Source: a phage. Taken from it: a stretch of 64,000 bases of DNA. Shown piece after piece: positions 1 through 64,000 of the stretch (the first letter of the stretch is position 1; every line of letters begins with the position of its first letter). The stretch lies in sequence record PZ445450.1; one strand, given 5' to 3'. A program made the translations under genes and the position numbers. The notes beneath the pieces were generated by a model. The model worked only from the letters and a program-made list of their open reading frames with translations. It ran no database searches and was not told where the DNA came from.

Positions 1-18
1 ATCCGGGTTTAACACTAG

Positions 19-46
19 GCCCTGCCCGAAAGGGTGGGGCTTTTTG
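19..46 (+). terminator. Rho-independent terminator (GC stem, GAAA loop, T-tract)
   Basis: ccctgcccGAAAgggtgggg followed by cttttt; near-identical copy at 10168-10198. Confidence 0.6.
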
Positions 47-63
47 CATTAGGAGACAGCAAA

Positions 64-828
64 TTGAAATTCATCTACAAAGAACACTACCACAAAGGTG
101 TTGTGTGGAGTCTATTTGACGGGTCTGGTGGTGCAGTTATTGACTGGGCAAAAGCTGGGTACCTGTGCCTGTGCTTTAATGCAGAAGGTGCTGACCACGG
201 CAGTTATGCAGAGGTGATAACCGATCATCCTAACATTCACTATGTGGATTATTGGATTGACCCATGGTTCCCTCAAGAAACTTTTTGCATGTATCCAGCT
301 CCAGACTTTATTCTTGCATTTCCTCCGTGCACGCATTTAGCAGTATCCGGAGCTGCACACTTTAAGAAAAAGCTGGCTAAGGACCCACTGATCCAAATTA
401 ATGCTGTGAAAGATGCTCGGGTTGCGGAAGAGTTGGGAGAGATTTACGATTGCCCGTGGCATGTAGAGAATCCTGTAGGGGTTATGTCCACACTGTGGCG
501 AAAACCTGATTACCGTTTTCATCCTTCGGATTATGGTGGGTATTTACCGGAGGATGATGTAAACCCCTGGTTTCCTGAATTTATAGCTCCACGTGATGCC
601 TATCCAAAAATAACTTGCGGCTGGATAGGCAATGGATTTATAATCCCGGCCACAAAACCTGTCCCGCAAATAGTTGACGCGGTTAGCGGGTATTCCATGC
701 AACACGCCAAGCTGGGTGGAAAGAGTGCAAGAACGAAGATGATCCGAAGCCTCACGCCACGTGGCTGGGCAAAAGCCGTATTCTTAGCAAACGAGCCTGT
801 AGTAAGGAGCAGAATTAATGGGAAGTAA
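64..828 (+). CDS. DNA cytosine-C5 methyltransferase-like protein
   Basis: Motif I LFDGSGG, motif IV FPPCTHLAVSGA (PPC catalytic Cys), motif VI HVENPVG; start placed at TTG 64 after AGGAGA RBS because the GTG at 34 lies inside the terminator hairpin. Confidence 0.5.
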   Translation: MKFIYKEHYHKGVVWSLFDGSGGAVIDWAKAGYLCLCFNAEGADHGSYAEVITDHPNIHYVDYWIDPWFPQETFCMYPAPDFILAFPPCTHLAVSGAAHFKKKLAKDPLIQINAVKDARVAEELGEIYDCPWHVENPVGVMSTLWRKPDYRFHPSDYGGYLPEDDVNPWFPEFIAPRDAYPKITCGWIGNGFIIPATKPVPQIVDAVSGYSMQHAKLGGKSARTKMIRSLTPRGWAKAVFLANEPVVRSRINGK

Positions 829-2896
829 ATTTATGGCATCTGCATACAACCGTTTCGGTGAGCCAAACCCGAAAGCAACTAAGTATAAAAGTGGGGGAAG
901 TGTGAAACGAGACTATCGTGATGAAAAAGAGGTTGAAACTGTAGAGACTGTTTTAGAAAATACTAAAATCGTCCCTGTCCCACAACAAAATATCGGTCTG
1001 ATGGCTGCACAATATTTTGGTGTGCGATCAGCATTGTCCCAAGAAGACGGTGTGACAGTTACTGCAACATATTTCCCATATTACGACCGCTACGGAAATC
1101 TGTCCGGTTTCAAAAAGCGTGACTGGACGATTCCTAAAGAGCAAAGAGGCCATTTCTCCGTTGTTGGCATAGTAAAGGCTAACTCTCAGATGTTTGGTCA
1201 AAAGCTGTGTGCATCTTCCAACAACCGTAAGCAGATTAACGTTTGTGAGGGAGAAGGTGATGTTATTGCAGCATGGCAGGCTGCATATCAGATACAAGTA
1301 AAAGGGATTCTCACCAACGCTAAAGCCCCAGCAAAGGTGAAGCAGTGGGCTAAAGAGGTCCAGGACGGGATCGACGCAGTTATCAACGGTGGTGATCTGG
1401 CAGGAAAACCCTGCCTGCCTTTTGTTGGAATTAACTGTGGATGTGCAAACGCAGTAGATACTTTTGCAAACAATGAGAAGTTTATCCGTAGCTATGGAAC
1501 AGTTGTGCTGGCAATGGATAACGATGCAGCTAACGAGGTAGAGAAGCAAAAACACGTCATTAAAGGTGTTGAGGCTACGCACAATATCGCAGCATTTTTG
1601 ATGGCTGATAACGTTTACCACGTAGAGTACCCTGGTGAAGTAAACGATCCTGACGGTGTAAAAGATATCCGTGACATGCTGAAGGCTAAAAAGCTGGAAG
1701 ATATTGTAAACATGTTCCGGCATCCTGTTAAGTATGTACCGGATGCTGTATCGGATTTAGAAGACTTCTCTATCGAATCTTTGCGGAAAAAGACTTCCAA
1801 CGGGGTAGATATCAGCGCAGAGTTCCCAAAACTGCAAAAAATGCTAAAAGGCTTGCACAAAGGGACACTCGTAATGCTTACAGGTCCATCAGGAGGCGGT
1901 AAAACAACTGTAGCTAAAAAACTGGAACACTGTATTGCAAGATACCTAATGGACCCGACATGTCCAAAGGCTGATGATTACGAAGAGGATGATCGTCTAT
2001 GCATGATTCATCTTGAGGAGGACCCAGAGGAAGCAATTAACTCCTTGTATGCAAACCAGTTAGGGTTTGATGTTAAAGAGTTTGTTGAAGATCCTAGCCA
2101 GTTTTTAACTGATCAAGAACACGCAGAGATTCACCAATCATGGGCAAAAGCTGGAAAAATCAAAGTGTTCAAACATTTCGGGTCTATTCCGGTGGACGAG
2201 TTGATTACCAAGCTTAAGCAAATGGTTTGCCTGTACCATTGTCGTTATATTGTGCTGGATCACCTGTCCATGGTAATTTCGGGGCTTAATGTTAAGGATG
2301 AGCGAAAAGAGCTGGACATGGCTATGACCCAACTGGCTGCGTTTTGTAAGCAGTTTAACGTGTTTATCTTGGTGATCGCTCACCTCAAACGTACAGAGAT
2401 TGTGCCTCCTAAAGACAAGGATGGTAACCCGTTACCTTTCTGGTATCCTGTGCGAAAAGAGAATTTGCGAGGATCGGCTGGGCTTGAACAGTTGAGTTGG
2501 GTAGTCATAGGTGTCGAGGCCGAAGAAATGGTGGATCGTTCTCGTGGGCGTGTCCGTTTAGTAGGTCTTAAAAACCGTCCAGCAAAAACATTGGGTATTG
2601 CAGACACTTTGGTTATGGACCCACATACAGGTAAGTTTCATGATGCCAGTAATTGGTACTGGGACAAAGAAATGCAAATGTTTACAGATGGAGAAGGTGG
2701 GGAGGTTGTTTGGAGACCTCAGGCTATGTTTGAGGATCAGGAGCATGCAGTTGTAGAAACACCTATGGGCAAGGTTGTGGCTGATAAGGTTGTAACTCCT
2801 ACTGTTAAGCCTGTTGACACACAAGAAGACCTTCCGTATGATGATCCGTCCTCTGACCCTGTTCCTGGTTTTGAAGACGATGAAACACCTTTTTAA
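818..2896 (+). CDS. Primase-helicase (toprim plus DnaB/T7 gp4-like helicase)
   Basis: Toprim-like CEGEGDVIA and MDNDAANE; Walker A GPSGGGKTT; acidic C-terminus ending EDDETPF; RBS AGGAG upstream. Confidence 0.8.
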   Translation: MGSKFMASAYNRFGEPNPKATKYKSGGSVKRDYRDEKEVETVETVLENTKIVPVPQQNIGLMAAQYFGVRSALSQEDGVTVTATYFPYYDRYGNLSGFKKRDWTIPKEQRGHFSVVGIVKANSQMFGQKLCASSNNRKQINVCEGEGDVIAAWQAAYQIQVKGILTNAKAPAKVKQWAKEVQDGIDAVINGGDLAGKPCLPFVGINCGCANAVDTFANNEKFIRSYGTVVLAMDNDAANEVEKQKHVIKGVEATHNIAAFLMADNVYHVEYPGEVNDPDGVKDIRDMLKAKKLEDIVNMFRHPVKYVPDAVSDLEDFSIESLRKKTSNGVDISAEFPKLQKMLKGLHKGTLVMLTGPSGGGKTTVAKKLEHCIARYLMDPTCPKADDYEEDDRLCMIHLEEDPEEAINSLYANQLGFDVKEFVEDPSQFLTDQEHAEIHQSWAKAGKIKVFKHFGSIPVDELITKLKQMVCLYHCRYIVLDHLSMVISGLNVKDERKELDMAMTQLAAFCKQFNVFILVIAHLKRTEIVPPKDKDGNPLPFWYPVRKENLRGSAGLEQLSWVVIGVEAEEMVDRSRGRVRLVGLKNRPAKTLGIADTLVMDPHTGKFHDASNWYWDKEMQMFTDGEGGEVVWRPQAMFEDQEHAVVETPMGKVVADKVVTPTVKPVDTQEDLPYDDPSSDPVPGFEDDETPF

Positions 2897-2954
2897 TGTT
2901 TAACCAAGAGTGGGAGGGGTAGTACAACCGCCTCCCCTTTAAGGAGAACACTTT

Positions 2955-5732
2955 ATGAGTATGTATAGCTTCGATTTTGAGGCCTCTGGGCTTTTGGAAG
3001 ATCCAGACCTTTATTATCACTGCGGCCTGTTTAAAGCGTTGAATAAGAACCGTTTTATGCTGTTCCTTCCTCTGAATGACCGCACACACTACTCCGAGGA
3101 GGATATAGAAAAGGCTAAGAACTTCATTCTGGCAAAGAAAACTCTTTATAAAGATTTTGAAGTTCGCATAGCAGATTTTTCGGAGTTGGAAGGTTGGCTT
3201 ACAGGCAATTCTGACTGGTCACCAACAGCTTTGAACTGCCATAACTGCTACAGTTATGACTTTATGCTAATGGAAAGATTATCCGGTATTCATTTTGATA
3301 TGTTCCGTGATCCTAAATGCATGGGGACTATCAACGACCACCAGGTTAACCTGTTTGATACGTTGGCTATGAGCCGAATCTTGTGGCCTGATCGCCCTTT
3401 ACCAAAAGGTTGTCCGGACGCTGTATTCAACCCGGTTACTAAGAAAATGCAACCTGTTGGTCCTCACGGCCTTATGGCATGGGGCTACGCCCTTGGTAAC
3501 CAGAAAGTTCAAATTGATGACTGGCGCGATCTTCCGCTGTGGAAATATGTGGATCGTGTGTTCGAGGACGTTATCATCCAGGAGTTGCTCTGGAAAGAGT
3601 TGGTAGCGGAATCAAAAGGTGTATTCTACGGCAAATCTGACATGCAGAACTTTATGTATGACCCTGCCAAAGAGAAGCCTAAAGGATTCAAGAAGATTAC
3701 CTGGAAGAATGCATTACGCCGAGGCATGCTGCAGCATTTCCTGATGGAGTTGCAGGCTCGACAGGGTGTGTATTTCGACATAGATGGGGCTATTGCTTTA
3801 CGTGACCGCTGCGATGCGTGGATGAAAGAGATCGCTGATCGTGTTGAACCACAACTTCCTTTAAAAGAGTTATCAATGTCTCAGCGGCCTAAGTTCCCTG
3901 AAAAGCCGTTTAACCAGGATGGGACAATCTCCAATAATGGTTGGAAATGGTTAAAAGACAAGCTTGGCTACCCTGTGGACATGAGTGCTTTAGAATTCAA
4001 AGCTCCTCCTAAGCGAGCATTTACCTCCACAGGAGATGTCAGTAAGATGGGGATAAAATGGTGTGAAGAGATGGGCTGTAAAGACCCTGATAAGATGGCG
4101 GATTTCTTGAGGGGCTATATCAAGGGCACCTCCACACCACAACCTTTACCTAAAGAGCTAATGGATCAGGCAATAAGCGATCTACAGCAGAAGCGAATGC
4201 CTGACTGCAAGATACCTATGAAAATCAGCAATCAGGACGATATTAAGCGATACCTGATCAGTGCTGGTTGGCTTCCGACAATGTGGAGAACTAAGGATGT
4301 AACTAAAGACAGCAAGAAGAAAGCTCTACCTGATGCAGATGTTGATGCACGAGTGTATGCATATATGGACGAGCTTTTAGAGTCAGAGTATTGTGACCTA
4401 ATTATCAACTTCTGGAACAAAACTGATGCTAAGTTCCAGACAACCGTGCACAAGTTCCGAAGCTTTCCTAACTCCGAAAGGATTAAAAAGGAAGTATTCG
4501 GGAAAATACGTAGAAAAGCTAGGGCACTTATTACTTCTCCGCAACTGAAAGATACGTTTGGACACCTATGCCCGAATCTTGAAAAATTGAACGGAGAGAT
4601 GGCTAAAGATATCGTCTTGTGGTTATCATTGCGAAACCGCAGATCGGTCCTTGATCCAATCAAGGAGGATAAGGTTGATACTGGTCTTCTTAATCACCCA
4701 CGTTTGAAGATTGACCATAAGCTTCCTGCTAAAAGTTCTGGATTAACAAACACTTCCCGACAGAAACACAGTATTTGTGCAAACATGCCTAAACCATCTC
4801 CTAAAGTGGTTATGGGTAAAGAGATGCGTAGTCTGTGGGGTGTTCCTCCAGGATACTTTGAGATCGGTATTGACGGGTCCAACTTAGAGCAGCTTATCGG
4901 GGCTTGGGGTGCCTTTGAGTTCGACAACGGCTTGTACTATGATGTTGTAAGTAACGGAGACGCACACCAAAACAATGCTGAGGCATATACAAAAGTAGCA
5001 GGCAAAGAGGTGTCTCGTAACGACGGTAAACCTATCACGTATGGGGTTATGTACGGGGCACAAAAAGATAAAGTTGCAGATATGCTGGATATCTCCCCAG
5101 AGTTGGGGCAAAGGGTGATCGATGCACTTTGGGATGCCAACCCCGGTCTTAAGGGGCGCAAAGAGGATCTGGAGAAATTCTGGGAAGCAACAGGTAAGAA
5201 GTTTATCTACTCTTTTGATGGTCATGCTATCTGGACCCGATCTAAACACTCTTTACTTAATGCATACCAACAAAATGGTGGTGCATCGCTGTGTGACTTA
5301 GTTGGGATACTCATGCACCACCAAATGGTGAAGCGTGGGTGGTACGATGAAGGTGTCCGTCGTATTATTTATTACCATGATGAGTACCAACTTCAGGTCC
5401 CTGACACACCTAAGTATAAGACTGTGTACACCTTCGACACAATTGAAGAATTGGAAGCATTTAAGGCAGAGCAGGAGGCCAAACTTCATGTGTTCGACGG
5501 TCATAAGTACAAAAAGGCACGCAAGGATGAAAACGGAAACGAAGTGGTTGACAGAGACGGAAACACGGTGTACGATCCTATCCTGAACGATGACGGAAAG
5601 CTTGAACTTATCTGGAGCCCTGTGGGTGAAATGGTGGTGCATTGCTTCTGGCAAGCTTCTAAAATGATGGGCGTTCCATTCCAGATCACAGGTGAATACT
5701 TGTGCGGTCGTAACTGGGGTGATTGTCACTAA
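2955..5732 (+). CDS. DNA polymerase, family A, with 3'-5' exonuclease domain
   Basis: Exo I FDFEASG; motif A IDGSNLEQL; motif B RNDGKPITYGVMYG; motif C YYHDEY; RBS AAGGAGA. Confidence 0.9.
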   Translation: MSMYSFDFEASGLLEDPDLYYHCGLFKALNKNRFMLFLPLNDRTHYSEEDIEKAKNFILAKKTLYKDFEVRIADFSELEGWLTGNSDWSPTALNCHNCYSYDFMLMERLSGIHFDMFRDPKCMGTINDHQVNLFDTLAMSRILWPDRPLPKGCPDAVFNPVTKKMQPVGPHGLMAWGYALGNQKVQIDDWRDLPLWKYVDRVFEDVIIQELLWKELVAESKGVFYGKSDMQNFMYDPAKEKPKGFKKITWKNALRRGMLQHFLMELQARQGVYFDIDGAIALRDRCDAWMKEIADRVEPQLPLKELSMSQRPKFPEKPFNQDGTISNNGWKWLKDKLGYPVDMSALEFKAPPKRAFTSTGDVSKMGIKWCEEMGCKDPDKMADFLRGYIKGTSTPQPLPKELMDQAISDLQQKRMPDCKIPMKISNQDDIKRYLISAGWLPTMWRTKDVTKDSKKKALPDADVDARVYAYMDELLESEYCDLIINFWNKTDAKFQTTVHKFRSFPNSERIKKEVFGKIRRKARALITSPQLKDTFGHLCPNLEKLNGEMAKDIVLWLSLRNRRSVLDPIKEDKVDTGLLNHPRLKIDHKLPAKSSGLTNTSRQKHSICANMPKPSPKVVMGKEMRSLWGVPPGYFEIGIDGSNLEQLIGAWGAFEFDNGLYYDVVSNGDAHQNNAEAYTKVAGKEVSRNDGKPITYGVMYGAQKDKVADMLDISPELGQRVIDALWDANPGLKGRKEDLEKFWEATGKKFIYSFDGHAIWTRSKHSLLNAYQQNGGASLCDLVGILMHHQMVKRGWYDEGVRRIIYYHDEYQLQVPDTPKYKTVYTFDTIEELEAFKAEQEAKLHVFDGHKYKKARKDENGNEVVDRDGNTVYDPILNDDGKLELIWSPVGEMVVHCFWQASKMMGVPFQITGEYLCGRNWGDCH

Positions 5733-5781
5733 TGTAAACTATCAGCACAGGGAGGTGCTGTTGAGCAAAGAGGAGACTTTT

Positions 5782-6066
5782 ATGGTAGTAGAGCCAACAA
5801 AAACATTTACATCCATGACCATTCCTGTTATTATGCAGGTGGAGTGTGTTCAGGTATCTCAAGTGTGGCCTGGCACCAAAATCCCAACAGGGCCTGATTT
5901 CTTTCAGGTTGGGAAAGTGTACAATGTCTGGAAGGCACCAGATTGTTACCCTTTCATTAAAGATGACCGTGGGATGCTGTGGTATCTTGGAAATGACTTG
6001 ACACTGCACCTTGGGAATGCTATTATTGCAGTATTCAGACTTAACAAGAAGGAGACCGATCAATGA
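5782..6066 (+). CDS. Hypothetical protein
   Basis: ORF with AGAGGAGA RBS; start refined to ATG 5782. Confidence 0.5.
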   Translation: MVVEPTKTFTSMTIPVIMQVECVQVSQVWPGTKIPTGPDFFQVGKVYNVWKAPDCYPFIKDDRGMLWYLGNDLTLHLGNAIIAVFRLNKKETDQ

Positions 6067-6290
6067 CGACTTTGGTTAAAGCTACCTTTGTAGAAGAAAA
6101 GATGACAGACCTGTCATTCTTTAAAGAAGGAAAGACCTACGAGGTTTATTACGATAAAGCTCGTGCAAACAAAATGATTAAAGACGAGGAAGGGGTTGCC
6201 TGGTATATCTCTCACCTGGCAAACGGTGAGTATCATATCTACGGAACCACTTTGCTTGCCAAGTTTGTAGTTGTTGAAGAGGACCTATGA
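6063..6290 (+). CDS. Hypothetical protein
   Basis: ATGA start/stop overlap with upstream gene (translational coupling). Confidence 0.5.
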   Translation: MTTLVKATFVEEKMTDLSFFKEGKTYEVYYDKARANKMIKDEEGVAWYISHLANGEYHIYGTTLLAKFVVVEEDL

Positions 6291-6481
6291 AAGTAAAGTA
6301 TCTTGCTGAAGGTATGAATAGGTATTTTACCCTTGGTGAAGAATATTGGCCCTTTACAAACAACGGTGATGTCTACGTGAAAGATAATTTCGGCACGCCG
6401 TGGTTTCTGCACTCTAATGGGCTGGGATACTCCATTTACTGCGGTGCAGTGAACAACACAACTCTTGCAGAGTTCGTTTAG
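6287..6481 (+). CDS. Hypothetical protein
   Basis: ATGA overlap coupling. Confidence 0.45.
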   Translation: MKVKYLAEGMNRYFTLGEEYWPFTNNGDVYVKDNFGTPWFLHSNGLGYSIYCGAVNNTTLAEFV

Positions 6482-6491
6482 AGGAGGTAGG

Positions 6492-6863
6492 ATGTTAGTA
6501 AAAGGTACCCACACAGTCAAACAACGTATTGAAGTTGAGATTGATGATTGTGAGCTGAAGCATATTTTACGGTCATGCTCCAACGTTTTGCTCCTTAGTA
6601 TTCTCCAGGAGCGAGCGGAGAACGAGTTCTTAAATGCACTGGCAGGCCGCCCTGGTGATTTCTGTGTGCGTAAGCGTGGTGACAACAAGTCATGGCTGTG
6701 GGAGATAGACGCAGAATGGGATTACCATAAAAATGAGGGTATAGATGAACCTATTCGTGAATTGACGGACAACGAGGTTCAGATGTACAATGAAGTTTGT
6801 CAGTGGGCAAAAAGTCAACAAACTTATCTTGATCCTTGGTGGATGATCGAAAATAGTCGTTGA
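6492..6863 (+). CDS. Hypothetical protein
   Basis: GAGGAGGTAGG RBS before ATG 6492. Confidence 0.5.
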   Translation: MLVKGTHTVKQRIEVEIDDCELKHILRSCSNVLLLSILQERAENEFLNALAGRPGDFCVRKRGDNKSWLWEIDAEWDYHKNEGIDEPIRELTDNEVQMYNEVCQWAKSQQTYLDPWWMIENSR

Positions 6864-6886
6864 CAGGAAGTAAGATTAGATATAAG
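6860..6886 (+). promoter_or_regulatory. Sigma70-like promoter
   Basis: TTGACA, 15 nt spacer, TATAAG. Confidence 0.4.
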
Positions 6887-6939
6887 ATGCTTCACACAAA
6901 CAGAGCGTTGATTGTTTAACACTTAAGGAGACCGCTAAG

Positions 6940-7194
6940 ATGAAAATTACTCTGAAGCCAGAATGCGTTGAAAATGACCGAGCTTTTAAAGATTGCACAA
7001 TCGGTGCAATTTATGAAGCAGAGTTTTGTGAGAACCCTTTGGTAAAAGCCCTTCTGGAAGAAGGAGCTCCTCTATCACAGGAAGAGCTTGATGAGTTGGA
7101 AAACTCAGCACAGTGCCTTACCTTTAAAGATGATGAAGGAGACTCTGTCTGGTGCACTGTTAATGAAGTAGTTTTTGTAAAACCTGAACATTAA
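6940..7194 (+). CDS. Hypothetical protein (tandem paralog A)
   Basis: AAGGAGA RBS; shares AF.DCT...DD.GD..CT pattern with next gene. Confidence 0.55.
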   Translation: MKITLKPECVENDRAFKDCTIGAIYEAEFCENPLVKALLEEGAPLSQEELDELENSAQCLTFKDDEGDSVWCTVNEVVFVKPEH

Positions 7195-7197
7195 TGC

Positions 7198-7226
7198 TTG
7201 ACAACAGTCATAGGGCTTACTATAAT
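7198..7226 (+). promoter_or_regulatory. Consensus sigma70 promoter
   Basis: TTGACA, 17 nt spacer, TATAAT. Confidence 0.6.
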
Positions 7227-7257
7227 GGCCCTATCAAAACGAAAGGGGACCACAGCA

Positions 7258-7530
7258 ATGACCAAACAATATCAACGAATTAAAGCCAAGGTTAAGCCAG
7301 ACTATCTGGAGAAGGACTCTGCTTTTCGGGACTGCACAGCTGACAAAGTTTACACAGGGGCCGTCCTGTTGAACGATGAACTTGAAGTAGATATTCTGGG
7401 TAAAGAGGCCACTATTAAGGACGACCAAGGCGATTATGTTTGCTGCACCACACGTGAGCTAGAAATCTTAGAATACTTCGGTGAAATCTTCACCTCTCTT
7501 GATGATTACTTAGATGATGAGGAAGCGTGA
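7258..7530 (+). CDS. Hypothetical protein (tandem paralog B)
   Basis: Start refined to ATG 7258, downstream of the promoter at 7198. Confidence 0.5.
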   Translation: MTKQYQRIKAKVKPDYLEKDSAFRDCTADKVYTGAVLLNDELEVDILGKEATIKDDQGDYVCCTTRELEILEYFGEIFTSLDDYLDDEEA

Positions 7531-7919
7531 TGAAAAATATTTGGGATATCGATATCTTTGAAGCCTCTAAGCTTGATGGTGCTGATGGAGTGATTATGGT
7601 GTCTGATGGCAAGGCAACACTAACTTCCGGAGATATCATCTATGCCTTGGACGAGCTGGCGCTTCTGAAATCTACCGGTAACACTTTAGAGGAGCGTCTT
7701 CAAGGCTTCGCCTTCAAAGAAGGCACAAATACCGCCATGATGTGCACCACACGGACAGTTCAAGTTGGTAACGGTGTCTATATGATCATTGCTGTGTGTC
7801 CTAAATTCAGCAACGTCAACAAAGATGATGCTGACGCTGTCAACGATGTGGTTGTTCTCTTCGTGGGTGACGCTATGGCAGATCTGATGAATGCAGGAGA
7901 AGCAGCAAATGAAGACTGA
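7527..7919 (+). CDS. Hypothetical protein
   Basis: ATGA coupling; 130 aa ORF. Confidence 0.5.
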   Translation: MMKNIWDIDIFEASKLDGADGVIMVSDGKATLTSGDIIYALDELALLKSTGNTLEERLQGFAFKEGTNTAMMCTTRTVQVGNGVYMIIAVCPKFSNVNKDDADAVNDVVVLFVGDAMADLMNAGEAANED

Positions 7920-8211
7920 AAACATCACCCCCGCAGGGTTCTTAAAAGTATACCGTGAACTGCTATATACTACAGAGGACAGTGTTCTAGAGTATCCAGA
8001 ATATCTTTTGCTGTATAAGTATCTGCAGGAGGCTGGTGAAAATCTGCCAGTTAGTGCAGAAGGTGGTCCGAACTGGATATACAGCGCATGGAGAAAGGTT
8101 GACATTCTCCCCGACCCAGGTAAAGATATGGTAGTTTGGCAGCTTATTAACAACATCGGGATTCCAATCTTTGATGAAGCTGTTAAAATCTATTTTGAAC
8201 TTGACGATTAA
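7909..8211 (+). CDS. Hypothetical protein
   Basis: AGGAGA RBS before ATG 7909. Confidence 0.45.
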   Translation: MKTENITPAGFLKVYRELLYTTEDSVLEYPEYLLLYKYLQEAGENLPVSAEGGPNWIYSAWRKVDILPDPGKDMVVWQLINNIGIPIFDEAVKIYFELDD

Positions 8212-8228
8212 TATCAGGAGACCTTAAG

Positions 8229-8474
8229 ATGACTGAAGTAGTTGCTCGCGCAGGACAGAAAGTACGTTGTGTTGAAGTAGGTTTTGGTGGCAAAGGGTGT
8301 CAAAACTTGACTCAAGGTAAGGAATACGCTGTTATTTCTGGTGGTGGCGACGAAAGTATTGTGTTCGAGGGCCACATCCTGGATGCTGAAAACTTTGAAA
8401 TCTTTGACGACGATGGGGATCCGATCACCTGCCTGCTGGACGGGAATTGGGGAACTTTCGAAGTGATTGGCTAA
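8229..8474 (+). CDS. Hypothetical protein
   Basis: CAGGAGA RBS. Confidence 0.5.
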   Translation: MTEVVARAGQKVRCVEVGFGGKGCQNLTQGKEYAVISGGGDESIVFEGHILDAENFEIFDDDGDPITCLLDGNWGTFEVIG

Positions 8475-8557
8475 CAAATACCTATTGTAATTTACAGAAG
8501 GAGATGCTAAAATAGTGTCTCCTTCTATGTTGTTCAAATAAAATCGGAGATTCCATA

Positions 8558-8923
8558 ATGGAACAAATGAACGATCAAGCGTCGGTTGCGATGAACGAGC
8601 AAGAACAACCTCAAGAATTTTTCTTAGGGTTAAGTAAAGATCAAGTGTCTCTTTTGCTAGTGCTTTCTTCTTTCATGGGAAGACTTCAGGAGCTCACACA
8701 ACAACCGGAGGCTGAACAATTATTTCAGGCTCTGCGTGAAGAAGAAAAATATCGTCGTTTGGACTATGCCTTAGGTTGGGTAGCTCAACAACGAGATATG
8801 CTGATGGCCCTCTCTGGGACCACAAGTTTTGCAATGGGCCTGTTGGCTCAAGTTCAGGACAAATTAATTCAAGCAGGGTTTGCACACACGGCAAACACTA
8901 ACGAAGAACAAGGAGACAAATAA
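8558..8923 (+). CDS. Hypothetical protein
   Basis: GGAGA RBS. Confidence 0.5.
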   Translation: MEQMNDQASVAMNEQEQPQEFFLGLSKDQVSLLLVLSSFMGRLQELTQQPEAEQLFQALREEEKYRRLDYALGWVAQQRDMLMALSGTTSFAMGLLAQVQDKLIQAGFAHTANTNEEQGDK

Positions 8924-10152
8924 TGAGCGTTATTCAACAATTCGCTAACCCGATGAATCCGCGTGAAACTGTTTTACTGGCTCACGGCATGATTAAACGC
9001 GTCAGCATCAAGCCTATCAAAGGTGCTGATCCTACAACAGGTATTAAAACCACTGTGTGGCAAGGTAAGAAAATTGAGTCCAGCCACACCATCTCTTTAC
9101 TGATTTCTGAACTGGATTCCTCTGATAACCTGCTTCAAGGTGGTGAAGAAGTCTGGATCAGCATGGGTGATAAACTGCTTAAACCGGGTCATCAAGACTC
9201 TGTCTCTGTTAAGATTGATGACAAGTGGGAAACCGTAACGCCAGGATGGATCGTAAATATCCCTTTGAAGGCAAACGAGCATAACGGTAAGACCTACTAC
9301 AAAGGCTCACTGGCTAAGATGGTTAAGCTGGGCGCAGGAGAGGCTCCAGCAGCGACTCAGCAGCAAAAACAGCAACAAGGTGCACAATCACAAGGCCAGA
9401 AGCAGAAACCTCAGCAGAATGCCAATCAGGACGTTTTACGCATCTATGGTGATGTGACTCAGATTGTTGGCAACGTGGTTACTGTAAATGACCACAAGAT
9501 TGGCGAAGGTGCTATGGTTGTAACTGATGAGCAGCTTAAAGACCTGGTGGTAGGCGGTCGTGTTGCAGCCATTGTGGACAAAGACACCGGAAACATTATC
9601 AGTGGTTTCAAAGCCTACCCACCTAAGGCAGAGAACGGCACTCAAGGCCCTGGTGGCAAGCGTAAATCCTCTTACGACCCTATTGGTGTGGAGACGGGGC
9701 ATAGCATCAATGCGTTGCAGATCATCCTGGATCGTGGGTTTAAGGTAGACGACCCACTAGGCGTGGCTAAAACACTGCACGTAGTCACCATCGAGCTTAA
9801 GAAAGAGTATGCTCAAGCCACCAACCGAACTGAAGATGAAGTAGGTGCCAGTGTCGGTAATGCGGTGTTGAACGCTTGTCGCCGTATTGACAAGAAAACG
9901 AAAGTTGATGATTTTGCAGCGGCAATTACTGCAGAAGCAAAAGATGTTTTGACTAATCTGGCTGAGCCGTTGTACGATTGGATCAAGAACGGTGCTGAGT
10001 CCACTGACCATCAAGAACCTCAAGCTGCCAAACAGGAAGAAGCCGCTCCACAGCAAAACACTGTAGACGCCCCTCCTGTAAATGATGAGGAAGATGACCC
10101 GATGGATCAGAATCCAGCACAGTACGCCTTTGATGATGACATCCCTTTTTAA
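8923..10152 (+). CDS. Putative ssDNA-binding protein with host-SSB-like acidic tail
   Basis: Gln/Gly-rich linker and C-terminus DDDIPF, identical to the E. coli SSB tip; the N-terminal fold is not verified. Confidence 0.5.
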   Translation: MSVIQQFANPMNPRETVLLAHGMIKRVSIKPIKGADPTTGIKTTVWQGKKIESSHTISLLISELDSSDNLLQGGEEVWISMGDKLLKPGHQDSVSVKIDDKWETVTPGWIVNIPLKANEHNGKTYYKGSLAKMVKLGAGEAPAATQQQKQQQGAQSQGQKQKPQQNANQDVLRIYGDVTQIVGNVVTVNDHKIGEGAMVVTDEQLKDLVVGGRVAAIVDKDTGNIISGFKAYPPKAENGTQGPGGKRKSSYDPIGVETGHSINALQIILDRGFKVDDPLGVAKTLHVVTIELKKEYAQATNRTEDEVGASVGNAVLNACRRIDKKTKVDDFAAAITAEAKDVLTNLAEPLYDWIKNGAESTDHQEPQAAKQEEAAPQQNTVDAPPVNDEEDDPMDQNPAQYAFDDDIPF

Positions 10153-10167
10153 CATCTAGTCAACATG

Positions 10168-10198
10168 GCCCTGCCCGAAAGGGTGGGGCATTTTTGTA
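10168..10198 (+). terminator. Rho-independent terminator
   Basis: Same hairpin as at 19-46, followed by a T-tract. Confidence 0.65.
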
Positions 10199-10214
10199 TA
10201 AGGAGATCTGAAAA

Positions 10215-10631
10215 ATGACATTAGAAGATATCATTGTTAAGCCTGAGAACTATGACCAATACAACCTGTCAACTCAATCTGTAGACCTTGGATGCGCCAC
10301 GGTCAGTGCGTGGCTGGTTAACGGAAAAGAGTTGGATAAATGCTTGGAAGCCCACATGTCTGTTAACAAGTTCCTGGATGAAAACACTCACTGGCTTGAG
10401 GGTGCAGGCGTATATGCTTCATGGTTGGAGAGTATGGGATTCGACTACCAATCTGAAGAGGGGTGGTGGAGCTATTTAGCTATCTGCCCAGAGACGCTAC
10501 AATGCTTCATGAAATATTCTGAAGATTTGGAGTACCGTGCGGTGGTTGATAGTGCTATTGCCCGTTATAGCCGTAAACCTTTTTCCCACGACATTAAAAC
10601 TGTGGAAGAATTTGTTGAAGTTTTCTGTTGA
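10215..10631 (+). CDS. Hypothetical protein
   Basis: AAGGAGA RBS; 138 aa. Confidence 0.55.
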   Translation: MTLEDIIVKPENYDQYNLSTQSVDLGCATVSAWLVNGKELDKCLEAHMSVNKFLDENTHWLEGAGVYASWLESMGFDYQSEEGWWSYLAICPETLQCFMKYSEDLEYRAVVDSAIARYSRKPFSHDIKTVEEFVEVFC

Positions 10632-10727
10632 CACGGATTGAAAGGTGTGCAATTATAACTTCATAGAACGGGAGGACGTGATGAACGAAGAAAACTGGGA
10701 TGTATAACTAACAGGAGGCCACTGCCC

Positions 10728-10925
10728 ATGATTTATCGAATCCGTGTAAGAGAAGATGCACCAGGCTGTTACTTTGACTGGCGTGGGTGGTGGTTTCTCC
10801 ACCCGATGGATGGACTCACAGATAGAATGCTGGATGCTGCCCTTTATACAGATACCGATATAGAATATAATCTCTATCTGAAGGACGGTATAGATAACGG
10901 TCTATTTGAAGCAATTCCTGTGTAA
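10728..10925 (+). CDS. Hypothetical protein
   Basis: AGGAGG RBS. Confidence 0.5.
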   Translation: MIYRIRVREDAPGCYFDWRGWWFLHPMDGLTDRMLDAALYTDTDIEYNLYLKDGIDNGLFEAIPV

Positions 10926-10993
10926 GAGACTGTGATAGCCATGTTTTATGATCTTCCTGTAGCACCACCACCTGTTGAACCCGGAGAACTAAG

Positions 10994-11419
10994 ATGATCT
11001 ATGAAATGCCAAAACTGATTCGTGACGATGCCCAAAACGCTCACACCATTATTATGGGCAAACGCATGGATATTATTTGTCATAAAGATTTCTGGGAAGG
11101 AAGTTACTTCACAGAGTATTTTGGTAAACTGGACAATGGTCTGCTGATCCAGTTCTACACCGATGCGGAAAACAACATTCACTGGGAGTTCGAAACTGAA
11201 GATATCCATAAACTTTTCACCTTCCTCGGTATTAAGGTTGAGGCCAAGTTTGAAGAAGGTGAGTGCGACGATTGTGGATTCTATGAGGTAACAGATTTCT
11301 ACCTTCCAAGTGGTAAAAATCTCTACTACGAAAGCCACTTCGGCAACTCAAATATGCCACAGGGTTGGGATGAGTTTTTGGAAATTGCAGAAGAGGAGCT
11401 GGAATACCGTGATTATTGA
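10994..11419 (+). CDS. Hypothetical protein
   Basis: GGAGA RBS; 141 aa. Confidence 0.5.
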   Translation: MIYEMPKLIRDDAQNAHTIIMGKRMDIICHKDFWEGSYFTEYFGKLDNGLLIQFYTDAENNIHWEFETEDIHKLFTFLGIKVEAKFEEGECDDCGFYEVTDFYLPSGKNLYYESHFGNSNMPQGWDEFLEIAEEELEYRDY

Positions 11420-11867
11420 TACTGTAAAGGGAGATCTAATCTCCATTTTCAAGAAAGGGTCAGGCCACATGATCCACGGTTGTAACTGCTTTCACACAAT
11501 GGGTGCAGGTATAGCGAAAGATATTGCCCGTGAGTTCCCTCAAGCACTGGCAGCCGACAAAGAGACTGCTTATGGTAATCTAGACAAGCTGGGTATGTTT
11601 TCTTGTTGGGAGCATTTTGCCAAGGCCAGGGTCGTATATGGAATCAACCTGTATACCCAGTTCTACCCAGGGCCCAATGCTGAATACTTCTCAATCATGA
11701 AAGGTTTTGAGCGAGTCAACGAGGTATTCAAAGGTATGTCATTGCCGTTCTACATTCCTAAAATCGGATGCGGTATTGGAGGTCTAAAGTGGGAACATGT
11801 AGAAGATGTAATTAATCTTGCAACCACAGATATTGATGTGGTTGTAGTAGAGTACAAAAAGTGTTGA
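11409..11867 (+). CDS. Macro-domain (ADP-ribose-binding/processing) protein
   Basis: GDLISIF..HGCNCFHTMGAGIA and IPKIGCGIGG glycine motifs; start set at GTG 11409 after GAGGAG RBS. Confidence 0.6.
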   Translation: MIIDTVKGDLISIFKKGSGHMIHGCNCFHTMGAGIAKDIAREFPQALAADKETAYGNLDKLGMFSCWEHFAKARVVYGINLYTQFYPGPNAEYFSIMKGFERVNEVFKGMSLPFYIPKIGCGIGGLKWEHVEDVINLATTDIDVVVVEYKKC

Positions 11868-11872
11868 CGACC

Positions 11873-11901
11873 ATCTTCTGAGGTGATATAGTTTCCACAA
11901 C
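11873..11901 (+). promoter_or_regulatory. Sigma70-like promoter
   Basis: TTGACG, 17 nt spacer, TATAGT. Confidence 0.45.
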
Positions 11902-12118
11902 AACTAAGAGAGGAGAGCACTGTGGAGACTAAAATCTTAATTCTTGCTGTGGTAGATACAACCGAAGGAGCTATATTCGAATCTGCAGGAGGGTATTTCT
12001 ACCTACCATACGGAAAAAGAACTTCCGAGCCAAGTAAAGATTCAATCCTCAAAGTGTTCCCGTGTGCTTTCTGGCTGGAGATTTTGGTATAAGATTGCAG
12101 ATGATTTGGGAGAGAATT

Positions 12119-12313
12119 ATGAGAAACAAGAAAGAACTTTACTCTGGTGAGTGGATCAACGATCAACAGGTGGGAGAGGTAACCTGCTTCCGATGTTTTA
12201 CCAGGTACAATCTTAAAACTGCACCAAAAAGTGTTCCAAAGACTGATGGTTATTATATAAAAGAACCCCATTGCCCAAAATGTAAATGCCGATTGTACTG
12301 GAGCAATCTGTAA
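12119..12313 (+). CDS. Small zinc-ribbon protein
   Basis: CxxC...CPKCKC cysteine pairs; GGAGAG RBS before ATG 12119. Confidence 0.45.
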   Translation: MRNKKELYSGEWINDQQVGEVTCFRCFTRYNLKTAPKSVPKTDGYYIKEPHCPKCKCRLYWSNL

Positions 12314-12317
12314 GAGG

Positions 12318-12345
12318 TTGACATCTGAAAACTGCAGTGTATAAT
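12318..12345 (+). promoter_or_regulatory. Sigma70-like promoter
   Basis: TTGACA, 16 nt spacer, TATAAT. Confidence 0.55.
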
Positions 12346-12376
12346 ATACGCATAAACTAACAGAGAGCGATGTATT

Positions 12377-12568
12377 ATGGTAATTTTTAACCGAGATGGT
12401 ATCATAGTTAGACAGCACCCGTTCCTTGAATACTATCAAATTGAGCAATGGTGCTACGGGGATTGCAGTCACTCCTATGGGCAAAGTTGGGGATACCGTA
12501 CAGTTTTTGAATCCACAGACCTTGACAAAGTAAGACAGAAAGTTTTAGAACTTATTAACAACAAGTGA
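12377..12568 (+). CDS. Hypothetical protein
   Basis: ORF downstream of the promoter at 12318. Confidence 0.45.
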   Translation: MVIFNRDGIIVRQHPFLEYYQIEQWCYGDCSHSYGQSWGYRTVFESTDLDKVRQKVLELINNK

Positions 12569-12575
12569 GTATGAT

Positions 12576-12908
12576 ATGGTAACATTGGAAAGACGTAAAG
12601 CTATCGCCGCCACACTGGCAGACATCTTTTGGGATTGCAACTTAAAAGATACCAGAAATTGTGGCGCATCTGTAGATGTATTATTCTCACGGCCCACCAT
12701 TGTTGCAATGGGAAACCTGTTAAACGTAGTGTACGGAGCATGGGATAAAGAGGGTGGATTTTACATCTGGCAACCTGACTACGGGACCTGGAAAGAGGTA
12801 AGGGGTGCGGATGACTTTGGGCCTGCAGCTGCTAAGATGGATGGCTGGCAAATTTATGTTGGAAACGACATGAAGCTGAAAGGCGAGATTGTTTACTGGT
12901 TACCTTAA
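12576..12908 (+). CDS. Hypothetical protein
   Basis: 110 aa ORF with weak RBS. Confidence 0.4.
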   Translation: MVTLERRKAIAATLADIFWDCNLKDTRNCGASVDVLFSRPTIVAMGNLLNVVYGAWDKEGGFYIWQPDYGTWKEVRGADDFGPAAAKMDGWQIYVGNDMKLKGEIVYWLP

Positions 12909-12928
12909 GAGAATGCAGGAGATAAAGT

Positions 12929-13174
12929 ATGAACAAAGGGTGGACATTTGTAGACGGCGTTAAAAACATGCCTCTAGGGAAGTATATTGTAGCCATGGCA
13001 GATGAGAATGGCAAGGTGGATTTCGGAGTTTGCGAGGTTGTTCTTGCAGGATCTGGTGACTATGCTCACAAAACTGGGATAATTAACGGTCATTTCTACT
13101 TTGATTACAACCCTGTTGTGGCGTATATGGCTATGCCAGAGTTAGAGCTCCCAAAGGAGGGTGCAGATGTTTAA
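12929..13174 (+). CDS. Hypothetical protein
   Basis: CAGGAGA RBS. Confidence 0.5.
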   Translation: MNKGWTFVDGVKNMPLGKYIVAMADENGKVDFGVCEVVLAGSGDYAHKTGIINGHFYFDYNPVVAYMAMPELELPKEGADV

Positions 13175-13364
13175 GCTTAAATCTGCATGGAACATCGCTG
13201 TGGGGGACGAGATCCGCATCCCAGGTGGAAAGACCATTATGAAGATATCACGTATCGAGTATGAAGGTGATCGTGTATTTCATATCTTTGCAGAAGATGG
13301 TCGAGAAATTTATATACAGGCAGGCTCTCACATCTATATCCGTAAGAAAGGGGACGACAAATGA
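13161..13364 (+). CDS. Hypothetical protein
   Basis: AAGGAGG RBS. Confidence 0.5.
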   Translation: MQMFKLKSAWNIAVGDEIRIPGGKTIMKISRIEYEGDRVFHIFAEDGREIYIQAGSHIYIRKKGDDK

Positions 13365-13693
13365 CAGAGATCATCGTTTCAACTGCAGGGTATGTATTCC
13401 TGACAATCATTGCGTTGGCTATTCTGGTGGCGGTGTATGGATTTGTTATCCTGCCTATTCTTGAGACATTTAGTTTGTGTCGGTGTTGGAGAAAAGCTTA
13501 CGGACCACAACCGTGGAAAGACTGGTTCCATTTGGTGCGTATAGCGTTCTCTTATGCCTATGACCACTCTAGCAGTGCATGCGTAACCGGGTACCATGCC
13601 TACAACTGGAACTGGGAAGGGCTGGGGAGATGGACTGTTACAAAAACTATACCCTTACGGTTGTATAAAGGAAAGAACAAACTGGGCACCTGA
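13361..13693 (+). CDS. Putative membrane protein
   Basis: N-terminal hydrophobic helix; ATGA coupling. Confidence 0.5.
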   Translation: MTEIIVSTAGYVFLTIIALAILVAVYGFVILPILETFSLCRCWRKAYGPQPWKDWFHLVRIAFSYAYDHSSSACVTGYHAYNWNWEGLGRWTVTKTIPLRLYKGKNKLGT

Positions 13694-14005
13694 TATTTTT
13701 AAGTTATCAGGTTGCTAGAGATCAGGAGGATTTCTAAAATGGATTTCCTCCTTTTGATATTTCACCGGACCAGATATTTTAAAATTCTTAGAAAATCAGA
13801 AAATGGATCGAAAACTAAAATGGATTTTTCAGAGTAGGCGCGACAAGCTGAATCGCTCATCCTATCGTTTGCACCATATTCTAGACCACCATTACAGATT
13901 TCCCGCACATGCTCACATCCTTCTACTAGAACTTCCTCCACTTACCCTTGACTTTTTATGGTAATAGTCTAACCACTATCTTGAGGTTGCGGTACAGCTT
14001 TCCGG

Positions 14006-14092
14006 GTACTCGATCTGTTTTTCGTTTCAAAGATTGAATTTTCTGAAAATTTTTCTCGATAAATTTCTCAGTACTCGATCTGTTTTTCGTTT
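14006..14092. repeat. Direct repeats of gtactcgatctgtttttcgttt (2 copies 65 bp apart) within an AT-rich, repeat-dense intergenic region
   Basis: Exact 22-nt copies at 14006 and 14071; flanking aaatggat(t)ttt and ttttctgRaaat motifs repeated. Confidence 0.6.
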
Positions 14093-14328
14093 TCTGAATC
14101 GGATTTTCTGGAAATCGTTCCGGAGCTCGACCTGAAATTTTTGGGGACGAAATCGATTTTTCGTTTTCAGAAATGGATTTTTAAAATTTCTATATGGGAA
14201 TATTTTATAGGATACTGTTTTATAGGAAATTGTTACGGAGGGTAATTAGCATGCTAATTAAATTTATTAAATGCGAGGAGTTCTCATTTAGAATTTTGAA
14301 TGATAATCATTCTCGTTTGCAGAATAAC

Positions 14329-14359
14329 GGGCAGGCCCGGTGATTGTCTCCCGGCCCCT
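14329..14359 (+). repeat. Conserved 17-nt element CCCGGTGRTTGTCTCCC, copy 1
   Basis: Same core at 14469-14505 and, inverted, at 23697-23743. Confidence 0.55.
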
Positions 14360-14468
14360 GTTGCCCCGGCTTGTTATTATAGTATCACACAGGACAAAGA
14401 AAGCAAGGACTTTTTGCATAAATTTTTAAATGATAATGATAACCGTTCTCATTTTATGCAGCGCCCAT

Positions 14469-14505
14469 CCCCGGTGGTTGTCTCCCCCGTCACCGGTGCC
14501 TGCCG
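14469..14505 (+). repeat. Conserved 17-nt element, copy 2
   Basis: cccggtggttgtctccc flanked by ccggtg/caccgg inverted repeat. Confidence 0.55.
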
Positions 14506-14675
14506 TCCTTTCGATAGGTATATTGTGCCACCTGGCGGGGCCGCTGTCAACACTTTTCAAAAAATTTTTCTAACCTGATGCGCTAACCGTTGCAACCTGG
14601 CGGGGCCAGCCTGGCAGGGGGGTGAAAGCTTGCAAACCTGGTAGTAGGGTAAACAATTGAAGAGGAGGTACAAAA

Positions 14676-14849
14676 ATGAAAGGTAATGCTACTCACCTGG
14701 AGAATGTAGCGATTAATGACGCTGAGGCTATCGCCCTGGTTGAAAAGGCTATGGCGGGAGCGTTGGAACATAAAGAAGAGTACGAAAAAATGGTGGTTAA
14801 CCTAGCGGGGGCGGCAGGTGGATTCTATCATAAAAATAATTTAAAATAG
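14676..14849 (+). CDS. Hypothetical small protein (57 aa)
   Basis: Strong GAGGAGG RBS; absent from the ORF track because under 60 aa. Confidence 0.5.
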   Translation: MKGNATHLENVAINDAEAIALVEKAMAGALEHKEEYEKMVVNLAGAAGGFYHKNNLK

Positions 14850-14852
14850 TCG

Positions 14853-14880
14853 TTGACAACAAGGTTAATCATGGTATTAT
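14853..14880 (+). promoter_or_regulatory. Sigma70-like promoter with extended -10
   Basis: TTGACA, 16 nt spacer, TG-n-TATTAT. Confidence 0.55.
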
Positions 14881-14930
14881 TACCCTACAAGGTGAACAAC
14901 ACCGCACTAACCAGTAAAGAGGATAAATTT

Positions 14931-15128
14931 ATGAACGCATACGGGATCAAAGTACGTTGCAACACTCGCCAGGTGGTCACCAATCAAGTGATTTGCCGGG
15001 TGGATGTAACCATCAACAACGGGCAAGGCCTTTATAAATTTCGTCGCGGTCATAGCTATACCCTGCAACAGCTTAATCGTTGCGCCCTGACAAAAGGTCA
15101 GATCAACCACTGGTTTAATAAAAAATAA
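14931..15128 (+). CDS. Hypothetical protein
   Basis: AGAGGA RBS before ATG 14931, downstream of the promoter. Confidence 0.5.
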   Translation: MNAYGIKVRCNTRQVVTNQVICRVDVTINNGQGLYKFRRGHSYTLQQLNRCALTKGQINHWFNKK

Positions 15129-15132
15129 ATAT

Positions 15133-15160
15133 TGACATGTAGTCTGAAACAAAATATACT
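15133..15160 (+). promoter_or_regulatory. Sigma70-like promoter
   Basis: A-tract, TTGACA, 16 nt spacer, TATACT. Confidence 0.55.
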
Positions 15161-15192
15161 GAAAGCACAAAAGACACTAAGAGGATAAAATC

Positions 15193-15591
15193 ATGAAAAC
15201 CACAACCTTTAATTTTGACAATGCTGACTTCTCTTTTTCTGATGTTAAAAGCTGCCGCCGTGATCGCGGATTCTACAAGGCCTATAATCTGGTTGGCCTG
15301 GACGATGATAATAATTTGCACGAAGTAGCGGAGATCCGGTACTATGCCGCCGCCAGCGGTAACACTCACTACTGTGTATTTTGGATTCACGACAACAAGA
15401 ACAATAAGTACGGTTATACTGGCGGCAAGGCGAGCGGTCACGGTTATGATAAAGCCAACGCTGCACTTGAAAGCGCATTAAGTGCCATGGGAATCACTGC
15501 CGACGGCTGGATCTATGAAGAAGAGTTTTTGGCGGCACTTGCTAACCACCTGGGCTATAAAAAGCACATTGTAACATGTGCCCACGAATAA
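15193..15591 (+). CDS. Hypothetical protein
   Basis: AAGAGGA RBS; 132 aa. Confidence 0.55.
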   Translation: MKTTTFNFDNADFSFSDVKSCRRDRGFYKAYNLVGLDDDNNLHEVAEIRYYAAASGNTHYCVFWIHDNKNNKYGYTGGKASGHGYDKANAALESALSAMGITADGWIYEEEFLAALANHLGYKKHIVTCAHE

Positions 15592-15599
15592 AAAAATTA

Positions 15600-15627
15600 T
15601 TGACACGCTGCAAAATTCAAGTAAACT
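15600..15627 (+). promoter_or_regulatory. Sigma70-like promoter
   Basis: A-tract, TTGACA, 16 nt spacer, TAAACT. Confidence 0.45.
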
Positions 15628-15675
15628 ATACACAAAAGGCGGGAATGTTTCCCGCCAACACAAAGGAAAAAGATC

Positions 15676-16071
15676 ATGAATAAGAACGTACGCCGCATCA
15701 TGAACGAACTGGCAAACGATGAAAAAATTATTGACATGCATTTAGTCAACATTTGCCGCCGTTGTGTAACATATAACAACCGCGCCGCAAAAGCGCGTGA
15801 GATGAACGCAAAAGGCACCTTAAAGCCTTTTCAGGTGGTTGTAAAATCTATAACTAATGCAGCAGGCCAGGCGCATGACCACAACAACGAGAGCACTAAT
15901 ATTGATCCGTCTTACGTAATGAAACGGATCCGGACTTGCAAGAATAAAGAGCAGGTGTATAACGTCATAGATTGGCTGGACTCCCTGGGCGATGTGGTTT
16001 ACAATAGGTTTTCTGCAGCCATCGAGATCCAGCTTGACAGATTGGACGGGAAAGTACTAAAAACTTATTGA
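15676..16071 (+). CDS. Hypothetical protein
   Basis: Leader hairpin gcgggaatgtttcccgc, then CAACACAAAGGAAAAAG and ATG. Confidence 0.55.
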   Translation: MNKNVRRIMNELANDEKIIDMHLVNICRRCVTYNNRAAKAREMNAKGTLKPFQVVVKSITNAAGQAHDHNNESTNIDPSYVMKRIRTCKNKEQVYNVIDWLDSLGDVVYNRFSAAIEIQLDRLDGKVLKTY

Positions 16072-16073
16072 GT

Positions 16074-16119
16074 TTATTTTTAGATGGCCTTGACTCCAGG
16101 GCCATCAATAAAGTAAACT
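16074..16119 (+). repeat. Intergenic palindromic repeat (GATGGCC-n10-GGCCATC), copy A
   Basis: ttatttttagatggccttgactccagggccatcaataaagtaaa; identical at 16695 and 20439. Confidence 0.7.
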
Positions 16120-16151
16120 AACCACAATTAAGCGGAAAAGGAGGCTTAAAG

Positions 16152-16271
16152 ATGAGCACTACACGCCAGCACACAAAGGTAACTATTATCGTTTGCATCA
16201 TTGGTTACATCCTGGCGCAAATGTTGATGGGTAGCGCCAACGGTGTAGCAAAATTTTTCTTAAACTTTTAA
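16152..16271 (+). CDS. Small hydrophobic peptide (39 aa)
   Basis: AAAAGGAGG RBS; one predicted TM segment. Confidence 0.4.
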   Translation: MSTTRQHTKVTIIVCIIGYILAQMLMGSANGVAKFFLNF

Positions 16272-16272
16272 T

Positions 16273-16300
16273 TGACAAGCTAACTTAGATCAGTATACTA
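16273..16300 (+). promoter_or_regulatory. Sigma70-like promoter
   Basis: TTGACA, 15-16 nt spacer, TATACT. Confidence 0.5.
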
Positions 16301-16350
16301 AGCACATAGACGGGAAAACTTCCCCAGACACACGAAAGGAGAAAAACACC

Positions 16351-16692
16351 ATGACTACTATGACCGCCGAAGAAAAAGCCCTGCAGATCGCCGCTCTGAA
16401 AAAACAGATCGCAGACCTTGAGAATAAGATCGATAACTTTGAAATCGACGAGGACAAGTACGACGAAAACTATGATGAATGGCTAGACGAGGTTTATGGC
16501 GAAATTATGATCGGAAACATTTCTTTTCTTCCGTCGCGTATCCTCAAGGAGTTAGATCCTATCGCTTACCGCTGCGGATTTAGCGACTACATCGACAGCC
16601 TGGATATTGAGGACGATGAAGAATACCGGGAATTACAGACAGAGTTGGAAGAAGCAAAAGAAGAGCTTGCGGAGCTGGAAGAAAACGAGTAA
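16351..16692 (+). CDS. Acidic coiled-coil protein
   Basis: AAAGGAGA RBS; Glu/Asp-rich C-terminus. Confidence 0.55.
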   Translation: MTTMTAEEKALQIAALKKQIADLENKIDNFEIDEDKYDENYDEWLDEVYGEIMIGNISFLPSRILKELDPIAYRCGFSDYIDSLDIEDDEEYRELQTELEEAKEELAELEENE

Positions 16693-16694
16693 GA

Positions 16695-16740
16695 TTATTT
16701 TTAGATGGCCTTGACTCCAGGGCCATCAATAAAGTAAACT
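16695..16740 (+). repeat. Intergenic palindromic repeat, copy B
   Basis: Identical 44-nt core. Confidence 0.7.
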
Positions 16741-16781
16741 TTATACTGTTAACACTGAACTAATGCATAGGAGTTAAAACC

Positions 16782-17027
16782 ATGGCAGCACTAATCACTA
16801 AATATTACGCCCCTACCAACACCAAAAGCGCCCGTATCATGGTAAAAGGCTTCGGACGTAAAAAGGTTTACACCTGGGATTATGCCTTAGACACGGAAGA
16901 CAACTACACCAACGCGATGACAGATTTTATTAATGAGCTGAACACGCGGATCTTGACAAATTATAAAATTACCGATATTGCCTATATAGGGGAAGGCGGG
17001 ATCTGTTTTGTCGGTATCGTCAAATAA
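16782..17027 (+). CDS. Hypothetical protein
   Basis: TAGGAG RBS. Confidence 0.5.
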   Translation: MAALITKYYAPTNTKSARIMVKGFGRKKVYTWDYALDTEDNYTNAMTDFINELNTRILTNYKITDIAYIGEGGICFVGIVK

Positions 17028-17103
17028 ACTGTTTTTTCGGTGGTCCTGGTAGCAGGGCCATCTATAAAGATAGTTTATCAATACAATGAAAGGAGAAAGT
17101 AAC

Positions 17104-17451
17104 ATGATCAGTGGGGCAAGTTTTATTATTGGCGCTATTGCTACGGCTTTAATTGTAAACAAGATCCAATCTAAAAACGAAAAAGAGAGCAACGCGCTCA
17201 CAGAATACCCATTTTGGATATTCAACGACAATGAAGACTACATTATCAAGTACAAGAATGAGAAGGGCGACCAGGTAACACCGCGACCGATCCCGGCCTA
17301 CAAGATGCAAGAAACACTATACCGCCTAAAGGCTGGAGGCGCAAAAATCGTAGACTTTTGGGGATATGATTGCAAGGATCAGGAGGTTATAAAACGGCGT
17401 ATCCGGGCTATTCAGGCCAATATTGAAGTTAGCAAGGGGGGGAATATATGA
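17104..17451 (+). CDS. Putative membrane protein
   Basis: AAAGGAGAAAG RBS; N-terminal TM helix. Confidence 0.5.
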   Translation: MISGASFIIGAIATALIVNKIQSKNEKESNALTEYPFWIFNDNEDYIIKYKNEKGDQVTPRPIPAYKMQETLYRLKAGGAKIVDFWGYDCKDQEVIKRRIRAIQANIEVSKGGNI

Positions 17452-17645
17452 AGATTAATTTTGAGAAGATTGTAAAGCGATCTCATGTTTCCGAAGAGCT
17501 GCCGGAACGACGCCAGCGTAACAATAAACTGAATAAGCCAAAAAGATTTGGAAAGATCTGGCGAAATCATTATGATCGTAAATTGCCTGGCCTACTTTTG
17601 GAACGTGAACGACAGGCAGAACGATACCGCCATAAAGACAAATAA
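17448..17645 (+). CDS. Small basic protein
   Basis: ATGA coupling; Arg/Lys-rich. Confidence 0.45.
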   Translation: MKINFEKIVKRSHVSEELPERRQRNNKLNKPKRFGKIWRNHYDRKLPGLLLERERQAERYRHKDK

Positions 17646-17652
17646 CAACCAA

Positions 17653-17683
17653 CGCCCCGCCATTGTGCGGGGCTTTTTATTTC
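17653..17683 (+). terminator. Rho-independent terminator
   Basis: gccccgc-cattgt-gcggggc followed by ttttt. Confidence 0.7.
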
Positions 17684-17826
17684 TATCCTACGAATAGCGC
17701 CCCTGGTTGGCCCTGTAAGCGCCAAAAAGGCCCCACCTATGCAATCGCCCCCCTTTAACCTGAAAACATCGCTTAGGGCCGTTTTATGGCGTTAAAAATA
17801 TCATTGACAGTGATTTTATTTAAAGC

Positions 17827-17854
17827 TTGACATCTTAAACAGGTTAGCTATACT
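17827..17854 (+). promoter_or_regulatory. Sigma70-like promoter
   Basis: TTGACA, 16 nt spacer, TATACT. Confidence 0.55.
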
Positions 17855-17886
17855 AACCACATCAAAGAGAGAAAGGAGTAAACGCC

Positions 17887-18147
17887 ATGCGTAAATTAAA
17901 AAATTTTGATAAAGTTGATGTTGTCCTGAATAATTTTTACTACTGCAACAACAAGGCCATTTGGTGGCGTGATAGTTCCACCGATAAAGTCAAGGCGCGC
18001 TTTCTCCAGGGGCACTGGCAAGGCCGCCCAGTGATTAAAATCATGGGGCAATTGGTAGCGTTTAAAAATTGCCGCCGTGTTGATGACGTTGAGGAGATTT
18101 TAAACATTTTGCGCCACAATAATTTAAAAAATAGTGTTGACAAGTAA
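17887..18147 (+). CDS. Hypothetical protein
   Basis: AAAGGAG RBS. Confidence 0.5.
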   Translation: MRKLKNFDKVDVVLNNFYYCNNKAIWWRDSSTDKVKARFLQGHWQGRPVIKIMGQLVAFKNCRRVDDVEEILNILRHNNLKNSVDK

Positions 18148-18164
18148 ATCTCAATAAGTATAAT
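18137..18164 (+). promoter_or_regulatory. Sigma70-like promoter
   Basis: TTGACA, 16 nt spacer, TATAAT. Confidence 0.55.
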
Positions 18165-18221
18165 TAAACACACAGGCGGGAAAACTTACCGCCACTAACA
18201 AAGAAAACAGGAGAAAATATC

Positions 18222-18845
18222 ATGACCACCGTTAACATTACCACAGGTTACAATTTATCTTTCGACGTGCTGACCGACGAACAAAAAGAAAAAGCCATTG
18301 AAATGGTACGCGAAAGAGAAGAACACAGCGGGGATGACTTTTTTGCAGAAAGTGTAATTGAACACTACAAAGAATATATCTTTCCAGAGTACGGCCTTGA
18401 AGATACCGAAGTACATTGGTCCGGCTTTTGGTGCCAGGGTGACGGCGCGTCAATCAGTGCTGAAAACGTGGATTTAGAAAAATTTTTGCGTAAAGTAAAG
18501 GCCCTGACCAAGTTCCGATCAATTCGTCACTTGTTCGGCACAATGCACGATGGCGAGTTATCAGCCAGTGTTGAACGCGACAAGTACAGCCATTACAGCC
18601 ATGAAAACACTGTAAGCGGATACATTGATACCACCTGGCTAGATCTGACCGCCAAACAAGAAAACAAAGTGGAAGACCTGGAAGAGCTGATCACCGAGAC
18701 GGTACGGGAGCTATCCCGCAAGGTTTACGTAGACCTGGAGGAGGCCTATCTAGAACAGTTCACTACCGAAAACCTGATCGGCCTTATTGAGGCCAATGAT
18801 TGGCGGTTTGATGTGGATGAATATGGAGAGATGAGTTTTTCATAA
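18222..18845 (+). CDS. Hypothetical acidic protein (207 aa)
   Basis: Leader hairpin plus CACTAACAAAG plus CAGGAGA RBS. Confidence 0.6.
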   Translation: MTTVNITTGYNLSFDVLTDEQKEKAIEMVREREEHSGDDFFAESVIEHYKEYIFPEYGLEDTEVHWSGFWCQGDGASISAENVDLEKFLRKVKALTKFRSIRHLFGTMHDGELSASVERDKYSHYSHENTVSGYIDTTWLDLTAKQENKVEDLEELITETVRELSRKVYVDLEEAYLEQFTTENLIGLIEANDWRFDVDEYGEMSFS

Positions 18846-18934
18846 ATAAAGTGTTGCAATAATCTAAAAACCTGCTATATTAAAACTCAAGGGGGCAAGA
18901 CGTTTGCCCCACACAAAACAAAGAGGAAAACATT

Positions 18935-19315
18935 ATGAAAAACACTACTAAAGCTATTGACACCGTTATGTTTAACCTGGTTACCTTTCGCGAGGATATG
19001 AAAGATCTTCCACGTGAAACAGTGTGCGATCACATTGAAAACTATCGCAAACTAATCAAAGAGTTGCCTTTAAAACGTGACCAGTATGCGGCTAACGCTA
19101 TGCTCAACGCCATGATCAAAAAGATGATTCAGTGTGATTTAACCCTGGCCTATGATTATGCAGGTGGTCGTTTTGCAGTATACAATCAGCCCGTGCCTGG
19201 TATGGGCACCACTGAAGAATTGCACGCGCTCAATCTAAAACAAGACGTGTGGGATAGTATGCCCCGCGTGGTGGTGTGGGCAGAAAGCGGAAAGATTTAC
19301 GGCGATAATTTTTAA
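18935..19315 (+). CDS. Hypothetical protein
   Basis: Leader hairpin plus AAAGAGGAAAA RBS. Confidence 0.55.
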   Translation: MKNTTKAIDTVMFNLVTFREDMKDLPRETVCDHIENYRKLIKELPLKRDQYAANAMLNAMIKKMIQCDLTLAYDYAGGRFAVYNQPVPGMGTTEELHALNLKQDVWDSMPRVVVWAESGKIYGDNF

Positions 19316-19325
19316 TCAGGTAACA

Positions 19326-19352
19326 GGCGGCATATTTGCCGCCTTATTGTTA
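19326..19352 (+). terminator. Rho-independent terminator
   Basis: ggcggcatatttgccgcc followed by ttattgtt. Confidence 0.5.
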
Positions 19353-19379
19353 AACAGAACTGCAAAAGAGGTACATAGA

Positions 19380-19751
19380 ATGGAATTTATTATTTTGGCC
19401 GTATTAGTTGCCTTGTTTAACGCCTGGATCGCTGGCAAGATGGGTAGATCCGCCTTTTTATGGTTTATTATATCTATTTTCCTGGGGGTGGTTGCAACTA
19501 TTGTACTTGTTATCCTTGCAATTGTTGACAAAGGCGATAATAGAAAGGGTAAAGTATTTTCCGACCTGTATGACGCGCAAACATTTGTCAACGCCTATTA
19601 TAGTGATCTTCCAGTCTCCCTACGCTGCAGCCTTGCACAACAGGTTTTCGATGAAGCTAAAACCAGAGATCACGCCCATGAGATTTGTTTAACTGAGGCG
19701 GATCGCCTATTTGAGAGGAATAGAAAATATGTGGGCCAGCCGTTTAAATAA
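19380..19751 (+). CDS. Putative membrane protein
   Basis: AAAGAGG RBS; two hydrophobic helices. Confidence 0.5.
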   Translation: MEFIILAVLVALFNAWIAGKMGRSAFLWFIISIFLGVVATIVLVILAIVDKGDNRKGKVFSDLYDAQTFVNAYYSDLPVSLRCSLAQQVFDEAKTRDHAHEICLTEADRLFERNRKYVGQPFK

Positions 19752-19974
19752 TACCACGTTAATTAATCCCTTTGATGAAGATTTGAAGCCAGCCGCCTGG
19801 CGTGATGGATTCAATAACGAACGCTTTATTTTCAGGCCTGATCTTAAGGAATTTTATAACAATGGATCGAACAACGACAGAGATAATTTTTCTTGTGATG
19901 TGCGTGGTGATGGTACTCCTGGGGGCCATTGTAAACCACGTCACTACTACCAGGATGAAAGGGGGAGACGATGA
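19729..19974 (+). CDS. Hypothetical protein
   Basis: GAGAGG RBS; stop overlaps next start (ATGA). Confidence 0.35.
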   Translation: MWASRLNNTTLINPFDEDLKPAAWRDGFNNERFIFRPDLKEFYNNGSNNDRDNFSCDVRGDGTPGGHCKPRHYYQDERGRR

Positions 19975-20090
19975 CAACCAAGGATAAGCCCCGCACCGAT
20001 AAGGTGCGCCGGGTTATGGTATGGCTTGAGATCATCGCCCTTGAAATATTGTTAGGCGTAGGGATGTATTTTATCGCTGTAAGTAACTGA
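19971..20090 (+). CDS. Small membrane peptide (39 aa)
   Basis: GGGGGAGA RBS; hydrophobic core; terminator follows. Confidence 0.4.
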   Translation: MTTKDKPRTDKVRRVMVWLEIIALEILLGVGMYFIAVSN

Positions 20091-20093
20091 TAA

Positions 20094-20126
20094 CGGCCCC
20101 CGATCCCTGGGGGCCTAACTTTTTCA
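20094..20126 (+). terminator. Rho-independent terminator
   Basis: ggcccccgatccctgggggcc followed by taactttttc. Confidence 0.65.
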
Positions 20127-20234
20127 AAAAATTTTTCTTCCGGGGTGTTGCAATCCGGTCCGAAATATGGATAATAATAATAATCAACGGGGAGCTAATC
20201 CCCACCAACACAAAAACCAGAAAGGAGAAACAAA

Positions 20235-20435
20235 ATGAGCAACAATATCCGCGTTATTAACTTCAAAAAAGAAGAAAAAATTGCCGTGCTGATTGACGGT
20301 CAAGAAATCTTCAAGGGCGACTATGAAGATCATCAAACGGCGATTAGTATCACTCGCGTGATTGGTTACCATAATTTTTACCCCCAAGGCGCTGAGGCAG
20401 CTGTTAAACGAATCAAAGAGATTGTAGGCCTGTAA
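20235..20435 (+). CDS. Hypothetical protein
   Basis: Leader hairpin ggggagctaatcccc plus ACCAACACAAA plus AAAGGAGAAA RBS. Confidence 0.55.
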   Translation: MSNNIRVINFKKEEKIAVLIDGQEIFKGDYEDHQTAISITRVIGYHNFYPQGAEAAVKRIKEIVGL

Positions 20436-20438
20436 AAT

Positions 20439-20484
20439 TTATTTTTAGATGGCCTTGACTCCAGGGCCATCAATAAAGTAAATT
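20439..20484 (+). repeat. Intergenic palindromic repeat, copy C
   Basis: Identical 44-nt core. Confidence 0.7.
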
Positions 20485-20528
20485 TAAACCCTGTTAAAAT
20501 ACCACGCAGTTAACAAGGAGTGATAGAC

Positions 20529-20828
20529 ATGTTTATCCAGGCTAATAATCTTTATTTCTTTGATGGTCAGATCGTAGACGGCGTGGAAGTAGAGATCACC
20601 GGGTGCCCTGGCGGTCAGGTTATGACTTTTCGGAATAATGCCTTTGATGATTCTCATATCGTTATGAGAATGGAAGTTAGTAAGCTGGACGATAAGAAAA
20701 CACTCATTGATTATTCCGTGAAAGATCATCCAGACTACCACATGATCTATGGCGATTTGTGCATTGTTGACCGTGACAAGGTGAACGGCATTGTGATCGC
20801 TATTGTGAACGATGTTTTCTCAAACTAG
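20529..20828 (+). CDS. Hypothetical protein
   Basis: AAGGAG RBS before ATG 20529. Confidence 0.5.
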   Translation: MFIQANNLYFFDGQIVDGVEVEITGCPGGQVMTFRNNAFDDSHIVMRMEVSKLDDKKTLIDYSVKDHPDYHMIYGDLCIVDRDKVNGIVIAIVNDVFSN

Positions 20829-20845
20829 TTTCAGCAGGTTATTTT

Positions 20846-21196
20846 ATGAAAGTAAAACTATATTACCTTAATGAGCTTAACCCCCTTGCCCAGGTCCGCG
20901 CCCTGGCTAATACCTTGATTTGTGAGAAATCTGTATATTGTGTTGAGATTAACGCCATGCGTGAACGTCTCAAAGGTGGTTACTTTGACATCCATGCTGC
21001 AATCAACGGCCTGAATATGGAATTTATCCGCTTACGTAACAGCCGCCAGAGTCTGGCAAGAATGGAACAAGATCCGGCCCACCTTCGTAAGCTGGTTATT
21101 GAAAACCATCTGATGTTCAATGCCGATGGCGATTATTACCATTTTCACCGTAAACGCTGGTACCGTAGCGGCAATATAGGAAATAATGCAAAATAA
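20846..21196 (+). CDS. Hypothetical protein
   Basis: 116 aa ORF, weak RBS. Confidence 0.4.
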   Translation: MKVKLYYLNELNPLAQVRALANTLICEKSVYCVEINAMRERLKGGYFDIHAAINGLNMEFIRLRNSRQSLARMEQDPAHLRKLVIENHLMFNADGDYYHFHRKRWYRSGNIGNNAK

Positions 21197-21397
21197 GGCC
21201 CCCGGCAGGGCCTACAGCGATATAATCATCTAAAGGCTATGCAACCGCATGGCCTTTATTATTTTGGCGTTACAGCGGCCCCAAGGCGCTTAAAAATTTT
21301 TTTAAAGAAGTGCTTGCATCAAGTCCTACAATATGGATAATAGGACGTGTCAGGGGGCGGCCCCCAATCATTAACCGGATAGATAGGAGTTAAAACT

Positions 21398-21682
21398 ATG
21401 GCTATTGTTACCGTTGGCGATGTAGTAGAAATGGAAGCCAAATACTTAAAAGCGGGTATGCATATCCTACGCAACGATCTTGAGCTAGTCCTGACAATGG
21501 TCGACTATAATCCCGGCCAGGATTATCCAAGCATCGACTACTTTTTTGAGTATGTTGATGAAGAGCTAAAAGAAGACGAAGCCTATTGCGGTGAATTTTG
21601 CAACTTCTTTTGCCCTGATGAGGTTGTAAAAGTTATCTATCAACCTGGCGTACCTTTCCCGTTGCACGCCATCAATAAATAA
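21398..21682 (+). CDS. Hypothetical protein
   Basis: Leader hairpin gggggcggccccc; TAGGAG RBS. Confidence 0.5.
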   Translation: MAIVTVGDVVEMEAKYLKAGMHILRNDLELVLTMVDYNPGQDYPSIDYFFEYVDEELKEDEAYCGEFCNFFCPDEVVKVIYQPGVPFPLHAINK

Positions 21683-21744
21683 GCCTAGCGGGGCCGAAAA
21701 GGCCCCTCCTGAAATTATGAAAAAATAAAGAGGGGTAAATCATC

Positions 21745-21981
21745 ATGATTGAACAAATTAAAAGCACTAAACCGAACGTTAACGGCAATGTTTCTCACTT
21801 TATTGGTGATAATGAAAGAGGGACACCGTACGCTGCGGTAACAGTTCAACCGAACGGGGATTATTGGTTTACTGTATACGGATCTTATTCTTTTGGGCGT
21901 CCGGTGCATGATAGAATTTTAAAAGTAGCTAATCCGACCGGGAAGAATATCACAGCAGAAAAATTTTTTGAAAATAGTTGA
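21745..21981 (+). CDS. Hypothetical protein
   Basis: AAAGAGGGG RBS. Confidence 0.5.
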   Translation: MIEQIKSTKPNVNGNVSHFIGDNERGTPYAAVTVQPNGDYWFTVYGSYSFGRPVHDRILKVANPTGKNITAEKFFENS

Positions 21982-22005
21982 CATGACCGTATAAGACTGT
22001 AGTAT
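21978..22005 (+). promoter_or_regulatory. Sigma70-like promoter
   Basis: TTGACA, 16 nt spacer, TAGTAT. Confidence 0.5.
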
Positions 22006-22053
22006 ATAAATCAAAGGGGGCAAGCCCCACCAACCACAAAGAGGATAAAAATC

Positions 22054-22233
22054 ATGGCTATTATTGCAAAGACCGAGATTGTAGGGTTAGATTCTATTCT
22101 CCTGGCATATGAGGAAGCTATAGAAATGTATGTGGTTTCCTACGGTGAGTATATCCGTGAATATAAATCTGTTGATCTAGCTTTTGAATGTTATATTCGC
22201 CAGGTCAATAAAGCATATGATGATTATCGTTAA
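22054..22233 (+). CDS. Hypothetical small protein (59 aa)
   Basis: Leader hairpin gggggcaagcccc plus ACCAACCACAAAGAGGA; absent from the ORF track. Confidence 0.5.
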   Translation: MAIIAKTEIVGLDSILLAYEEAIEMYVVSYGEYIREYKSVDLAFECYIRQVNKAYDDYR

Positions 22234-22318
22234 AATAGTTTGACAACAATTATAAATCGGGTAGAATGTATTTCGTAGGGCGGCAATGATGCCGCTCACA
22301 ACTAGAAGAGGGGTCATC

Positions 22319-22513
22319 ATGGCGCTTAAAAAACTAACAAGCAATACTCGTTGGGATGAAATCGACGGGGAAGTTTACATTTTCGCCCGTAAACCAGGGG
22401 ATCAAAAATGGTCAAAGGCTTTTACTTGCCACCCTGCAACAATAGACCTGATAAAAAGGGAAGGTCTACGTGAAGCAGTATCAAGAAGCCTACTGATCCC
22501 TTGTAAAAAATAG
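22319..22513 (+). CDS. Hypothetical protein
   Basis: AGAGGGG RBS before ATG 22319. Confidence 0.4.
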   Translation: MALKKLTSNTRWDEIDGEVYIFARKPGDQKWSKAFTCHPATIDLIKREGLREAVSRSLLIPCKK

Positions 22514-22709
22514 TTGGACAATACGCGGTTACCTGGTAAAGTGTACGACATAGGGCGGGGCAATAAGGCAACGCCCATTAATGAGGGTGGAATCATGTTA
22601 GAGAAAATTTTCACGGTTGTAGTAGTGGGCCTGGCGTTATCGGTTGGAGTAGTTGCAACTATGGCTAACATGATCCTATCTTCCCACGGTATTGGATAAG
22701 GTGAATCAA

Positions 22710-22925
22710 ATGATCACGAATAAAACAGGTAAAACAGAATTTTTACGCGGCTTGCAGATCGGCAAGCCTGAGATCTGGTATTGCACTAAAACACCACGTG
22801 ACGAAATGAAAGACTTCACCGCCACGCTACAACGGGTAAAGATATCCATCACACAGAAAAAGGCCTTGATAGTGGTGGAAGGTGAGATCCCCCAAGCCGT
22901 TGTTATAGTTGAGCGTACAGCATAG
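22710..22925 (+). CDS. Hypothetical protein
   Basis: ORF with weak RBS. Confidence 0.35.
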   Translation: MITNKTGKTEFLRGLQIGKPEIWYCTKTPRDEMKDFTATLQRVKISITQKKALIVVEGEIPQAVVIVERTA

Positions 22926-23014
22926 TTTAATCTATACCGTACACCCCATTAACTAACAAAGCATAAACAGGCGGCGGTGACCGCCTTAAACGCAACAGAA
23001 AGAGGATAGACACA

Positions 23015-23299
23015 ATGAAAAAGATGATCGCAGTGGTTGCCCTGGTTGTTGGACTTAATGCGCCTGCAATGGCTAAAGAGCTGGCAAAAGAGGTAGATCT
23101 AACTGATATCCATGCCGTCAATCAAATCGGGGTTACTTATCGCTTATGCCTTGCCGCTAAAACTTTTAAGGACGGCACTACAGAGTACTACGGATTCGAG
23201 GGCGTCCGGTGCGGTGAACTTGCTCGCGACCTTAAAGAAGATCCAGACCTGGAGGATCTGCCGATAACCGTAAACGGGAAAACTTACGTGAACCGTTAA
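23015..23299 (+). CDS. Putative secreted/periplasmic protein
   Basis: N-terminal signal-peptide-like MKKMIAVVALVVGLNAPAMA; AAAGAGGA RBS. Confidence 0.55.
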   Translation: MKKMIAVVALVVGLNAPAMAKELAKEVDLTDIHAVNQIGVTYRLCLAAKTFKDGTTEYYGFEGVRCGELARDLKEDPDLEDLPITVNGKTYVNR

Positions 23300-23301
23300 C
23301 C

Positions 23302-23436
23302 ATGAGAAAGATAATTATTACCATAGGGATCGTGGCGGCAATGTTGGCGATCTTTCCCCTTATGGTTAGGTATGTGCTGATCAGTGTTGTCCTGGTAGTC
23401 AGCGATCTAATGTTATATATTAACTCATTGTTTTAG
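23302..23436 (+). CDS. Small membrane peptide (44 aa)
   Basis: Hydrophobic; directly follows the upstream stop. Confidence 0.35.
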   Translation: MRKIIITIGIVAAMLAIFPLMVRYVLISVVLVVSDLMLYINSLF

Positions 23437-23444
23437 GTGGAATA

Positions 23445-23636
23445 ATGACAGCAGAAGAAGTTAAAAAAGTACTGGCAGTACTACGTTACCATAATCATTG
23501 CAAGGTGAAGAATGATCCTGATTATCTCGATTCATCCCTTGAAGAGGATACACTGCAAGCCATAAGCAACATGCAAGAATTGCTTAAGCGTATGACAGAG
23601 AAAAACCGACCGGACTATATAGGCGAAAAAATATAA
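23445..23636 (+). CDS. Hypothetical protein
   Basis: AGGTGG RBS. Confidence 0.45.
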   Translation: MTAEEVKKVLAVLRYHNHCKVKNDPDYLDSSLEEDTLQAISNMQELLKRMTEKNRPDYIGEKI

Positions 23637-23652
23637 TCTTTATAAACCATAA

Positions 23653-23682
23653 AACAGGGCTTGTAATGGTCCTGTTTTTTGT
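23653..23682 (+). terminator. Rho-independent terminator
   Basis: acagggc-ttgtaatg-gtcctgt followed by tttttt. Confidence 0.6.
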
Positions 23683-23696
23683 TATACTTATTTCAC

Positions 23697-23743
23697 GGCA
23701 GGCACCTGGCGACGGGGGGAGACAATCACCGGGGGTGCCTGTC
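23697..23743 (-). repeat. Conserved 17-nt element, copy 3 (inverted), within a perfect 8-bp inverted repeat
   Basis: caggcacc...ggagacaatcaccggg...ggtgcctg. Confidence 0.55.
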
Positions 23744-23765
23744 ATATAAAAAACTATAAAAACCG

Positions 23766-23794
23766 TTGACACCTGCCAGGCGGTGGGGTAACAT
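23766..23794 (+). promoter_or_regulatory. Sigma70-like promoter
   Basis: TTGACA, 17 nt spacer, TAACAT. Confidence 0.45.
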
Positions 23795-23848
23795 TTATCT
23801 TGAAGGGGCAAAAGTGCTCACACAACAACCAGAAGAGAGGAAAACGCC

Positions 23849-24121
23849 ATGTTAAGCTGGATTAACCAAGAAGTCGAATCACGTTTTAATACTATTTAGG
23901 ATCTCATCGAAAAAGAGGACGGAACATCAAGCCCTTATCTCAATAATCTTGAATTCCATTTCGTGGAAGCGATGAACGCAGAACATGATCACGAAGGTGG
24001 TGCGGACGAGTTCGCTAAAGGGTATGGCTTCAACAATGCCAACGAAATGATCGAGGCGGTTGTACTCCAGGCTGAGGAAGATTATCAATTAAAAACGCTT
24101 GAATTCTGCCGCCGTAAGTAA
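23849..24121 (+). pseudogene. Small ORF interrupted by an in-frame TAG at codon 17 (23897-23899)
   Basis: Strong RBS AGAGAGGAAAA plus ATG; reading frame stays open for 73 codons after the TAG to a TAA at 24119. Confidence 0.4.
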
Positions 24122-24183
24122 TAAGATAATGACACGGGCCAAAAGGCCCACTAATCAGAACCGCACAAAAAGAGAGAAAGAAA

Positions 24184-24402
24184 ATGGCAACCCGTAAAAT
24201 TAAAGTTGTTTGCATTGAATCAACTGGTAGCGCTTTTGTAGTTGGTCAGAAATATAATGCGGTTTTAATGGGTACGGATTGGAAGGTTAAAGGCCTTGAT
24301 GGTTACGAATACGGCACTACTCGGGGATTGCGTGGTCGAATCGGATACGTGAGTTTTGACAACAAAGAAAAATTTGTTTTCGATATTGTTGTGAGTAAAT
24401 AG
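24184..24402 (+). CDS. Hypothetical protein
   Basis: Leader hairpin gggccaaaaggccc; AAAGAGAGAAAG RBS. Confidence 0.5.
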   Translation: MATRKIKVVCIESTGSAFVVGQKYNAVLMGTDWKVKGLDGYEYGTTRGLRGRIGYVSFDNKEKFVFDIVVSK

Positions 24403-24458
24403 CAATTCATGCTATATTATCAACTAATCAAAACGAACCGCATAAAGAGGAAAACATC

Positions 24459-24722
24459 ATGAAACGTCTTGACCAGCTCAAACTAGTTCAGTACATGGCT
24501 TACAGAATTCTTGAAGTCCAAAAAGGTAGCAAAAAAGAAGTTTGCGAGAAAGCGTACAAGATCTTTACTCGCAAAAAAGACGATTGGATGTTACGCCAGA
24601 CCAAAAAAGCCGATATCTTGGGGTACCTGGAAGAAGAGATCCGGCTTGAAGAACAAGAAGAGATCCGCCGTAGTGAGGCAGATTATCAGGCAGCTTGGGA
24701 AAACTGGATGAGCAACAAATAA
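24459..24722 (+). CDS. Hypothetical protein
   Basis: AAAGAGGAAAA RBS; charged, helical composition. Confidence 0.5.
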   Translation: MKRLDQLKLVQYMAYRILEVQKGSKKEVCEKAYKIFTRKKDDWMLRQTKKADILGYLEEEIRLEEQEEIRRSEADYQAAWENWMSNK

Positions 24723-24788
24723 TACAACAGGTTGCATGGTCAGGGGCGATAAAGCCCCTTGATCACATAAAAATTATGCTATCCCTTG

Positions 24789-24817
24789 TTGACAGGGATC
24801 GGCAGTTTTGCTATATT
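24789..24817 (+). promoter_or_regulatory. Sigma70-like promoter
   Basis: TTGACA, 17 nt spacer, TATATT. Confidence 0.55.
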
Positions 24818-24866
24818 CTTTTTTGAAGGGAAGTTGTAAGAAAATTAACTAAGAGGTAAAAACACC

Positions 24867-25286
24867 ATGAACATTAAATCTGATAATCCGGCATATAGCT
24901 TTGATAACGCTTTTTGTCACGGTCCGGCGGCGAAAGGATTCGAAATCGATGGTAAACTAATTATTGTCAATGTTGACGGGGAAGAGGTTGCAGTATATCC
25001 GGTGGCAGACGTTAAAAGCCGTCTACAATGCCGCATAGATGTTACCGCCTATCAGCTTGATCCGGTCCGGGTAGTTGCCCTGGTCCTGGAAGAAGAAATT
25101 AAAGCAATGCACCACAGCAACAAGTTTATTGGTGACGCTCAAGATAATATGCAGGTATGCCGCTATAAAGTTAATGAAGTGCTTAAAGAGTACGGCTATA
25201 AGGATTTAATGATCAAGCGCGATGAAAAATTCCGCTACCGTAACAACCTGGCAAATCGGATTTTTGAAATATACGAATCATTATAA
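24867..25286 (+). CDS. Hypothetical protein
   Basis: AAGAGGTAAAAA RBS; 139 aa. Confidence 0.55.
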   Translation: MNIKSDNPAYSFDNAFCHGPAAKGFEIDGKLIIVNVDGEEVAVYPVADVKSRLQCRIDVTAYQLDPVRVVALVLEEEIKAMHHSNKFIGDAQDNMQVCRYKVNEVLKEYGYKDLMIKRDEKFRYRNNLANRIFEIYESL

Positions 25287-25305
25287 TTTCTTAACTGAAT
25301 TATCA

Positions 25306-25332
25306 AGGGGCTTAAAGGCCCCTTTCTTTTTG
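25306..25332 (+). terminator. Rho-independent terminator closing the + strand arm
   Basis: ggggcttaaaggcccc followed by tttcttttt. Confidence 0.7.
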
Positions 25333-26237
25333 TCTGCTCTTCTCCTACCATAAACGGCCCTACCTGGCAAGTGGAATAATTGACTAGCCATCAATCCCAC
25401 ATACTGTACAAATATACATGGAAAATAACTATTGCATAATCTTTCATTGTGCGGTAGCAGGGCCATTTTTACCCGTTTTCTCTCCCAAAAGTGCACGTAA
25501 TGCCGCTATTGCACAAATTTTAACCTGATGCACATATCCAATATCTTGTCAACAACTAAAAATCTTTATAAGTCATACACTTATACAGCATCGAAAGCGT
25601 GTTCTACGTGAAAAATCGAGTATAACTATAGCCGCCAGATCTCAGAATTCACGTACGCACGCCATTCTATAGCCTGCAAAGTATTTATTCCAACCACAGA
25701 ATAACGGAATAGTCAATACCTGCATAAAATAATTATTCGTGTAAACTGCATAACATAAATCAGCTCAGGTGTCAACATTTTTCGTAAACAGTCCGAAATT
25801 ATCACGATGAGTTATCATAAACAGAGAAATCTTTAGTCGTCTAATGTTTACTGTACATTACTATACTGACTGGAATCATTAGATGACTAAGAAAAAGATA
25901 AGAAATAATTAATAATGTAATTGTTTTATCTGTAACAATAAGGCAACCATGCAAACGAATGTCATGGCGCGACGGAGTCGCGACATAATATAAAAGCAGT
26001 AACCATCACCCCCGTGATAGTTTGTCTGCAATCTATTATTCAGATCATAGTTGCCTTGTATTTAGTTAATCATGACATAACAAGCAAGGCAACTATAGCT
26101 CTGATAATAGTTGCCCTGCTTTTATATTATGTCATAGATTGTTAGCTTGTTAACTGTCAGCCTGTTGGCTGTTAGCTTGTCAATTATTAAATTGCTAATC
26201 TTTATCATGCAAACGAATGTCATGGCTTATCATCTCT

Positions 26238-26294
26238 GTGTAAACAGTTTGGGCGTAAACTATTCAGGCGTAAACAGTCTATGCGTAAACAGTG
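26238..26294. repeat. Tandem approx 15-bp repeats with core GCGTAAACAG (4 copies)
   Basis: tgtgtaaacag / gcgtaaactat / gcgtaaacagt / gcgtaaacagt in tandem; GTAAACAG occurs at least 7 times between 25.7 and 27.4 kb. Confidence 0.6.
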
Positions 26295-27837
26295 AGATAT
26301 GGAATAGTAACAGCCGTTATTGTGTCATATTGTGTGACATTGTGTCCGGTGTCTGGTGTCCAGTGTGTCAGACAAGTTTTTCTCCTCTTTGTCAAGTGCT
26401 GCATGAAAAATTTACAAACTGGTATGGTAGCATTTTTGCGGCCCTGTTTACATTCAGTTGTGTATGTATAACCCTTGTTGTGTGGGCGTTTAGACGTCTA
26501 GACGGTTGGAAGTCTGCAGGTCAATATCTAATCTATCGGCTGCTAACTATATCCCACACAAATAGTAAGAAATATAATTGTTATGTGCGTAAACAGTAAC
26601 TCATGTTATCAATCCCTGTATGTATCGCCAGTGGTGCGCATAATGGGTATTATGTTAAATTGCCCGTAATGATAATGGTTCTCACAATGATAGGTATTCT
26701 CATTCATCCACACAAAATAGGTTGCAAATGTTGTGCCACTGTGTGAACGGCCTGGCCTATTAATTTCCCTCACTGCCTCGATATTTGAGAATTGTTATAA
26801 GAATGAGAAGTATTCCCATTTCGTCCGCCTGGCAGCACTCCTGTAGTCCTACAAGGACTCTAGCTGAAAGCTAGACCCTTCGGGCCTCCCTGCAGGTCAG
26901 GTCAAAATCGTGGTAGAATTGGGCTTATTCAGATATTTCTGGCCGACTCTTCAGGTCTGTGTGGGAAAAGCCAACCTCTCCGGCGGGGCAGGGGGAGGTC
27001 AATTAAAAAATTTACGTGGTGTATGAAGCGCTCTTCAGGTAAGGCAGGTATTATGGGATGAAACCCTCTTCAGGCAATGATATTTGTGGGTGTGATATTT
27101 GCTGGAAAGCCAGATATGACGGGACTCCCGGCGGGGATGGGGCAGTACAGACAGGGAAAATATGGGGATGTAGTTGGGTAAATTGATCAGACAGGTAGAG
27201 TATGGAATATGTTACAAGTATGTTAAATATGGAGGGTGAATATCTGTAGGATTTGTGTGTAAAATCAAAGACTTAAGCGGTGTTGTGGTATTTTCTATAA
27301 ATAATTCAAGTTTAATAGGTAATATTTGTCTCTATCCACTCTGTGTGGTAAACAGATTCAGATGATATTGGTTTGCAAGTGTATACATAATATACAAATT
27401 AAAGATACAAGAAACCCCCCTCCCCCTTCGGCTACCATTCACCTTTTCCTCTGACTGGTACTTAAACACTTATTCAGACTCTTCAGGTTATCACCCATAT
27501 ATCATATGGCAGTGACTGGTGTCCTCCGGCCCCTCTTTCGTCACCCGTCCGCTTCGCCATGCTAATGCCATAGCCAAATGTTCGGTTGTTCACCCTGTTC
27601 ACTCAGGTGTATCTCCATACCCCTTCAAACCGAAGAGAACAGAAAACCCGAATTACTCGGTAAAAGAAAAGAGAAGAACTTAATTTTATCATGATAGGCA
27701 AGAATGTCAAGGCATGACTGCTCACTAAACAAGCAAACAGTCATGTGTGGAAGGTAAGTGATTGTGGTGGTAGGAAATTTAGTTGAAAGATGTGTTATAG
27801 GTGCTCCCAGCACTTTAGCCGGGTAGCTAATTGTGTG

Positions 27838-28053
27838 TCAGTCCAGTGGTTCATCACCTACTTCACTGAAATCAATGTTCATGGTCTCCTCCCAACCATC
27901 AATCTCAGCACCAGAGTAGAGATCTTTAGGACTTACTCCCAAAGCCTCAGCAACAGAGTCTATATTTAACACCTCTGGCAGGTATGATTCATCGAATTCA
28001 AGGTAAATCAGGCCACGAGTGTTGTCAGCTCCACCAAATATTTCTATCTTCAT
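27838..28053 (-). CDS. Hypothetical acidic protein
   Basis: GAGGAG RBS before the internal ATG (MKIEIFGG...); start refined from the ORF track. Confidence 0.45.
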   Translation of the reverse strand: MKIEIFGGADNTRGLIYLEFDESYLPEVLNIDSVAEALGVSPKDLYSGAEIDGWEETMNIDFSEVGDEPLD

Positions 28054-28173
28054 GAAATCTCCTCTGGAAATGAGAATGTGAACAGGGTTTATATGTTCCA
28101 ATGCACTGGAATTATGCACGTTTGCCTCTTCAGGCCATGCTTTAGCATGAGGAACCTGTGTGGGCTCGGTGCT

Positions 28174-28386
28174 TCATAGTCTACCACCTCTGAACTCTTC
28201 GTGCTCAGGCATAATAGAGAACCAGATATCTACGATGTCTTCCCACGTTAGGTCATCAGCCTCAGGATCTACCTGGAGCGAAGATGGAGAATCTTCAGAA
28301 TTGAAGTTTTCCTCTTGCACTGGCTCAGTCAAGGGACATATAGTCACTCCTTTGGATGTCTCTTCAGACGCATGTGTGGTAGTCAT
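28174..28386 (-). CDS. Hypothetical acidic protein
   Basis: ATGA-coupled to the upstream small peptide. Confidence 0.4.
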   Translation of the reverse strand: MTTTHASEETSKGVTICPLTEPVQEENFNSEDSPSSLQVDPEADDLTWEDIVDIWFSIMPEHEEFRGGRL

Positions 28387-28484
28387 GTTCCACCCGTGAG
28401 TATTCCGGCAACAGCCGCTATGGAAGTAATGATCATCAGGATCACCACTAAAACTTCAGACAATGTTCTCATTGTGTATTCCAT
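28383..28484 (-). CDS. Small TM peptide (33 aa)
   Basis: GGAG RBS; hydrophobic; promoter immediately upstream. Confidence 0.35.
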   Translation of the reverse strand: MEYTMRTLSEVLVVILMIITSIAAVAGILTGGT

Positions 28485-28504
28485 ATTCTCCAAACTGTGT
28501 GTGG

Positions 28505-28533
28505 ATACTATCACGGGAGCGGTAATGTGTCAA
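28505..28533 (-). promoter_or_regulatory. Sigma70-like promoter
   Basis: TTGACA, 17 nt spacer, TAGTAT on the - strand. Confidence 0.45.
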
Positions 28534-28691
28534 CAGCAACGCCGCGAGGGTTTGGTTAAAATCCGAGCGTATGGTGATTTGGGTCAAAACGGACGTGCGT
28601 TCTCGCTACGCTCGAAAGAGAGGTTTGTTTATAGACCGTCCTTAAACGCTCTGTAACGAGATTATCTGTCCAAGGTATGCAATCGTGCACC

Positions 28692-28722
28692 AGATAAAGA
28701 AAAGGACGCCATAGAGCGTCCT
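28692..28722 (-). terminator. Rho-independent terminator
   Basis: ggacgctctatggcgtcc followed by ttttctttat on the - strand. Confidence 0.6.
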
Positions 28723-28752
28723 AGGTGTCTTAAATTTGATATTTTGCTATAC

Positions 28753-29046
28753 CTATGAGGGCTTATCAAGGTTGGAGTAGCTGAAAGGTGTCAAAAGGTG
28801 ATTGTCAAAATCTCTCAAACTGTCCAGATCTTTTTCCTCGTCCTGACACCATCTGTGCCTACATTTATTGTTGTAGTGCATAGAATGCATAGCGTTCTGC
28901 AACTTAACAGGCACAAGTGATTCAGGAGTGGATAGTATTGTTGGGTATGCCAGAACCACCTCAAATAGTGGGAACACATCGAAACTAAAGTCTACCTCTG
29001 CAGAGGTTGATGGCATGTAGGAGTATTTAGCCGCCTTTGTAGACAT
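28753..29046 (-). CDS. Hypothetical protein
   Basis: GAGGTGG RBS. Confidence 0.45.
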   Translation of the reverse strand: MSTKAAKYSYMPSTSAEVDFSFDVFPLFEVVLAYPTILSTPESLVPVKLQNAMHSMHYNNKCRHRWCQDEEKDLDSLRDFDNHLLTPFSYSNLDKPS

Positions 29047-29054
29047 AATCCACC

Positions 29055-29381
29055 TCACACAGGTTTGATAATACCTTTACCGAATAATTCTTCGTATCTA
29101 ATCTTATCCGGATCCCACTCCTGGATAATTTCGAAGACAATATCCAACCCAGGGATAATCACTTCTCCAGTGTCAAGTTTGGCAAGAACAAAACCAGAAG
29201 GCTGAATGGTTTCCCAGTTGCGACGATTGGAATAGAAGACCTCGAAAATATCACCGACCTTGATCTGTTGATCAAGATGTTCAAGATTCTCTTTCATATA
29301 GATGCAGCGGATTTTTCGTGCAGGCCATAGACCGCCTGCATCACGTTCATTTAGTTCTTTTACAGTAATCGGTATACCCAT
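29055..29381 (-). CDS. Hypothetical protein
   Basis: 108 aa ORF. Confidence 0.5.
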   Translation of the reverse strand: MGIPITVKELNERDAGGLWPARKIRCIYMKENLEHLDQQIKVGDIFEVFYSNRRNWETIQPSGFVLAKLDTGEVIIPGLDIVFEIIQEWDPDKIRYEELFGKGIIKPV

Positions 29382-29399
29382 CTCAAATCTCCTTCATGG

Positions 29400-29427
29400 A
29401 TAGTAAAAGAGGGGCTTGGGCCCCTCT
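29400..29427 (-). terminator. Rho-independent terminator
   Basis: agaggggcccaagcccctct followed by a T-tract on the - strand. Confidence 0.6.
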
Positions 29428-29433
29428 TTGTCA

Positions 29434-29739
29434 TTATTCTACAGAGCGTTTGAACAGAATGTCTGCCTCAGACATGTGCTCAACCTCTTCTTCGATTTTA
29501 GCTCGACGTTTTTCAGCCTCATAGCGAATATCGAACTCGGTAGCCACCAGAGATTTGATGAATTTAGGAGAATACAGATGATCCTGCTTCTCAACAAGAA
29601 TGATATCCTTGATGGCATCTTTCAGATCTTTAATCTGAAGCTGGAGTTCCACCAGTTCTTCGATTGTTTTGCGAAGGCGATCACGTTCTGCAGTGTCAGA
29701 AGGAAGAGAGGTGAACAGTTCAACTTTAGATTTAGCCAT
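29434..29739 (-). CDS. Coiled-coil protein
   Basis: GGAGAC RBS; charged heptad-like sequence. Confidence 0.5.
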   Translation of the reverse strand: MAKSKVELFTSLPSDTAERDRLRKTIEELVELQLQIKDLKDAIKDIILVEKQDHLYSPKFIKSLVATEFDIRYEAEKRRAKIEEEVEHMSEADILFKRSVE

Positions 29740-29767
29740 AGTAGGAGTCTCCTTATGTTGTTTTAAA

Positions 29768-30019
29768 TTAACGTTCTACAAAAATACCATTCAGTTCAAT
29801 AACCAGGAATTTCTGGTCTTCACTATCGTCTCGTGCCAGTACCTCACAGACGTATCGGTCATCCCCATCATCATCGCAGTCAAATACAAGACTGAGGACT
29901 TTATCATGGTAAACCTTCGCCACTACCGCCTCGTAAGTATTGCCGATTGTGAATCCAAGATAATCTCCGATGCATTTGACAACAACATGGTCTCCAGCAT
30001 TTAAGTCAATCTTTGTCAT
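29768..30019 (-). CDS. Hypothetical protein
   Basis: AAGGAG RBS before the internal ATG. Confidence 0.45.
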   Translation of the reverse strand: MTKIDLNAGDHVVVKCIGDYLGFTIGNTYEAVVAKVYHDKVLSLVFDCDDDGDDRYVCEVLARDDSEDQKFLVIELNGIFVER

Positions 30020-30174
30020 TACTGCGCTCCTTGGGTAATAATACTGTATGTAAAACTTTAACCAGAGATGTGAATAACGCCCCAAAACACACCGATAGCA
30101 CTAAAACAGACAAGGCCATCATTAAAGCTTCAGTAAAATCAGTCACTCCTCACCTCTTGTTAGTCACTATACTG

Positions 30175-30438
30175 TCATTTATCCTTGCCGTCAAGAACTT
30201 TTTTAAATCTTTCAGGGATATCTCCTGTTCTTAGATAGTTCATGACCTCGCAAGGTTCCCACTTGAATTTCTTACAGAGCAGGACGGCTGAGATTGTTTC
30301 ATTGCGAAAAGAAAGGATATTAATATCCCACTCTGAGAACCCCAACTTCCGAAGGGTAGCTATAGAAATCCTCACCGCAACCCAGCAGCAAAAACATGCA
30401 ACAAACGCCACTGCTACAACCCACATCAGGATGTTCAT
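30175..30438 (-). CDS. Putative membrane protein
   Basis: N-terminal TM helix with Cys cluster. Confidence 0.45.
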   Translation of the reverse strand: MNILMWVVAVAFVACFCCWVAVRISIATLRKLGFSEWDINILSFRNETISAVLLCKKFKWEPCEVMNYLRTGDIPERFKKVLDGKDK

Positions 30439-30447
30439 ACAAGCACC

Positions 30448-30531
30448 TTACTGAAATACAAGACACAGTGTTAAGGTTACTGACCAGCAAATAATTAACA
30501 GAACTGTTGCAACCTTGGCAAGATTTATCAT
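30448..30531 (-). CDS. Small TM peptide (27 aa)
   Basis: ATGA coupling to the upstream gene; hydrophobic. Confidence 0.3.
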   Translation of the reverse strand: MINLAKVATVLLIICWSVTLTLCLVFQ

Positions 30532-30815
30532 AGTGCCTCTAAGATTTCATATCCATCTGGTCGGAATACAAGCCACTCCGTGGCTCCGTTTGGTCGATAC
30601 GCTTTATACAGAACAACCTGATCTCGGCACATGCACATAGCTACATAGTTTTCATCCACACCTGCAGCCTGCATTGCAGCTTCTTCTCCGGCAACTGCTT
30701 TGCTTACAACCTCCTTGGTAGGCAGGTGTGCGATCAGTTCGTCACCATCATTAACTCCAAAATGGCTGAGCTCCCCATTGGTATCTTTAATCTTAATCTT
30801 AACCAGATCTTTCAT
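30528..30815 (-). CDS. Hypothetical protein
   Basis: 95 aa ORF; start overlaps the stop of the upstream gene. Confidence 0.5.
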   Translation of the reverse strand: MKDLVKIKIKDTNGELSHFGVNDGDELIAHLPTKEVVSKAVAGEEAAMQAAGVDENYVAMCMCRDQVVLYKAYRPNGATEWLVFRPDGYEILEAL

Positions 30816-31144
30816 TAGTCTTCCTCCAGGTTCAAAGGCCCTAAGATTTCATATGCCAGATTAGAAGTTACCAGAGGGTCTTCTGCATCTTTAGTATTAT
30901 ACCACCCGTGAATAACCAGAGTCCCACTCTGTTTCATATCCAACTGGAACTGTTCTGCAGTTTCCTCCTCCATCTCTAAGATTTCCATAAGGTATTTGAT
31001 GTTAGGAAGGTATGCAGCTGTTACAGTCCCCTCTACCAGACCTTCAGGCCAACCTACATCTGGATGACAAGTAGGAACCAGGTTGGTCAGCTTAATGGTG
31101 TACGCTTTTTCTGCACGAGCCTTCAGTAACGGGTCAATCTTCAT
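30815..31144 (-). CDS. Hypothetical protein
   Basis: Start overlaps the stop of the upstream gene. Confidence 0.5.
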   Translation of the reverse strand: MKIDPLLKARAEKAYTIKLTNLVPTCHPDVGWPEGLVEGTVTAAYLPNIKYLMEILEMEEETAEQFQLDMKQSGTLVIHGWYNTKDAEDPLVTSNLAYEILGPLNLEED

Positions 31145-31494
31145 TATTCGTCCTCCTCTTCGGTGCCTGCTTCCAGTAATAAGTTAAGAATATCTTCTGC
31201 ACAAGGCTCATAGAACTCTTGGCCTTCATTATCGATGATTTTGTAGTCATCTCCACGAATAATCAGGGGATCACTCTCAAAATTATCGAGACCTTTAACA
31301 ACGACAACACGATCGATTGCCATCATTGTAAGAACTTTATCGACATCTTCCTCTGCTACACCATACTGCAGCAGAATGTCCTTGGTAGGAGGAACAGCAT
31401 CCACCACAACACCGTTACCAAAACCTTCCGGCAAGTTAGCTAAAATATCTTCCGGAACCACATTAGTATCAAAACCGGTAATTTCTACTTTCAT
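31144..31494 (-). CDS. Hypothetical acidic protein
   Basis: MKVEITG... N-terminus; Glu/Asp-rich C-terminal tail. Confidence 0.5.
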   Translation of the reverse strand: MKVEITGFDTNVVPEDILANLPEGFGNGVVVDAVPPTKDILLQYGVAEEDVDKVLTMMAIDRVVVVKGLDNFESDPLIIRGDDYKIIDNEGQEFYEPCAEDILNLLLEAGTEEEDE

Positions 31495-31755
31495 TTACAG
31501 CACCTCTTCGTCAACTACTTCATAAAAATGGCCTGGGATTGCAATAGCGTTCTCACCTTCACCTACAAACACAGTTCCATCAAGAATCAACATCATAAGA
31601 ATTTCTGTAATATCCTCTTCCGGAACGTTGCCAAAACCTTTAATCAGCTCGTAGGTTGGGAGATTTACCTCTAAGATGTCACCATCTTTAGAACGGAAAT
31701 CAACACCGTCCTGAATCTCTGCCGTTTCAAGGTTTTTCAATTTAATCTTCATCAA
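31495..31755 (-). CDS. Small acidic protein, paralog family member
   Basis: MKIKLKNLE... N-terminus and ...FYEVVDEEVL C-terminus. Confidence 0.55.
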   Translation of the reverse strand: MMKIKLKNLETAEIQDGVDFRSKDGDILEVNLPTYELIKGFGNVPEEDITEILMMLILDGTVFVGEGENAIAIPGHFYEVVDEEVL

Positions 31756-31831
31756 TCAGTCTCCTGTCTTGTTAAGATGAAGGTATTATTTCACACAGGG
31801 TTGGCGTTGTCAACACCTGTGTGCAAGAAAA

Positions 31832-32227
31832 TTACTGAAACAGTGTGAATAAATTACCTTCCGGTGGGAACTTATCTGCCAAAAACGGTGTTAGCACAGT
31901 AGCCTTCTGAAGATCTGGGGTCCACTCGTTGTTCAGAACATCCCAATAGTACGCAATGTTGCTGTGTGGGTGCCGCATTACGAACTTTTTCCCTTCGTAG
32001 TCAGTTGAAACCTCTACAGAAGAAATAACAACAGAATCTTCAAGAGTTTCTTCATAGAAAGATCCGCCCTCGAATTTCCAACGAGATGCAAGAGCTCCTG
32101 CCTTAAACGCTGCAGATAACGGACTGTCTGCAAGAACATACATTTCTTGCACTCTGTCACTGCGATCTTTGCTTCTTACGTTGTATACAGTGTCTGAGCT
32201 ATACTCAACACGGTATAGACTTACCAT
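31832..32227 (-). CDS. Hypothetical protein
   Basis: 131 aa ORF. Confidence 0.5.
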   Translation of the reverse strand: MVSLYRVEYSSDTVYNVRSKDRSDRVQEMYVLADSPLSAAFKAGALASRWKFEGGSFYEETLEDSVVISSVEVSTDYEGKKFVMRHPHSNIAYYWDVLNNEWTPDLQKATVLTPFLADKFPPEGNLFTLFQ

Positions 32228-32586
32228 TACCGAACCTCCTCAATAACTTCCACATCTGAACCTACTATAAATGCAAAAGGACAGGTTTCAGGAAAGACAT
32301 CCGGATCGCCGCCAAGCTTGCTAACAATTTCTCCACCACTAATAAACACAAGCTCACCGATATTCATCAGGTTGCTGAAATAGTACCCATAATGATTAAA
32401 GAATGCAGCAGGGTCAGGTAGACTAGTGGCCTCAAGCTCTACATCGGTTGAGGTTACTTTCTTATCATAACCTCTCGCCTTTTGAGATGCAAGATCTGCA
32501 GAATCCTCAGGCGACCGGAGATGCACAGGAATTGTTTCACCAATAAAACGTACTTTCATATTATCACCCAACAACCATAGCTTCAA
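32227..32586 (-). CDS. Hypothetical protein
   Basis: 119 aa ORF; start overlaps the stop of the upstream gene. Confidence 0.5.
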   Translation of the reverse strand: MKLWLLGDNMKVRFIGETIPVHLRSPEDSADLASQKARGYDKKVTSTDVELEATSLPDPAAFFNHYGYYFSNLMNIGELVFISGGEIVSKLGGDPDVFPETCPFAFIVGSDVEVIEEVR

Positions 32587-32827
32587 AAGGAGTCATGAAC
32601 GAATAAACGGCATCATCATCTGCTTCAGGGAATGCTCCCAATGACTTCAGGTCTAAGCCCTTGACAAATACAAGGTTTTGATCAAAAGCTTCTTGCGGAT
32701 CAATCCGATACATATCCCGTAGGATATCGCTTACCTCCTCATCAAGAGGTGAGTATGCTGTGCACGTTTTTCCGATCAAGCTTTGAGAATCAGGGTATCC
32801 ACCTGAAGTTTTAAAATAAACAATCAT
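32564..32827 (-). CDS. Small acidic protein, paralog family member
   Basis: MIVYFKTSGGYPDSQSLIGK resembles MKVKFLTDLGYPSLVDCVGK of 34509-34742. Confidence 0.5.
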   Translation of the reverse strand: MIVYFKTSGGYPDSQSLIGKTCTAYSPLDEEVSDILRDMYRIDPQEAFDQNLVFVKGLDLKSLGAFPEADDDAVYSFMTPFEAMVVG

Positions 32828-32920
32828 ATAGTATCACCTCTGGCAAGAATGGGGATTCCTTTCCCACAAGTAATTACAAACTTTTCTTCTTATTGAGGCA
32901 GTATGCTAATCCAAGCAGGA

Positions 32921-33190
32921 TTATTCCTCTACAACCTCATACACATCAGGAGTTACAATCAACTCTTCTCCGTTACCCGGTGCAACAAACACCACCAAAC
33001 CTTCAGGTGTGTGCTTTTTAGCCATCTCGATAACATCTTCTCGCAGAGCTGGCTCCATCAGATCAAAACCTTCACCCAGGGCATCACGAACCACCTTCAT
33101 GTAGTCTACTGGTTGTGCTTCAACGATCATGCCTTCAACCAGTCCACAGTTTTTGTCTGCCAGCTCAGTTTTGAATAATTTAATTTTCAT
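32921..33190 (-). CDS. Small acidic protein, paralog family member
   Basis: MKIKLFKTEL... and ...VYEVVEE. Confidence 0.55.
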   Translation of the reverse strand: MKIKLFKTELADKNCGLVEGMIVEAQPVDYMKVVRDALGEGFDLMEPALREDVIEMAKKHTPEGLVVFVAPGNGEELIVTPDVYEVVEE

Positions 33191-33216
33191 TTAGAGGTCT
33201 CCTCAATTATTTGATA

Positions 33217-33318
33217 TTAATAGCCGTAACCTAACACATTAACTACAACTGCGATTGCAAACATAATTTCAAAGCATGCAATCTCTACATTTGGGACTAG
33301 TTTCTTAATCACGCCCAT
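33217..33318 (-). CDS. Small TM peptide (33 aa)
   Basis: GAGGTG RBS; hydrophobic. Confidence 0.35.
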   Translation of the reverse strand: MGVIKKLVPNVEIACFEIMFAIAVVVNVLGYGY

Positions 33319-33327
33319 TGTAGCACC

Positions 33328-33645
33328 TCATTCTCCAAAGTCAATCTTTACTTTGCCTTTCCCCTTACCTTTCTTTCCACCACATTTAGCCAACTGACGT
33401 GCTGCAACATCTACCATACGGTCAGTTGCCTCGTAAGCATCACTGCCTTTAGCTTTGGCAATAACTTCTTTTCCGGAAGTGTCAAAAATGAACGCCATAA
33501 CTTCCTGGTGATCATTTTCAACTTTTACACTCACACGTGCATAGTTGGCAGAGGGGTGCAAACGCTCCAGCTTAGACATTTTGTGGGAAATGAAAGACAC
33601 CATACCTTCAGTGATTTCTACGTTGCCAGTGATTTCAATTTGCAT
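33328..33645 (-). CDS. hpf: Ribosome hibernation promoting factor (HPF/RaiA/YfiA family) homolog
   Basis: MQIEITGNVEITEG...KLE...VSVKVE...ARQLAK aligns along its length with E. coli HPF (MQLNITGNNVEITEALREF...); Lys/Gly-rich tail. Confidence 0.8.
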   Translation of the reverse strand: MQIEITGNVEITEGMVSFISHKMSKLERLHPSANYARVSVKVENDHQEVMAFIFDTSGKEVIAKAKGSDAYEATDRMVDVAARQLAKCGGKKGKGKGKVKIDFGE

Positions 33646-33654
33646 AACGTGTTC

Positions 33655-33684
33655 CTTTTAAAGAAGAGGGAACCAAACCCTCTT
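33655..33684 (-). terminator. Rho-independent terminator
   Basis: agagggtttggttccctct plus T-tract on the - strand. Confidence 0.55.
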
Positions 33685-33727
33685 TGAAAACAATGATACT
33701 AAATCTGAAGCGTTGTGTCAACAGTTT

Positions 33728-34018
33728 TTACAGCTTGTTGTCGATAGTTTTTAAAATATCTACAGCAAGATCTGCCATTTTTCGAACATACTCTGCAAAC
33801 TCAACAGGATCCTTGATCAAAGAATTCACAGGGTCGTACCCTAGAGCGTTCAAAATGGCTGCAGCATCTACAACCTTCTCATCATTTGCGAAGATCTCTC
33901 CGTCAAACTTGTAGGTCCATTTTGAGTCAACCTTAGCAGAGCAGGGTTTGTCCATGCTTGTTACACCATCGTCTTTAAACTCTCCTGCGTTATCCATATT
34001 CAGAACTAAATCCATCAT
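33728..34018 (-). CDS. Hypothetical protein
   Basis: 96 aa ORF. Confidence 0.5.
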   Translation of the reverse strand: MMDLVLNMDNAGEFKDDGVTSMDKPCSAKVDSKWTYKFDGEIFANDEKVVDAAAILNALGYDPVNSLIKDPVEFAEYVRKMADLAVDILKTIDNKL

Positions 34019-34035
34019 AGTGGCACCTCACTGTT

Positions 34036-34512
34036 TCAGTTTAGCTTTTCTTCAACAACCCCATAGCTTGGGACAGAGTCAAGAGCTTTCTGGTTTAAAA
34101 GTGGTGTAGCAGGATCTGCAATGACATCCCAAGTCTCATACAGACCGCACTCATGATACCCCCAACGCTGCTCAATTGTCAAGCTGAGTGGCAAATCTTT
34201 ACCGTCACAAACAACCTTCCATCTACAAATGCTGGTATCTGGGCGTATCTGTGCACGGTATATCTGTACAAAATCCAATTTGAATTTGAGGTACTCGTCA
34301 TACAATTTAAGCACAAAGCTCTCGATTTGTGGAGACACTTTTGCAGCAAACTGTGCGTATTTGTACTTGCACTGGATGATCTTTCTGCGTTTTGCAGTTA
34401 AATTTTTTGCCGCCAGTTGTTCTTCAGTGTATCTCCACCTACGATCAACAAACGCAACAGGGTCTTTGTCCCCATAGAGGTCTTCCCAGTTAATCAGAAG
34501 CATACCTGTCAC
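34036..34512 (-). CDS. Hypothetical protein
   Basis: 158 aa ORF. Confidence 0.5.
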   Translation of the reverse strand: MTGMLLINWEDLYGDKDPVAFVDRRWRYTEEQLAAKNLTAKRRKIIQCKYKYAQFAAKVSPQIESFVLKLYDEYLKFKLDFVQIYRAQIRPDTSICRWKVVCDGKDLPLSLTIEQRWGYHECGLYETWDVIADPATPLLNQKALDSVPSYGVVEEKLN

Positions 34513-34742
34513 TCCTCCACAACTTCAAGGCCTTTACCGCCTCGCTCTGGCAGATTACTTAAAGATAGGTAATACATATAATCAGGAGAGATCCTGCCAG
34601 ACTCTGCACCTGCAGCTAGTAAATCCTTCCCTTTAACCAGGACAACATTCTCGTTTGCAGATAGCCGTTTTGCTTCCACAATTTTACCAACACAGTCAAC
34701 CAAGGAAGGGTACCCTAAATCTGTAAGAAATTTAACTTTCAT
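34509..34742 (-). CDS. Small acidic protein, paralog family member
   Basis: GGAGG RBS; MKVKFLTDLGYP... and ...LEVVEE. Confidence 0.55.
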   Translation of the reverse strand: MKVKFLTDLGYPSLVDCVGKIVEAKRLSANENVVLVKGKDLLAAGAESGRISPDYMYYLSLSNLPERGGKGLEVVEE

Positions 34743-34781
34743 GCTACCTCCTGCTTCTACCGTCCCTGGTAAGATAAATTA

Positions 34782-35183
34782 TTACTGAACAGAGCGCGGG
34801 GCTGGGAAGGATAACTCTTCTAAAGAGAAGATTTCATTTCCTACCACCCAAGTTGCTGGATCATCTGGGTCAACAGGCTGGATAATCATTACCTCATCCG
34901 CCTCGCACACACGTTTCCCACCTATAGTAGCGGAGTCAGCCACTAGCATACGAGGCTCTTCAGAAATGCACAGGTAACCTCCTCGGCCCACTGTTCCTTC
35001 CACAGGATCCTGCCCTTTGACCACAATGAATACCTTCTCTCCTGTGGCGATATTACTTTGCACACTAACAGTTTGACCAACTTTAGATGTACCGATCTTA
35101 GTGGCTTCAAACATTAAATCCCGAATTACTGTTGCATAGTTGCCGGACACTTTCTTACCTTCTTTAGTAATCTCAATCTTCAT
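34782..35183 (-). CDS. Hypothetical protein
   Basis: AAGGAG RBS; MKIEITKEG... Confidence 0.55.
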   Translation of the reverse strand: MKIEITKEGKKVSGNYATVIRDLMFEATKIGTSKVGQTVSVQSNIATGEKVFIVVKGQDPVEGTVGRGGYLCISEEPRMLVADSATIGGKRVCEADEVMIIQPVDPDDPATWVVGNEIFSLEELSFPAPRSVQ

Positions 35184-35419
35184 AATCTAGGCTCCTTAAA
35201 TGAATCTATGTAATCAATTAAATCCCAAACATCGCGATGGGCTGTCAGAGGGTATACTTCTCCGAGAGGGATCATAGCAATAAGTCTATCAAAAACCCAG
35301 TCTGGACGCAACATTTTATGGTGATATTCCCACTCACCTTCCACAGATTTTTTCTGAGTGATCAGGATCTCTGTGTAGTGTTTCGCCTGTCTTGAGTAGA
35401 TTGAAAATGACTTGTACAT
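35180..35419 (-). CDS. Hypothetical protein
   Basis: AGAGGGGG RBS before the internal ATG. Confidence 0.45.
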   Translation of the reverse strand: MYKSFSIYSRQAKHYTEILITQKKSVEGEWEYHHKMLRPDWVFDRLIAMIPLGEVYPLTAHRDVWDLIDYIDSFKEPRL

Positions 35420-35455
35420 AAATGACCCCCTCTTGTTGAAAACAACAATACACAA

Positions 35456-35740
35456 CTACCAGGTTACTGTCAAGTAGGCAACCGTATTATTTTTCTCTGG
35501 GGAGATGCCAACAACATCTACCTGCAGACCTCCTGCCCTTAAATCTCCAACAATGTGCGGGAAGTAATCTGAGAGATGCGAGGGTAGATTTATCGAAAAT
35601 CCGCACCCCAGAAAGCCTGCTAACGCTTTATTTTGTATCTCTCCTACAATCGCATCATAAATGGAGTTAAGCTCGTCAGGAAGCGTTACAGGACGTTTTA
35701 GCGCTAACTGGTGTAATTTGTCCTTAGCACTCATTTTCAT
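35456..35740 (-). CDS. Hypothetical protein
   Basis: ATGA-type coupling with the upstream methyltransferase. Confidence 0.45.
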   Translation of the reverse strand: MKMSAKDKLHQLALKRPVTLPDELNSIYDAIVGEIQNKALAGFLGCGFSINLPSHLSDYFPHIVGDLRAGGLQVDVVGISPEKNNTVAYLTVTW

Positions 35741-36270
35741 TTCAGGTCTACCTCTGGGGGTGCCAACCACATAAACGGCGGCAAGTCTAAACGGTTTTTC
35801 TTATCCCACACAAAATATGCATATGCTTGCCCGTCAGTTCTGCCGTTTGATTGAAATGATGGACGCTTAGATATTGTGATCACAGTAGTAGGTGCATTAT
35901 CAAGCCACCATTCAAATCTGGCTTTGCTTTCCAGAAAATTAAGACGCAAAAGCATAATAACTACGTCAGCATCTTTCAACGCCTTGTCTACAAACTCACG
36001 AGCCAGGCTGTATGGTGGGTTGGTGATAATACAGTCAACATGGTTGTATTCTGTATTCAGATAGTCAACACCTTCTTGGATTTCTCCCCATGCAGATCCT
36101 AACGGCATACGGGAGTAGAACACACCTGAGGCACTATTCCTGCAAGGCTCTAAGTAGGTCCAGTCTTCTGGGAACGGAATAAGGTCATACAGCCCTTCTG
36201 CACACCACTCCGGTGTCACATACTCATCGTAGGCGTTACGTTGTTCATCAGGTTTTCGAGCACAAGTCAT
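35737..36270 (-). CDS. Small phage-type DNA N6-adenine methyltransferase
   Basis: Motif IV DCIITNPPYS (NPPY); about 177 aa, the size of phage Dam-like enzymes. Confidence 0.65.
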   Translation of the reverse strand: MTCARKPDEQRNAYDEYVTPEWCAEGLYDLIPFPEDWTYLEPCRNSASGVFYSRMPLGSAWGEIQEGVDYLNTEYNHVDCIITNPPYSLAREFVDKALKDADVVIMLLRLNFLESKARFEWWLDNAPTTVITISKRPSFQSNGRTDGQAYAYFVWDKKNRLDLPPFMWLAPPEVDLK

Positions 36271-36282
36271 GCAAATCTCCAG

Positions 36283-36311
36283 ATCATAAAAGCCCTCCGA
36301 AGAGGGCTTTA
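36283..36311 (-). terminator. Rho-independent terminator
   Basis: aaagccctcttcggagggcttt followed by tatgat on the - strand. Confidence 0.55.
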
Positions 36312-36321
36312 GAATTAATGT

Positions 36322-37371
36322 TTAAGCTTCTTCGATAATTCCTGCACCCAGGATTTTTTCATTGAGCTCTTTTGCTGTTTTAATAATATTGTCCACCAGA
36401 CGCTTGCGAGTCTTATCTTTTACCTTAACCTCTTCACCGCCGTTCAGGGTTGTCTTCAATTGGGACAGAATGTCTTGAAGTTCAACGACAGAGAATCGCT
36501 GCAGATCTTCTGAGGTAATCTCGCCTAAGGCAATCTTAACGGTCTCACCACTTTCCATCTGCAGGTTCAGGAACACAGTGTGAACATCACCTTTCGAACC
36601 ACCCGCTTTTGCAGATTCAACAGCATGAACTAGCTCATCTAAAGAGGTGCACTGGTGAATCTCCGGAAGACCTGCTTCACCTAGCACACCTTCTTCATCA
36701 CCTTTTGCCAAAAGCTTTTTAGGTTTTTGTCCGTTCTGGATGCGTTGTATGTTGCCTTCATCCAGAATAATAGCTCCAGTACGTGCTGCCAGCTCTTCTC
36801 CGTCCAACCACACTTCGCCACCAGCTGTGATGGATGCGATCTCATCTTCTGTCAGCACTCCACCGTAGTATTTTTCAATCAGGCGTTCAAAACGTTTTTT
36901 CCAGTAGCTGACCTGAGTATTCATGTTCACACCGTTACCATAAGTGCCACCTTGATAGTAGTGGAACATAAATTCTGTGTCCGGAGCCACAGTGCGTTCT
37001 TTGCAACCCAGCCATAAGATTGTTCCCGCAGAGCAGCACATCCCTTCAGCATGTGCAACAACGCTTGCCTGAGACTCGCGGAATGCCTGTAGATAAGCCA
37101 TTGCAATGTGCACGCAACCCCCAGGGCTATTGATGATCACCCGAATGCTTTCTTCCGGCTGAGCCATACGGATCGTCTGCAGACGAGACATATGATCCTG
37201 CAGGTCTTCCAAATCGTCGATATAAAGAACGTGGTCAACAACAGGTGTTGGGTAGCTGTATGTTTCCATGATACCGCCCGGCATACCAAACATTTTATTA
37301 CTCATAGGTTCGAAACCGTTCTGTTTTTCTTTCATGCCGTGTACCATGGTGCTGCGAGGTGTTAAATTCAT
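36322..37371 (-). CDS. ClpP-like serine protease with a C-terminal extension
   Basis: INSPGG motif, Ser in MCCSAGT, His in FMFH; about 150 extra C-terminal residues. Confidence 0.65.
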   Translation of the reverse strand: MNLTPRSTMVHGMKEKQNGFEPMSNKMFGMPGGIMETYSYPTPVVDHVLYIDDLEDLQDHMSRLQTIRMAQPEESIRVIINSPGGCVHIAMAYLQAFRESQASVVAHAEGMCCSAGTILWLGCKERTVAPDTEFMFHYYQGGTYGNGVNMNTQVSYWKKRFERLIEKYYGGVLTEDEIASITAGGEVWLDGEELAARTGAIILDEGNIQRIQNGQKPKKLLAKGDEEGVLGEAGLPEIHQCTSLDELVHAVESAKAGGSKGDVHTVFLNLQMESGETVKIALGEITSEDLQRFSVVELQDILSQLKTTLNGGEEVKVKDKTRKRLVDNIIKTAKELNEKILGAGIIEEA

Positions 37372-37431
37372 GAGAAATCCTTAATATTGGAAGTTGAAAG
37401 CTATTTATTTAAACCTGATTCACATTTACCT

Positions 37432-37743
37432 TTATTTAGCAATCACTATAGAATACTTACGATTGTCAGAAGCATCACAACTCAATGATTGCCAGTCTAC
37501 CACATACCACGTATCATTGTCAACAATTACTTTATCGCCTGTTCTGTAGCAAGTGCTGCTTTCAATAATGCGAGACTCGATAAAGAATCTGTGTCGGCGC
37601 TCACGTAGCAACGCTAAGTTGATTATATTACCACCGCTGTCCTTGGTCCACACATTCTTGGATCCTTTATTTGCCAAAATTGTCTCGCCGTTATAGACAA
37701 ACAGGCAGTATATTTTATTCAGTTTCTCTTGTATTGTAGCCAT
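37432..37743 (-). CDS. Hypothetical protein
   Basis: AAGGAGAAGG RBS before the internal ATG. Confidence 0.45.
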   Translation of the reverse strand: MATIQEKLNKIYCLFVYNGETILANKGSKNVWTKDSGGNIINLALLRERRHRFFIESRIIESSTCYRTGDKVIVDNDTWYVVDWQSLSCDASDNRKYSIVIAK

Positions 37744-37844
37744 ACTGTCCTTCTCCTTGTTTTGTCCGATAATAATATCTAAAGCTTGCCTATTTGTCAA
37801 CAACTGTTTTAGATATTTAAGGGTGGAATAACCACCCTTCTGTA

Positions 37845-38633
37845 TTACTCGGAAACAGGGGTCCAAATATGATTTGCACGATCCTCGATAAGATTGAGTG
37901 CGATCTGACGACCCAACCCGGAACGAACGACATCGTCTGGACTATCAAAGCTGATCATTCCAACCTCAGGATCTGGATGGCGAGTAAAGAAATCCGTCAC
38001 CCATGCAAGGCCAGATTTGCCAGGGATGTCACGTTGGCTATTATCACCCATAATTACAAGAGTGGCCTGATCAGAGATCCTTGTGATAATTGACAACATT
38101 TCTTCAGGGTTAGTTTGCTGTGCCTCGTCAATCAGAACAAAGCATCGCTCATCGAAACTACGACCACGAATGCTTTCAACTTCACAAATCTCGATACGAC
38201 TGTTCTGACCGTCTCCCAGCATTGCGGCAAAAGCACCTTTGCCAACACGACGACAAATCGTGTCCATCATGCTTCGAAGATAGGGCCACAGTTTCTGCAT
38301 TGCATTCCCTGGTTTAAATCCTGAAGTTTTTCCTGTCTGGACGTAAGGACGTGCAACAATAATCTTATCAATCTCGTTCTTACGCAGAAGATCACCTGCA
38401 TATGCAGATGCCATGAATGTCTTACCGGATCCAAACACACCGTTTACAATAATAATCTTACGTGACCCTAGATAATCAAGATACTTTTGCTGCTTCTTAT
38501 TCATTGGTCGGAGAGCTGGAGCGGTGTGCTCTCTTTCGTCAGCAAATTTCTCAGCAGCCTTACGCAGGCGATCAGATTTGCGAGCCTCTCTAGCTTCATC
38601 ACGCATGCGTTTTGTTTCTTTAGCTCGACCCAT
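37845..38633 (-). CDS. phoH: PhoH-like ATPase
   Basis: Walker A GVFGSGKTF; Walker B-like VLIDEAQ; AAGGAG RBS. Confidence 0.8.
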   Translation of the reverse strand: MGRAKETKRMRDEAREARKSDRLRKAAEKFADEREHTAPALRPMNKKQQKYLDYLGSRKIIIVNGVFGSGKTFMASAYAGDLLRKNEIDKIIVARPYVQTGKTSGFKPGNAMQKLWPYLRSMMDTICRRVGKGAFAAMLGDGQNSRIEICEVESIRGRSFDERCFVLIDEAQQTNPEEMLSIITRISDQATLVIMGDNSQRDIPGKSGLAWVTDFFTRHPDPEVGMISFDSPDDVVRSGLGRQIALNLIEDRANHIWTPVSE

Positions 38634-38671
38634 GTTGGGACTCCTTTCAGATTGAGATGTGCCAAGTACTT

Positions 38672-39022
38672 TTACTGCAACAGTTTTTCAATAGCCGCTT
38701 CCATGCTGCTTGCAACAGCCTGAACTCGGATATTCATCTCTTCTTGGTGGATCAGCTCCTTAAGCTCTTTAATGGTAAATTCTTTAGAGAAACCTTCCAC
38801 CATAATCTTGTGCAAGGCTTCTTGCGTGTCTACTTGCAAGAACTTTTCCAGTTTGTTGGCAGAGGCTTCTAAATCAGCCCGAATACGAGGGTCATCTGTG
38901 CGATTCAGCATTAGGCGTAAGCCATCAAGATTAGTAGAAATAGCATCTGCATGTTGAGTAACTAACCGTGGCAAAATGAGATCTACAAACTTATTAGCCA
39001 AATCGATACGTTCTTGTGTCAC
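38672..39022 (-). CDS. Hypothetical protein
   Basis: GTG start overlapping the stop of an upstream micro-ORF. Confidence 0.45.
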   Translation of the reverse strand: MTQERIDLANKFVDLILPRLVTQHADAISTNLDGLRLMLNRTDDPRIRADLEASANKLEKFLQVDTQEALHKIMVEGFSKEFTIKELKELIHQEEMNIRVQAVASSMEAAIEKLLQ

Positions 39023-39132
39023 TGTTGCACCCCCTCTTCATCTTCATGATGTTTCTTTTCACGCTTGTGTTTTTTCTTAAGCTCAAGCGCAATCTCTTTC
39101 TTGTACGCCTTCTTCAAGGCTTTTTTAGCCAT
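39019..39132 (-). CDS. Small Lys-rich peptide (37 aa)
   Basis: Strong GAGGAGGTG RBS; absent from the ORF track. Confidence 0.35.
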   Translation of the reverse strand: MAKKALKKAYKKEIALELKKKHKREKKHHEDEEGVQQ

Positions 39133-39194
39133 TTGGCACCTCCTCTGCTTTCATTACGACAATTATAACCAACTTAACAAAGATTTGTCAACAA

Positions 39195-39668
39195 CTAGTC
39201 TACCTGAACCCAACCGCCTGATACTTTTTTAAACATTCTTTGGTTATCACTACCTCGGAACGGTTTCTTGGTTGGTAAATCTTTTACATACTTACCGTCA
39301 ATGATGATATCAGCCAGTTTAAGAACATCACTAGAGATATGGTCAAATGTGAACCCAGTATATACAAGAATAGTTTTCTTGTCACCAAATTTTTCCTTAA
39401 TTTTCTCCATCAGGCTAATAATATCTGGCTCATTATAGTATGCTAAGGGTTCTCCACCCAGCAGAGAGATACCGCACACAGACGGGTTATCTAAATCTGA
39501 CAAGATTTTTTGCAAGTCTTCTTCAGTGAACTCCCTCCCCTTATCTTTTGACCAAAATGCCTGATTAAAGCAACCATGGCAAGCGTGTGGGCACCCAGAT
39601 ACCCACAAGGCAGTTCTAATACCTGGCCCTTCGGTGTAAGATATTTCTGTGTATCCGACAATGTTCAT
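39195..39668 (-). CDS. nrdG: Anaerobic ribonucleotide reductase activating protein
   Basis: Radical-SAM cluster CPHACHGC; lies directly downstream of nrdD. Confidence 0.85.
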   Translation of the reverse strand: MNIVGYTEISYTEGPGIRTALWVSGCPHACHGCFNQAFWSKDKGREFTEEDLQKILSDLDNPSVCGISLLGGEPLAYYNEPDIISLMEKIKEKFGDKKTILVYTGFTFDHISSDVLKLADIIIDGKYVKDLPTKKPFRGSDNQRMFKKVSGGWVQVD

Positions 39669-39781
39669 AGATACTCCGCATCACATTTAGGGCAATGCCA
39701 AATAAAATCGTCTAGTGCCTTGCACCAACGAAGATTGCAACTACAGCCGCACTTGCAAATTTTATAAATACCTGATGACAT
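39665..39781 (-). CDS. Cys-rich micro-protein (38 aa, 7 Cys)
   Basis: TAGGAGGTG RBS; CKCGCSC...CPKC; stop overlaps the nrdG start (ATGA). Confidence 0.4.
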   Translation of the reverse strand: MSSGIYKICKCGCSCNLRWCKALDDFIWHCPKCDAEYL

Positions 39782-39844
39782 ACTGCACCTCCTAGCTCAC
39801 TGTGTGTCAATAATATGCCACATCCTTGTGGCTTTTGTCAAGTA

Positions 39845-41968
39845 TCAGCAACTACAACTTCCATAGTGCTTAACTCGCTCGATAACTTCCGCTTGCTTAC
39901 CTTTATTGTAAGGACGGGAGTTAGGACTGGAAAGGTATCCAGACACACGTCGAATTACACTGATCGTTCCCTCTTCATGGTTTCCACACTCTGGGCACAC
40001 AAAGCCTTTAGCTGTTGCACTGAACTCACCAGAGAAACCACACTTAAGACATTTATCCACAGGTTGGTTAATACCAAAATACATAATGTGTTTATACCCG
40101 AAGTCAACAAGAGCCTCTAAAGCATCAAGGTTGTTTTTCAGGTTAGGTGTCTCTACGTATCCGATGTTGCCACCGGAGGAGATCATAGCAAAACCTTCCT
40201 CATACTCCCACTTATCAAAAGGAGAGCTATTGATCCATACTGGCTGATGGAAACTGTTGGTGAGATATTCATGCTCGTGCTTTAACACTTCTGGATATTC
40301 ACGATCCAGACAGGTTGCAGCTTTATAGCATAGACTCTCAGAAGGAGTGCCGTACAAGCTAAATGCTAGTCTACTTTCCTTCTTGTATCGCTCACAAGCA
40401 TCTCTCATGTGCTGAAGGATTCCAAGAGCTAAAGCCTTGTCACCCTCTCTACCCAAAATCTGACAGGTTTCATACACACCGATATACCCAATACTAATGG
40501 AAGCGTACCCGTCATAGAAGAGTTTATCAATACTCTCTTCAGGATCCAGGCGAGCAAGAGCGCCTTCACACCACATGATGGGATTCTGCCCTGCCTTTGT
40601 TCCTTTTAGACGATTAACCCTTACAAGGTGAGCCTCGTATGCAAGATCCAAGTATTCGTCAAGAACTGCAAAGAAATCAACACCTTCCGTCTTGGCTTTT
40701 GCCGCAATCATTGGCAGGTTAAGGCTAACAACGCCTAAGTTAAATCTGCCAAGGTATTTCTCCTCACCTGTTTCCAAGTCATTGTATTTGCTAAGAAAAC
40801 TCCGGCAACCCATGCTCGTTACTTTGCCATCTGTCGAGCCTGTCACTTTTCTATTTAGTGGTACAGATACGAAGTCAGGGTAGATACGTTCTGCACAGCA
40901 TTCCAGAGCTAATCGTTTCAAATCATAGTTAGGATCCCCAGGGTTCATGTTGACACCCTCTTCTAGGAAGAACAGCACTTTAGGGAACACAGGTGTAATA
41001 CGTTCTTCACCAAGACCCATTTTGTGGACTTTCAGGTAGTTTTTGGTAATCATTCTACCAAAGACCGAGGTATCCAGTCCTAAACTTAATGTGATAAATG
41101 GAGTTTGCCCGTTGACAGAAGTTAACGTATTGATTTGATAGAGCAAAGTCTGCATGCTGTCAAATACGTCTTTATCTGTCATTTGCATTGCAACAGTCTC
41201 AGCATCCGGCAACCAATGTTCCTGGCAAAATTTAAGGTTCTTCTCATAGGTTGCTTCAGCATACTGTGCCAGATAATGATCAATATGGCTCATAGTCTGA
41301 CCACCATATTGAGCACTAGCTACCGCACTAGAGATTTGGCTAAGGATTGTTGTTGCAACCCCTATTGACTTCGGCTTACTGACATGGGCGTTACCAATGT
41401 TGAATCCGTTTTCCAACATATCTGGATAATTTACCAAACAACAGTTTGTTAACGGACTGATCAAGTAGTCAAGATCATGCACATGGATGAAGCCTTTATT
41501 GTGCTCTTCGGAGACACGGTCTGGCAGGATCTGTGTTGATGCAAGGTGTTTGCTAAGAATACCTGCAAGCAGGTCGCGATGAGTGTGTACATGATTAGTA
41601 GGCTTATTTGCGTTTTCTTTTGTAAATTCATCACAAGTTCGATCCAAGAAGCCACTAATATCTGCAAGCAGTTTTCCACCTGCCTCTCTGTTATTATCTC
41701 TTGTCTGTCTATACTGGATGTATTCTCTGGCTGCACATTTTAAACCCATATCCATAAGAGCATCTTCAACAAGGATATGGATATTTTTTACAGAGATCGT
41801 GCACTGGTCGGTTGGTAGATTGTTAGCCACAACTTCATTAACCGCGCAGGCGATCCGGTAAGCTTCTTCTTCAGTATGTCCAGACTCAAGTAAGGCGGAC
41901 TCTGCCGCCTTGATCACCTTAATTCCGTTATAGAACTCTTCTCTACCGTCCCGTTTTACAACTTTCAC
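39845..41968 (-). CDS. nrdD: Anaerobic ribonucleoside-triphosphate reductase (class III)
   Basis: ATP-cone N-terminus; C-terminal zinc ribbon CLKCG...CPECG and glycyl-radical motif RRVSGY. Confidence 0.9.
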   Translation of the reverse strand: MKVVKRDGREEFYNGIKVIKAAESALLESGHTEEEAYRIACAVNEVVANNLPTDQCTISVKNIHILVEDALMDMGLKCAAREYIQYRQTRDNNREAGGKLLADISGFLDRTCDEFTKENANKPTNHVHTHRDLLAGILSKHLASTQILPDRVSEEHNKGFIHVHDLDYLISPLTNCCLVNYPDMLENGFNIGNAHVSKPKSIGVATTILSQISSAVASAQYGGQTMSHIDHYLAQYAEATYEKNLKFCQEHWLPDAETVAMQMTDKDVFDSMQTLLYQINTLTSVNGQTPFITLSLGLDTSVFGRMITKNYLKVHKMGLGEERITPVFPKVLFFLEEGVNMNPGDPNYDLKRLALECCAERIYPDFVSVPLNRKVTGSTDGKVTSMGCRSFLSKYNDLETGEEKYLGRFNLGVVSLNLPMIAAKAKTEGVDFFAVLDEYLDLAYEAHLVRVNRLKGTKAGQNPIMWCEGALARLDPEESIDKLFYDGYASISIGYIGVYETCQILGREGDKALALGILQHMRDACERYKKESRLAFSLYGTPSESLCYKAATCLDREYPEVLKHEHEYLTNSFHQPVWINSSPFDKWEYEEGFAMISSGGNIGYVETPNLKNNLDALEALVDFGYKHIMYFGINQPVDKCLKCGFSGEFSATAKGFVCPECGNHEEGTISVIRRVSGYLSSPNSRPYNKGKQAEVIERVKHYGSCSC

Positions 41969-42243
41969 TTTTTCTCTCCAAAACCATTCTTAACAAAAGA
42001 GATGAAATCGTCGGCACCGCCTATATGGACACTGTCAAGATCGCTTTCTAAGAAGATCTGCGGCAACGTTCTGGGGACAATTGGACTGCACTTCTCAATA
42101 AGCTCTTCTTTTGTGTAGCCCTCGCCAAGTGTCTTATATACAAAAGGCAGACCTTTGCTGATTGCAAATTCTTTTGCTCTGACACAATGTGGGCAGTTAT
42201 CCTTACCGTAAATGATGATGAAAAAAGATTTTTCGCAGCTCAT
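41965..42243 (-). CDS. Glutaredoxin/NrdH-like redoxin
   Basis: CPHC active site near the N-terminus; about 90 aa. Confidence 0.75.
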   Translation of the reverse strand: MSCEKSFFIIIYGKDNCPHCVRAKEFAISKGLPFVYKTLGEGYTKEELIEKCSPIVPRTLPQIFLESDLDSVHIGGADDFISFVKNGFGEKK

Positions 42244-42246
42244 ATA

Positions 42247-43335
42247 TTAAAACTCCCAAATTTCTTCTTCAGCGTCGTTAACAGTTGTGTTGACGCGGTA
42301 GTCAGTGTTCGACATTTCTTGGTTCGCCGTCTGTTGCAATGAAGGTTTCATCCACACCTGCATAAACGGTAGCGGGTCCTTTGTTGGCGGCACAAAGTCT
42401 TTGTCGATGTCGTAGTAATCATAAATCGGTGAGCAGTTATAGTCAACCCACTCTTTAAGCAACGGTGAGTTAAGACCTATAATCGCTCTTCCTTCGCTGA
42501 AAATATAGTCACTCCAACCGTACTCTTTGGTTCGTACTTCATCAAGAATCTCTTTTAACTCCCCCTTTATCTCAAGGAAGCTTTTCTCCCATGCGGGATC
42601 ATTAAGCAGGATATCAATGATGGCAAAATCACCTTTCGAATGTAGCATTTCGTCAAGCATGATTTTTTGAACAAGCTGCGCCACCTGAACAAAGATACCC
42701 TGTTCAGCTACTGCGAAAGTGCATGCAAAACTTGCAATAAACTCAATACTTTCCAGAGCTAAAAGTGCAAAAAGCGCTCTAAGAATGCATTTCCGCACAA
42801 CATCTTCTTCAACACTAGAAGGATCCAGTCGATATTTTGCACCAATAACCTCAAGCTCTTGCATGTATTTAACAATAACGCCGGATCTGCTCAGAACGTT
42901 TTGGTTTTCCTGAATCTCTTCTATAATCTCACGGGCATTGGGGAGGCATTGTCTAACAATCTCTGAGTAAGTTAGTGCGTGAAGAACTTCAATCTCTGAC
43001 TGTTTCATCAATAGAGTGAAAAGCTCACTATTAGTGATGAATGGTGAAAAGAGGCAGATGATCGATCTTGCCGCAACGCTATCAGCCTCCCATTGCCACA
43101 TCAAGGTCTGCACCATTACATCATAAGTTGACTTGGAGCATGTTACAAAATCTGAAATAGATTGCGACAAATCCACTTCATCCTCTGCCCAGTCTTGTTC
43201 TTTTTGTTTTTTGTACAGTTCGAACAGTTGTGGATATTTTTTGTTGATAGAGTCGTACATACCCATTTGCTGTCCCAGAAACAGCGGATAGTCACCAGTT
43301 TTATGAGCGGTGTTCTCAGCATTAAATACAGCCAT
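42247..43335 (-). CDS. nrdB: Ribonucleotide reductase class Ia beta subunit
   Basis: Iron-ligand E..H patterns (EIEVLHALTYSE, DEMLH); start refined to the internal ATG with GAGGTAG RBS. Confidence 0.8.
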   Translation of the reverse strand: MAVFNAENTAHKTGDYPLFLGQQMGMYDSINKKYPQLFELYKKQKEQDWAEDEVDLSQSISDFVTCSKSTYDVMVQTLMWQWEADSVAARSIICLFSPFITNSELFTLLMKQSEIEVLHALTYSEIVRQCLPNAREIIEEIQENQNVLSRSGVIVKYMQELEVIGAKYRLDPSSVEEDVVRKCILRALFALLALESIEFIASFACTFAVAEQGIFVQVAQLVQKIMLDEMLHSKGDFAIIDILLNDPAWEKSFLEIKGELKEILDEVRTKEYGWSDYIFSEGRAIIGLNSPLLKEWVDYNCSPIYDYYDIDKDFVPPTKDPLPFMQVWMKPSLQQTANQEMSNTDYRVNTTVNDAEEEIWEF

Positions 43336-43373
43336 TATTCTACCTCTAAAATGGGGCCGAAGCCCCTTTAAAA

Positions 43374-45689
43374 TTATAGTGCACAGCTTTCGCAATACGG
43401 ATCTTCAACTGAACTATCTGCAATCAAAGGATAGTTCTTTCTGGTTTCATCTTCAGCCTGTTTCTTGGCATGAAGTTCCTCTGCCAAGGAGTCACCCGCA
43501 CCAACCCTAGAGTTTAAATAATACCATGTCTTCATTCCGAATTTAGTGGCACGGATAAGGTACCCTAGCTGCTCCTTCATTGAAATTTTACCATCTTTCA
43601 ACTTGGTGTAGTCTATGTATAAATCCGCGCTGATTGCCTGACCTGTGAATTTTTGAATCACAGCATACATATCGATCATGTCGTTAGTATCAACGTCCCA
43701 AGCCGAAGTGTAATACTCTTTCAACTCATCATAGTCAGGAACGATAAACAGCACCTGCCCTTGTGGCGACTTTTTAAAGATAATGTGCTCACGGACAGGA
43801 TAAACCCCGTTAGTGGTGTTTGTTGCCAGCGAAGAGCTTTCATTAGGCATGTATGCTTCAAGAACGCTATTACGTAGCCCACCATTTTCAACGATTTCTT
43901 TACGTAACCCTTCCCAATCCTGCTTAAGAGAAGGATCTTTCACCACACTATCGACCTCTTTGTTATAAGTATCGATTGGTAACCAACCCTCTGGGTATTT
44001 TGTTTTATGCATCCACTCGCAGACACCACGCTCTTTTGCCAATCGTAAACTTGCCTTATGCAAGCTGTAGCTGTGGAGCTCTGCAAGATCGTGAACAAGC
44101 TGTTTACTTTCAGGAGACCCGTAAGCAACCTTGTGGCTGGCAATAAAATGTGCAACATTGGTAAGGCCAACCCCGATGGATCTGCGTTTTTTAACAGTGC
44201 TCTCCATATTTTCATACGGATATGTCATGATTTCCATAACATTGTCAATCATAAGCACAGTGTAGTATGCAACATCCTCATACTCCTCTGGAGTAACCCT
44301 TCCAGCTACAAGAGATGACAGGAAGCACAATGCAACTTCGCCATCATCAACATCGTACTTGAAGATATTACGCATATCTGAATAGCCTTTTGTCGGGAGG
44401 GCTATTTCTGCACACAGGTTACTTGAATAGATCACATCTTTAAAAGGTGTATGTCTATTCATCTCATCTGTCCAGTACACATACAGCCTGCCAACCTCGG
44501 TACGCTGAGTGATCAGCTCAACAGCAAGATCTCTAGCTCGGATCCATGTTTTAGGAATACTGTCATCTTTAGCGATACGATCAACCTCTGCATCGAACTC
44601 CTCCATAGACATGGTGAAGATACCCTCATGCAGTTGAGGCGCGTGCTTATAAGAAACAAGCATCCAATCCAAATTCTTAGCCACACGGTTGATAAACGAC
44701 CTATTAATACCTATAGAGTAGTCCATGGTGTTGATTCTTTTTGAAGCAACAGTCATAGGGTTTCTCAAACGGATTAGCTCATCAATCTGCGGGTCCAGTG
44801 CAAGGAATGATACTGTTGCAGAACCGCCACGTGATTGTTGTCTGTTCTCCTTAACCCCAGCATCAATACCTCGATAATATGGAATCTTGCCCATATGTTT
44901 AATAGTGTTACCACGAACACCATCACCTGCAGATCTTGATGATAAATAGTAGCCAATACCTGCTTGGTTAACCGTCATTGTGTATGCAACTTCACGTGCC
45001 ACACCAATAGATTTTGCTGTATCGTCAGCTTTTATTACACAACAAGATGCATACCCTGTCTTGCCTGTGCGTAGACCGTTTAAGTACGGTGTCGGGGCAT
45101 TGATCTTTAAGTCTGACAGATAAGTGTATAATTTTACAACATCTTCAATACGGCGTTCTTTCGGCATATTTTTCATGACAGCCATCGCTATCCCCATAAA
45201 CATCATCTGTGGAGATTCGAACAGGGTGTCTTTAAGAGTATCCTTGATCCCGTATTTGTCTCGAAACTGTTTAAGGACTGCATAGCCATAACCAAGGTCT
45301 TTACTGTGATCAATAACAGTGTCTAAAGTGTTTAACTCGGTAAAGCTATATCCCATATCCTCCCAATACCCTTTATCAACCATGGTATTGTAAAATGATG
45401 GTAAGGAAGGGATCTTTGTGAATCCTCCAAAAGCCTCTTTATAAATCTGACCGATAAGAACACGACCAGCCATACGAGAATGTGCTTCGTCCTTACGGCT
45501 AACACAGGAGTCTATAATAGCTTGGTTAACTTCTTTGGTTGTGCATCCATCATACAGCCGTTTGTATGCATCAAGTGCAATATGTGACCAATTGCCGTTA
45601 CCGTCGTCACCGAAAATAGCTGCCTTATTTAAACGTTCCGGATCGAATGCTACTTCACATCCGTTGCTTTTAATTACCTTGGTGATCAA
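43374..45689 (-). CDS. nrdA: Ribonucleotide reductase class Ia alpha subunit
   Basis: ATP-cone N-terminus; active-site NLCAEIALPT; C-terminal Cys pair. Confidence 0.9.
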   Translation of the reverse strand: MITKVIKSNGCEVAFDPERLNKAAIFGDDGNGNWSHIALDAYKRLYDGCTTKEVNQAIIDSCVSRKDEAHSRMAGRVLIGQIYKEAFGGFTKIPSLPSFYNTMVDKGYWEDMGYSFTELNTLDTVIDHSKDLGYGYAVLKQFRDKYGIKDTLKDTLFESPQMMFMGIAMAVMKNMPKERRIEDVVKLYTYLSDLKINAPTPYLNGLRTGKTGYASCCVIKADDTAKSIGVAREVAYTMTVNQAGIGYYLSSRSAGDGVRGNTIKHMGKIPYYRGIDAGVKENRQQSRGGSATVSFLALDPQIDELIRLRNPMTVASKRINTMDYSIGINRSFINRVAKNLDWMLVSYKHAPQLHEGIFTMSMEEFDAEVDRIAKDDSIPKTWIRARDLAVELITQRTEVGRLYVYWTDEMNRHTPFKDVIYSSNLCAEIALPTKGYSDMRNIFKYDVDDGEVALCFLSSLVAGRVTPEEYEDVAYYTVLMIDNVMEIMTYPYENMESTVKKRRSIGVGLTNVAHFIASHKVAYGSPESKQLVHDLAELHSYSLHKASLRLAKERGVCEWMHKTKYPEGWLPIDTYNKEVDSVVKDPSLKQDWEGLRKEIVENGGLRNSVLEAYMPNESSSLATNTTNGVYPVREHIIFKKSPQGQVLFIVPDYDELKEYYTSAWDVDTNDMIDMYAVIQKFTGQAISADLYIDYTKLKDGKISMKEQLGYLIRATKFGMKTWYYLNSRVGAGDSLAEELHAKKQAEDETRKNYPLIADSSVEDPYCESCAL

Positions 45690-45916
45690 TTTGCTTCCTC
45701 CACTTCATCAACGTATTTATCAAGGCAGGTATCAGTATCTTGTTGGGTAAAGGTATCCTCTTCTACAGAGATATTTATAATTTTACCTGTATACTCGTCA
45801 TAATAAACATCATCATACATTTTAATATCGTTTGTCAGGCCATTGAACCAAAGCCAACCAACATATTCTGCCCGACTTGCAAAACCAAGATCCTTCCACT
45901 TGGAGTTATGACTCAT
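45686..45916 (-). CDS. Hypothetical protein
   Basis: AAGGTGG RBS before the internal ATG. Confidence 0.4.
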   Translation of the reverse strand: MSHNSKWKDLGFASRAEYVGWLWFNGLTNDIKMYDDVYYDEYTGKIINISVEEDTFTQQDTDTCLDKYVDEVEEAN

Positions 45917-45926
45917 CTTCACCACC

Positions 45927-46388
45927 TTAGCTTTCAATACCGAATAATTTTTCCAGGCGATGCAGATCTTCAAAATTGAAAGGTTCATCAACAATATGAA
46001 TATCTTCAGCCTTTTCAGATTGTTTTGTATACTTTCTTACATTGACACGATCCTCTACGGGGATATCATACGGAAGATCTTGAACAAGCATTGTCTCACC
46101 GGGTGCTTTATCTACATCTAGAATATCTACACCATTATACATTTGTGGGTATCTAAAGTCTGCACGCATGACACCAGCAAATACATCGGCCTTTCGATAA
46201 TGAGTTGGTTTATTTTTGCATCTAACGTTTTTTCCACGAAGAACATCAATATTTTTTAAATCAAACCCTACGGCAAAGAGTGCAGCTCGAAGACCGTTTC
46301 GTGTGCGAACGTTAAACCCAGGAACGGTAGATAGGAAATCTAAAGTAACTGAAATAAATGTCTTTTTAGGAATCATAACATCACTCAT
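45927..46388 (-). CDS. Hypothetical protein
   Basis: AGGGAG RBS before the internal ATG. Confidence 0.45.
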   Translation of the reverse strand: MSDVMIPKKTFISVTLDFLSTVPGFNVRTRNGLRAALFAVGFDLKNIDVLRGKNVRCKNKPTHYRKADVFAGVMRADFRYPQMYNGVDILDVDKAPGETMLVQDLPYDIPVEDRVNVRKYTKQSEKAEDIHIVDEPFNFEDLHRLEKLFGIES

Positions 46389-46486
46389 ATCTGTCTCCCT
46401 TTCTGGCTCACCAACAAAGTGAGCCACTATTATAGATTATCTAATGCTATTAGTCAACACAAAAATTACCTATCGCTGTGATAGGC

Positions 46487-47470
46487 TTACCCTTTCATGA
46501 AGTGGTTATTAAGCAACTGTCTGTGCTGAACCCACCCACAAAAGTTGGCAGACCAGAATTTACCATCACGGTCTTGATGGGTTACACCTTCCTGCCAAAC
46601 ACAACTATCTTGTGTGATTTCACATGAAGACAGGTAGTAGTTTAAACGTTCCATTGCATTATCGTGATCCATAGGTGTCGCCTGGTGCTCGTAAGGGCTT
46701 GCATGAATACGATCCCCACCAATCAATTTTTTAGCCACACTATCTGCTTTTTCAAACGTGCTGTCAATATTGCGATAAGATACTTGTGCACAGCAGCTCG
46801 CACTAATAGATAGAGCTTCTCCAGTATCGAGAATGCATAGCTTCCCTTCTGTGTCACGCACGGCATAGTTAAACTCACCGTCCAAATAAACGTGCTCTAC
46901 ATATGGGGTGTGCCATTGGCCTGGTTTAAGGGTTTCAGGAGTGCTATTCATAAGAGCATCCCACATACAATTAGCCAGCATCTGAATCGTAGGATCAGCA
47001 TCGTGCCAGCAACGCAGATGGAAAAAATTATTCCACTCGGTGCTTGTTACAACTGTTTTCATGCGCTGAAACGGCTCCACTAAGCGATTACATACTTGCT
47101 TATGGTAACCAGCAAGGGCGAACTTCTCTGCATGCCACGCGGCGTTTTTTGCAGCTTCTTTCCAAAACTCTTCAGGAGTTAACTCCATGTCGGTATACTC
47201 TACACGGATCTTTTGATCGTGTTCCCCACCATCTTCCATCCCTCGCTTATTTACACCGAAGCGAACTGGCATTGCCGGATTCTCCACGATCTGCTGCAGC
47301 ATCTTACCGACAGGAACTGCACGAGAAGACATGGCGTTTCGGCTGAACACTCGATGTGTCATAAGCTCTGAGTGAATAATTCGAGGATACTCTAGCTCAA
47401 AAGTGGTGATACGCTTACCTTTCTCGGAAATGCTGTCGGCAATAATCTTTGCAGTGCACAGTTTTAGCAT
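46487..47470 (-). CDS. thyX: Flavin-dependent thymidylate synthase
   Basis: ThyX signature HRVFSRNAMSSRA (RHR...S...R motif). Confidence 0.8.
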   Translation of the reverse strand: MLKLCTAKIIADSISEKGKRITTFELEYPRIIHSELMTHRVFSRNAMSSRAVPVGKMLQQIVENPAMPVRFGVNKRGMEDGGEHDQKIRVEYTDMELTPEEFWKEAAKNAAWHAEKFALAGYHKQVCNRLVEPFQRMKTVVTSTEWNNFFHLRCWHDADPTIQMLANCMWDALMNSTPETLKPGQWHTPYVEHVYLDGEFNYAVRDTEGKLCILDTGEALSISASCCAQVSYRNIDSTFEKADSVAKKLIGGDRIHASPYEHQATPMDHDNAMERLNYYLSSCEITQDSCVWQEGVTHQDRDGKFWSANFCGWVQHRQLLNNHFMKG

Positions 47471-47670
47471 TATTTAGCTCTCCTTGTTTTAATTTTGGAA
47501 ATTTCGTCTGGGTTTATGTTGGCCTTAAATGCAAGGTATCTGTTAAACATATCAGAGCACATGTCTTGGGTGATCCTGGAGGCATACACTAGCTTACCTC
47601 CAAGATCATATACCTCTAGCCAGTCACCGTATCTGACTACAGGATCGCCACCTTTAGAACATCTGCCCAT
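47470..47670 (-). CDS. Hypothetical protein
   Basis: 66 aa ORF, start/stop overlap. Confidence 0.4.
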   Translation of the reverse strand: MGRCSKGGDPVVRYGDWLEVYDLGGKLVYASRITQDMCSDMFNRYLAFKANINPDEISKIKTRRAK

Positions 47671-47671
47671 T

Positions 47672-48265
47672 TCAAATACCTTCTAAAAACTTTCCTATTT
47701 TATACCAACTATTGGTGGTATAGTCAACACTGACCTTCAACTCCTCGAATTGCTCATAAGGAGTGTCTTTTAAGATTTTAATAACTTCAGGGCGTGAAGC
47801 GAATTGGTTCAGGTATTCATGCCTGTCGTCAATTATAACATCTACAGCCACATTCCCTTTGAAATGTGTGGCGTAGAAGCCGTGGCCCTGGGTGTGATCG
47901 TCCAGATCCATAAAATCGCTGGTCCAACGCTTTAAGAACCTTGATTTAGATGCAAGGTGACCTTTCTTGCATACCGAGATAAATGCAAGCTTGTGACCAC
48001 GAGCAACCAAATCTTTCATAACCTCAATAGCCCCCTCTTCAGGCTTAAGAAAGTCGTAGAGGAACGGATCACTCCAGAAATCAAAAGGTCCTATGATGTT
48101 TTCTTTGGGGCGATCAGGCCAATACTTTGACAGATCGTAATACATCAGTCCGTTAGAAGGTTTAGCGACTGTCTTACTGGCTGGACCATACAAACGCTCC
48201 AACCACTCCCACCATGCTGTTCCTGAATCTACCAGTGTCAAATCTACATCAATTCCGATTAACAT
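47672..48265 (-). CDS. HAD-family 5'(3')-deoxyribonucleotidase-like protein
   Basis: DxDxT motif IDVDLT; later VIIDDR. Confidence 0.55.
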   Translation of the reverse strand: MLIGIDVDLTLVDSGTAWWEWLERLYGPASKTVAKPSNGLMYYDLSKYWPDRPKENIIGPFDFWSDPFLYDFLKPEEGAIEVMKDLVARGHKLAFISVCKKGHLASKSRFLKRWTSDFMDLDDHTQGHGFYATHFKGNVAVDVIIDDRHEYLNQFASRPEVIKILKDTPYEQFEELKVSVDYTTNSWYKIGKFLEGI

Positions 48266-48873
48266 TCTTCTTGGGCCTCTTTAGCATCAATATACTTGCA
48301 CACAATCTCCGATGCACATTCCCAAGGTGCACCTTCAGGGTTTACAACATCGAACTCAATTCCTTTTATTCCGTTCTTTTCCAGGCTTAGATAGGTTCTG
48401 GAATCATTTCCCCAGTCATATCCGGCCCGGTGAATACGGAACAACAACAGATCTCCACCTGTGCTGTATGCGTACTCGCTAAGGCATGCCAGCTCCTCTT
48501 TGAAGCCACCATCGGAGTAAACAACAACCCCTTTACCTTCTGGGAAATCTTTCTCCAGAGAAGCAACACTGGCCTTTCCGAAGGCATCACTGCCGAATAC
48601 AGGTTTAATCAGGGCCTCGCTACAATGGATCATCCACTCACGAGGAGAAACGTGCTTGCCATCGATCATCAAGAACGGGCACGGCTCTTCTTTATAGCGG
48701 CGATCATAGAATGCATTCCACAACTGTGGTGAAATACCTGCTGCCTTAATTGCCACGCTGAATAGCATTTCCTTTACCTCGCGGTGATGCGAGTTTGGAA
48801 TAGCTTCCAACAAAAGATCTGCGATATGGTCTTTTCCAGAACTTGGTGGAGCATTAAGAACAATAATATCCAT
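48259..48873 (-). CDS. dNMP kinase-like P-loop protein
   Basis: N-terminal MDIIVLNAPPSSGKDH resembles T4 gp1 MKLIFLSGVKRSGKDT. Confidence 0.55.
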   Translation of the reverse strand: MDIIVLNAPPSSGKDHIADLLLEAIPNSHHREVKEMLFSVAIKAAGISPQLWNAFYDRRYKEEPCPFLMIDGKHVSPREWMIHCSEALIKPVFGSDAFGKASVASLEKDFPEGKGVVVYSDGGFKEELACLSEYAYSTGGDLLLFRIHRAGYDWGNDSRTYLSLEKNGIKGIEFDVVNPEGAPWECASEIVCKYIDAKEAQEEC

Positions 48874-49076
48874 TAAAAACCTCCGTGATATTCTTCGACT
48901 GCATCAATAATACTTTTACACTTATCTACCAGCTCGTTAGCCACTACAGCATCATCTTCCCAAACAGCCTCCTCAATCTGATCAAGCAGTGATCGCATCT
49001 TCCCCATCATCTCTGGAACAAAGTCTTCTGAAAAGCTGTCTGGAATTGTTAACTCTGGTGTCATTGCGGTCTCCAA
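48873..49076 (-). CDS. Hypothetical acidic protein
   Basis: 67 aa ORF, start/stop overlap. Confidence 0.4.
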   Translation of the reverse strand: METAMTPELTIPDSFSEDFVPEMMGKMRSLLDQIEEAVWEDDAVVANELVDKCKSIIDAVEEYHGGF

Positions 49077-49091
49077 TCATACTGTGCGTTA

Positions 49092-49550
49092 TTAGAAGTT
49101 TGTTTTTACACGTCCCTTTTCATCTACTTCGTTGTTAGCTAAAAGCGTTACAAAGTCTGTAAAACGAACATGAAGAACTCTTTTCTTATCTAGATATCCT
49201 AAAGCCACACCTGAGAAATTTATCATCAAAGGGGCTAAAGAAGCTCTAGCATTAAAATGCTGCTGCTCCACTCTCCCAACACCCTTAGTATAAGAAGGGT
49301 TGAGATTGTAAGTTCTGAATCCAAGTTTTGTTGGAGCTTTAGAATTAAAAACAACTTTATAACGTTTCTTACTCAGCTTATGTTCCAGAATAAGCATACC
49401 CTTTTCACCTCGGATAAGCTGAAAATCTGTAAAATGCTCTTTTAAGACAAAAGGTAGTGCCAGCCCCATAGCCTGCCCCCTTTGCACGGCTGTCTCACCA
49501 AAAGCTTTTGCATCGGTAAGCTCTTTAGTCAAGTCTATGCTTTTGATCAT
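49092..49550 (-). CDS. Hypothetical protein
   Basis: 152 aa ORF. Confidence 0.5.
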   Translation of the reverse strand: MIKSIDLTKELTDAKAFGETAVQRGQAMGLALPFVLKEHFTDFQLIRGEKGMLILEHKLSKKRYKVVFNSKAPTKLGFRTYNLNPSYTKGVGRVEQQHFNARASLAPLMINFSGVALGYLDKKRVLHVRFTDFVTLLANNEVDEKGRVKTNF

Positions 49551-50331
49551 ACCTGGTCTCCAAAATGTATTGTAGTTCTTTCTTGCCTATACTCTTCATT
49601 CCAGCAGTCTTACCTGCTTCTTCTTGAAAAGAAGAATAGCACTCAACAAACACTCTGTCAACACCATCAACTAAAGATTTTATGAAATATGTTGATTCTT
49701 CAGATTTTGGGTCATCATCTCCCAATACTTTCCCAGCATTATACCCAACACGTCTTATACAGAAGTCGTAATCGTCCGGTGTGCTAAAAGAAAATAACTT
49801 ATTCTCCCCGATCTCTACAGGGTCCCTATTGCACACCTTTTTCTCCCAAATTTGGAAAACACATGGCACGTCATAAGGTTTGCCGTTAAGTAAAAACGAG
49901 TTCTTGGGGCACCTTTCGCTGTAAATAAGGTGCATCGACATGTCCAGTTTGTTTGCAAAAAATATTTTTTCAAAAGTTCGTGGCAAGATGAAGGCTATAG
50001 CTCCACCAGGCTCTAGCAATGATGCACAGTGGTTAAAGAACTTGCAAGCTAAAGACGAATTTTTGCCGAATGGAGGATTACCTATGAATACATCAGCCTT
50101 GGGATACACCTCTAAGAAGTTTGCCTTAATACACGGGGTTGGGCCTTCAAATTCAGGATCTGGTACCAAATCATACGACAGTATCTCTGAAAATAGTTTT
50201 GAAAAAGAACCCTTTCCAGCAGAAGGCTCAACGTATGCACAATTCCCATACTTACCTTTTACTTTACCAACAAGATATTCTGCATACTCGGGGTCTGTGT
50301 AATATTTGTCGTTGGACTCTTTCTTGCTCAA
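49525..50331 (-). CDS. DNA N6-adenine methyltransferase (gamma-class order of motifs)
   Basis: Motif I YVEPSAGKGSF, motif IV VFIGNPPFG; start set at TTG after GGAGG RBS because the ORF-track ATG lies inside a terminator hairpin. Confidence 0.65.
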   Translation of the reverse strand: MSKKESNDKYYTDPEYAEYLVGKVKGKYGNCAYVEPSAGKGSFSKLFSEILSYDLVPDPEFEGPTPCIKANFLEVYPKADVFIGNPPFGKNSSLACKFFNHCASLLEPGGAIAFILPRTFEKIFFANKLDMSMHLIYSERCPKNSFLLNGKPYDVPCVFQIWEKKVCNRDPVEIGENKLFSFSTPDDYDFCIRRVGYNAGKVLGDDDPKSEESTYFIKSLVDGVDRVFVECYSSFQEEAGKTAGMKSIGKKELQYILETRYDQKHRLD

Positions 50332-50340
50332 AGTACCTCC

Positions 50341-50370
50341 AAAAGGAAAAGGGAGGCGCAAGCCTCCCTC
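50341..50370 (-). terminator. Rho-independent terminator
   Basis: gggaggcttgcgcctccc plus T-tract on the - strand. Confidence 0.6.
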
Positions 50371-50376
50371 TATTTG

Positions 50377-51360
50377 TTAGATTATCTGAATAAGGGTGTT
50401 TTTCATCTCTTCCCTAGTACGGATGTTGTTACGATCACGAACAACAGATCCACAACCTTCGCAGCGGTATGTTTTAAATGCACTCAGCTGAGTATACGCC
50501 AAAGCTTCTTCCTCGTGAAGGTGTTCTCCACCACAACGTGGGCAACGAACTTTTGACTCCTCATCTTGGTAGTACAACGACATGTTAGGGTGCTGCTTAG
50601 CAAACGGACGCGCCAGCAAATACAGGCCTTCAAGAGACAAGATGTCCCCAACATTATACTCCCGCATCTGTTTAAACGCATCAAGATCACCATGAACACA
50701 CTTGATCCACATTTCAAATGTGTGGTCAATCAGCTTCTGTCGGGCCAGTTGGAAGTATTTACATGCATACTCTAACGTGTTTGCATTCAAACGGAATGCC
50801 TTTTTAATCATCTTGAGGGTGTCAACCTCTTTGTATGGACTTGTTGGCGGTAAGCCGTGAAATGCAAATCGTTGGTTGGCCCATCCACAGTCAAAACCAG
50901 AGTTGTGCGCTACTGCAACATCACATTTATCCAGATAATACCACAAATCTTGAATCAGTTCAAGATCGTTGTGGATATCCTCGCCCCACATTTTGTAATC
51001 AGGAAGAGCACAGTCAACCACGCTAGGGCTGTCTAACCATTTACCTGCGAAAGTTAGCATATAAGGCATAATTTCAATACCGCAGGTTTGAATGTTGGTC
51101 TTATAGTGCCCAAAGAACCAGCCGTTTGTTGGGGATGTCTCTGTATCATACACCCAAACTTTAGCGCCTTTGTGTTCTTCAAGGAAGCGCTCCGTTGCCT
51201 CTCCTACAATCTCTGACATATTCTCTTGTGCACGTTTAAGCTGTAGTCGGATCCAGCTCTCACGCGACTCACGCCCTAAAAATTCACGAGCAATTTGTCT
51301 ATTAGTGTATCCCTGTTGCTTTAGTGTTAAAATTTGCTCAAGAGTTAACTTTGTCATCAT
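50377..51360 (-). CDS. DEDDh-type 3'-5' exonuclease with C-terminal zinc ribbon
   Basis: Exo I VYDTETS, Exo II VAHNSGFDCGW; CPRCGG...CEGCGS. Confidence 0.6.
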   Translation of the reverse strand: MMTKLTLEQILTLKQQGYTNRQIAREFLGRESRESWIRLQLKRAQENMSEIVGEATERFLEEHKGAKVWVYDTETSPTNGWFFGHYKTNIQTCGIEIMPYMLTFAGKWLDSPSVVDCALPDYKMWGEDIHNDLELIQDLWYYLDKCDVAVAHNSGFDCGWANQRFAFHGLPPTSPYKEVDTLKMIKKAFRLNANTLEYACKYFQLARQKLIDHTFEMWIKCVHGDLDAFKQMREYNVGDILSLEGLYLLARPFAKQHPNMSLYYQDEESKVRCPRCGGEHLHEEEALAYTQLSAFKTYRCEGCGSVVRDRNNIRTREEMKNTLIQII

Positions 51361-51372
51361 CGTTAAGATTCC

Positions 51373-51594
51373 TTAGTAAAACTGAAGAATGTCTTTTAAA
51401 GCGAAGTCACGGTATTCGCCCTTATCTACGTCAAATGCATGCATCAACCACTGCTCTTCTTTATGATACTCTGTAGAGCCAAACCATAAATTAGGCTCAG
51501 TAACGCAGCGATCTGCAACAACACCTTTCCAGTTACGGTATTTCATCCTGATCAGAACTGAATAGCAAGGATTGAATACCTTTTTCGTCCCCAT
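51373..51594 (-). CDS. Hypothetical protein
   Basis: GAGGAGAG RBS; overlaps the 3' end of the upstream gene. Confidence 0.35.
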   Translation of the reverse strand: MGTKKVFNPCYSVLIRMKYRNWKGVVADRCVTEPNLWFGSTEYHKEEQWLMHAFDVDKGEYRDFALKDILQFY

Positions 51595-52012
51595 AGAAAT
51601 CTCTCTCCTCAGTTTTCTTTATAAACTCCTGCATGTAGGCCTCAATAGCCTCATGCTTGGTATACTCTGAATTAATGACAAGACCGAGATCCGATTCTGC
51701 ACGTGCAATAATCGTAGCTTTAGAGCATCTCCTCAAGAACTTTGTCATATCATCTCTGTAATTTTTGTGGAGCGGGAAGTCGCTGTAGTCTTTCTCCAGA
51801 TAGTCAGCCATCCGGCGTAACGCCTCTGATAAACTGCAATCTGTATACTCGTTACAGTATTTCATCCAGTATTTAAGCACATACCCCTCAAAGGTATTAG
51901 TGCATTGGGACAAAACACCCCTGCAACGACCAGTCAGATGATCATGATCTAAACAAGGCTTACGAAGTGGTTCGCACAAGATTGGATCAAGACCATCCTG
52001 CTCTTCTGACAA
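51533..52012 (-). CDS. Endonuclease VII-family junction-resolving/debranching nuclease
   Basis: CEPLRKPCLDHDHLTGRCRG matches the endo VII C..C..HDH.TG..RG signature. Confidence 0.65.
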   Translation of the reverse strand: MSEEQDGLDPILCEPLRKPCLDHDHLTGRCRGVLSQCTNTFEGYVLKYWMKYCNEYTDCSLSEALRRMADYLEKDYSDFPLHKNYRDDMTKFLRRCSKATIIARAESDLGLVINSEYTKHEAIEAYMQEFIKKTEERDFYGDEKGIQSLLFSSDQDEIP

Positions 52013-52089
52013 TTCTTTCCGAAAGTCGGCTATGTCCTTAGAATCTTTTAGCCACCCGCTATGGACGGGGGCTTTGACAGCTTTCTTTC

Positions 52090-52719
52090 TTATTTTACGC
52101 TTTGCGATAATCCCTCCAGATGCGCCCTACCTATCCAATAAGCATCTGCGAGATCGGCCTTACCTTGTACCAAGTTGATCCCATCCAGGAACCCAGGTTC
52201 AGATACTTCGCAGGCCTTAACCATCAACTTTTTATCCATCGTAACAGGTTTCTTCACAGTATGCTCTTTACCTGTCCTTTTGTCAAGCTTTTTCTTCTCC
52301 TCAAAAGCAAGTTCTTCAGGAAGATGACTACGAGCAAACTTTTTGGCAGTTGTTGGTGTCACTGTGTGAACCTTAAACAGGCCGTCATTTTCACAATCTG
52401 CTAAAGCATCCCAAAGCATAACTTCAAGACCGTAAAACAACCCAGCCAGCTCACGTGTGGCATCACCTCGCGATCCAAAGGAAAGCCCTTCCATAACCAC
52501 AGTATCGACTCCGTGCGTGTGGATATAATATCTAACCTGTTTGCAGATCCAGTCAATACGCTCAGCAGCTGTTGCAAAAGAAACCGTCCCTGGTTTCTTC
52601 TCTTTTGCAGATGAGCTTTGTGTGCGTAACACAACCTTATGAACAGGCCTACCATCGTCCCATACAACACAGGCTGTGTGGGTAAGAGACTGGTCTATAG
52701 ACAGCAGTCTTTCTCTCAT
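52090..52719 (-). CDS. RuvC-like Holliday junction resolvase
   Basis: N-terminal LLSIDQS; VVMEGLSF; C-terminal ADLADAYWIGRAHL typical of the RuvC fold. Confidence 0.5.
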   Translation of the reverse strand: MRERLLSIDQSLTHTACVVWDDGRPVHKVVLRTQSSSAKEKKPGTVSFATAAERIDWICKQVRYYIHTHGVDTVVMEGLSFGSRGDATRELAGLFYGLEVMLWDALADCENDGLFKVHTVTPTTAKKFARSHLPEELAFEEKKKLDKRTGKEHTVKKPVTMDKKLMVKACEVSEPGFLDGINLVQGKADLADAYWIGRAHLEGLSQSVK

Positions 52720-53042
52720 GCTGTTTCCTCTTCATCTGGAGAATAAGCTTTGTCTTTGAATAGCACAAGAGAGCAAAGCTTAACGTCTGTTTCCACGCTG
52801 GTAAACATGCATAACCGCTCGCCCTCAATCAGCTCGCAATCCTCTTTTAAAACAGCAGACCATACACGATCATCTGCGTAATCATCAGTATACAGGATGT
52901 ATGCAATAGTGTCATCTTCATACAACCGCCACATACCTGTGGCAACAATAAATGTATTTTTTGTTTTAAGGGTCCCTGTTGTATGATCATCCTCAAAAAC
53001 AGCTTCCATAATTGCATTATCTACAGAATTTTTAGTCATCAA
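52716..53042 (-). CDS. Hypothetical protein
   Basis: 108 aa ORF; start overlaps the stop of the upstream gene. Confidence 0.45.
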   Translation of the reverse strand: MMTKNSVDNAIMEAVFEDDHTTGTLKTKNTFIVATGMWRLYEDDTIAYILYTDDYADDRVWSAVLKEDCELIEGERLCMFTSVETDVKLCSLVLFKDKAYSPDEEETA

Positions 53043-54178
53043 ATTGCTCCAACATTTCTAAGAACGTTAACAAGTTTTGTTTGATCATTGAATGTTCGCT
53101 TCATATACAAACAGTCAAAAATTATACTCATCCACTGACCTACGGAAATCCTACGGTCGATACCATTGAAATCAGTATACTTAACAGCACCTTTCGGAAA
53201 CCATTTTTTATACTGATCAATGATTGTTAACCACATCTCTTTCGGTGTGCTGCACTGGGACAGCAAGGAGAATGCAGATGCATCTCCAAACTTCCCTTTA
53301 CCAATAAGACCTTGGTAAGGCTTAATATTGTCAGCTGAGTCACCACATAGCATTTGATAACCGAAGAACAACATTCCATACCCACCAACATCGCCGTTTG
53401 GTTTCATGAATATGTTACCCATACCGTTATCAATGAGCATAGGTGTCTCTCTTACAAAATCACCTTTATCGTTCCTCATCGGATCGAATACAAGCCCAGG
53501 AAGTGTTCGCTGGTCCTTATCTATAGAGATAATAAACTTGTTGAACTTGCCTGTTTTCTGGTAGTGGTTCCAACCTTCAAATTGCTGGATAGCTAACCAG
53601 TCGTCAGCTTCAATACCGTTGATCACTTGAGCGTTATATTGCTTTTGGAGATACTGTCTTGCATCTTCAAGCAATAGTGGTCGAAGAGTATTGTTACGGT
53701 TGGCTTTATATCGTTCCGGCATGGGAAGATCTAGTCTGAAATTACCAGTACCCCCAAGCACTCCTACGCACCGATCTTCAGGAATACCGAGATAGTTAAG
53801 GACTGCATTAGCTTTACACTTAATTGTGTGCAAGCAGTTCTCTACAGGATCAGGGGTTTGGATATCCAAGACATCGAAATCTTCTCGTGTCCACGGAATA
53901 AACTCCTTGCCAGCTTTTTTACATGCAGCTTCACGGTTGGTGTTCTCAGCCTTTAACCAACCACCAACTGCGTTCTTCTGCCTCCCCCAAAACTCTGTTC
54001 GTGTTTTAAACACCTTCTTACGTCCTGAGGCTTTATGTGTTACCTCAATTGTCCTTTTTTCACAACTTGCTGCAGCTTGGTATGCAACCTGATCGAAGTC
54101 ATAATAAACTATAGCGTCAGGTTCAAGAAGATCAGCTAGACAATCTATGGACTCAATAAGCGGATATTCTCTACTCAA
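53039..54178 (-). CDS. 5'-3' exonuclease / flap endonuclease (FEN, RNase H-like)
   Basis: RYKANR, GIEADDWLA, SIDKDQRTL and GDSADNIKP motifs. Confidence 0.8.
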   Translation of the reverse strand: MSREYPLIESIDCLADLLEPDAIVYYDFDQVAYQAAASCEKRTIEVTHKASGRKKVFKTRTEFWGRQKNAVGGWLKAENTNREAACKKAGKEFIPWTREDFDVLDIQTPDPVENCLHTIKCKANAVLNYLGIPEDRCVGVLGGTGNFRLDLPMPERYKANRNNTLRPLLLEDARQYLQKQYNAQVINGIEADDWLAIQQFEGWNHYQKTGKFNKFIISIDKDQRTLPGLVFDPMRNDKGDFVRETPMLIDNGMGNIFMKPNGDVGGYGMLFFGYQMLCGDSADNIKPYQGLIGKGKFGDASAFSLLSQCSTPKEMWLTIIDQYKKWFPKGAVKYTDFNGIDRRISVGQWMSIIFDCLYMKRTFNDQTKLVNVLRNVGAI

Positions 54179-54479
54179 AGACCCTCCTGTTAGTTATTCT
54201 GCAAGATGGTTGGATGCTGTAATGGAATGCATCATCACTCTCTGCAATAAGCGACTCAACATCCCAATATTTTTCAAAAAGGAACGGATTAGACCCCCAG
54301 TGGTGGGTTATTTTCATCAAGGAGTCTGGTATCAGATAGCCACAGATCTTAATTACATCGCCAGGTTGAATTGTGTTTTCATGAAGGTTGCTTGCCTTCT
54401 TCAGAATCATACCTTTATGATTCTCGTTTGCATACAACTGGACAATATCTTTATCTTCAACAATAAAAATTTTAAGCAT
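54171..54479 (-). CDS. Hypothetical protein
   Basis: 102 aa ORF. Confidence 0.45.
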   Translation of the reverse strand: MLKIFIVEDKDIVQLYANENHKGMILKKASNLHENTIQPGDVIKICGYLIPDSLMKITHHWGSNPFLFEKYWDVESLIAESDDAFHYSIQPSCRITNRRVFE

Positions 54480-54538
54480 ATCTAGTTCTCCTAGTTTATA
54501 GATATCTGACCGATAATATCAGATTAATAACACTTTTG

Positions 54539-54832
54539 TCAAGACTTTTTAGTCTTTCTTGGAGAGCTTTTTGTTGATCTTTTCCTTTTGTGGTAGATTC
54601 CAAGTGCAGCATTTTCTTGGGCGCACGTTTTAACAGTTCTCAGACAAGAACTTTCAGCTTTAGGCAGGTTTAACTCCCACCAACCAAGCCAGTAAAGTTC
54701 TGATTCAGACAACTGCTCAGATTCAGCCTTCCGATACAAGGCTTGCATACCTCTGATGATATCGTCCAGAGGTGTATCGAATACAAAAGCTGTCTTATCG
54801 AATTTCTCTTTTACAGGTCTCTTAGCCATCAA
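54539..54832 (-). CDS. Hypothetical basic protein
   Basis: 97 aa ORF with Lys/Arg-rich tail. Confidence 0.45.
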   Translation of the reverse strand: MMAKRPVKEKFDKTAFVFDTPLDDIIRGMQALYRKAESEQLSESELYWLGWWELNLPKAESSCLRTVKTCAQENAALGIYHKRKRSTKSSPRKTKKS

Positions 54833-55286
54833 GGTAACCCTCTATCCACGAAAAGTCAGTCTTCCATTCTGGAACTTTACTAAGCTCACGCCATTCTGCA
54901 AAGCAGTCTCGGTAATACGCCTCTGCCATACCCTTGGTGATCTTATTCACCTTAGCCAACTGATTAACTGCCTGAGCATACTTTCCACGAATATTTGCTA
55001 ACCCAGGATGCACCGATGTGTGACAATCTGGGCACAACGCTATCAGTCCGACAAGCCGGATCACTCCCTCTTCGAAAGTGTAAAGTTCATGACACTCCAC
55101 TGGATGTTTGCTGCCTTTACCTCCGCACACCTCACAAGTGTAGTTGGCTTCTCTATAGCACTTCTTTCGGATCTTATCCCACTCGCTCTTCTTCACAGCG
55201 TTCCGGAGGTTATTATACCAAGCTGTTTCTGGGATCAGCTGCACAATAAGCCTGCGTTCAGACTTCATTAAACGTCCGTCTTCCAC
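54822..55286 (-). CDS. HNH-family endonuclease-like protein
   Basis: CEVCGG...HPVECHE...CPDCH metal-binding pattern. Confidence 0.45.
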   Translation of the reverse strand: MEDGRLMKSERRLIVQLIPETAWYNNLRNAVKKSEWDKIRKKCYREANYTCEVCGGKGSKHPVECHELYTFEEGVIRLVGLIALCPDCHTSVHPGLANIRGKYAQAVNQLAKVNKITKGMAEAYYRDCFAEWRELSKVPEWKTDFSWIEGYLDG

Positions 55287-55295
55287 GTATCCCCC

Positions 55296-55502
55296 TTATT
55301 CAAAGAAATGGGTGCGAGGGCAGGAACCTGCCTCGCCTTGTTTCACAAGCTCGTAGAGCTCACCTTGGCTTGTCTCATAAAGGCAAATACGTTTACCATT
55401 GTCCCGATATACATCGACAAGATACGCTGTTTCACCTGCAAACACGACACCACAGGCCAGACATGCTACCATGAACAAAATTGCCAACAGAAAATCTTTC
55501 AT
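55296..55502 (-). CDS. Small lipoprotein/secreted protein
   Basis: Signal-peptide-like MKDFLLAILFMVACLACG with lipobox-like Cys. Confidence 0.45.
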   Translation of the reverse strand: MKDFLLAILFMVACLACGVVFAGETAYLVDVYRDNGKRICLYETSQGELYELVKQGEAGSCPRTHFFE

Positions 55503-55565
55503 GGTTAAACCCTCCCAAACATTTTATGAGGTGACAATACCACGTCCGTGTGGTTATGTCAACCA

Positions 55566-56045
55566 TTAATCCAGTACTGTGCCTCCGGCTTTTCGGAAGA
55601 CGTCCAGCATCTTCTCTATGTTTTCTACACGCTGATCATACAGTTTACCAGCCCCCGGTGGTGGTGGGAAACTTGCCCAACGGCTACGGCATTTATAGAT
55701 AGCTGAACGGATCCTTCCTTCATAAATGTCATCAAGGGCTTTACATTCGCGGATCAACTGTTTTGCTATGGCATCCTGACTTGCCGGACCAAAATCTCTT
55801 AAGCCAAGCTGCTTCATGTAATGCTTAGCGTATTTCTCCAGAATTTGGTATCTGCCAAATGCTGAAGAGGTAAGGCCTGGTCTTAATTTGACATAAATAC
55901 CGGGATGCCTGCTGAGATCCTCTATGTATTTTCCACCAACAAGGATGTGGTACGAAGCATCTTCGCCACCATACCTGTCAGTACCTTCTGAATGTGAAAT
56001 CATCGAAAAAAATGCTCTCAATTGTACATTTTTATCTAGCTTCAT
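55566..56045 (-). CDS. Endolysin, lambda R-like lytic transglycosylase
   Basis: Aligns along its length with lambda R (AFLDMLAWSEGTD..., GRYQ, FSPKSQD); ours AFFSMISHSEGTD...GRYQ...FGPASQD. Confidence 0.85.
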   Translation of the reverse strand: MKLDKNVQLRAFFSMISHSEGTDRYGGEDASYHILVGGKYIEDLSRHPGIYVKLRPGLTSSAFGRYQILEKYAKHYMKQLGLRDFGPASQDAIAKQLIRECKALDDIYEGRIRSAIYKCRSRWASFPPPPGAGKLYDQRVENIEKMLDVFRKAGGTVLD

Positions 56046-56758
56046 TTAAACCTCCGATTAAACCACTCTTCCAACGAATCATCATGTTTTGCATATTCTG
56101 CGGATTTTCTGACGCATACAGCATCCCACCACTCCGTGTATTGCCCCAAATGATACCTTTTGCTGTTTTCAGCAATCTGAACTTGCCACTTGTCAGTATC
56201 GTGTCTCCATTTAACACCTGTACACCCAGATGTGTTATTAAGTTTTAGTATTTTGCCTTTATAAGTACCTGAAACTAGCTGTTTTCTTGCCTCTACAGCC
56301 TCATCTTTGGTCTTAAAGTACCCAGCAAACCTATCTCCTTCGAGGGTGTTATATACTGCATACCATAAACCACATTTCTTATAAACGCCTAAGTTACCGT
56401 GCGGGTTATTTTTCGGGAGTAAATTATTTCTTATGCGGTCCTTGTTGTTATCACTGTAGGTGCCCATAGAAAGATTTTCTATATTATCCTGGCCTTTTAT
56501 ATCATTTAAATGCCTGACAAGAAAGTTTTTTGTTAAAGAGTTATAAAACATGTCGTAAATAATTCTATGACGCTTCTTATCACCACCTTTATGAGAGTTG
56601 ATTATAACATACCCTTGTGCATCATTACAACCAGCTTTTGTGCCAGCTTTTATGAAGAGTTGATTTTTACCTCGGCCTCTATAATGATTCTTTGTCCAAA
56701 CTAGCTCCCCATCTTTGTACCAAAATGCAAAATTATCATTGAAGAAGAAATTAATCAT
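56042..56758 (-). CDS. HNH homing endonuclease with two AP2 DNA-binding domains
   Basis: HNH_3 pattern GYVIINSH...RHRIIYDMF...VRHLNDIKGQDNIENL; AP2-like GVYKK.GLWYA and GVKWRHDTDKWQVQI. Confidence 0.8.
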   Translation of the reverse strand: MINFFFNDNFAFWYKDGELVWTKNHYRGRGKNQLFIKAGTKAGCNDAQGYVIINSHKGGDKKRHRIIYDMFYNSLTKNFLVRHLNDIKGQDNIENLSMGTYSDNNKDRIRNNLLPKNNPHGNLGVYKKCGLWYAVYNTLEGDRFAGYFKTKDEAVEARKQLVSGTYKGKILKLNNTSGCTGVKWRHDTDKWQVQIAENSKRYHLGQYTEWWDAVCVRKSAEYAKHDDSLEEWFNRRFK

Positions 56759-56911
56759 TTTTTTTACTCTCCAATCTACTTATAGCATATCCGATCAACA
56801 ACACTGTACAGCATGGTTATATTGCACAGTGCGAATATCAAGGCATATGCAGGTGCCAATTGAAAAAACCCTCATTCAATTGGCTACCGTTACCTACTGA
56901 ACCTTCCTACA

Positions 56912-58195
56912 TCATTCCAGCACCTCCCAAGTGTCTGGGTCAACATTTCGGACGCAGATACCGACAGGGAATTGGTAGTTGTTGTCTTCTGTCCTTGATT
57001 GATATTTGAAGGTGACAAACTTGCCGATCATTTCCTGCATCCTGTCATAGCTACGCTCCTCGTGCGTGCCTTTCATCTTCATTTTAACAACTATACCTTC
57101 CTTGTCAACGCAGATAAGAACACCTTCATCATTCTTATCTTTCTCAACGTCAATAACTTTCACCTCAGCATCGTTGAACTTTTTCCATTTCAATGCTTCA
57201 GATGTTCGCTGACCATATTCATATTTACCACAGAAGTTACGCATGATAGTACCTTCATATCCTTCGGACATGAATACACCAACAGATTCTTCGCAATGAT
57301 CAACTGTGTACGCAAGCTCTGCGTCAACAACCTTGATATGGTCAAGCATCAGGGTGGTAATGGTATCTTCTGCATCCATAAGATCCTTGCATCGTCCAGA
57401 TTCTGTTTCCGGATCCCACCATACCTTGTCACTAGGAATGTCGAAAATATGATACTCTAAGTCATAGCTACAGTACCCTCCGTAACGCAAATCATCACGA
57501 ACAGGCTCAACATCAACAGGAATATCTACCTTATTGAAGTTTTTGTATGTTGATAAGCCTGCCTTAATTGCGGCATGACGGCGTTTTTTATCTGCCTCGT
57601 AGTCTTTATCGATCTCGGCCTGAATCTCTTCCTGTGTGCGCCAACGTTTAGCAAGAGACACTATTTTCTGCAGAGGCAGACCATGAATATAGATCTCTCC
57701 GTCGAGCTGTTTAATCCCGGTGGTGAAGTGGAAAGAACGAAGTTGCTCCAGAAGCTTTCCTTGAATAGGGTAGGACTTATTACCACGGGAAATAAATTTA
57801 GGCTCACCGTTTTGGAAAACAACCAGTAGACGAAGGCCATCTAACTTACGCAAGATCCAGCAGGGTAATTTAAGTGCCTTTCCACGCTTCAGGTAGTCAT
57901 GCACCAGCATGGGTAAAAGGTCAACACCCTGCTCGCAATCTTCCATATTTTCAACATACCCCAGACGGACTTGTTTTTCCCACTTACTGATCGCTTCCAG
58001 CTCAGCCTGTTGCTCAGCTGTAGTTTCATTGGCACGGCCCACGTTCTTAGGTGTGCAGATCGTCTCTTTGTATTGCAGTTTACCATCAAGCTTGCCAAAC
58101 TCTACGATAACCTTATCACCATCCGTGAATACTTTCCACTGTTGGTAGCTGCCATCTTTGTTCAGTGCGTACAGTGTTGTTTTGATCTGATGCAT
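56912..58195 (-). CDS. ATP-dependent DNA ligase
   Basis: Motif I LRKLDGLR (KxDG); motif III LDGEIYIHG; motif IV EGTIMR; motif V LKWKK. Confidence 0.8.
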   Translation of the reverse strand: MHQIKTTLYALNKDGSYQQWKVFTDGDKVIVEFGKLDGKLQYKETICTPKNVGRANETTAEQQAELEAISKWEKQVRLGYVENMEDCEQGVDLLPMLVHDYLKRGKALKLPCWILRKLDGLRLLVVFQNGEPKFISRGNKSYPIQGKLLEQLRSFHFTTGIKQLDGEIYIHGLPLQKIVSLAKRWRTQEEIQAEIDKDYEADKKRRHAAIKAGLSTYKNFNKVDIPVDVEPVRDDLRYGGYCSYDLEYHIFDIPSDKVWWDPETESGRCKDLMDAEDTITTLMLDHIKVVDAELAYTVDHCEESVGVFMSEGYEGTIMRNFCGKYEYGQRTSEALKWKKFNDAEVKVIDVEKDKNDEGVLICVDKEGIVVKMKMKGTHEERSYDRMQEMIGKFVTFKYQSRTEDNNYQFPVGICVRNVDPDTWEVLE

Positions 58196-58464
58196 TACTC
58201 GGCCTCTTCCTTAAAAATTTTAAACATCTCTTCTTTGCTCATTACCAACCAGTCTCCCATAAAGTCAACTAGCCAATCTCCCTGGTACAAGACAAGGTTA
58301 CCAAAAGGCTCGACAAGCTCACACATGCGACGAAGATCTCTGGTCCGAACAGGTGACGATGTAAACACACCTGTATCAATCCACCGTTGCAGATCAGATA
58401 CTGATGAAGAGCTTCCGTCAAACTGATGTGCTTCTACAGGTTTAGCAAGATTAAATAACGGCAT
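58195..58464 (-). CDS. Hypothetical protein
   Basis: 89 aa ORF; start overlaps the stop of the upstream gene. Confidence 0.45.
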   Translation of the reverse strand: MPLFNLAKPVEAHQFDGSSSSVSDLQRWIDTGVFTSSPVRTRDLRRMCELVEPFGNLVLYQGDWLVDFMGDWLVMSKEEMFKIFKEEAE

Positions 58465-58759
58465 TGCAGTCCTCCTTCTGTAGTAGGTCTTTTATAGGAT
58501 AAACAAGTAAGTGTGGGTCGTAATAACGTATAGTCCTATTCTGCCACACTATGAACTTTATTACAACCAAATTTACAATATCTTTATCACCATGTAGCCC
58601 AACACACACATTTGTCCATATTTTGTGGTTGAAGACCTTGCTATCGATGTAGATTTTAGTGTCAAACTTATCTTCCATTCTACCAATAAGTTTGATCAGC
58701 TCCTTCATCTGGTCGCCAAACACAGCATCTTTTTCAAGATCTCTGGAATGCTTGTACAT
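58451..58759 (-). CDS. Hypothetical protein
   Basis: 102 aa ORF. Confidence 0.45.
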   Translation of the reverse strand: MYKHSRDLEKDAVFGDQMKELIKLIGRMEDKFDTKIYIDSKVFNHKIWTNVCVGLHGDKDIVNLVVIKFIVWQNRTIRYYDPHLLVYPIKDLLQKEDCNAVI

Positions 58760-58785
58760 AACTGACTACCTCACTGCATACTTTC

Positions 58786-58816
58786 CATAATAAGTAAAGC
58801 CGGGTAATCCCGGCTA
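58786..58816 (-). terminator. Rho-independent terminator
   Basis: agccgggattacccggct plus T-rich tail on the - strand. Confidence 0.55.
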
Positions 58817-58821
58817 TGTTG

Positions 58822-59535
58822 TTAAATATACTCTGTTACATCCTTGAAGCTCGAAGGCTTCATAATCTTACCTTTACTGTCAAGGAATATAATAACTTTA
58901 TTGCCGTTGTAGAACTCCTCTTTAGCAACGAAACCTTCGTAGCGACCACCAAAACGACGCTCAAGATCTTTAATCTCCAACTCGATGAGTTGTTCAGCAG
59001 GCATATCTGCACTGGCACCGTGTGAATGCCGTAGATGGTTGATCCGTGCAAACTTACTGTCATTAGATTTTAGAACCTTCCGCATCATCCCACACACATC
59101 CCCGCTAAGCTGGAACAGTAAAGCTGTTGATAACTCCGCTAGTCGGTAAGCTGACGCTCTTTGCTTGGATGTGTTTTTCGCAGCGATCAGTGTATCATAG
59201 AACTCACCGATCTTGAACTTAAGACCTCGCGGATTATCAAACAGGTTTGACCACTTTTCGTGGTTATCATTAACAAGATAAGCTGCATAACTTGTGACAA
59301 CGTGAAGATCGCAGGCCTCTTTTAGCAGGTGATCTCCACCATCACCTTTCTCCAGCTCTTCCAAAACCTCATTGAACTCTTCCTCAATGAAGCTAAGCTG
59401 TAATTCGAATGGTGTGTATGATTTTTTCACTTTAGCTGCCACACGGTTCCAGTTTTCCACCCAGTTGGCAGACCAAAGGTAGTTTTCAGGCTGGGACAGT
59501 TTTTCCAGGTTGTCGATCAGTTTAGTATTCAGCAT
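58822..59535 (-). CDS. MazG-like nucleotide pyrophosphohydrolase (putative)
   Basis: FIEEEFNEVLEELEKGD fits the E..E...E..D all-alpha NTP-PPase motif; remainder unassigned. Confidence 0.35.
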   Translation of the reverse strand: MLNTKLIDNLEKLSQPENYLWSANWVENWNRVAAKVKKSYTPFELQLSFIEEEFNEVLEELEKGDGGDHLLKEACDLHVVTSYAAYLVNDNHEKWSNLFDNPRGLKFKIGEFYDTLIAAKNTSKQRASAYRLAELSTALLFQLSGDVCGMMRKVLKSNDSKFARINHLRHSHGASADMPAEQLIELEIKDLERRFGGRYEGFVAKEEFYNGNKVIIFLDSKGKIMKPSSFKDVTEYI

Positions 59536-59548
59536 TAAAGGTCTCCTT

Positions 59549-60310
59549 TTAAAGTTCCATAAAGTTTTCTACAGTTTCAATAAATGCTTTATCAGAGAAA
59601 GCGTCAACAGCACCGTTAAACCATACAGGGATCCCGCGATCCTCATATTGATAAAGGTCGCTACGTGAAATGCCACTTCCATCTGCACTCTGCGAATCAT
59701 ACTTGTTTACAATCAGCAGTTTTGTGCCTTTACAAGTAGCAGGAAACAATTCCCAGTTAAAATTAATAACTGTGTTAGAACAACCTACCAGGATCACCAT
59801 ATCATTGCTTGTGAGAGATGTCAACAGGTCATACATGTCTGTATACTTAGGAGCAACCTCACCGAAGAACACTACATTGGGCTTAACCCAGGTATACTTG
59901 CCTGTATCTACCTCCGTGTATCCGATATTTTTAATTACATCATTACCTTCAGCATCTTCGTAGGTGATTTCAGGCAAATACCCGTGGACATGTAAAATAT
60001 CTTCATGTTTTACACCAGCACGCTCCAGCAAATCATCTACATTGGTAGTAAGGTTGATCACACGACCAGACCAGCGGGAATACCACTCAGCGATCCGAAG
60101 ATGTGCAAGGTTAGGATCAACACTGCCCAGAGCTACACGACGTGCATTGTAAAAGTCATGCACCTTATAGTAGTTCTTGGCAAAGGTGTGGATGTTGCAC
60201 ACCTCATCGATGCTGAAATTCTCCCACATTGCAGTGCTACCAGATCGGAAAGTGGGAATACCAGATTCAGCGCTCAAACCAGCACCGGAGATAATAATCA
60301 GTCGTCGCAT
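59549..60310 (-). CDS. Sir2 (sirtuin) family NAD-dependent enzyme
   Basis: GAGLSAESGIPTFR, TTNVDDLLERAG, HVHG, PNVVFFGE and VGCSNTV motifs; no CxxC...CxxC zinc module. Confidence 0.75.
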   Translation of the reverse strand: MRRLIIISGAGLSAESGIPTFRSGSTAMWENFSIDEVCNIHTFAKNYYKVHDFYNARRVALGSVDPNLAHLRIAEWYSRWSGRVINLTTNVDDLLERAGVKHEDILHVHGYLPEITYEDAEGNDVIKNIGYTEVDTGKYTWVKPNVVFFGEVAPKYTDMYDLLTSLTSNDMVILVGCSNTVINFNWELFPATCKGTKLLIVNKYDSQSADGSGISRSDLYQYEDRGIPVWFNGAVDAFSDKAFIETVENFMEL

Positions 60311-60318
60311 AAGTGTCC

Positions 60319-60699
60319 TCAGTAGATGTTTTGTTTAATCTCTATTCCAAACTTCTTGAATGAGTCAGCAGCAAGCATAAATTTACGAGCTGCCGATGGA
60401 TTAGAAGTATGCACGAAAATAATCACGTTGTCAATAAGTGGTGGCTTTCCGAATACAAGTTTCTCCTCTAGCGCAGAGAAGCAGTCGTACCCTTCAAGCA
60501 CTTCACCTAGATCATTGTCAAAATGCCACTCAGAAACGCTCCTGTAGAGCTTTCTATTATCGTTAATAAAATCCATGAACTCAGAAGAGTTCTTCAGCCA
60601 AAGAGCATCTTGGATTCCGTAATTTGACGGATCTCTCAAGTCATCTAGCCACACAATCAACTTCTTCATTGCATATAGTCCTCGTTGTGAAAATAGCAA
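60319..60699 (-). CDS. Hypothetical protein
   Basis: 126 aa ORF lying between the Sir2 and ligase-like genes. Confidence 0.45.
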   Translation of the reverse strand: MLFSQRGLYAMKKLIVWLDDLRDPSNYGIQDALWLKNSSEFMDFINDNRKLYRSVSEWHFDNDLGEVLEGYDCFSALEEKLVFGKPPLIDNVIIFVHTSNPSAARKFMLAADSFKKFGIEIKQNIY

Positions 60700-61583
60700 T
60701 CAAGTATCTCACGGCGTTCCTGCTCCAGGAGGCAGTTCCACACATCTTCTGTGTAATTGCTACGAATGAAGTTTACCATGCCATAAAACTCTTCGTCAAT
60801 ACGTTTAAAGATATCATCATCCCAAATCTTCCAAGCTTTACCCCTCATTACGGCCTTCCGTGCCAAATAGTATGGAGACTTGATCTTCAGCTGCAGGTCA
60901 TAAGGGTAGTAAGGCTTACGGATCATATACCCTTCGCCCCTTGTTTCTGCAGCTAATTCTTTTGCATAGCTGAACGGGATTTCACGCACAGTGTGAGGAC
61001 GTTTTGCACCAAGGTATTTGGCAATTCCATCTAAAGCTGCTTCTGGTAGCATTATTCCAGAATCATTATATCTGCAACCTATCAAATATGCGCCATGGTC
61101 TTCTTGAACAATATGCGGATCTGAAGGGTGACAAATTTCAAACATGAATGTCATGTTTTCATTGCCCATAACCTTCTTGATAAGATCTAAATTACCACAT
61201 TGCTCTTGGATGGTTTCCTTTGCAAGGTTACAATATGGAGAATCAAGAGACCCGGTTGTTGAGAACAATAGGTCACCTTTATGAGATGATACCACACCAA
61301 GGAATCCGTTCTTTTTCTCTACCGCAGTCACAAGCTTATTGTCAGGCAGGTTGGTGGAGTTTTCTCCCAAGTTAAACACTTTTGTGAAGGGCCATGCCAC
61401 AACATTTCCTTCATTACCTACAACAATGCCTCGGCACTCCAGTAAACGAGGGGACAAATGCCATAAATTGTTGTAAAATACTTTTCTAGCATATTTATAG
61501 ATCTTTAACCCGAGATCTGGGTAATACCTACTGGTTACAAGACCTTTGTCAACTAGGTCGTCTGCATTAAAATACTTCATCAT
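60666..61583 (-). CDS. RNA ligase-like nucleotidyltransferase (Rnl2-like motifs)
   Basis: Motif I VEKKNGF (KxNG), motif IV EGYMIRKPYYP, motif V LKIKSP, compared with T4 Rnl2 EKIHGTN / EGYVLKP / IKCKN; GAGGA RBS. Confidence 0.55.
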   Translation of the reverse strand: MMKYFNADDLVDKGLVTSRYYPDLGLKIYKYARKVFYNNLWHLSPRLLECRGIVVGNEGNVVAWPFTKVFNLGENSTNLPDNKLVTAVEKKNGFLGVVSSHKGDLLFSTTGSLDSPYCNLAKETIQEQCGNLDLIKKVMGNENMTFMFEICHPSDPHIVQEDHGAYLIGCRYNDSGIMLPEAALDGIAKYLGAKRPHTVREIPFSYAKELAAETRGEGYMIRKPYYPYDLQLKIKSPYYLARKAVMRGKAWKIWDDDIFKRIDEEFYGMVNFIRSNYTEDVWNCLLEQERREILDCYFHNEDYMQ

Positions 61584-61701
61584 ACGTTCCTCATTTGTCA
61601 TTTTGTCAGTCTATCCTGTCACACAAATAACCTAGTGTCAACACTTGAAATTAACAAAACAGTTAGATATACTATCGTTGAAATTAAAACGGAGGGTCAC
61701 T

Positions 61702-62112
61702 ATGTCTAAAATGCTATATATCGTGCGTGGTCTACCAGGGTCTGGCAAATCAACACTGGCAAATGCGCTATCTTTAGAGGGTCTGTATCCACATTTTGAG
61801 AAAGACATGTTCTGGTATGACGATGACGGCAATTACAACTGGGATGCAAGTAAAGTAACACTCGCAGCGAAATGGTGCAAAGATAACGTAGAAGATATGA
61901 TGCGTATGGGATACGACCGTATCGTGGTAAGTAATACGTTTACAAAAGAAAAACATGTGCAGGAATATGTTGACATGGCAATCAGTCATGGGTATAGTTA
62001 TACCGTGATCGTGGTTGAAAACCGCCACGGTAATAAAAGCATTCATGATGTTCCAGACAAGGTTGTGGATCGTATGGAACGCCAGCTTAAAAACTGCATT
62101 AAACTTAAATGA
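61702..62112 (+). CDS. Polynucleotide 5'-kinase (T4 Pnk kinase-domain-like)
   Basis: P-loop GLPGSGKST; VVSNTF matches Pnk IISDTNL; VPDKVVDRMERQL matches Pnk VPIDVLRSMYKSM; GGAGGG RBS. Confidence 0.7.
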   Translation: MSKMLYIVRGLPGSGKSTLANALSLEGLYPHFEKDMFWYDDDGNYNWDASKVTLAAKWCKDNVEDMMRMGYDRIVVSNTFTKEKHVQEYVDMAISHGYSYTVIVVENRHGNKSIHDVPDKVVDRMERQLKNCIKLK

Positions 62113-62119
62113 GGAATGT

Positions 62120-62674
62120 ATGAAATACTTTGTAACAAGCGACACACACTTTCTCCACCAGCGGGTCATGGAGTTTGATTCATGTCAAAAACACAGATCT
62201 CAGTATGATCACAATCTTGACAGTATGAATGCGGGAATCATCGCCGAATGGAACTCTGTTGTGTCACCTGCAGACACTGTGTTCCACTTGGGAGATATTG
62301 CGTGCACTAATGATAAGAATATCAACAACTTACTTCCAGATATTCTAAATATGTTGAACGGACATATTATTCTTGTTCGTGGCAACCATGACACAAGGAC
62401 GACTGTCAGAATTATGAAAGAGTTCGGTCATGAGGTTGTAGATTATTACGAGCTTCGCCACAACAAGAATTTGATCTGTATGAGCCATTACCAATTTGCA
62501 AAGTGGAACAGAAAGCCTCACGGATCAGTCCAACTGTTCGGTCATGCTCACGGAACCACACAACAGTTGTTTGGCAGGCAGCTTGATGTCGGTTGGGATG
62601 TGTGGGGGAGACTCTTACCATTAGAAGAGGCATACCGTATTGCAATGAGTTTTGCTATTGACAGCGGGGAGTAA
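62120..62674 (+). CDS. Calcineurin-like metallophosphoesterase
   Basis: VTSDTHF, HLGDI, RGNHD and GHAH motifs; GAGGAA RBS; start refined to ATG 62120. Confidence 0.75.
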   Translation: MKYFVTSDTHFLHQRVMEFDSCQKHRSQYDHNLDSMNAGIIAEWNSVVSPADTVFHLGDIACTNDKNINNLLPDILNMLNGHIILVRGNHDTRTTVRIMKEFGHEVVDYYELRHNKNLICMSHYQFAKWNRKPHGSVQLFGHAHGTTQQLFGRQLDVGWDVWGRLLPLEEAYRIAMSFAIDSGE

Positions 62675-62721
62675 TCCCTGCTATTTTAAAGAAAATTGCC
62701 ACACAAGGAGAATCAGGAGAT

Positions 62722-63072
62722 ATGAAAGATGGGGATAAGCTGCTATATCTTAAAGTCCCCCTTGAAATACTGTCTATGTCAAAAGTTTTGAATGACACAA
62801 CTGGAGAGGTTGTTGTTCTTGACTTATATGACAAGATCGTATACTGCTACCTGCACAACTGGTACAAGCTTGGAGGAAATTCACGCTTCACACCCAGCAC
62901 AAGGAAAATTGCAGCAGATGTTGGGATAAAGAAAACAAAAGCAGCAGCGTGCGTTAAAACTTTAGAATGTGCAGGAGTGGTTGAAATATCCACACAAGGG
63001 AGAGGTAAAAGATGCACATTTTCCAAAGTTTTGCCACCAGAAGAGGTTATTCGAATGTCAACAACTGGTTAG
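62722..63072 (+). CDS. Winged-helix/HTH DNA-binding protein (putative initiator or regulator)
   Basis: TRKIAADVGIKKTKAAACVKTLECAGVVE HTH-like segment; AAGGAGA RBS; followed by a 4x palindrome array. Confidence 0.5.
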   Translation: MKDGDKLLYLKVPLEILSMSKVLNDTTGEVVVLDLYDKIVYCYLHNWYKLGGNSRFTPSTRKIAADVGIKKTKAAACVKTLECAGVVEISTQGRGKRCTFSKVLPPEEVIRMSTTG

Positions 63073-63147
63073 ACCAGTAAAAACTTAAATATCTGTACTA
63101 TAAGGATTCGTATGTTTTATGTCCACCCCAGAGCAGAGGATAGTAAC

Positions 63148-63228
63148 TGTCCGTGATACGGACACTACTGTCCGTCACGCGGACACATCTGTCCGTAATA
63201 CGGACACTAACTGTCCGTGATACGGACA
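63148..63228. repeat. Array of four 17-bp palindromes TGTCCGT-nnn-ACGGACA at 21-22 bp spacing
   Basis: Copies start at 63148, 63169, 63190 and 63212; followed by an AT-rich tract with a 9-bp inverted repeat. Confidence 0.8.
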
Positions 63229-63734
63229 CATAAAGAATATAACTAAAATAACTAAATAATAAAAAAATAAAAGATCTAGTACTTATGGTACTAAAGTGCA
63301 TATACTTAACTTATGTAGAATATACTAGATCCTAAGTACCATGTTTTAAATTTATTACTTATTGTTGGTAGTGTCGGCCCTTCATTGGCACTCGCCTACG
63401 AGGGGCGAGATGCCGGGCCTCCATAGTGCACACAATGACAGAAGTGCATACATGCAGGACTGTTAACATGTGTGGGAGCGAAGCGATAGCGCAGGCCAAA
63501 GGCAGAGCACTAATGTTGACCACCGACGAAAGCTTGCCAGCGCCGGAAGGAGTCGGTTGAGAGACTCCCGCGCGAGTTCTGATAAAGTTTATGTGTGGAA
63601 ACTGACAAGAAGGCTCCTAAATCGCTCCACAGCTATATAAACTATACCAAGTAAGGCAATCGCACCAGTTTGATAGAAAAGCTCGTTACAAAGCGATACA
63701 GTGAGTTTTTCTATAACTTGAAGAGGAGGCTGCT

Positions 63735-64000
63735 ATGAGTTCACGCAAAGATGCCCGTGAAAAGATTGCAAAACGTTATCAGGATGAAGAACAGATGGAG
63801 AAAACTTTCAAGTGGAAGCCAGGTTTCCAGCGTAATCATTCTAACGCCCGTGATCGTAAGCATCCTGATAAGTGGCTAACACCGCCAAATGATGGCATGC
63901 AGGTTGGTGATGAGAAGGAGCTATCACCTGGAAAAGATGGCAACTACATTCGCACTAAGGACGCCAGTCCAAAGGATGACAGCTATCTTGTAGATAAGGT
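63735..64000 (+). CDS. Hypothetical protein (5' partial, runs off the window)
   Basis: Strong GAAGAGGAGG RBS plus ATG; open to the window end. Confidence 0.5.
   Translation, partial: MSSRKDAREKIAKRYQDEEQMEKTFKWKPGFQRNHSNARDRKHPDKWLTPPNDGMQVGDEKELSPGKDGNYIRTKDASPKDDSYLVDK

Follow-up and report, generated by a model that had tools for sequence, protein, structure and literature searches.

The closest described parallel to the locus studied here is the replisome of T7, in which the acidic, Phe-terminated tails of gp4 and gp2.5 bind basic patches of the polymerase gp5 and compete with each other. T7 tails end in D-F, and the front basic patch of gp5 that receives the acidic tails consists of K587, K589, R590 and R591. 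A second parallel comes from SSB-Ct pockets, which recognize the Phe side chain of the tail tip, its α-carboxylate and the run of Asp residues. Among phage proteins, SPP1 G36P is an SSB with a host-type tail that blocks host replication, and the tail of HK620 SSB recruits a partner. Tail–OB self-interaction has also been described, for both E. coli SSB and T7 gp2.5.

We analyzed a window of 64,000 nucleotides (record PZ445450.1) and assigned it to the genome of a Vequintavirus, an rV5-like coliphage. Polymerase, primase-helicase, ligase and exonucleases are all phage-encoded, and the T7-type replication module is composed of a primase-helicase, a family A polymerase and a 409-aa protein with a predicted OB fold. 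Besides the 409-aa protein, no second SSB was found in the genome. Only two of the window's 476 mechanically called ORFs with 40 aa or more end in PF, namely the primase-helicase and the 409-aa protein. An acidic tail with a final F is similarly rare, occurring in three of the window's 253 ORFs with 60 aa or more, the third of which encodes the NrdB subunit. The features of the region are listed below.

818–2896, + strand: T7 gp4-type primase-helicase, TOPRIM plus DnaB-like helicase, 692 aa (PHROG 239, E = 2e-160; Pfam DnaB_C, AAA_25)
2714–2893, + strand: acidic C-terminal tail of the primase-helicase, last 60 aa, pI 4.05 (tip FEDDETPF at 2870–2893)
2955–5732, + strand: family A DNA polymerase, T7 gp5-like, candidate tail receptor (PHROG 8888 and 17; Pfam DNA_pol_A)
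8923–10152, + strand: 409-aa SSB-like protein (PHROG 4477, E = 5e-172; without a Pfam match)
8923–9342, + strand: domain 1, aa 1–140, all-β OB-type barrel, pI 8.8, predicted ssDNA-binding domain
9343–9429, + strand: Q/G/P-rich disordered linker 1, aa 141–169 (pLDDT < 50; composition)
9430–9630, + strand: domain 2, aa 170–236, small barrel (mini-OB), order β1-β2-β3-α-β4-β5 (predicted secondary structure)
9670–9996, + strand: domain 3, aa 250–358, four-helix bundle (predicted structure; alignment)
9997–10149, + strand: disordered acidic tail, aa 359–409, pI 4.05 (pLDDT < 50; tip FDDDIPF at 10129–10149)
10149–10150, + strand: empty homing site, occupied in 32 related phage records
10168–10199, + strand: intrinsic terminator-like hairpin and T run, closing the transcription unit

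The primase-helicase consists of a TOPRIM primase fused to a DnaB-like (RecA-fold) helicase, the architecture of the T7 gp4 type. T7 gp4 is also its nearest sequence in PDB (E = 4e-16); the alignment brings the TOPRIM motifs EGEGD and DND into register. The N-terminal Cys4 zinc-binding domain is absent: the first 130 aa contain no Cys, the first one being residue 131, and upstream extension of the ORF is impossible. Two CxxC motifs within the first 120 aa were found in none of 120 primase-helicase homologs. At its other end the protein finishes with ...DPVPGFEDDETPF, the last residues being GFEDDETPF. The final F is kept in 115 of the 120 homologs, and the 48 distinct tails, all F-terminal and 45 with P at −1, give the consensus tip D-x-D-[DN]-D-[TES]-P-F.

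The only PDB sequences matched by the polymerase were those of T7 gp5 (E = 7.5e-16), and its DNA_pol_A score of 32.5 bits lies slightly below the Pfam cut-off of 34.3. In the alignment, the T7 front basic patch KWKRRW stands opposite a gap and KK (polymerase residues 748–749), leaving the patch half conserved. The initial annotation had reported the FEDDETPF ending, which the ORF at 818–2896 bears out, and had invoked T7 as a precedent for acidic Phe-terminated tails acting on the polymerase. That precedent agrees with the literature; the gp4- and gp5-like helicase and polymerase and the conserved tails support its extension to this phage, in which docking on the polymerase is a prediction.

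The 409-aa protein has the same sequence as QXV77779.1 (Escherichia phage EduardKellenberger), which carries the UniRef name 'Single-stranded DNA-binding protein', and members of its family are labelled hypothetical in nearly all GenBank records. The 'SSB-like' label in the initial annotation was its reader's guess. The PHROG 4477 profile matches over the full length (E = 5.3e-172, residues 1–409 against profile positions 1–393). We also considered the 409-aa gene and the upstream 121-aa gene (PHROG 7310) as a conserved pair and dropped the idea, as PHROG 7310 was not detectably conserved beside the phAPEC8 homolog.

An OB fold had been suggested for the N-terminal domain, and fold prediction returned one, with SSBs as its best structural matches; at the level of the model, domain 1 appears to adopt an SSB/PriB-type OB fold. 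Foldseek of the 409-aa protein against PDB gave no significant match (4klk, E = 0.11, was weak), and in BFVD a comparison with the gp2.5-type fold returned weak matches to DUF2815 and a 'phage ssDNA-binding domain' (E = 0.012–0.08). Domain 2 gave local Foldseek matches to the OB domains of IF1, RPA and the proteasome, and is missing from shorter family members (P0055–P0058). Domain 3 is the best-conserved part of the family (G259, H260, N263 and G312), and distant homologs align chiefly to residues 235–390.

Sequence searches reached the bacterial SSBs through the tail. A Pfam search of the protein found neither PF00436 nor DUF2815 (PF10991), the NCBIfam model TIGR00621 matched the tail alone (E = 0.47), and phmmer and hmmsearch (97-sequence profile) against PDB gave tail matches only. 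When the family profile was aligned with E. coli SSB by hhalign, only the last 12 columns were aligned (Prob 92.7%, E = 4e-7). NCBIfam and PHROG SSB models thus match nothing but the tail, and, judged by sequence homology of its N-terminal OB domain, the protein is not a member of the bacterial SSB family. Because it combines an OB fold whose top matches are SSBs with an OB–linker–acidic tip layout, and because the genome holds no other SSB, it probably fills the otherwise vacant role of single-strand DNA-binding protein in this phage.

The C-terminus of the 409-aa protein is ...NPAQYAFDDDIPF, with the tip encoded by TTT GAT GAT GAC ATC CCT TTT TAA at 10129–10152, and that of E. coli SSB (identical to PDB 1eqq/4mz9) is ...SNEPPMDFDDDIPF. 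The common stretch is FDDDIPF, residues 172–178 of E. coli SSB, one residue longer than the DDDIPF match previously noted. By a rough estimate from residue frequencies, an exact seven-residue C-terminal match would arise by chance at about 1e-9 per protein. After homing-endonuclease extensions were trimmed, 121 of 123 distinct family tails ended in F and 118 had P at −1, and about 120 distinct tails gave the consensus D-[FW]-D-D-D-[ILV]-P-F. Since the tails of both proteins are conserved family-wide, chance or composition is ruled out as their origin.

The exact host hexapeptide varies even inside the genus. In a 15-member sample of the 90%-identity cluster, FDDDIPF occurred six times, FDDSIPF three times and FCDDIPF six times. 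Distant members match the E. coli SSB tip over 11–14 residues (EPPMDFDDDIPF). The copied host tip belongs to a protein family that is large and old, and is not a recent adaptation of this phage. To see whether the tip follows that of the host SSB, we looked for relatives in other hosts. Cultured relatives all infect Enterobacterales, and tblastn of three distant members (tips PPF, LPF and VDF) against cultured phages returned enterobacterial phages only. A GTDB genome scan yielded one Succinivibrio MAG contig, and an IMG/VR census of tip variants by DNA pattern one contig; a wider family alignment contained no stretch conserved enough for use in scanning.

Thirty-two records of related phages carry a 642-bp homing-endonuclease element at the precise junction of the Phe codon and the TAA stop. 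It adds 14 residues after the final Phe of the 409-aa homologs (APVGLQYGKSRIHAL), which abolishes the free α-carboxylate of the terminal Phe. About a quarter of sequenced relatives bear the insertion, all of them viable isolates, which shows that growth does not require a free tip. The claim of an exact host-tip copy is correct for this phage and does not extend to near-identical phages with other tips or to the capped quarter of relatives. We examined the 14-aa extension as a functional motif and rejected it; its conservation is explained by overlap, in another frame, with the conserved N-terminus of the endonuclease.

The reading that we favor, with somewhat better than even confidence, is that the 409-aa ORF encodes the replicative SSB and that both tails dock the T7-like polymerase. 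What the analysis directly supports is the presence of both tails and their conservation, the OB fold as a prediction, the setting in a T7-type replisome and the lack of another SSB. The scaffold would be a non-canonical one, in which an OB barrel, linker, mini-OB and four-helix bundle precede a long disordered acidic tail ending in what reads as the bacterial SSB-Ct motif D-F-D-D-D-I-P-F, and the acidic tip of the primase-helicase, D-D-E-T-P-F, is related to it. The T7 analogy makes it most likely that both flexible tails bind basic surfaces of the polymerase through charge and the terminal Pro-Phe, and each may dock on the other protein as well. Such docking would serve polymerase loading and exchange at the fork and the transfer of ssDNA from the SSB to the polymerase. 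T7 gp4 and gp5 are the nearest relatives of known structure for the helicase and polymerase, which makes T7-like docking the best reading of the tails; because the phage tip matches the host tip, the SSB tail can very probably also engage host readers of SSB-Ct, and it could plausibly recruit host SSB partners or compete for them. We infer ssDNA binding by the 409-aa protein, as well as every tail–partner contact. The tip match would be a sensible variation on a known theme.

A tail directed mainly at the host is the strongest competitor, though a clearly less probable one. It would recruit clients such as RNase HI, Topo III, DnaG, PriA, ExoI and RecQ to phage ssDNA, or titrate them off host SSB and cripple replication and repair. 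The tip identity, seven residues here and 11–14 in distant members, exceeds what generic electrostatic docking needs, the NCBIfam and PHROG SSB models match the tail alone, and the Phe side chain, α-carboxylate and Asp run are all read by SSB-Ct pockets; SPP1 G36P and HK620 SSB supply precedents for blocking the host and recruiting a partner. However, a phage with its own polymerase, primase-helicase, ligase and exonucleases has a doubtful need for host clients, near-identical phages differ in the tip (DDSIPF, CDDIPF), and variants with a capped tip are viable. It is improbable, in our view, that the T7-type replisome has instead been rewired to the host SSB 'socket', with homing endonucleases landing on P-F-stop ends and turning the tip off. 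If it had, the tips of the helicase and novel SSB (D-D-x-P-F) would plug the fork into the host SSB interactome, ExoI, RecQ and PriA could be sequestered or, since the phage primase lacks a zinc finger, host DnaG borrowed, and the endonuclease family would target the conserved 'P-F-stop' terminus of either coding sequence.

Nor do we give much credence to tails acting chiefly in cis, folding onto their own DNA-binding surface to tune affinity or cooperativity while partner docking is secondary. The basic domain 1 (pI 8.8) facing a strongly acidic tail (pI 4.05) is consistent with such folding, as is the self-interaction reported for E. coli SSB and T7 gp2.5, but charge shielding alone leaves a near-invariant terminal Pro-Phe in two unrelated proteins unexplained, and AlphaFold2 places the tail against nothing (pLDDT < 50). 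Least probable of all is a replication accessory (a loader, mediator or decoy) that carries an SSB-Ct tip while host SSB coats phage ssDNA. SSBs are the top structural matches, OB plus disordered linker plus acidic tip is the SSB layout, the genome has no other SSB, and T7-type replisomes rely on their own.

Assignment of the 409-aa protein as a replicative SSB would give a likely function to a gene that is annotated as hypothetical across several hundred genomes of Vequintavirinae, Stephanstirmvirinae and related phages, many of them phage-therapy candidates. It would also predict a docking code, an acidic run plus Pro-Phe, common to helicase and SSB in a T7-type replisome, and relatives that differ by the tip-capping insertion offer a natural on/off contrast. 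Phage SSBs trigger several defense systems (Retron-Eco8, DARNA, Hna and AbpAB), so knowing the SSB gene in BASEL-collection phages would be practically useful.

Compared with the T7 replisome, this phage has detectable homologs of gp4 and gp5, and both its helicase and its probable SSB bear disordered acidic tails with a terminal Phe. Unlike those of T7, these tails end in P-F, the bacterial SSB-Ct type; the primase lacks the zinc-binding domain of gp4, the front basic patch of gp5 is conserved only in part, and no sequence relationship between the 409-aa scaffold and gp2.5 could be detected; the fold matches of this scaffold to DUF2815 are weak, and it has two extra domains. The protein shares its last seven residues with E. 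coli SSB and, like it, places a disordered linker, Q/G/P-rich or acidic, between the OB domain and the acidic tip, but beyond the tail it has homology to neither PF00436 nor TIGR00621, and it spans 409 aa with three folded domains. SPP1 G36P and HK620 SSB likewise end in residues that resemble the host SSB-Ct and that bind a partner or act against the host; they are clear bacterial SSB homologs, whereas the 409-aa family is not and would work with a T7-type rather than a host-type replisome. The same family (OB, helical bundle, tail) also includes the phAPEC8-type 'SSB' of Stephanstirmvirinae and the other members of PHROG 4477. With about 295 aa these proteins are smaller and have no domain 2; the SSB label is already attached to a few of their records, and their tails are identical to the last 11 residues of E. 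coli SSB.

More than 100 rV5-like coliphages (Vequintavirus), such as MaxBurger (MZ501093), match positions 818-10152 at 97-98% DNA identity. Across this region, about 20 'Campylobacter phage' records (MG0656xx) share 96-97% identity with rV5-like phages of E. coli, and their host labels look wrong.

Genes of region 818-10152 and the adjoining hairpin
Within the region: Dcm-like methylase
818-2896 (+): primase-helicase
2955-5732 (+): family A polymerase
Same region as the polymerase and 409-aa ORF: ten small ORFs, function unknown
8558-8923: 121-aa ORF, PHROG 7310
8923-10152 (+): 409-aa ORF, encoding the SSB-like protein
10168-10189: terminator-like hairpin, 3′ of the 409-aa ORF

Upstream of the 121-aa ORF lie a promoter-like site and a hairpin of 14 bp (8485-8526). 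The stop of this ORF and the start of the SSB-like gene share one base (8921-8925), which points to a coupled unit of two genes that ends at the 10168 terminator. Beside the phAPEC8 homolog, the 121-aa protein showed no detectable conservation. GC skew is positive to about 28 kb and then negative to about 61 kb, with sign switches at about 28000-30000 and 61000-62000 that agree with the coding-strand switch between divergent gene blocks.

Both acidic tails could be read from the window as first described, with the primase-helicase ending in ...PGFEDDETPF and the 409-aa protein in ...AQYAFDDDIPF. E. coli SSB ends in ...SNEPPMDFDDDIPF (checked against PDB 1eqq/4mz9); the identity with its tip proposed in the initial annotation was borne out, but it covers the last seven residues rather than six. 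Among all ORFs of the 64-kb window, only these two proteins carry a C-terminal PF. The sole other acidic F-ending tail, that of the ribonucleotide reductase small subunit (PF00268; 42247-43395, minus strand; ...NDAEEEIWEF), is presumably the R2 tail already known for binding the large subunit, with no relation to those of the replisome.

The 409-aa family was assembled from a word-indexed search, which gave 58 proteins, and an exhaustive search, which gave 110 representatives at 50% identity. Nearly all full-length members terminate in an acidic run followed by [ILV]-P-F, giving the logo D-[FW]-D-D-D-[ILV]-P-F over 123 distinct tails, and in distant members the C-terminus is EPPMDFDDDIPF, which corresponds to the final 11-12 residues of E. 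coli SSB. Primase-helicase homologs were F-terminal in 115 of 120 cases, down to about 43% identity and with Vibrio phages included (logo D-x-D-[DN]-D-[TES]-P-F). Position -2 differs consistently: the SSB-like protein has a hydrophobic residue there, the helicase a polar one. The logos make the two tails variants of one motif, and their family-wide conservation shows them to be functional features.

The 409-aa protein is identical to QXV77779.1 (Escherichia phage EduardKellenberger) and matches PHROG 4477 ("unknown function"; E 5e-172); we found no Pfam domain in it and no sequence relative in the PDB. AlphaFold2, run on a 27-sequence alignment, gave a model with a mean pLDDT of 73.5.

Predicted organization of the 409-aa protein (AlphaFold2 model)
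aa 1-140: domain 1, all-beta barrel
aa 141-169: disordered linker rich in Q/G/P
aa 170-236: domain 2, beta1-beta2-beta3-alpha-beta4-beta5, mini-OB
aa 250-358: domain 3, four-helix bundle
aa 359-409: disordered acidic tail

Across the family, conservation is highest in the four-helix bundle (window 9670-9996), with motifs GVETGHxxN and VGASVGNAVLNAC and near-invariant G259, H260, N263 and G312; the bundle had no structural or sequence match and could serve as an oligomerisation or partner site. Searched against the PDB, the family profile (97 members) matched E. coli SSB through the tail only, and hhalign of the two aligned the final 12 columns alone (Prob 92.7%, E 4e-7). The bacterial SSB tip is therefore carried on a scaffold without detectable homology to bacterial SSB.

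The complete MaxBurger genome contains no annotated SSB, and phmmer with E. coli SSB found no match among the ORFs of that genome or of the window, which leaves the 409-aa gene as the sole SSB candidate in both. The label 'SSB-like' holds up as far as computation can show. At the locus of a very distant member (P0058, 276 aa), a Toprim primase-helicase is followed by a 699-aa protein, probably the polymerase, then small ORFs including a T7 gp5.9-like gene, and the SSB-like gene. A T7 gp5.9-like gene (RecBCD inhibitor family, PF25708) abuts the SSB-like gene, immediately upstream, in a distant relative (L010 9837-10001). In phAPEC8-like and KP2025 phages the SSB-like gene likewise lies near a polymerase or exonuclease gene. 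A few records (phAPEC8_ev052, EF1-1, KP2025, JLBYU08, ESCO37), as well as UniRef, already use the name SSB; a full-text literature search returned no paper containing both 'Vequintavirus' and 'SSB'.

In 32 phage records, MaxBurger among them, a 642-bp element encoding a zinc-finger homing endonuclease separates the last Phe codon precisely from the TAA stop, which is reused as the stop of the endonuclease ORF.

Insertion sites and elements
Window 10149/10150: empty insertion site
L001 (MaxBurger) 12330-12971: inserted element
L007 (Salmonella phage NINP13076) 1484-1972: related element

The element adds 14 residues, APVGLQYGKSRIHAL, to the SSB-like protein, and these residues are conserved because their coding sequence, read in a different frame, overlaps that of the endonuclease N-terminus. 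In NINP13076 (Seunavirus) and in the metagenomic proteins P0178 and P0188, this junction and a related endonuclease N-terminal module follow the primase-helicase end ...DDDTPF; the segment appended at SSB-like or primase-helicase junctions is about 14-15 aa (AP[IV]GLQY...), and the stop codon of the interrupted gene is reused. A second arrangement occurs in phage bov11CS3 (L008 324-914), where a related endonuclease lies downstream of an intact ...DDSIPF-stop; homing endonucleases thus have a hot spot at the 3′ end of the SSB-like gene. The bov11CS3 endonuclease has a different N-terminus and begins 8 nt past DDSIPF-TGA, and an HNH gene abuts the distant homolog P0054 (L011 11161-11670). In a 15-member sample, the five capped proteins, those with the terminal Phe extended (representative P0001 plus four listed members), all carry CDDIPF in place of DDDIPF. 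Phages with a capped protein are ordinary isolates, so growth does not require a free Phe on the SSB-like protein. Possibly the helicase tails are redundant, host SSB compensates, or the cost is tolerated by a selfish element.

The interpretation in the initial annotation is supported in part, and its parallel with T7 stands as far as computation reaches. The nearest solved relatives of the primase-helicase and polymerase are T7 gp4 (E 4e-16) and gp5 (E 7.5e-16), with Twinkle as the only other. In T7, a front basic patch and a thioredoxin-binding-domain patch of gp5 bind the acidic tails of gp4 and gp2.5, which compete with each other; in gp2.5 the terminal Phe is indispensable. On this analogy, the best-supported model is that both tails would dock on the polymerase as in T7; they may also dock on each other. 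Polymerase-side support is weak, since T7 KWKRRW aligns with a gap plus KK in the window polymerase. The primase-helicase has intact TOPRIM motifs (window 818-1210) and lacks an N-terminal Cys4 zinc-binding domain (its first Cys is residue 131), which was found in none of the 120 homologs. Many homologs (P0172-P0174, P0213-P0261) are about 975-1025 aa long; past the Walker region they carry an insertion, about 300 aa in size, that has no Pfam match and is probably an intein.

SSB-Ct pockets recognise the Phe side chain, its alpha-carboxylate and the Asp run. Because the tip is the same as the host SSB-Ct, the SSB-like tail could plausibly engage host SSB clients, and competition for the host SSB interactome is a reasonable hypothesis. 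Two phage SSBs whose tails resemble the host's offer precedents: HK620 SSB, with Sak4, and SPP1 G36P, an inhibitor of host replication. Overall, the system varies on known kinds, pairing T7-type tails with the bacterial SSB-Ct motif on a multi-domain SSB scaffold that is new.

What the first reader, a model, noticed from the sequence alone, without database searches (positions are those of the whole stretch)
11409..11867. Macro-domain protein among early genes
Macro domains bind or hydrolyse ADP-ribose derivatives. An early-expressed phage macro domain could remove host ADP-ribosylation, degrade ADP-ribose-derived signalling molecules, or process the product of the phage Sir2 protein encoded at 59549-60310.
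Basis: partly seen in the sequence, partly recalled or inferred. Interest (0 to 1): 0.45.

Follow-up and report, generated by a model that had tools for sequence, protein, structure and literature searches.

The report
Phage macrodomain, likely anti-DarT eraser
This rV5-like E. coli phage gene really does encode a macro-domain enzyme, and it is an untested relative of phage T4's Tk.4/AdfM, which was recently shown to protect T4 from a bacterial defence (DarTG2) that blocks phage DNA by attaching ADP-ribose to it.

Summary
Bases 11409-11867 (+) encode a 152-aa stand-alone macrodomain: Pfam Macro scores above its cut-off, PHROG 335 matches at E 7e-60, the AlphaFold model has pLDDT 93, and dN/dS among relatives is 0.1-0.2. 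The window comes from a Vequintavirus (rV5-like) E. coli phage, whose relatives already annotate this gene as 'macro domain', 'Poa1p-like' or 'phosphatase'.

The most likely function is therefore removal of DarT2-added ADP-ribose from thymidines in phage DNA. This rests on homology, not on any test of this protein. The catalytic lysine of DarG and TARG1 is replaced by a glutamine (Q84), invariant in the family alignment and also present in T4 Tk.4. SCO6735 has an essential glutamine at this position.

The proposed link to the phage Sir2 gene is not supported. Sir2 is real but lies 48 kb away on the other strand, and T5 carries Sir2 without any macro homologue. Early expression is plausible from the sigma-70-like promoters but has not been shown.

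Verdict: a new member of a known kind, of modest interest.

The parts
11409..11867 (+). Coding sequence of the 152-aa stand-alone macrodomain protein (GTG start, TGA stop). It is a homologue of T4 Tk.4/AdfM.
11393..11398 (+). GAGGAG Shine-Dalgarno, 10 nt upstream of the GTG start and inside the 3' end of the upstream ORF
   Evidence: read directly from the sequence
11475..11489 (+). H23-G-C-N26-C motif. N26 aligns with the ADP-ribose-contacting Asn of DarG (N22 in T. aquaticus DarG). It is invariant in the family.
   Evidence: N22 and K80 as DarG active-site residues from PMC13309987
11499..11516 (+). Gly-rich loop 1 (M31-G-A-G-I-A36), the diphosphate-binding loop of macrodomains
11646..11660 (+). 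N80-L-Y-T-Q84. Q84 occupies the position of the catalytic Lys of DarG (K80) and TARG1 (K84), and of the essential Gln85 of SCO6735. It is invariant in the 73-sequence family alignment and is also present in T4 Tk.4.
   Evidence: PMC9411070
11757..11783 (+). Gly-rich loop 2 (P117-K-I-G-C-G-I-G-G125). The position of TARG1 Asp125 is Gly here, as in DarG.
10994..11419 (+). Upstream 141-aa ORF of unknown function (PHROG 8157). Its stop overlaps the macro start by 11 nt, so it is probably co-transcribed and translationally coupled. It is not related to T4 Vs.
10628..10656 (+). Sigma-70-like promoter match (TTGACA-17-AATTAT with extended -10 TG) upstream of the transcription unit. A consensus match only.
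10843..10871 (+). Second sigma-70-like promoter match (TTTATA-17-TATAAT) upstream of ORF 10994. A consensus match only.

Best explanation
The gene encodes a stand-alone ADP-ribosyl glycohydrolase of the TARG1/DarG/SCO6735 ('ALC1-like') macrodomain class. It is the Vequintavirus counterpart of T4 Tk.4 (AdfM, anti-DarT factor macrodomain).

Proposed mechanism:
1. The gene is transcribed, probably early, from host-type promoters.
2. The protein binds the ADP-ribose that the host DarT2 toxin attaches to thymidine N3 in single-stranded phage DNA at replication forks and transcription bubbles.
3. It hydrolyses the ribose-base bond, releasing ADP-ribose and restoring unmodified DNA.
4. Phage replication proceeds despite the DarTG2 defence.

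Catalysis probably follows the lysine-independent, Gln-dependent route described for SCO6735, because Q84 replaces the DarG/TARG1 lysine. The protein has no DarT-binding C-terminal domain, so it would act mainly as an enzyme and not as a stoichiometric antitoxin.

Shown here: the fold, the class, the motif conservation, the homology to Tk.4 and purifying selection. Inferred: the substrate (thymidine-ADPr DNA), the anti-DarTG2 role in this phage, the catalytic role of Q84, and early timing.
For: (1) The protein is 39% identical to T4 Tk.4 over its full length (E 6e-44). In the other direction, Tk.4's only significant hit in the window is this gene.

(2) Deleting tk.4 makes T4 sensitive to DarTG2, and Tk.4 was named AdfM (bioRxiv 10.1101/2025.11.20.689424). 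[quoted passage not shown]

(3) The only hit in the defence-protein library is DarG (PADLOC, E 8.8e-13). The best NCBIfam hit is antitoxin DarG (E 4.8e-12). Both cover the N-terminal macro half, and both score better than T4 Tk.4 itself does.

(5) PMC9411070 argues that reversing thymidine ADP-ribosylation is a unifying activity of this class, shown for DarG, TARG1 and SCO6735.

(6) Invariant residues include N26 and the N-x-Y-T-Q84 motif. The profile alignment places Q84 on SCO6735 Gln85, which is essential (Q85A is inactive), and on the Mtb DarG catalytic-lysine position.

(7) T5 is DarTG2-sensitive and has no homologue. T4 has one and is resistant unless it is deleted.

(8) The gene is conserved across Vequintavirinae and found in 2,733 phage records, with dN/dS 0.1-0.2.
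Against: No experiment exists for this protein or for any Vequintavirus. The T4 evidence is genetic only and comes from a preprint, and T4 Tk.4 is only 39% identical.

The catalytic lysine that defines DarG and TARG1 is absent. The role of Q84 is extrapolated from one enzyme, SCO6735.

The protein is near neutral (pI 6.5), unlike the strongly electropositive SCO6735 surface described in PMC9411070.

SCO6735 and TARG1 also hydrolyse protein-linked ADP-ribose, so DNA may not be the only or the main substrate.

A bacterial homologue examined (Pelagimonas) has no DarT neighbour.
Confidence: 0.68

Rival explanations
1. It is a broad or different-target ADP-ribose eraser. On this view its main job is to reverse ADP-ribosylation of proteins or RNA by other host ADP-ribosyltransferase toxins or defences, or by phage enzymes, and not DarT2-modified DNA.
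For: Class members TARG1 and SCO6735 hydrolyse Glu/Asp-linked protein ADP-ribose as well as thymidine-ADPr (PMC9411070). The family is very widespread in phages, with 2,733 records across many host genera. That may be wider than the need for DarTG2 counter-defence alone. The Gln-type active site matches SCO6735, the member with the broader substrate range.
Against: The only functional data for a close homologue (T4 Tk.4) point to DarTG2 as a single significant hit. No ADP-ribosyltransferase domain was found in 40 Pfam-scanned ORFs of 115 aa or more in the window, though only 64 kb of a genome of about 136 kb is covered. No specific alternative target is identified.
Confidence: 0.15
2. It is a small-molecule ADP-ribose derivative hydrolase. 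Candidates are an ADP-ribose-1''-phosphate phosphatase (Poa1p-like, as the GenBank 'phosphatase' labels imply) or an O-acetyl-ADP-ribose deacetylase that clears the product of the phage Sir2. The latter is the first reader's third idea.
Against: Sir2 is 48 kb away on the opposite strand. Sir2 homologues are concentrated in T5-like phages, and T5 has Sir2 without any macro homologue. T4 has Tk.4 but, from established knowledge of its gene content, no Sir2. The Pfam scans of the window found no 2'-phosphotransferase (Tpt1/KptA-like), which would be needed to generate Appr>p. T4-type Pnk/Rnl1 repair does not produce that metabolite (established knowledge). The 'phosphatase' label is an inherited annotation and not a test.
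Confidence: 0.1
3. It binds or degrades an ADP-ribose-derived immune signal, such as Thoeris gcADPR or His-ADPR, and so acts as a sponge or signal-degrading enzyme.
Confidence: 0.04

Closest known systems
T4 Tk.4 = AdfM (anti-DarT factor macrodomain; HIDEN-SEQ preprint 10.1101/2025.11.20.689424)
   Same: Both are stand-alone phage proteins of about 155 aa, 39% identical over the full length (E 6e-44). They share the HGCNC, NLYTQ(F) and P-x-IG-x-GIG motifs, including Gln84. Both match the macro half of the DarG models.
   Different: The phage family differs (Vequintavirinae against Straboviridae), and there is no synteny. T4 tk.4 follows vs, while here the upstream ORF is unrelated to Vs. The function has not been tested for this protein.
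Chimallivirus AdfM (PhiKZ gp104 and relatives; PMC13309987)
   Same: Phage-encoded stand-alone DarG2-like macrodomain. It has been shown to remove DarT2-added ADP-ribose from DNA and to protect against DarTG2.
   Different: PhiKZ AdfM keeps the DarG-type catalytic lysine (N23/K78), whereas this protein has Gln84. PhiKZ AdfM is imported into a phage nucleus, and no phage nucleus is known for rV5-like phages (own knowledge).
Streptomyces coelicolor SCO6735 (PDB 5E3B) and Bacteroides BT1257 (2AFC/2FG1)
   Different: Identity is only about 23-24%. The DNA-contacting lysines K34 and K89 of SCO6735 are not conserved (A33 and G88 by alignment). This protein is near neutral (pI 6.5), and it is bacterial there but phage here.
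DarG antitoxin of DarTG2 (M. tuberculosis 5M3I, T. aquaticus 5M31/5M3E)
   Different: There is no C-terminal DarT-binding domain. The score of 45.8 bits is far below the 250-bit equivalog cut-off. The catalytic Lys is replaced by Gln. There is no adjacent DarT.
Yeast Poa1p (ADP-ribose-1''-phosphate phosphatase, PDB 6LFQ-6LFU) and human TARG1/OARD1
   Different: TARG1's Lys84/Asp125 dyad is absent (Gln84 and Gly). The pathway that would supply Appr-1''-p was not found in the window.

Membership tests
Macro domain superfamily (Pfam PF01661) | Profile match above the curated gathering score | tested here: met
   26.2 bits against a cut-off of 22, E 8.2e-6, covering profile positions 1-117 of 118
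Macro domain superfamily (Pfam PF01661) | Three-layer alpha/beta/alpha macro fold | tested here: met
Macro domain superfamily (Pfam PF01661) | Conserved ADP-ribose-binding elements: Asn after strand 1 and two Gly-rich loops | tested here: met
   N26, M31-G-A-G-I-A36 and P117-x-I-G-x-G-I-G-G125 are invariant or nearly so, and align to the same elements in DarG, TARG1 and SCO6735
ALC1-like / TARG1-DarG-SCO6735-Poa1p macrodomain class | Closest solved relatives all belong to this class, clearly separated from the MacroD, viral, PARG and macroH2A classes | tested here: met
ALC1-like / TARG1-DarG-SCO6735-Poa1p macrodomain class | Catalytic lysine (TARG1 K84 / DarG K80) | tested here: not met
   The position is Gln84, invariant in 73 family members and also Gln in T4 Tk.4. 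This matches the SCO6735/BT1257 subclass (Gln85).
DarG antitoxin (NCBIfam NF048014 equivalog; PADLOC DarG) | Full-length match including the C-terminal DarT-binding domain | tested here: not met
   Only model positions 2-144 of 338 match. The score is 45.8 bits against a cut-off of 250. The protein is 152 aa.
DarG antitoxin (NCBIfam NF048014 equivalog; PADLOC DarG) | Encoded next to a DarT toxin gene | tested here: not met
   The neighbours are phage ORFs with no Pfam family, and they fall in PHROGs of unknown function
AdfM (phage anti-DarT factor, macrodomain) | Phage-encoded stand-alone DarG2-like macrodomain homologous to a characterised AdfM | tested here: met
   39% identity over the full length to T4 Tk.4/AdfM, E 6e-44. 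It is the only such gene in the window.
AdfM (phage anti-DarT factor, macrodomain) | Removes DarT2-added ADP-ribose from DNA, and is required for phage growth on DarTG2 hosts | not testable with these tools
   Needs plaque assays with a deletion mutant and an in vitro de-ADP-ribosylation assay. The only indirect support is that T5 lacks a homologue and is sensitive, while T4 has one.
SCO6735-type (Gln-dependent) thymidine-ADPr hydrolases | Gln at the catalytic position following the central beta-strand | tested here: met
   The profile alignment places N-a-Y-T-Q on SCO6735 N-M-I-G-Q85 and on BT1257. In the model, strand E74-84 ends at Q84.
SCO6735-type (Gln-dependent) thymidine-ADPr hydrolases | Extended mobile loop and electropositive DNA groove (K34, K89) | tested here: inconclusive
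   K34 and K89 are not conserved by alignment (A33, G88). The pI is 6.5. Model coordinates could not be inspected.
Poa1p-like ADP-ribose-1''-phosphate phosphatase | Phosphatase activity on Appr-1''-p within a Tpt1-dependent RNA pathway | not testable with these tools

The most novel reading that the evidence does not exclude
The Tk.4/Vequintavirus branch of phage macrodomains, with its invariant Gln in place of the DarG/TARG1 lysine, may be a mechanistically distinct, lysine-independent class of counter-defence enzyme. Like SCO6735, it could have a wider substrate range, covering thymidine-ADPr DNA plus protein- or RNA-linked ADP-ribose. On this reading it would neutralise several ADP-ribosylating defences and not only DarTG2, which might explain its presence in about 5% of sequenced phage genomes.
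Probability: 0.15. Interest if true: 0.5.

Novelty: new member of a known kind. Interest (0 to 1): 0.27.

Why it matters
If the inference holds, rV5-like phages, which are often considered for therapy and biocontrol of E. coli, carry a ready-made enzymatic counter to the DarTG2 DNA-ADP-ribosylation defence. That would help predict their host range on DarTG2-positive strains.

It would also extend AdfM from T4-like and nucleus-forming phages to a third major group. And it would show that phage AdfMs come in two active-site types: a Lys type in PhiKZ and a Gln type in T4 and rV5. That difference can be tested directly with Q84A and Q84K mutants.

The finding does not open a new kind of biology. 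The gene is already annotated as a macrodomain, and its likely role was published for homologues in 2025-2026.

Tried and rejected
- **Sir2 coupling.** I checked the position and strand, the distribution of Sir2 homologues, and the full T5 genome for a macro homologue. T5 has none: the best HMM hit is E 0.012 on a 61-aa ORF that overlaps annotated genes on the opposite strand, and tblastn finds nothing at E 1 or below. The idea is rejected for lack of linkage.
- **Synteny with T4.** The upstream ORF is unrelated to T4 Vs. All neighbours belong to unknown-function PHROGs.
- **Bacterial context.** The Pelagimonas homologue P0061 is stand-alone with no DarT nearby, so it gives no guilt-by-association support.
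- **Partner enzymes in the window.** Pfam scans of 40 ORFs of 115 aa or more found no ADP-ribosyltransferase, NADAR, Nudix, NAMPT or Tpt1 domain. Smaller ORFs and the remaining roughly 72 kb of the genome were not scanned.
- **Expression timing.** No Vequintavirus transcriptome paper was found. The promoter scan is suggestive only: 21 sites against 13.4 +/- 4.5 expected.
- **Literature gaps.** The Poa1p structure paper and the original DarTG phage-defence paper are not in the searchable library. No paper tests DarTG2 on Vequintavirinae.
- **Alternative start at 11310.** Rejected in favour of 11409 (see the observation check).
- **Model inspection.** Coordinates are not exposed, so the placement of Q84 rests on profile alignments and secondary structure.

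Full report
**1. The observation**

The + strand carries an ORF from GTG 11409 to the TGA at 11865-11867, encoding 152 aa. The mechanical ORF list starts it at an upstream GTG (11310), but that start would overlap the preceding ORF by 110 nt. The 11409 start is supported by several lines of evidence:
- A GAGGAG Shine-Dalgarno lies at 11393-11398.
- T4 Tk.4 aligns from its residue 1 to 11409.
- Four Vequintavirus relatives have the same GTG and the same N-terminus.
- GenBank records annotate the same 459-nt CDS.

The start overlaps the stop of ORF 10994-11419 by 11 nt, which suggests translational coupling.

The macro-domain call is sound. Pfam Macro scores 26.2 bits against a gathering score of 22. 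PHROG 335 matches at E 6.8e-60. Among four relatives, dN/dS is 0.10-0.22 even where dS is about 1.1. GC content equals that of the window, at 43%. It is the only macro domain in the window.

**2. Where the window comes from**

The region is 95-98% identical to many Vequintavirus (rV5-like) E. coli phages. The protein is identical to bas59_0089 of phage EduardKellenberger, apart from how the GTG start codon is translated. In those records the gene is labelled 'macro domain protein', 'Poa1p-like family protein' or 'phosphatase'. The bare observation is therefore already in the databases.

The gene sits in a long co-oriented block of small unknown ORFs downstream of the DNA polymerase gene.

**3. 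What kind of macrodomain it is**

Sequence searches against solved structures return only one class: SCO6735, BT1257, DarG from M. tuberculosis and T. aquaticus, TARG1/C6orf130, and Poa1p.

PADLOC's only hit is DarG (E 8.8e-13), and NCBIfam's best hit is antitoxin DarG (E 4.8e-12). Both cover only the N-terminal macro half, and the score of 45.8 bits is far below the 250-bit equivalog cut-off. The protein is therefore a DarG-like macro module without the DarT-binding domain. It is not a DarG.

**4. The key homologue**

tblastn finds homologues in 2,733 of 50,697 phage records. In T4-like phages these sit next to the vs gene, which is the position of tk.4. A direct comparison with T4 Tk.4 gives 39% identity over the full length, E 6e-44.

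The literature search shows that Tk.4 has recently acquired a function:
- A transposon screen of T4 on a DarTG2-expressing host gave tk.4 as the single significant hit. A clean knockout made T4 sensitive to DarTG2, and the authors renamed the gene adfM (bioRxiv 10.1101/2025.11.20.689424).
- Earlier work had shown that T4 lacking its NADAR factor remains DarTG2-resistant, which predicted another factor. The same work showed that some Vequintavirinae (Bas60-62) carry a NADAR anti-DarT1 factor (PMC11825919).
- No paper tests a Vequintavirus macrodomain or DarTG2 against this phage group.

**5. Active site**

In the family alignment G24, N26, C27, M31, G34, A36, D50, N80, Y82, T83, Q84, P117, G120 and G122 are invariant. 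The N-x-Y-T-Q motif is found in 101 of the 120 listed homologues.

The profile-to-structure alignments place N26 on the DarG Asn. They place N-x-Y-T-Q84 on SCO6735 N-M-I-G-Q85 and BT1257, and on M. tuberculosis DarG N-F-P-T-K. T4 Tk.4 has the same NLYTQ.

In DarG (K80) and TARG1 (K84) this position is the catalytic lysine. In SCO6735 it is Gln85. The Q85A mutant is inactive, and a water-mediated, lysine-independent mechanism was proposed for it (PMC9411070). PhiKZ AdfM, by contrast, keeps the lysine (K78). TARG1's Asp125 position is Gly here, as in DarG.

The protein therefore fails one defining feature of DarG and TARG1, but it matches the SCO6735 subclass, which is active on thymidine-ADPr DNA. 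I could not inspect model coordinates, so the placement of Q84 rests on alignments and on strand E74-84 ending at Q84.

**6. Mechanism proposed**

1. The gene is expressed from host-type promoters. Sigma-70-like sites lie at 10628 and 10843, after a terminator-like hairpin at 10168.
2. The enzyme binds ADP-ribose attached by DarT2 to thymidines in single-stranded phage DNA.
3. It hydrolyses the linkage, so replication continues.

The fold, class, motifs and homology are shown here. The substrate, the in vivo role, the role of Q84 and the timing are inferred.

There is weak correlative support. T5 is DarTG2-sensitive and has no homologue in its whole genome.

**7. Rivals**

(a) *A broader or different ADP-ribose eraser acting on protein or RNA.* This is plausible because TARG1 and SCO6735 also act on proteins. 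There is no specific evidence for it, and no ADP-ribosyltransferase was found in the scanned ORFs.

(b) *A small-molecule hydrolase (Poa1p-like phosphatase or O-acetyl-ADP-ribose deacetylase serving Sir2).* The structural similarity to Poa1p is as strong as to DarG, and the HxCNC motif is shared. Against this:
- Sir2 (59549-60310, minus strand; PF02146, E 6.9e-28) is 48 kb away.
- Sir2 homologues are mostly in T5-like phages.
- T5 has Sir2 without a macro homologue.
- No Tpt1-type enzyme was found.

(c) *A binder or degrader of immune signals.* The only support is the general ability of macrodomains to bind such ligands. The structural match to ThsA is much weaker.

**8. Comparison and novelty**

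By sequence the closest characterised protein is T4 Tk.4/AdfM. By active-site type the closest are SCO6735 and BT1257. By demonstrated biochemistry the closest are chimallivirus AdfM and DarG.

The protein is best filed as an untested AdfM-family member in a third phage group. The small added point is that T4/rV5-type AdfMs are Gln-type while PhiKZ-type are Lys-type. It is not a new kind of system, and the gene's domain identity is already annotated.

I score interest at 0.27. The most novel reading not excluded is a lysine-independent, broad-spectrum ADP-ribose eraser that counters several defences (probability about 0.15).

**9. Limits**

- All functional statements are by homology.
- The T4 evidence is a preprint.
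- Only 64 kb of the genome was available.
- Early expression is unverified.

Noticed in passing
window 58822-62671: A cluster that looks like an RNA-repair/NAD module. On the minus strand: a MazG-like nucleotide pyrophosphohydrolase (58822-59535; PHROG 671), Sir2 (59549-60310), a cREC_REC 'cyclic-phosphate processing receiver' domain protein (60319-60699; PF20274, E 6e-14), and a T4 Rnl1-type RNA ligase (60666-61601). Divergently on the plus strand: an AAA_33/Zeta-toxin-like kinase (61645-62109) and a calcineurin-like phosphoesterase (62015-62671). Together these resemble a split Pnk plus ligase tRNA-repair set placed next to Sir2.
   Followed up: partly
window 10152-10215 (compare L001 6159-6737): Many relatives (bov10K2, MaxBurger, slur16, I29) carry an endonuclease VII / homing endonuclease gene of roughly 580-620 bp between the 409-aa gene and the 138-aa gene. 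The window lacks it and has only a terminator-like hairpin at 10168-10189.
   Followed up: no
window 12318-12345 (+) and 11864-11892 (+): A perfect sigma-70 consensus (TTGACA-16-TATAAT, 12/12) lies at 12318, and an extended -10 promoter-like site starts inside the macro stop codon at 11864. Such sites are spread through this block of small ORFs, consistent with host-RNAP early transcription.
   Followed up: partly
BFVD matches to the model of window 11409-11867: The best viral structural match is a Marseillevirus LCMAC103 'SNF2 subfamily protein' (39% identity, TMq 0.93). A Marseillevirus uracil-DNA-glycosylase-macro fusion also hits. Several phage homologues are 240-260 aa long, with an extra domain (Acinetobacter phage 133 Tk.4, Erwinia MM7 gp101, SUSP2). 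Fusion to DNA-acting domains fits a DNA-directed role.
   Followed up: no
window 11409-11867 versus L003 24535-24993 (phage I29): Vequintavirus macro alleles fall into distinct identity bands in tblastn: 38 records at 95% or more, 54 at 80-90%, and 78 at 60-80%. The I29 allele differs from the window's at dS of about 1.1 with dN/dS 0.11. This suggests old, exchanged alleles and not recent drift.
   Followed up: partly
window 8923-10152 (+): A 409-aa conserved protein (PHROG 4477, unknown function, no Pfam hit) has a long Gln/Lys-rich low-complexity linker and an acidic C-terminal tail. It lies just upstream of the macro transcription unit. The acidic tail is reminiscent of single-stranded-DNA-binding proteins, but this was not tested.
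   Followed up: no
window 1-64000: ARAGORN found no tRNA genes in the window. Pfam found no NADAR domain among the ORFs of 115 aa or more that were scanned, although some other Vequintavirinae (Bas60-62) carry a NADAR anti-DarT1 factor.
   Followed up: partly

Follow-up and report, generated by a model that had tools for sequence, protein, structure and literature searches.

What kind of signal is carried by a 17-nucleotide sequence that recurs in the early intergenic DNA of an rV5-like coliphage (Vequintavirus)? The preliminary description of the DNA analysed here, a stretch of 64,000 nucleotides that we call the window, reported three copies that were judged far too conserved for chance, and pointed to a protein-binding or processing site situated just upstream of promoters. 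The 17-base repeat is genuine. However, its informative orientation is most likely the reverse complement of the strand that was originally read, and in that orientation it is a previously undescribed short element, proximal to predicted promoters, of rV5-like phages and of unrelated metagenomic phages. Neither the CB7 and PhiTE papers nor full-text literature searches yielded a relevant prior description of the element.

Three exact copies in early intergenic DNA

A pattern search of the window for CCCGGTGRTTGTCTCCC returned three sites, each with no mismatch even though up to three were permitted (Table 1). Copies 1 and 2 lie on the plus strand as the 17-mer is written, in an A form and a G form, respectively, and copy 3 (A form) lies on the minus strand. 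Shuffled sequences are expected to contain 0.13 ± 0.34 copies, and none of 100 shuffles reached three, in agreement with the original judgement; the limits first given for the copies were also right, if generous by a few bases. A profile, R1, built on 26 homologous copies of the element recovers the three known copies alone from the 64 kb window (E = 2.5e-14, 7.9e-14 and 5e-09), with the next match at E ~1. The other ~92 kb of the near-identical genome of phage Gotham (98% identity) contain no additional copy.

Copies 1 and 2 are separated by 134 nt and reside in two diverged tandem units, which correspond to the duplicated blocks noticed earlier. Between these units, good preservation is limited to a palindromic box and the motif. 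The open reading frames (ORFs) that cross the element had been regarded as artefacts, a view borne out by indels between homologs, by the lack of ORF conservation and by relatives whose T form removes the TGA of the motif. A coding ORF ending in this TGA was rejected because of its loss in the T-form relatives. ‘Hypothetical proteins’ annotated over 14300-14578 are probably not genes.

Table 1. Coordinates of the element copies and of predicted neighbouring features in the window. Strands of the core copies are those on which the reverse complement of the 17-mer is read.
Feature	Position	Strand	Description
Core copy 1	14336..14352	-	reads GGGAGACAATCACCGGG; exact match; R1 at 14321-14369 (-), 49.1 bits
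Core copy 2	14470..14486	-	reads GGGAGACAACCACCGGG; exact match; R1 at 14460-14503 (-), 32.2 bits
Core copy 3	23717..23733	+ (gene strand)	reads GGGAGACAATCACCGGG; exact match; R1 at 23697-23748 (+), 47.5 bits
Hairpin at predicted 5' end	23697..23743	+	GGCAGGCACC ... GGTGCCTGTC; core 3 in apical part
Fur-box-like 9-1-9 palindrome 1	14299..14317		AATGATAATCATTCTCGTT; 1 mismatch to AATGAKAATNATTMTCATT
Fur-box-like palindromes 2a and 2b	14429..14453		GATAATGATAACCGTTCTC = 16/19 of classical Fur consensus
Unit 1 predicted promoter	14376..14406	-	-35 TTGCTT (14406-14401), TG-extended -10 TACTAT (14384-14379)
Unit 2 predicted promoter	14522..14550	-	TTGACA-N17-CACAAT with TG, score 11.5; -10 ends 36 nt before core
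Intrinsic terminator (23651-23678) with embedded predicted promoter	23651..23688	+	-35 TTGTAA (23661-23666), TG-extended -10 TATACT (23683-23688)
Next strong early promoter (predicted; context outside the element)	23766..23794	+	TTGACA-N17-TAACAT

An invariant core in distant phage lineages

In the reverse-complement reading, 26 distinct copies have an invariant core, GAGACAA-N-CAC(C); they derive from an unrelated metagenomic phage family as well as from Vequintavirus, Certrevirus, Seunavirus, Mydovirus and Phapecoctavirus. The shared part can also be given as AGA-AA-CAC, and the fuller consensus of the element is (G)GGGAGACAAWCACCGG. A search for the motif in related genomes had been proposed as a check, and it is present there and even in unrelated phages. 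The unrelated metagenomic family carries at least six copies per 20 kb (one phage has six in 20 kb), and freshwater-type metagenomic phages carry at least ten per genome. A specific extended pattern located the element in 22 metagenomic stretches, frequently several times per contig; a loose IMG/VR scan for a 15-mer was dominated by chance matches and one prophage coding sequence. Matches found by blastn in distant genera stop at the motif, and the flanks and predicted stems differ between genera while the core stays fixed. Because 11-12 core positions are constant in these 26 copies from distant lineages while promoter hexamers and terminators diverge, the core is probably under purifying selection.

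This pattern bears on whether the element might simply travel with a small promoter cassette of a mobile or recombinogenic kind, comparable to T4-type promoter–stem-loop modules, and be kept by duplication and exchange instead of through a function of its own. Units 1 and 2 are indeed a tandem duplication, many metagenomic copies are situated at gene-cassette boundaries, and the element is found in phages that are otherwise unrelated. However, a passenger would not be expected to retain every one of its 11-12 core positions next to hexamers and terminators that diverge freely, and we regard this explanation as very improbable.

Among the proteins common to the window phage and the unrelated phage in the sampled regions, only Dam-like and endonuclease VII matches were found and none was dedicated to the element, and a PHROGs comparison for a factor shared between the phage groups yielded nothing. 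An origin from host sequence was rejected, as the region has no E. coli match, at a search sensitivity for which a site of 15-17 nt lies below the reach of BLAST. Pattern scans for a complementary target of 15-17 nt were swamped by chance matches.

Strict co-orientation with predicted promoters

When the strand reading GGAGACAAWCACCG is considered, a good sigma-70-type promoter (score ≥9.5) stands within 70 nt upstream of 22 of 30 copies, whereas the motif strand gives 3% and random 70-mers give 6%; these promoters are consensus matches and thus predictions from sequence. The element is co-oriented with its promoter in all 30 copies, and 22-36 nt separate the end of the -10 box from the core, a distance that is constant inside each homologous group. 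Placement just upstream of promoters, as first reported, is therefore not upheld: on the reverse-complement strand, a sigma-70-like -10 precedes each of the three window copies by 27-36 nt, and only copy 3 is also situated upstream of a further promoter (23766-23794). More generally, the preliminary interpretation stands as regards the sequence as the conserved unit, its occurrence in relatives and the ORFs, but not as regards orientation and promoter placement.

The three predicted promoters differ in quality and context. The -10 of unit 1 overlaps a perfect TATAAT (14381-14376) and ends 27 nt before core 1; with a score of 8 this promoter is the weakest of the three, and its arrangement recurs in two related loci (L010 and L014). 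The unit 2 promoter is apparently homologous to the promoter TTGACA-acggccccgccagggggc-CATAAT of phage W70. The sequence cctggcgggg, described earlier as promoter spacer, is such a spacer, but it belongs to the minus-strand promoter (14550-14522) that would read copy 2. In unit 3 the -35 is located in the loop of the terminator hairpin and the -10 ends 29 nt before core 3. The same succession of a terminator, TGtTATWCT and the core, with a spacing of 29-30 nt, is present in phAPEC8, Seunavirus and Certrevirus.

The absence of dyad symmetry from the site, together with the strict co-orientation, favours recognition of a transcribed, single-stranded form. A protein-binding or processing site is possible. 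One version of it would be a double-stranded DNA operator, at which a phage or host protein would bind 12-17 bp just past these small promoters and thereby block or modulate them. Conservation in sequence and not in structure is consistent with an operator, as are the position at +15 to +45, which is within the range of roadblock repressors, and the abundance of host-factor-like sites nearby (Fur-like boxes and, in relatives, GTAAA-N5-GTAAA sites close to the element). However, a roadblock needs neither the strict orientation nor a site without symmetry, the distances of 22, 26, 29 and 36 nt are not helically phased, the region lacks an E. coli homolog, and no candidate DNA-binding protein is common to the unrelated phages in the regions sampled. 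An operator is therefore unlikely in our estimation.

Fur-box-like palindromes beside copies 1 and 2

The palindrome of unit 1 is positioned downstream of core 1 in the minus-strand reading. The phage palindrome consensus AATGAKAATNATTMTCATT has seven sites in the window, compared with 0.23 expected, and such boxes adjoin the element in other genera too, with two to four in tandem among relatives. Several features resemble those of Fur boxes: the palindromes are of the 9-1-9 or 7-1-7 type, TGAGAAT-C-ATTCTCA agrees with 13 of 15 positions of the TGATAAT-N-ATTATCA core, the classical consensus is matched at 15-16 of 19 positions, and the sites occur as tandem arrays. At a threshold of about 13 or more of 19 positions to GATAATGATAATCATTATC, the best agreement (16/19) is at 14432-14450. 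The phage palindromes differ from Fur boxes by a symmetric T-to-G change in both half-sites, and a phage repressor would be as good a candidate reader as Fur.

These boxes could also mean that function resides in the motif strand. A promoter repressed by Fur, TTGAAT-N18-CAGAAT, whose spacer contains the palindrome, would start about 10 nt before the motif and face the reverse-strand promoter; the convergent pair, with its complementary 5' ends, would then act at the entry to the early genes as a switch that senses iron through antisense or interference. In many genera the motif is directly preceded by the box, TTGAAT and CAGAAT, the agreement with the Fur consensus is high, and the phage encodes the iron-dependent NrdAB and NrdDG as well as radical-SAM enzymes. 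However, the second base of the proposed -10 is not the essential A in several phages (CGGAAT, CTGAAT, GGGAAT), the sequence is equally explained as a run of GAAT-type hexamers, promoter scores on the motif strand are low (mean 7.1), and copy 3 and all metagenomic copies have neither such a promoter nor a box. We consider this arrangement improbable; it could account for locus A only, as an added layer.

Folding, terminators and known RNA classes

The perfect 8-bp inverted repeat reported around copy 3 was found at CAGGCACC (23699-23706) and GGTGCCTG (23734-23741), and it extends to 10 pairs, one of them G.T. Folded from the predicted start, the plus strand yields -24.6 kcal/mol (z = -3.25 against shuffles) and the minus strand reaches z = -3.9, with one G.U pair possible in the plus-strand reading only. 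In the rV5-like units, the closing stem begins 6-8 nt after the -10 box, which coincides with the predicted start site.

Across homologs there is no conserved fold: the alifold consensus amounts to -7.2 kcal/mol and contains no compensatory pair, metagenomic leaders do not surpass shuffled sequences in folding (single-sequence z ~0), and covariation, which had been suggested as an indicator of RNA structure, is weak and not significant against shuffle controls. G.U pairs outnumber A.C pairs in the reverse-strand reading (13 vs 7 overall, 13 vs 3 in the six best pairs), an excess that is not significant (p = 0.26 overall) among sequences that are related. A hairpin of 3-6 bp precedes the core in 17 of 23 types and is absent in six (arm pairs CCTG/CAGG, CCTG/CGGG, CACTA/TAGTG and CACCG/CGGTG), and the arm-swap control is weak. 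The invariant core, the varying stems and the weak consensus folding and covariation agree with the earlier assertion that the sequence, and not its stems, is conserved.

At least eight of ~40 metagenomic copies are followed within ~100 nt by an intrinsic terminator, which suggests the architecture of small-RNA genes, where one would be expected within ~50-250 nt. No clear terminator follows any of the three window copies, and the element was rejected as an intrinsic terminator in either orientation because these copies are not followed by a U-tract. Antitoxin RNAs of the ToxI and pseudo-ToxI type are known in the related phage PhiTE (PMC3475682). A 36-nt ToxI-like repeat was sought with up to nine substitutions permitted and had no match in the window or any locus. 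ARAGORN found no tRNA or tmRNA gene in the window. Rfam families gave no match at gathering score in the window and none with E ≤ 1 in eight related loci; at 13500-15000, three matches fell far under their gathering scores (E 0.046-1.2), none of them over the motif. Mimicry of a ribosome-binding site was likewise discarded, since the element ranks at the 18th percentile of 83 real phage start regions and is equalled by 7-10% of random 16-mers; some copies lack GGAG. We know of no convincing match between the core and Chi, boxA, ops, sigma-54, sigma-E or common E. coli transcription-factor motifs.

A possible signal at the RNA level

We give an about even chance to an RNA-level signal: the element would either provide the seed of small phage RNAs that stand alone or, as a leader tag, alter what becomes of the transcript or of the polymerase. 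On this view, a short promoter-proximal element has a core whose reverse complement is the 17-mer. Each copy is predicted to have its own sigma-70-type promoter on the strand of the core, so that host RNA polymerase would make a short RNA with the core at about +15 to +45. Transcription from units 1 and 2 would run leftward through the Fur-box-like palindromes, antisense to the early genes, whereas that from unit 3 would begin at a promoter inside the preceding terminator and run rightward, in the direction of the next early promoter and gene. As the stems around it are not conserved, the core would be read as a single strand, either nascent RNA or non-template DNA. We infer that these promoters fire and that RNA is the active form; the reader may be a complementary RNA or a host machine that many bacteria share.

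Some observations run counter to an RNA-level signal. Units 1 and 2 precede no gene for which they could be leaders and lack a clear terminator, the unit 1 promoter is weak, the evidence for RNA structure is weak, neither a target RNA nor a binding factor was identified, and a site acting at the DNA level would yield equal conservation.

A rival explanation is a cis-acting tag for processive antitermination of the put, nut or ops type, such that polymerases that have transcribed the core would resist termination and read through the many terminators between the early gene cassettes. Like such signals, the element is short, oriented and promoter-proximal; copy 3 and most metagenomic copies point in the direction of the genes, where every cassette ends in a terminator, and the CACC-G of the core fits what we take to be the elemental pause pattern, G(-10) Y(-1) G(+1). 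However, no boxA, ops or two-stem put-like fold is present, no known antiterminator family is among the 25 of 42 Pfam families listed, and units 1 and 2 and at least eight metagenomic copies are directed towards convergent terminators or DNA without genes, a setting in which read-through would have no obvious use. Such a tag is thus quite unlikely.

Comparison with known systems places the element near several of them. Lambda nut and HK022 put elements, which act as nascent RNA, are also short oriented elements tens of nucleotides past early phage promoters, at two loci of opposite genomic orientation. However, boxA CGCUCUUA(A) is absent from all 26 aligned copies, a boxB, with its 5-bp stem and GNRA-like pentaloop, is not clearly conserved, no N-like protein was found, the two conserved stem-loops of ~70 nt that put forms directly after its promoter were not found, and several copies lead nowhere. 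The RfaH ops/JUMPstart element, which works via the non-template DNA strand of a paused complex, is likewise a stretch of ~12 nt in which the sequence itself is conserved; it is orientation-specific, occurs in 5' leaders at variable promoter distance, and is common to unrelated operons and mobile elements, although the core GGAGACAAWCACCG is unrelated to GGCGGTAGCGTG. Enterobacterial small RNAs with a 5' seed (RybB/OmrA type) and phage-encoded small RNAs share with it an own sigma-70 promoter (predicted here for 22/30 copies), a conserved single-stranded segment near the 5' end with a variable remainder and, for some of the metagenomic copies, an intrinsic terminator ~90-110 nt on; the window copies differ in having no clear terminator, and no target was found. 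Finally, T4-type promoter-early stem-loops (PeSL) are also repeated promoter-associated modules that border small early genes in a large lytic phage, but the conserved part of the present element is an invariant non-promoter core common to unrelated phages.

We tentatively suggest that the core may be a portable signal read directly by a conserved host machine (RNA polymerase or ribosome), or may be the common seed of widespread phage small RNAs that all target a single conserved host RNA, although we are inclined to doubt it. If true, either would explain why the same 12 bases stand at the same post-promoter place in unrelated phages.

Implications for early gene control

Phages of the rV5-like and phAPEC8-like groups are common therapeutic and biocontrol candidates, and to our knowledge their early regulation is essentially unknown. 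The invariant element offers a handle on the control of their early transcription units and, together with the adjacent Fur-like operators, on whether lytic phages sense the iron status of the host. It also bears on whether a widespread class of phage leaders or small RNAs exists outside the coverage of Rfam. Should the core prove to be read by a host machine or to be a common seed, it would represent a new class of phage regulatory RNA in rV5-, phAPEC8- and PVP-SE1-like coliphages and in freshwater-type metagenomic phages.

Occurrence and conservation of the repeat

The 17-mer CCCGGTGRTTGTCTCCC matches exactly at three sites in the window (copies 1 to 3), with no others at three or fewer mismatches and a chance expectation of 0.13, which confirms the three-copy repeat of the preliminary description; the 8-bp inverted repeat that it placed around copy 3 is also present as described. 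A profile built from 26 homologous copies recovers only the same three sites in the whole window, and no further copy in the other ~92 kb of the genome of Escherichia phage vB_EcoM_Gotham (Vequintavirus). By megablast, this phage matches 13800-15000 over the full length at 98% identity; ~120 further rV5-like records also match.

Genes near the element are small, unannotated and located on the plus strand. Copies 1 and 2 reside in a non-coding gap, within diverged tandem units (units 1 and 2) that are 134 nt apart and lie 3ʹ of AT-rich direct repeats containing TTTTCGTTTTC. The later two of these repeats are 77% and 61% identical to the first, and the array looks like a set of iterons. An ORF of 30 codons, preceded by a strong Shine-Dalgarno sequence (GGAGGG-N8-ATG), crosses the first Fur-like box and ends at a TGA within copy 1, an end that is not kept in relatives carrying the T form of the motif.

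Features of the window associated with the element or observed near it
Feature	Position	Strand	Details
Non-coding gap	13964-14676		~700 bp; contains the direct repeats, then units 1 and 2
Direct repeats	13999-14194		three of ~65 bp, just left of units 1 and 2
Small ORF	14252-14343		30 codons
Motif copy 1	14336	plus
Motif copy 2	14470	plus
Motif copy 3	23717	minus
Promoter, copy 1	14406-14376	minus	predicted; TTGCTT-N16-TACTAT, overlapping TATAAT
Promoter, copy 2	14550-14522	minus	predicted; TTGACA-N17-CACAAT; independent promoter scan agrees
Promoter, copy 3	23661-23688	plus	predicted; TTGTAA-N16-TATACT
Terminator	23651-23678		loop holds the copy-3 promoter -35
Fur-like palindromes	14299-14317, 14429-14453, 26668-26704, 26802-26820		three of 7 within 26668-26820
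ORF-poor region	25300-28700		~3.4 kb; candidate origin or control region
Inverted repeat	25982-25999 / 26116-26133		perfect, 18 bp
GTAAAC repeats	26240-26290		four, 15-bp spacing

A sensitive blastn search with the first locus (the region of copies 1 and 2) matched 250 phage records. Certrevirus, Mydovirus, Serratia, Salmonella, W70 and phAPEC8-like phages can be aligned only across ~14263-14354, and the alignments stop where the motif ends. For copy 3, the alignable part in phAPEC8-like, Seunavirus, Certrevirus and Salmonella phages is 23651-23732, from the terminator through the motif. The fetched loci share the core CGGTGWTTGTCTCC; among 26 distinct aligned copies, AGA-AA-CAC is invariant inside GGAGACAAWCACCG (reverse-complement reading) and the flanks vary.

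An extended, specific pattern located the element in 22 metagenomic stretches, including several contigs with 3-10 copies, one of them 215 kb long; looser 15-mer scans were discounted as mostly chance matches plus one prophage coding sequence. Six copies occur within 20 kb of the unrelated metagenomic phage IMG/VR 3300027123_000194 (locus L268; GC 39%), for which blastn gave no match among cultured phages and PHROGs no hit, and which has no proteins in common with the window except generic Dam-like and endonuclease VII matches. This locus belongs with L271, L274-L276, L279, L281 and L291 to a family of unclassified phages, including the 215-kb contig, in which nearly every early gene cassette leads into a terminator, a TATAAT, 22-23 nt and the core. 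Locus L275 has two copies that face one another across a palindromic terminator (1249+ / 1319-).

The element is real and strongly selected, and probably regulatory; that it is carried as a passenger has only a minor share of the probability. It is apparently undescribed so far: no description was found in the searchable literature, although absence there is no proof that none exists.

Comparison with known RNAs and signals

The window contains no tRNA, no match to an Rfam family and no ToxI-like repeat, such as the one present in the related phage PhiTE (PMC3475682), and the region has no E. coli homolog. A ribosome-binding mimic was considered and is not convincing, as the element ranks at the 18th percentile of real start sites and GGAG is missing from some copies. 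Neither boxA nor ops sequences appear in the 26 aligned copies, and no known antiterminator is found among the 25 of 42 Pfam families listed for the 114 window ORFs; a function in antitermination only is accorded a small probability. Proteins encoded by the window ORFs include a ribosome hibernation factor-like protein (S30AE family), an Rnl1-type RNA ligase, a cyclic-phosphate receiver domain, Sir2, PhoH, a ClpP-like protease, NrdAB, NrdDG and ThyX.

Promoters and orientation

Sigma-70-type promoters were scored in the 70 nt upstream of each distinct copy in reverse-complement orientation, with a cut-off of 9.5. On the reverse strand, 22 of 30 copies reach this score (mean 9.8), versus 1 of 30 on the motif strand (mean 7.1) and 6% of random 70-mers from the same loci (mean 6.8). 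Both the strand originally assigned to the element and its placement upstream of promoters thus need to be reversed. Transcripts from these predicted promoters would carry the element as GGGAGACAAUCACCGGG, at about +15 to +45. Predicted transcription runs leftward through copies 1 and 2, against the early genes, and rightward through copy 3, in the same direction as these genes.

The distance from the end of the -10 box to the core ranges from 22 to 36 nt and is constant inside each homologous group: 22-23 nt in metagenomic phages, 24-29 nt at the first locus, 29-30 nt for the counterparts of copy 3 (six phages, four groups) and 36 nt for unit 2. The predicted copy-3 promoter has its -35 inside a terminator loop and a TG-extended -10 directly after the T-run, a design that is conserved across genera (L023, L024, L026, L263) and recurs in phAPEC8, Seunavirus, Certrevirus and metagenomic phages. 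Transcripts from early promoters of the first three groups begin with a conserved (AC)GTAGGGCG (L016 2231-2250, 2475-2513; L023, L024, L026), which is the motif annotated ‘PHIRE promoter’ in phAPEC8 and is distinct from the 17-mer.

Several relatives (L015, L016, L017, L019, L021, L024 and Cronobacter phage CR8, L018 1617-1631) carry TTTAC-N5-TTTAC (GTAAA-N5-GTAAA on the other strand), which we take to match the CpxR box. It sits directly 5ʹ of the -35 hexamer in the reverse-strand promoter or, in L024, precedes a strong early promoter; no site of this type occurs in the window.

RNA structure

In rV5-like units, a predicted reverse-strand hairpin starts 6-8 nt past the -10 box and places the core near its tip (z = -3.25 against shuffles for copy 3, -3.3 for the CR8 unit). 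Its closing stem is 85% paired across 12 homologs, with no significant covariation in these homologs relative to shuffle controls. G.U pairs outnumber A.C pairs by 13 to 7 overall (p = 0.26) and by 13 to 3 in the six best pairs, which mildly favours the reverse strand. The consensus fold of the copy-3 group is weak (-7.2 kcal/mol, zero compensatory pairs), and metagenomic leaders are no more stably folded than shuffles and yield no RNAalifold consensus. Immediately 5ʹ of the core, a 3-6 bp hairpin is present in 17 of 23 types and absent in 6, with arm pairs that include CCTG/CAGG, CCTG/CGGG, CTTG/CAGG, CACTA/TAGTG and CACCG/CGGTG; the arm-swap control was weak. With an invariant core and no conserved fold, the earlier stress on sequence over structure was right, and we conclude that selection acts on the core sequence, presented unpaired.

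A conserved GC-rich block of ~100 nt (ctaccggcgatccacc...gttagccccgcc...ggggtggcg) adjoins the element in other genera (L018 ~1640-1745; L015-L022, L034, L067). Its helices are seemingly kept by compensatory changes (ACCAGG/CCTGGT in Mydo; CCCCGC/GTGGGG versus CCAGCCA/TGGTTGG), it has its own predicted minus-strand promoter (TTGACR-N17-CATAAT) and it matches no Rfam family. The block possibly represents another RNA not yet described. The window lacks it; there, unit 2 occupies the place behind the homologous promoter.

Fur-like boxes and a possible link to iron

Along the reverse strand, a 9-1-9 palindrome of the AATGAGAATCATTCTCATT type comes after every unit of the first locus. Seven such Fur-box-like palindromes (AATGAKAATNATTMTCATT) occur in the window against 0.23 expected; one shares 16 of 19 positions with the classical Fur consensus, and relatives carry 2-4 boxes in tandem. 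Such boxes in a lytic phage hint either at host iron sensing or at a phage repressor. An iron link of the element’s neighbourhood is plausible, given the iron-dependent NrdAB, NrdDG and radical-SAM enzymes that the phage encodes, and a Fur switch as the whole explanation takes another of the small shares. The last box lies within TTGAAT-N18-CAGAAT, a possible promoter under Fur control that would face the reverse-strand promoter. This candidate is doubtful because the key A is missing from its ‘-10’ in several phages (CGGAAT, CTGAAT, GGGAAT), and the sequence may simply belong to an array of Fur-type hexamers.

Three of the seven Fur-like boxes, the GTAAAC repeats and the 18-bp inverted repeat lie in the ORF-poor region, where the strand switches and cumulative GC skew peaks. 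This region may serve as a replication origin or in control.

Possible mechanisms

There is an even chance, judged from sequence comparisons, that the core is recognised in transcribed single-stranded form, as nascent RNA or as the non-template strand. Several features argue for this reading: the strict co-orientation with a promoter at variable, unphased distances, the lack of dyad symmetry and of a conserved fold, and the presence of the element in unrelated phages without a common dedicated protein. An operator recognised as duplex DNA is unlikely, though it outranks the minor readings.

If the core is recognised in single-stranded form, two arrangements could be envisaged. It might be the conserved 5ʹ seed of a small RNA, given that at least 8 metagenomic copies reach a terminator within ~100 nt and that units 1 and 2 lead no gene. 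Alternatively, it could tag leaders in cis for antitermination or stability, since copy 3 and most metagenomic copies are oriented like the genes and lie after a terminator and before the next promoter. The reader of the core would then be something widespread among the hosts of these phages, or a complementary RNA.
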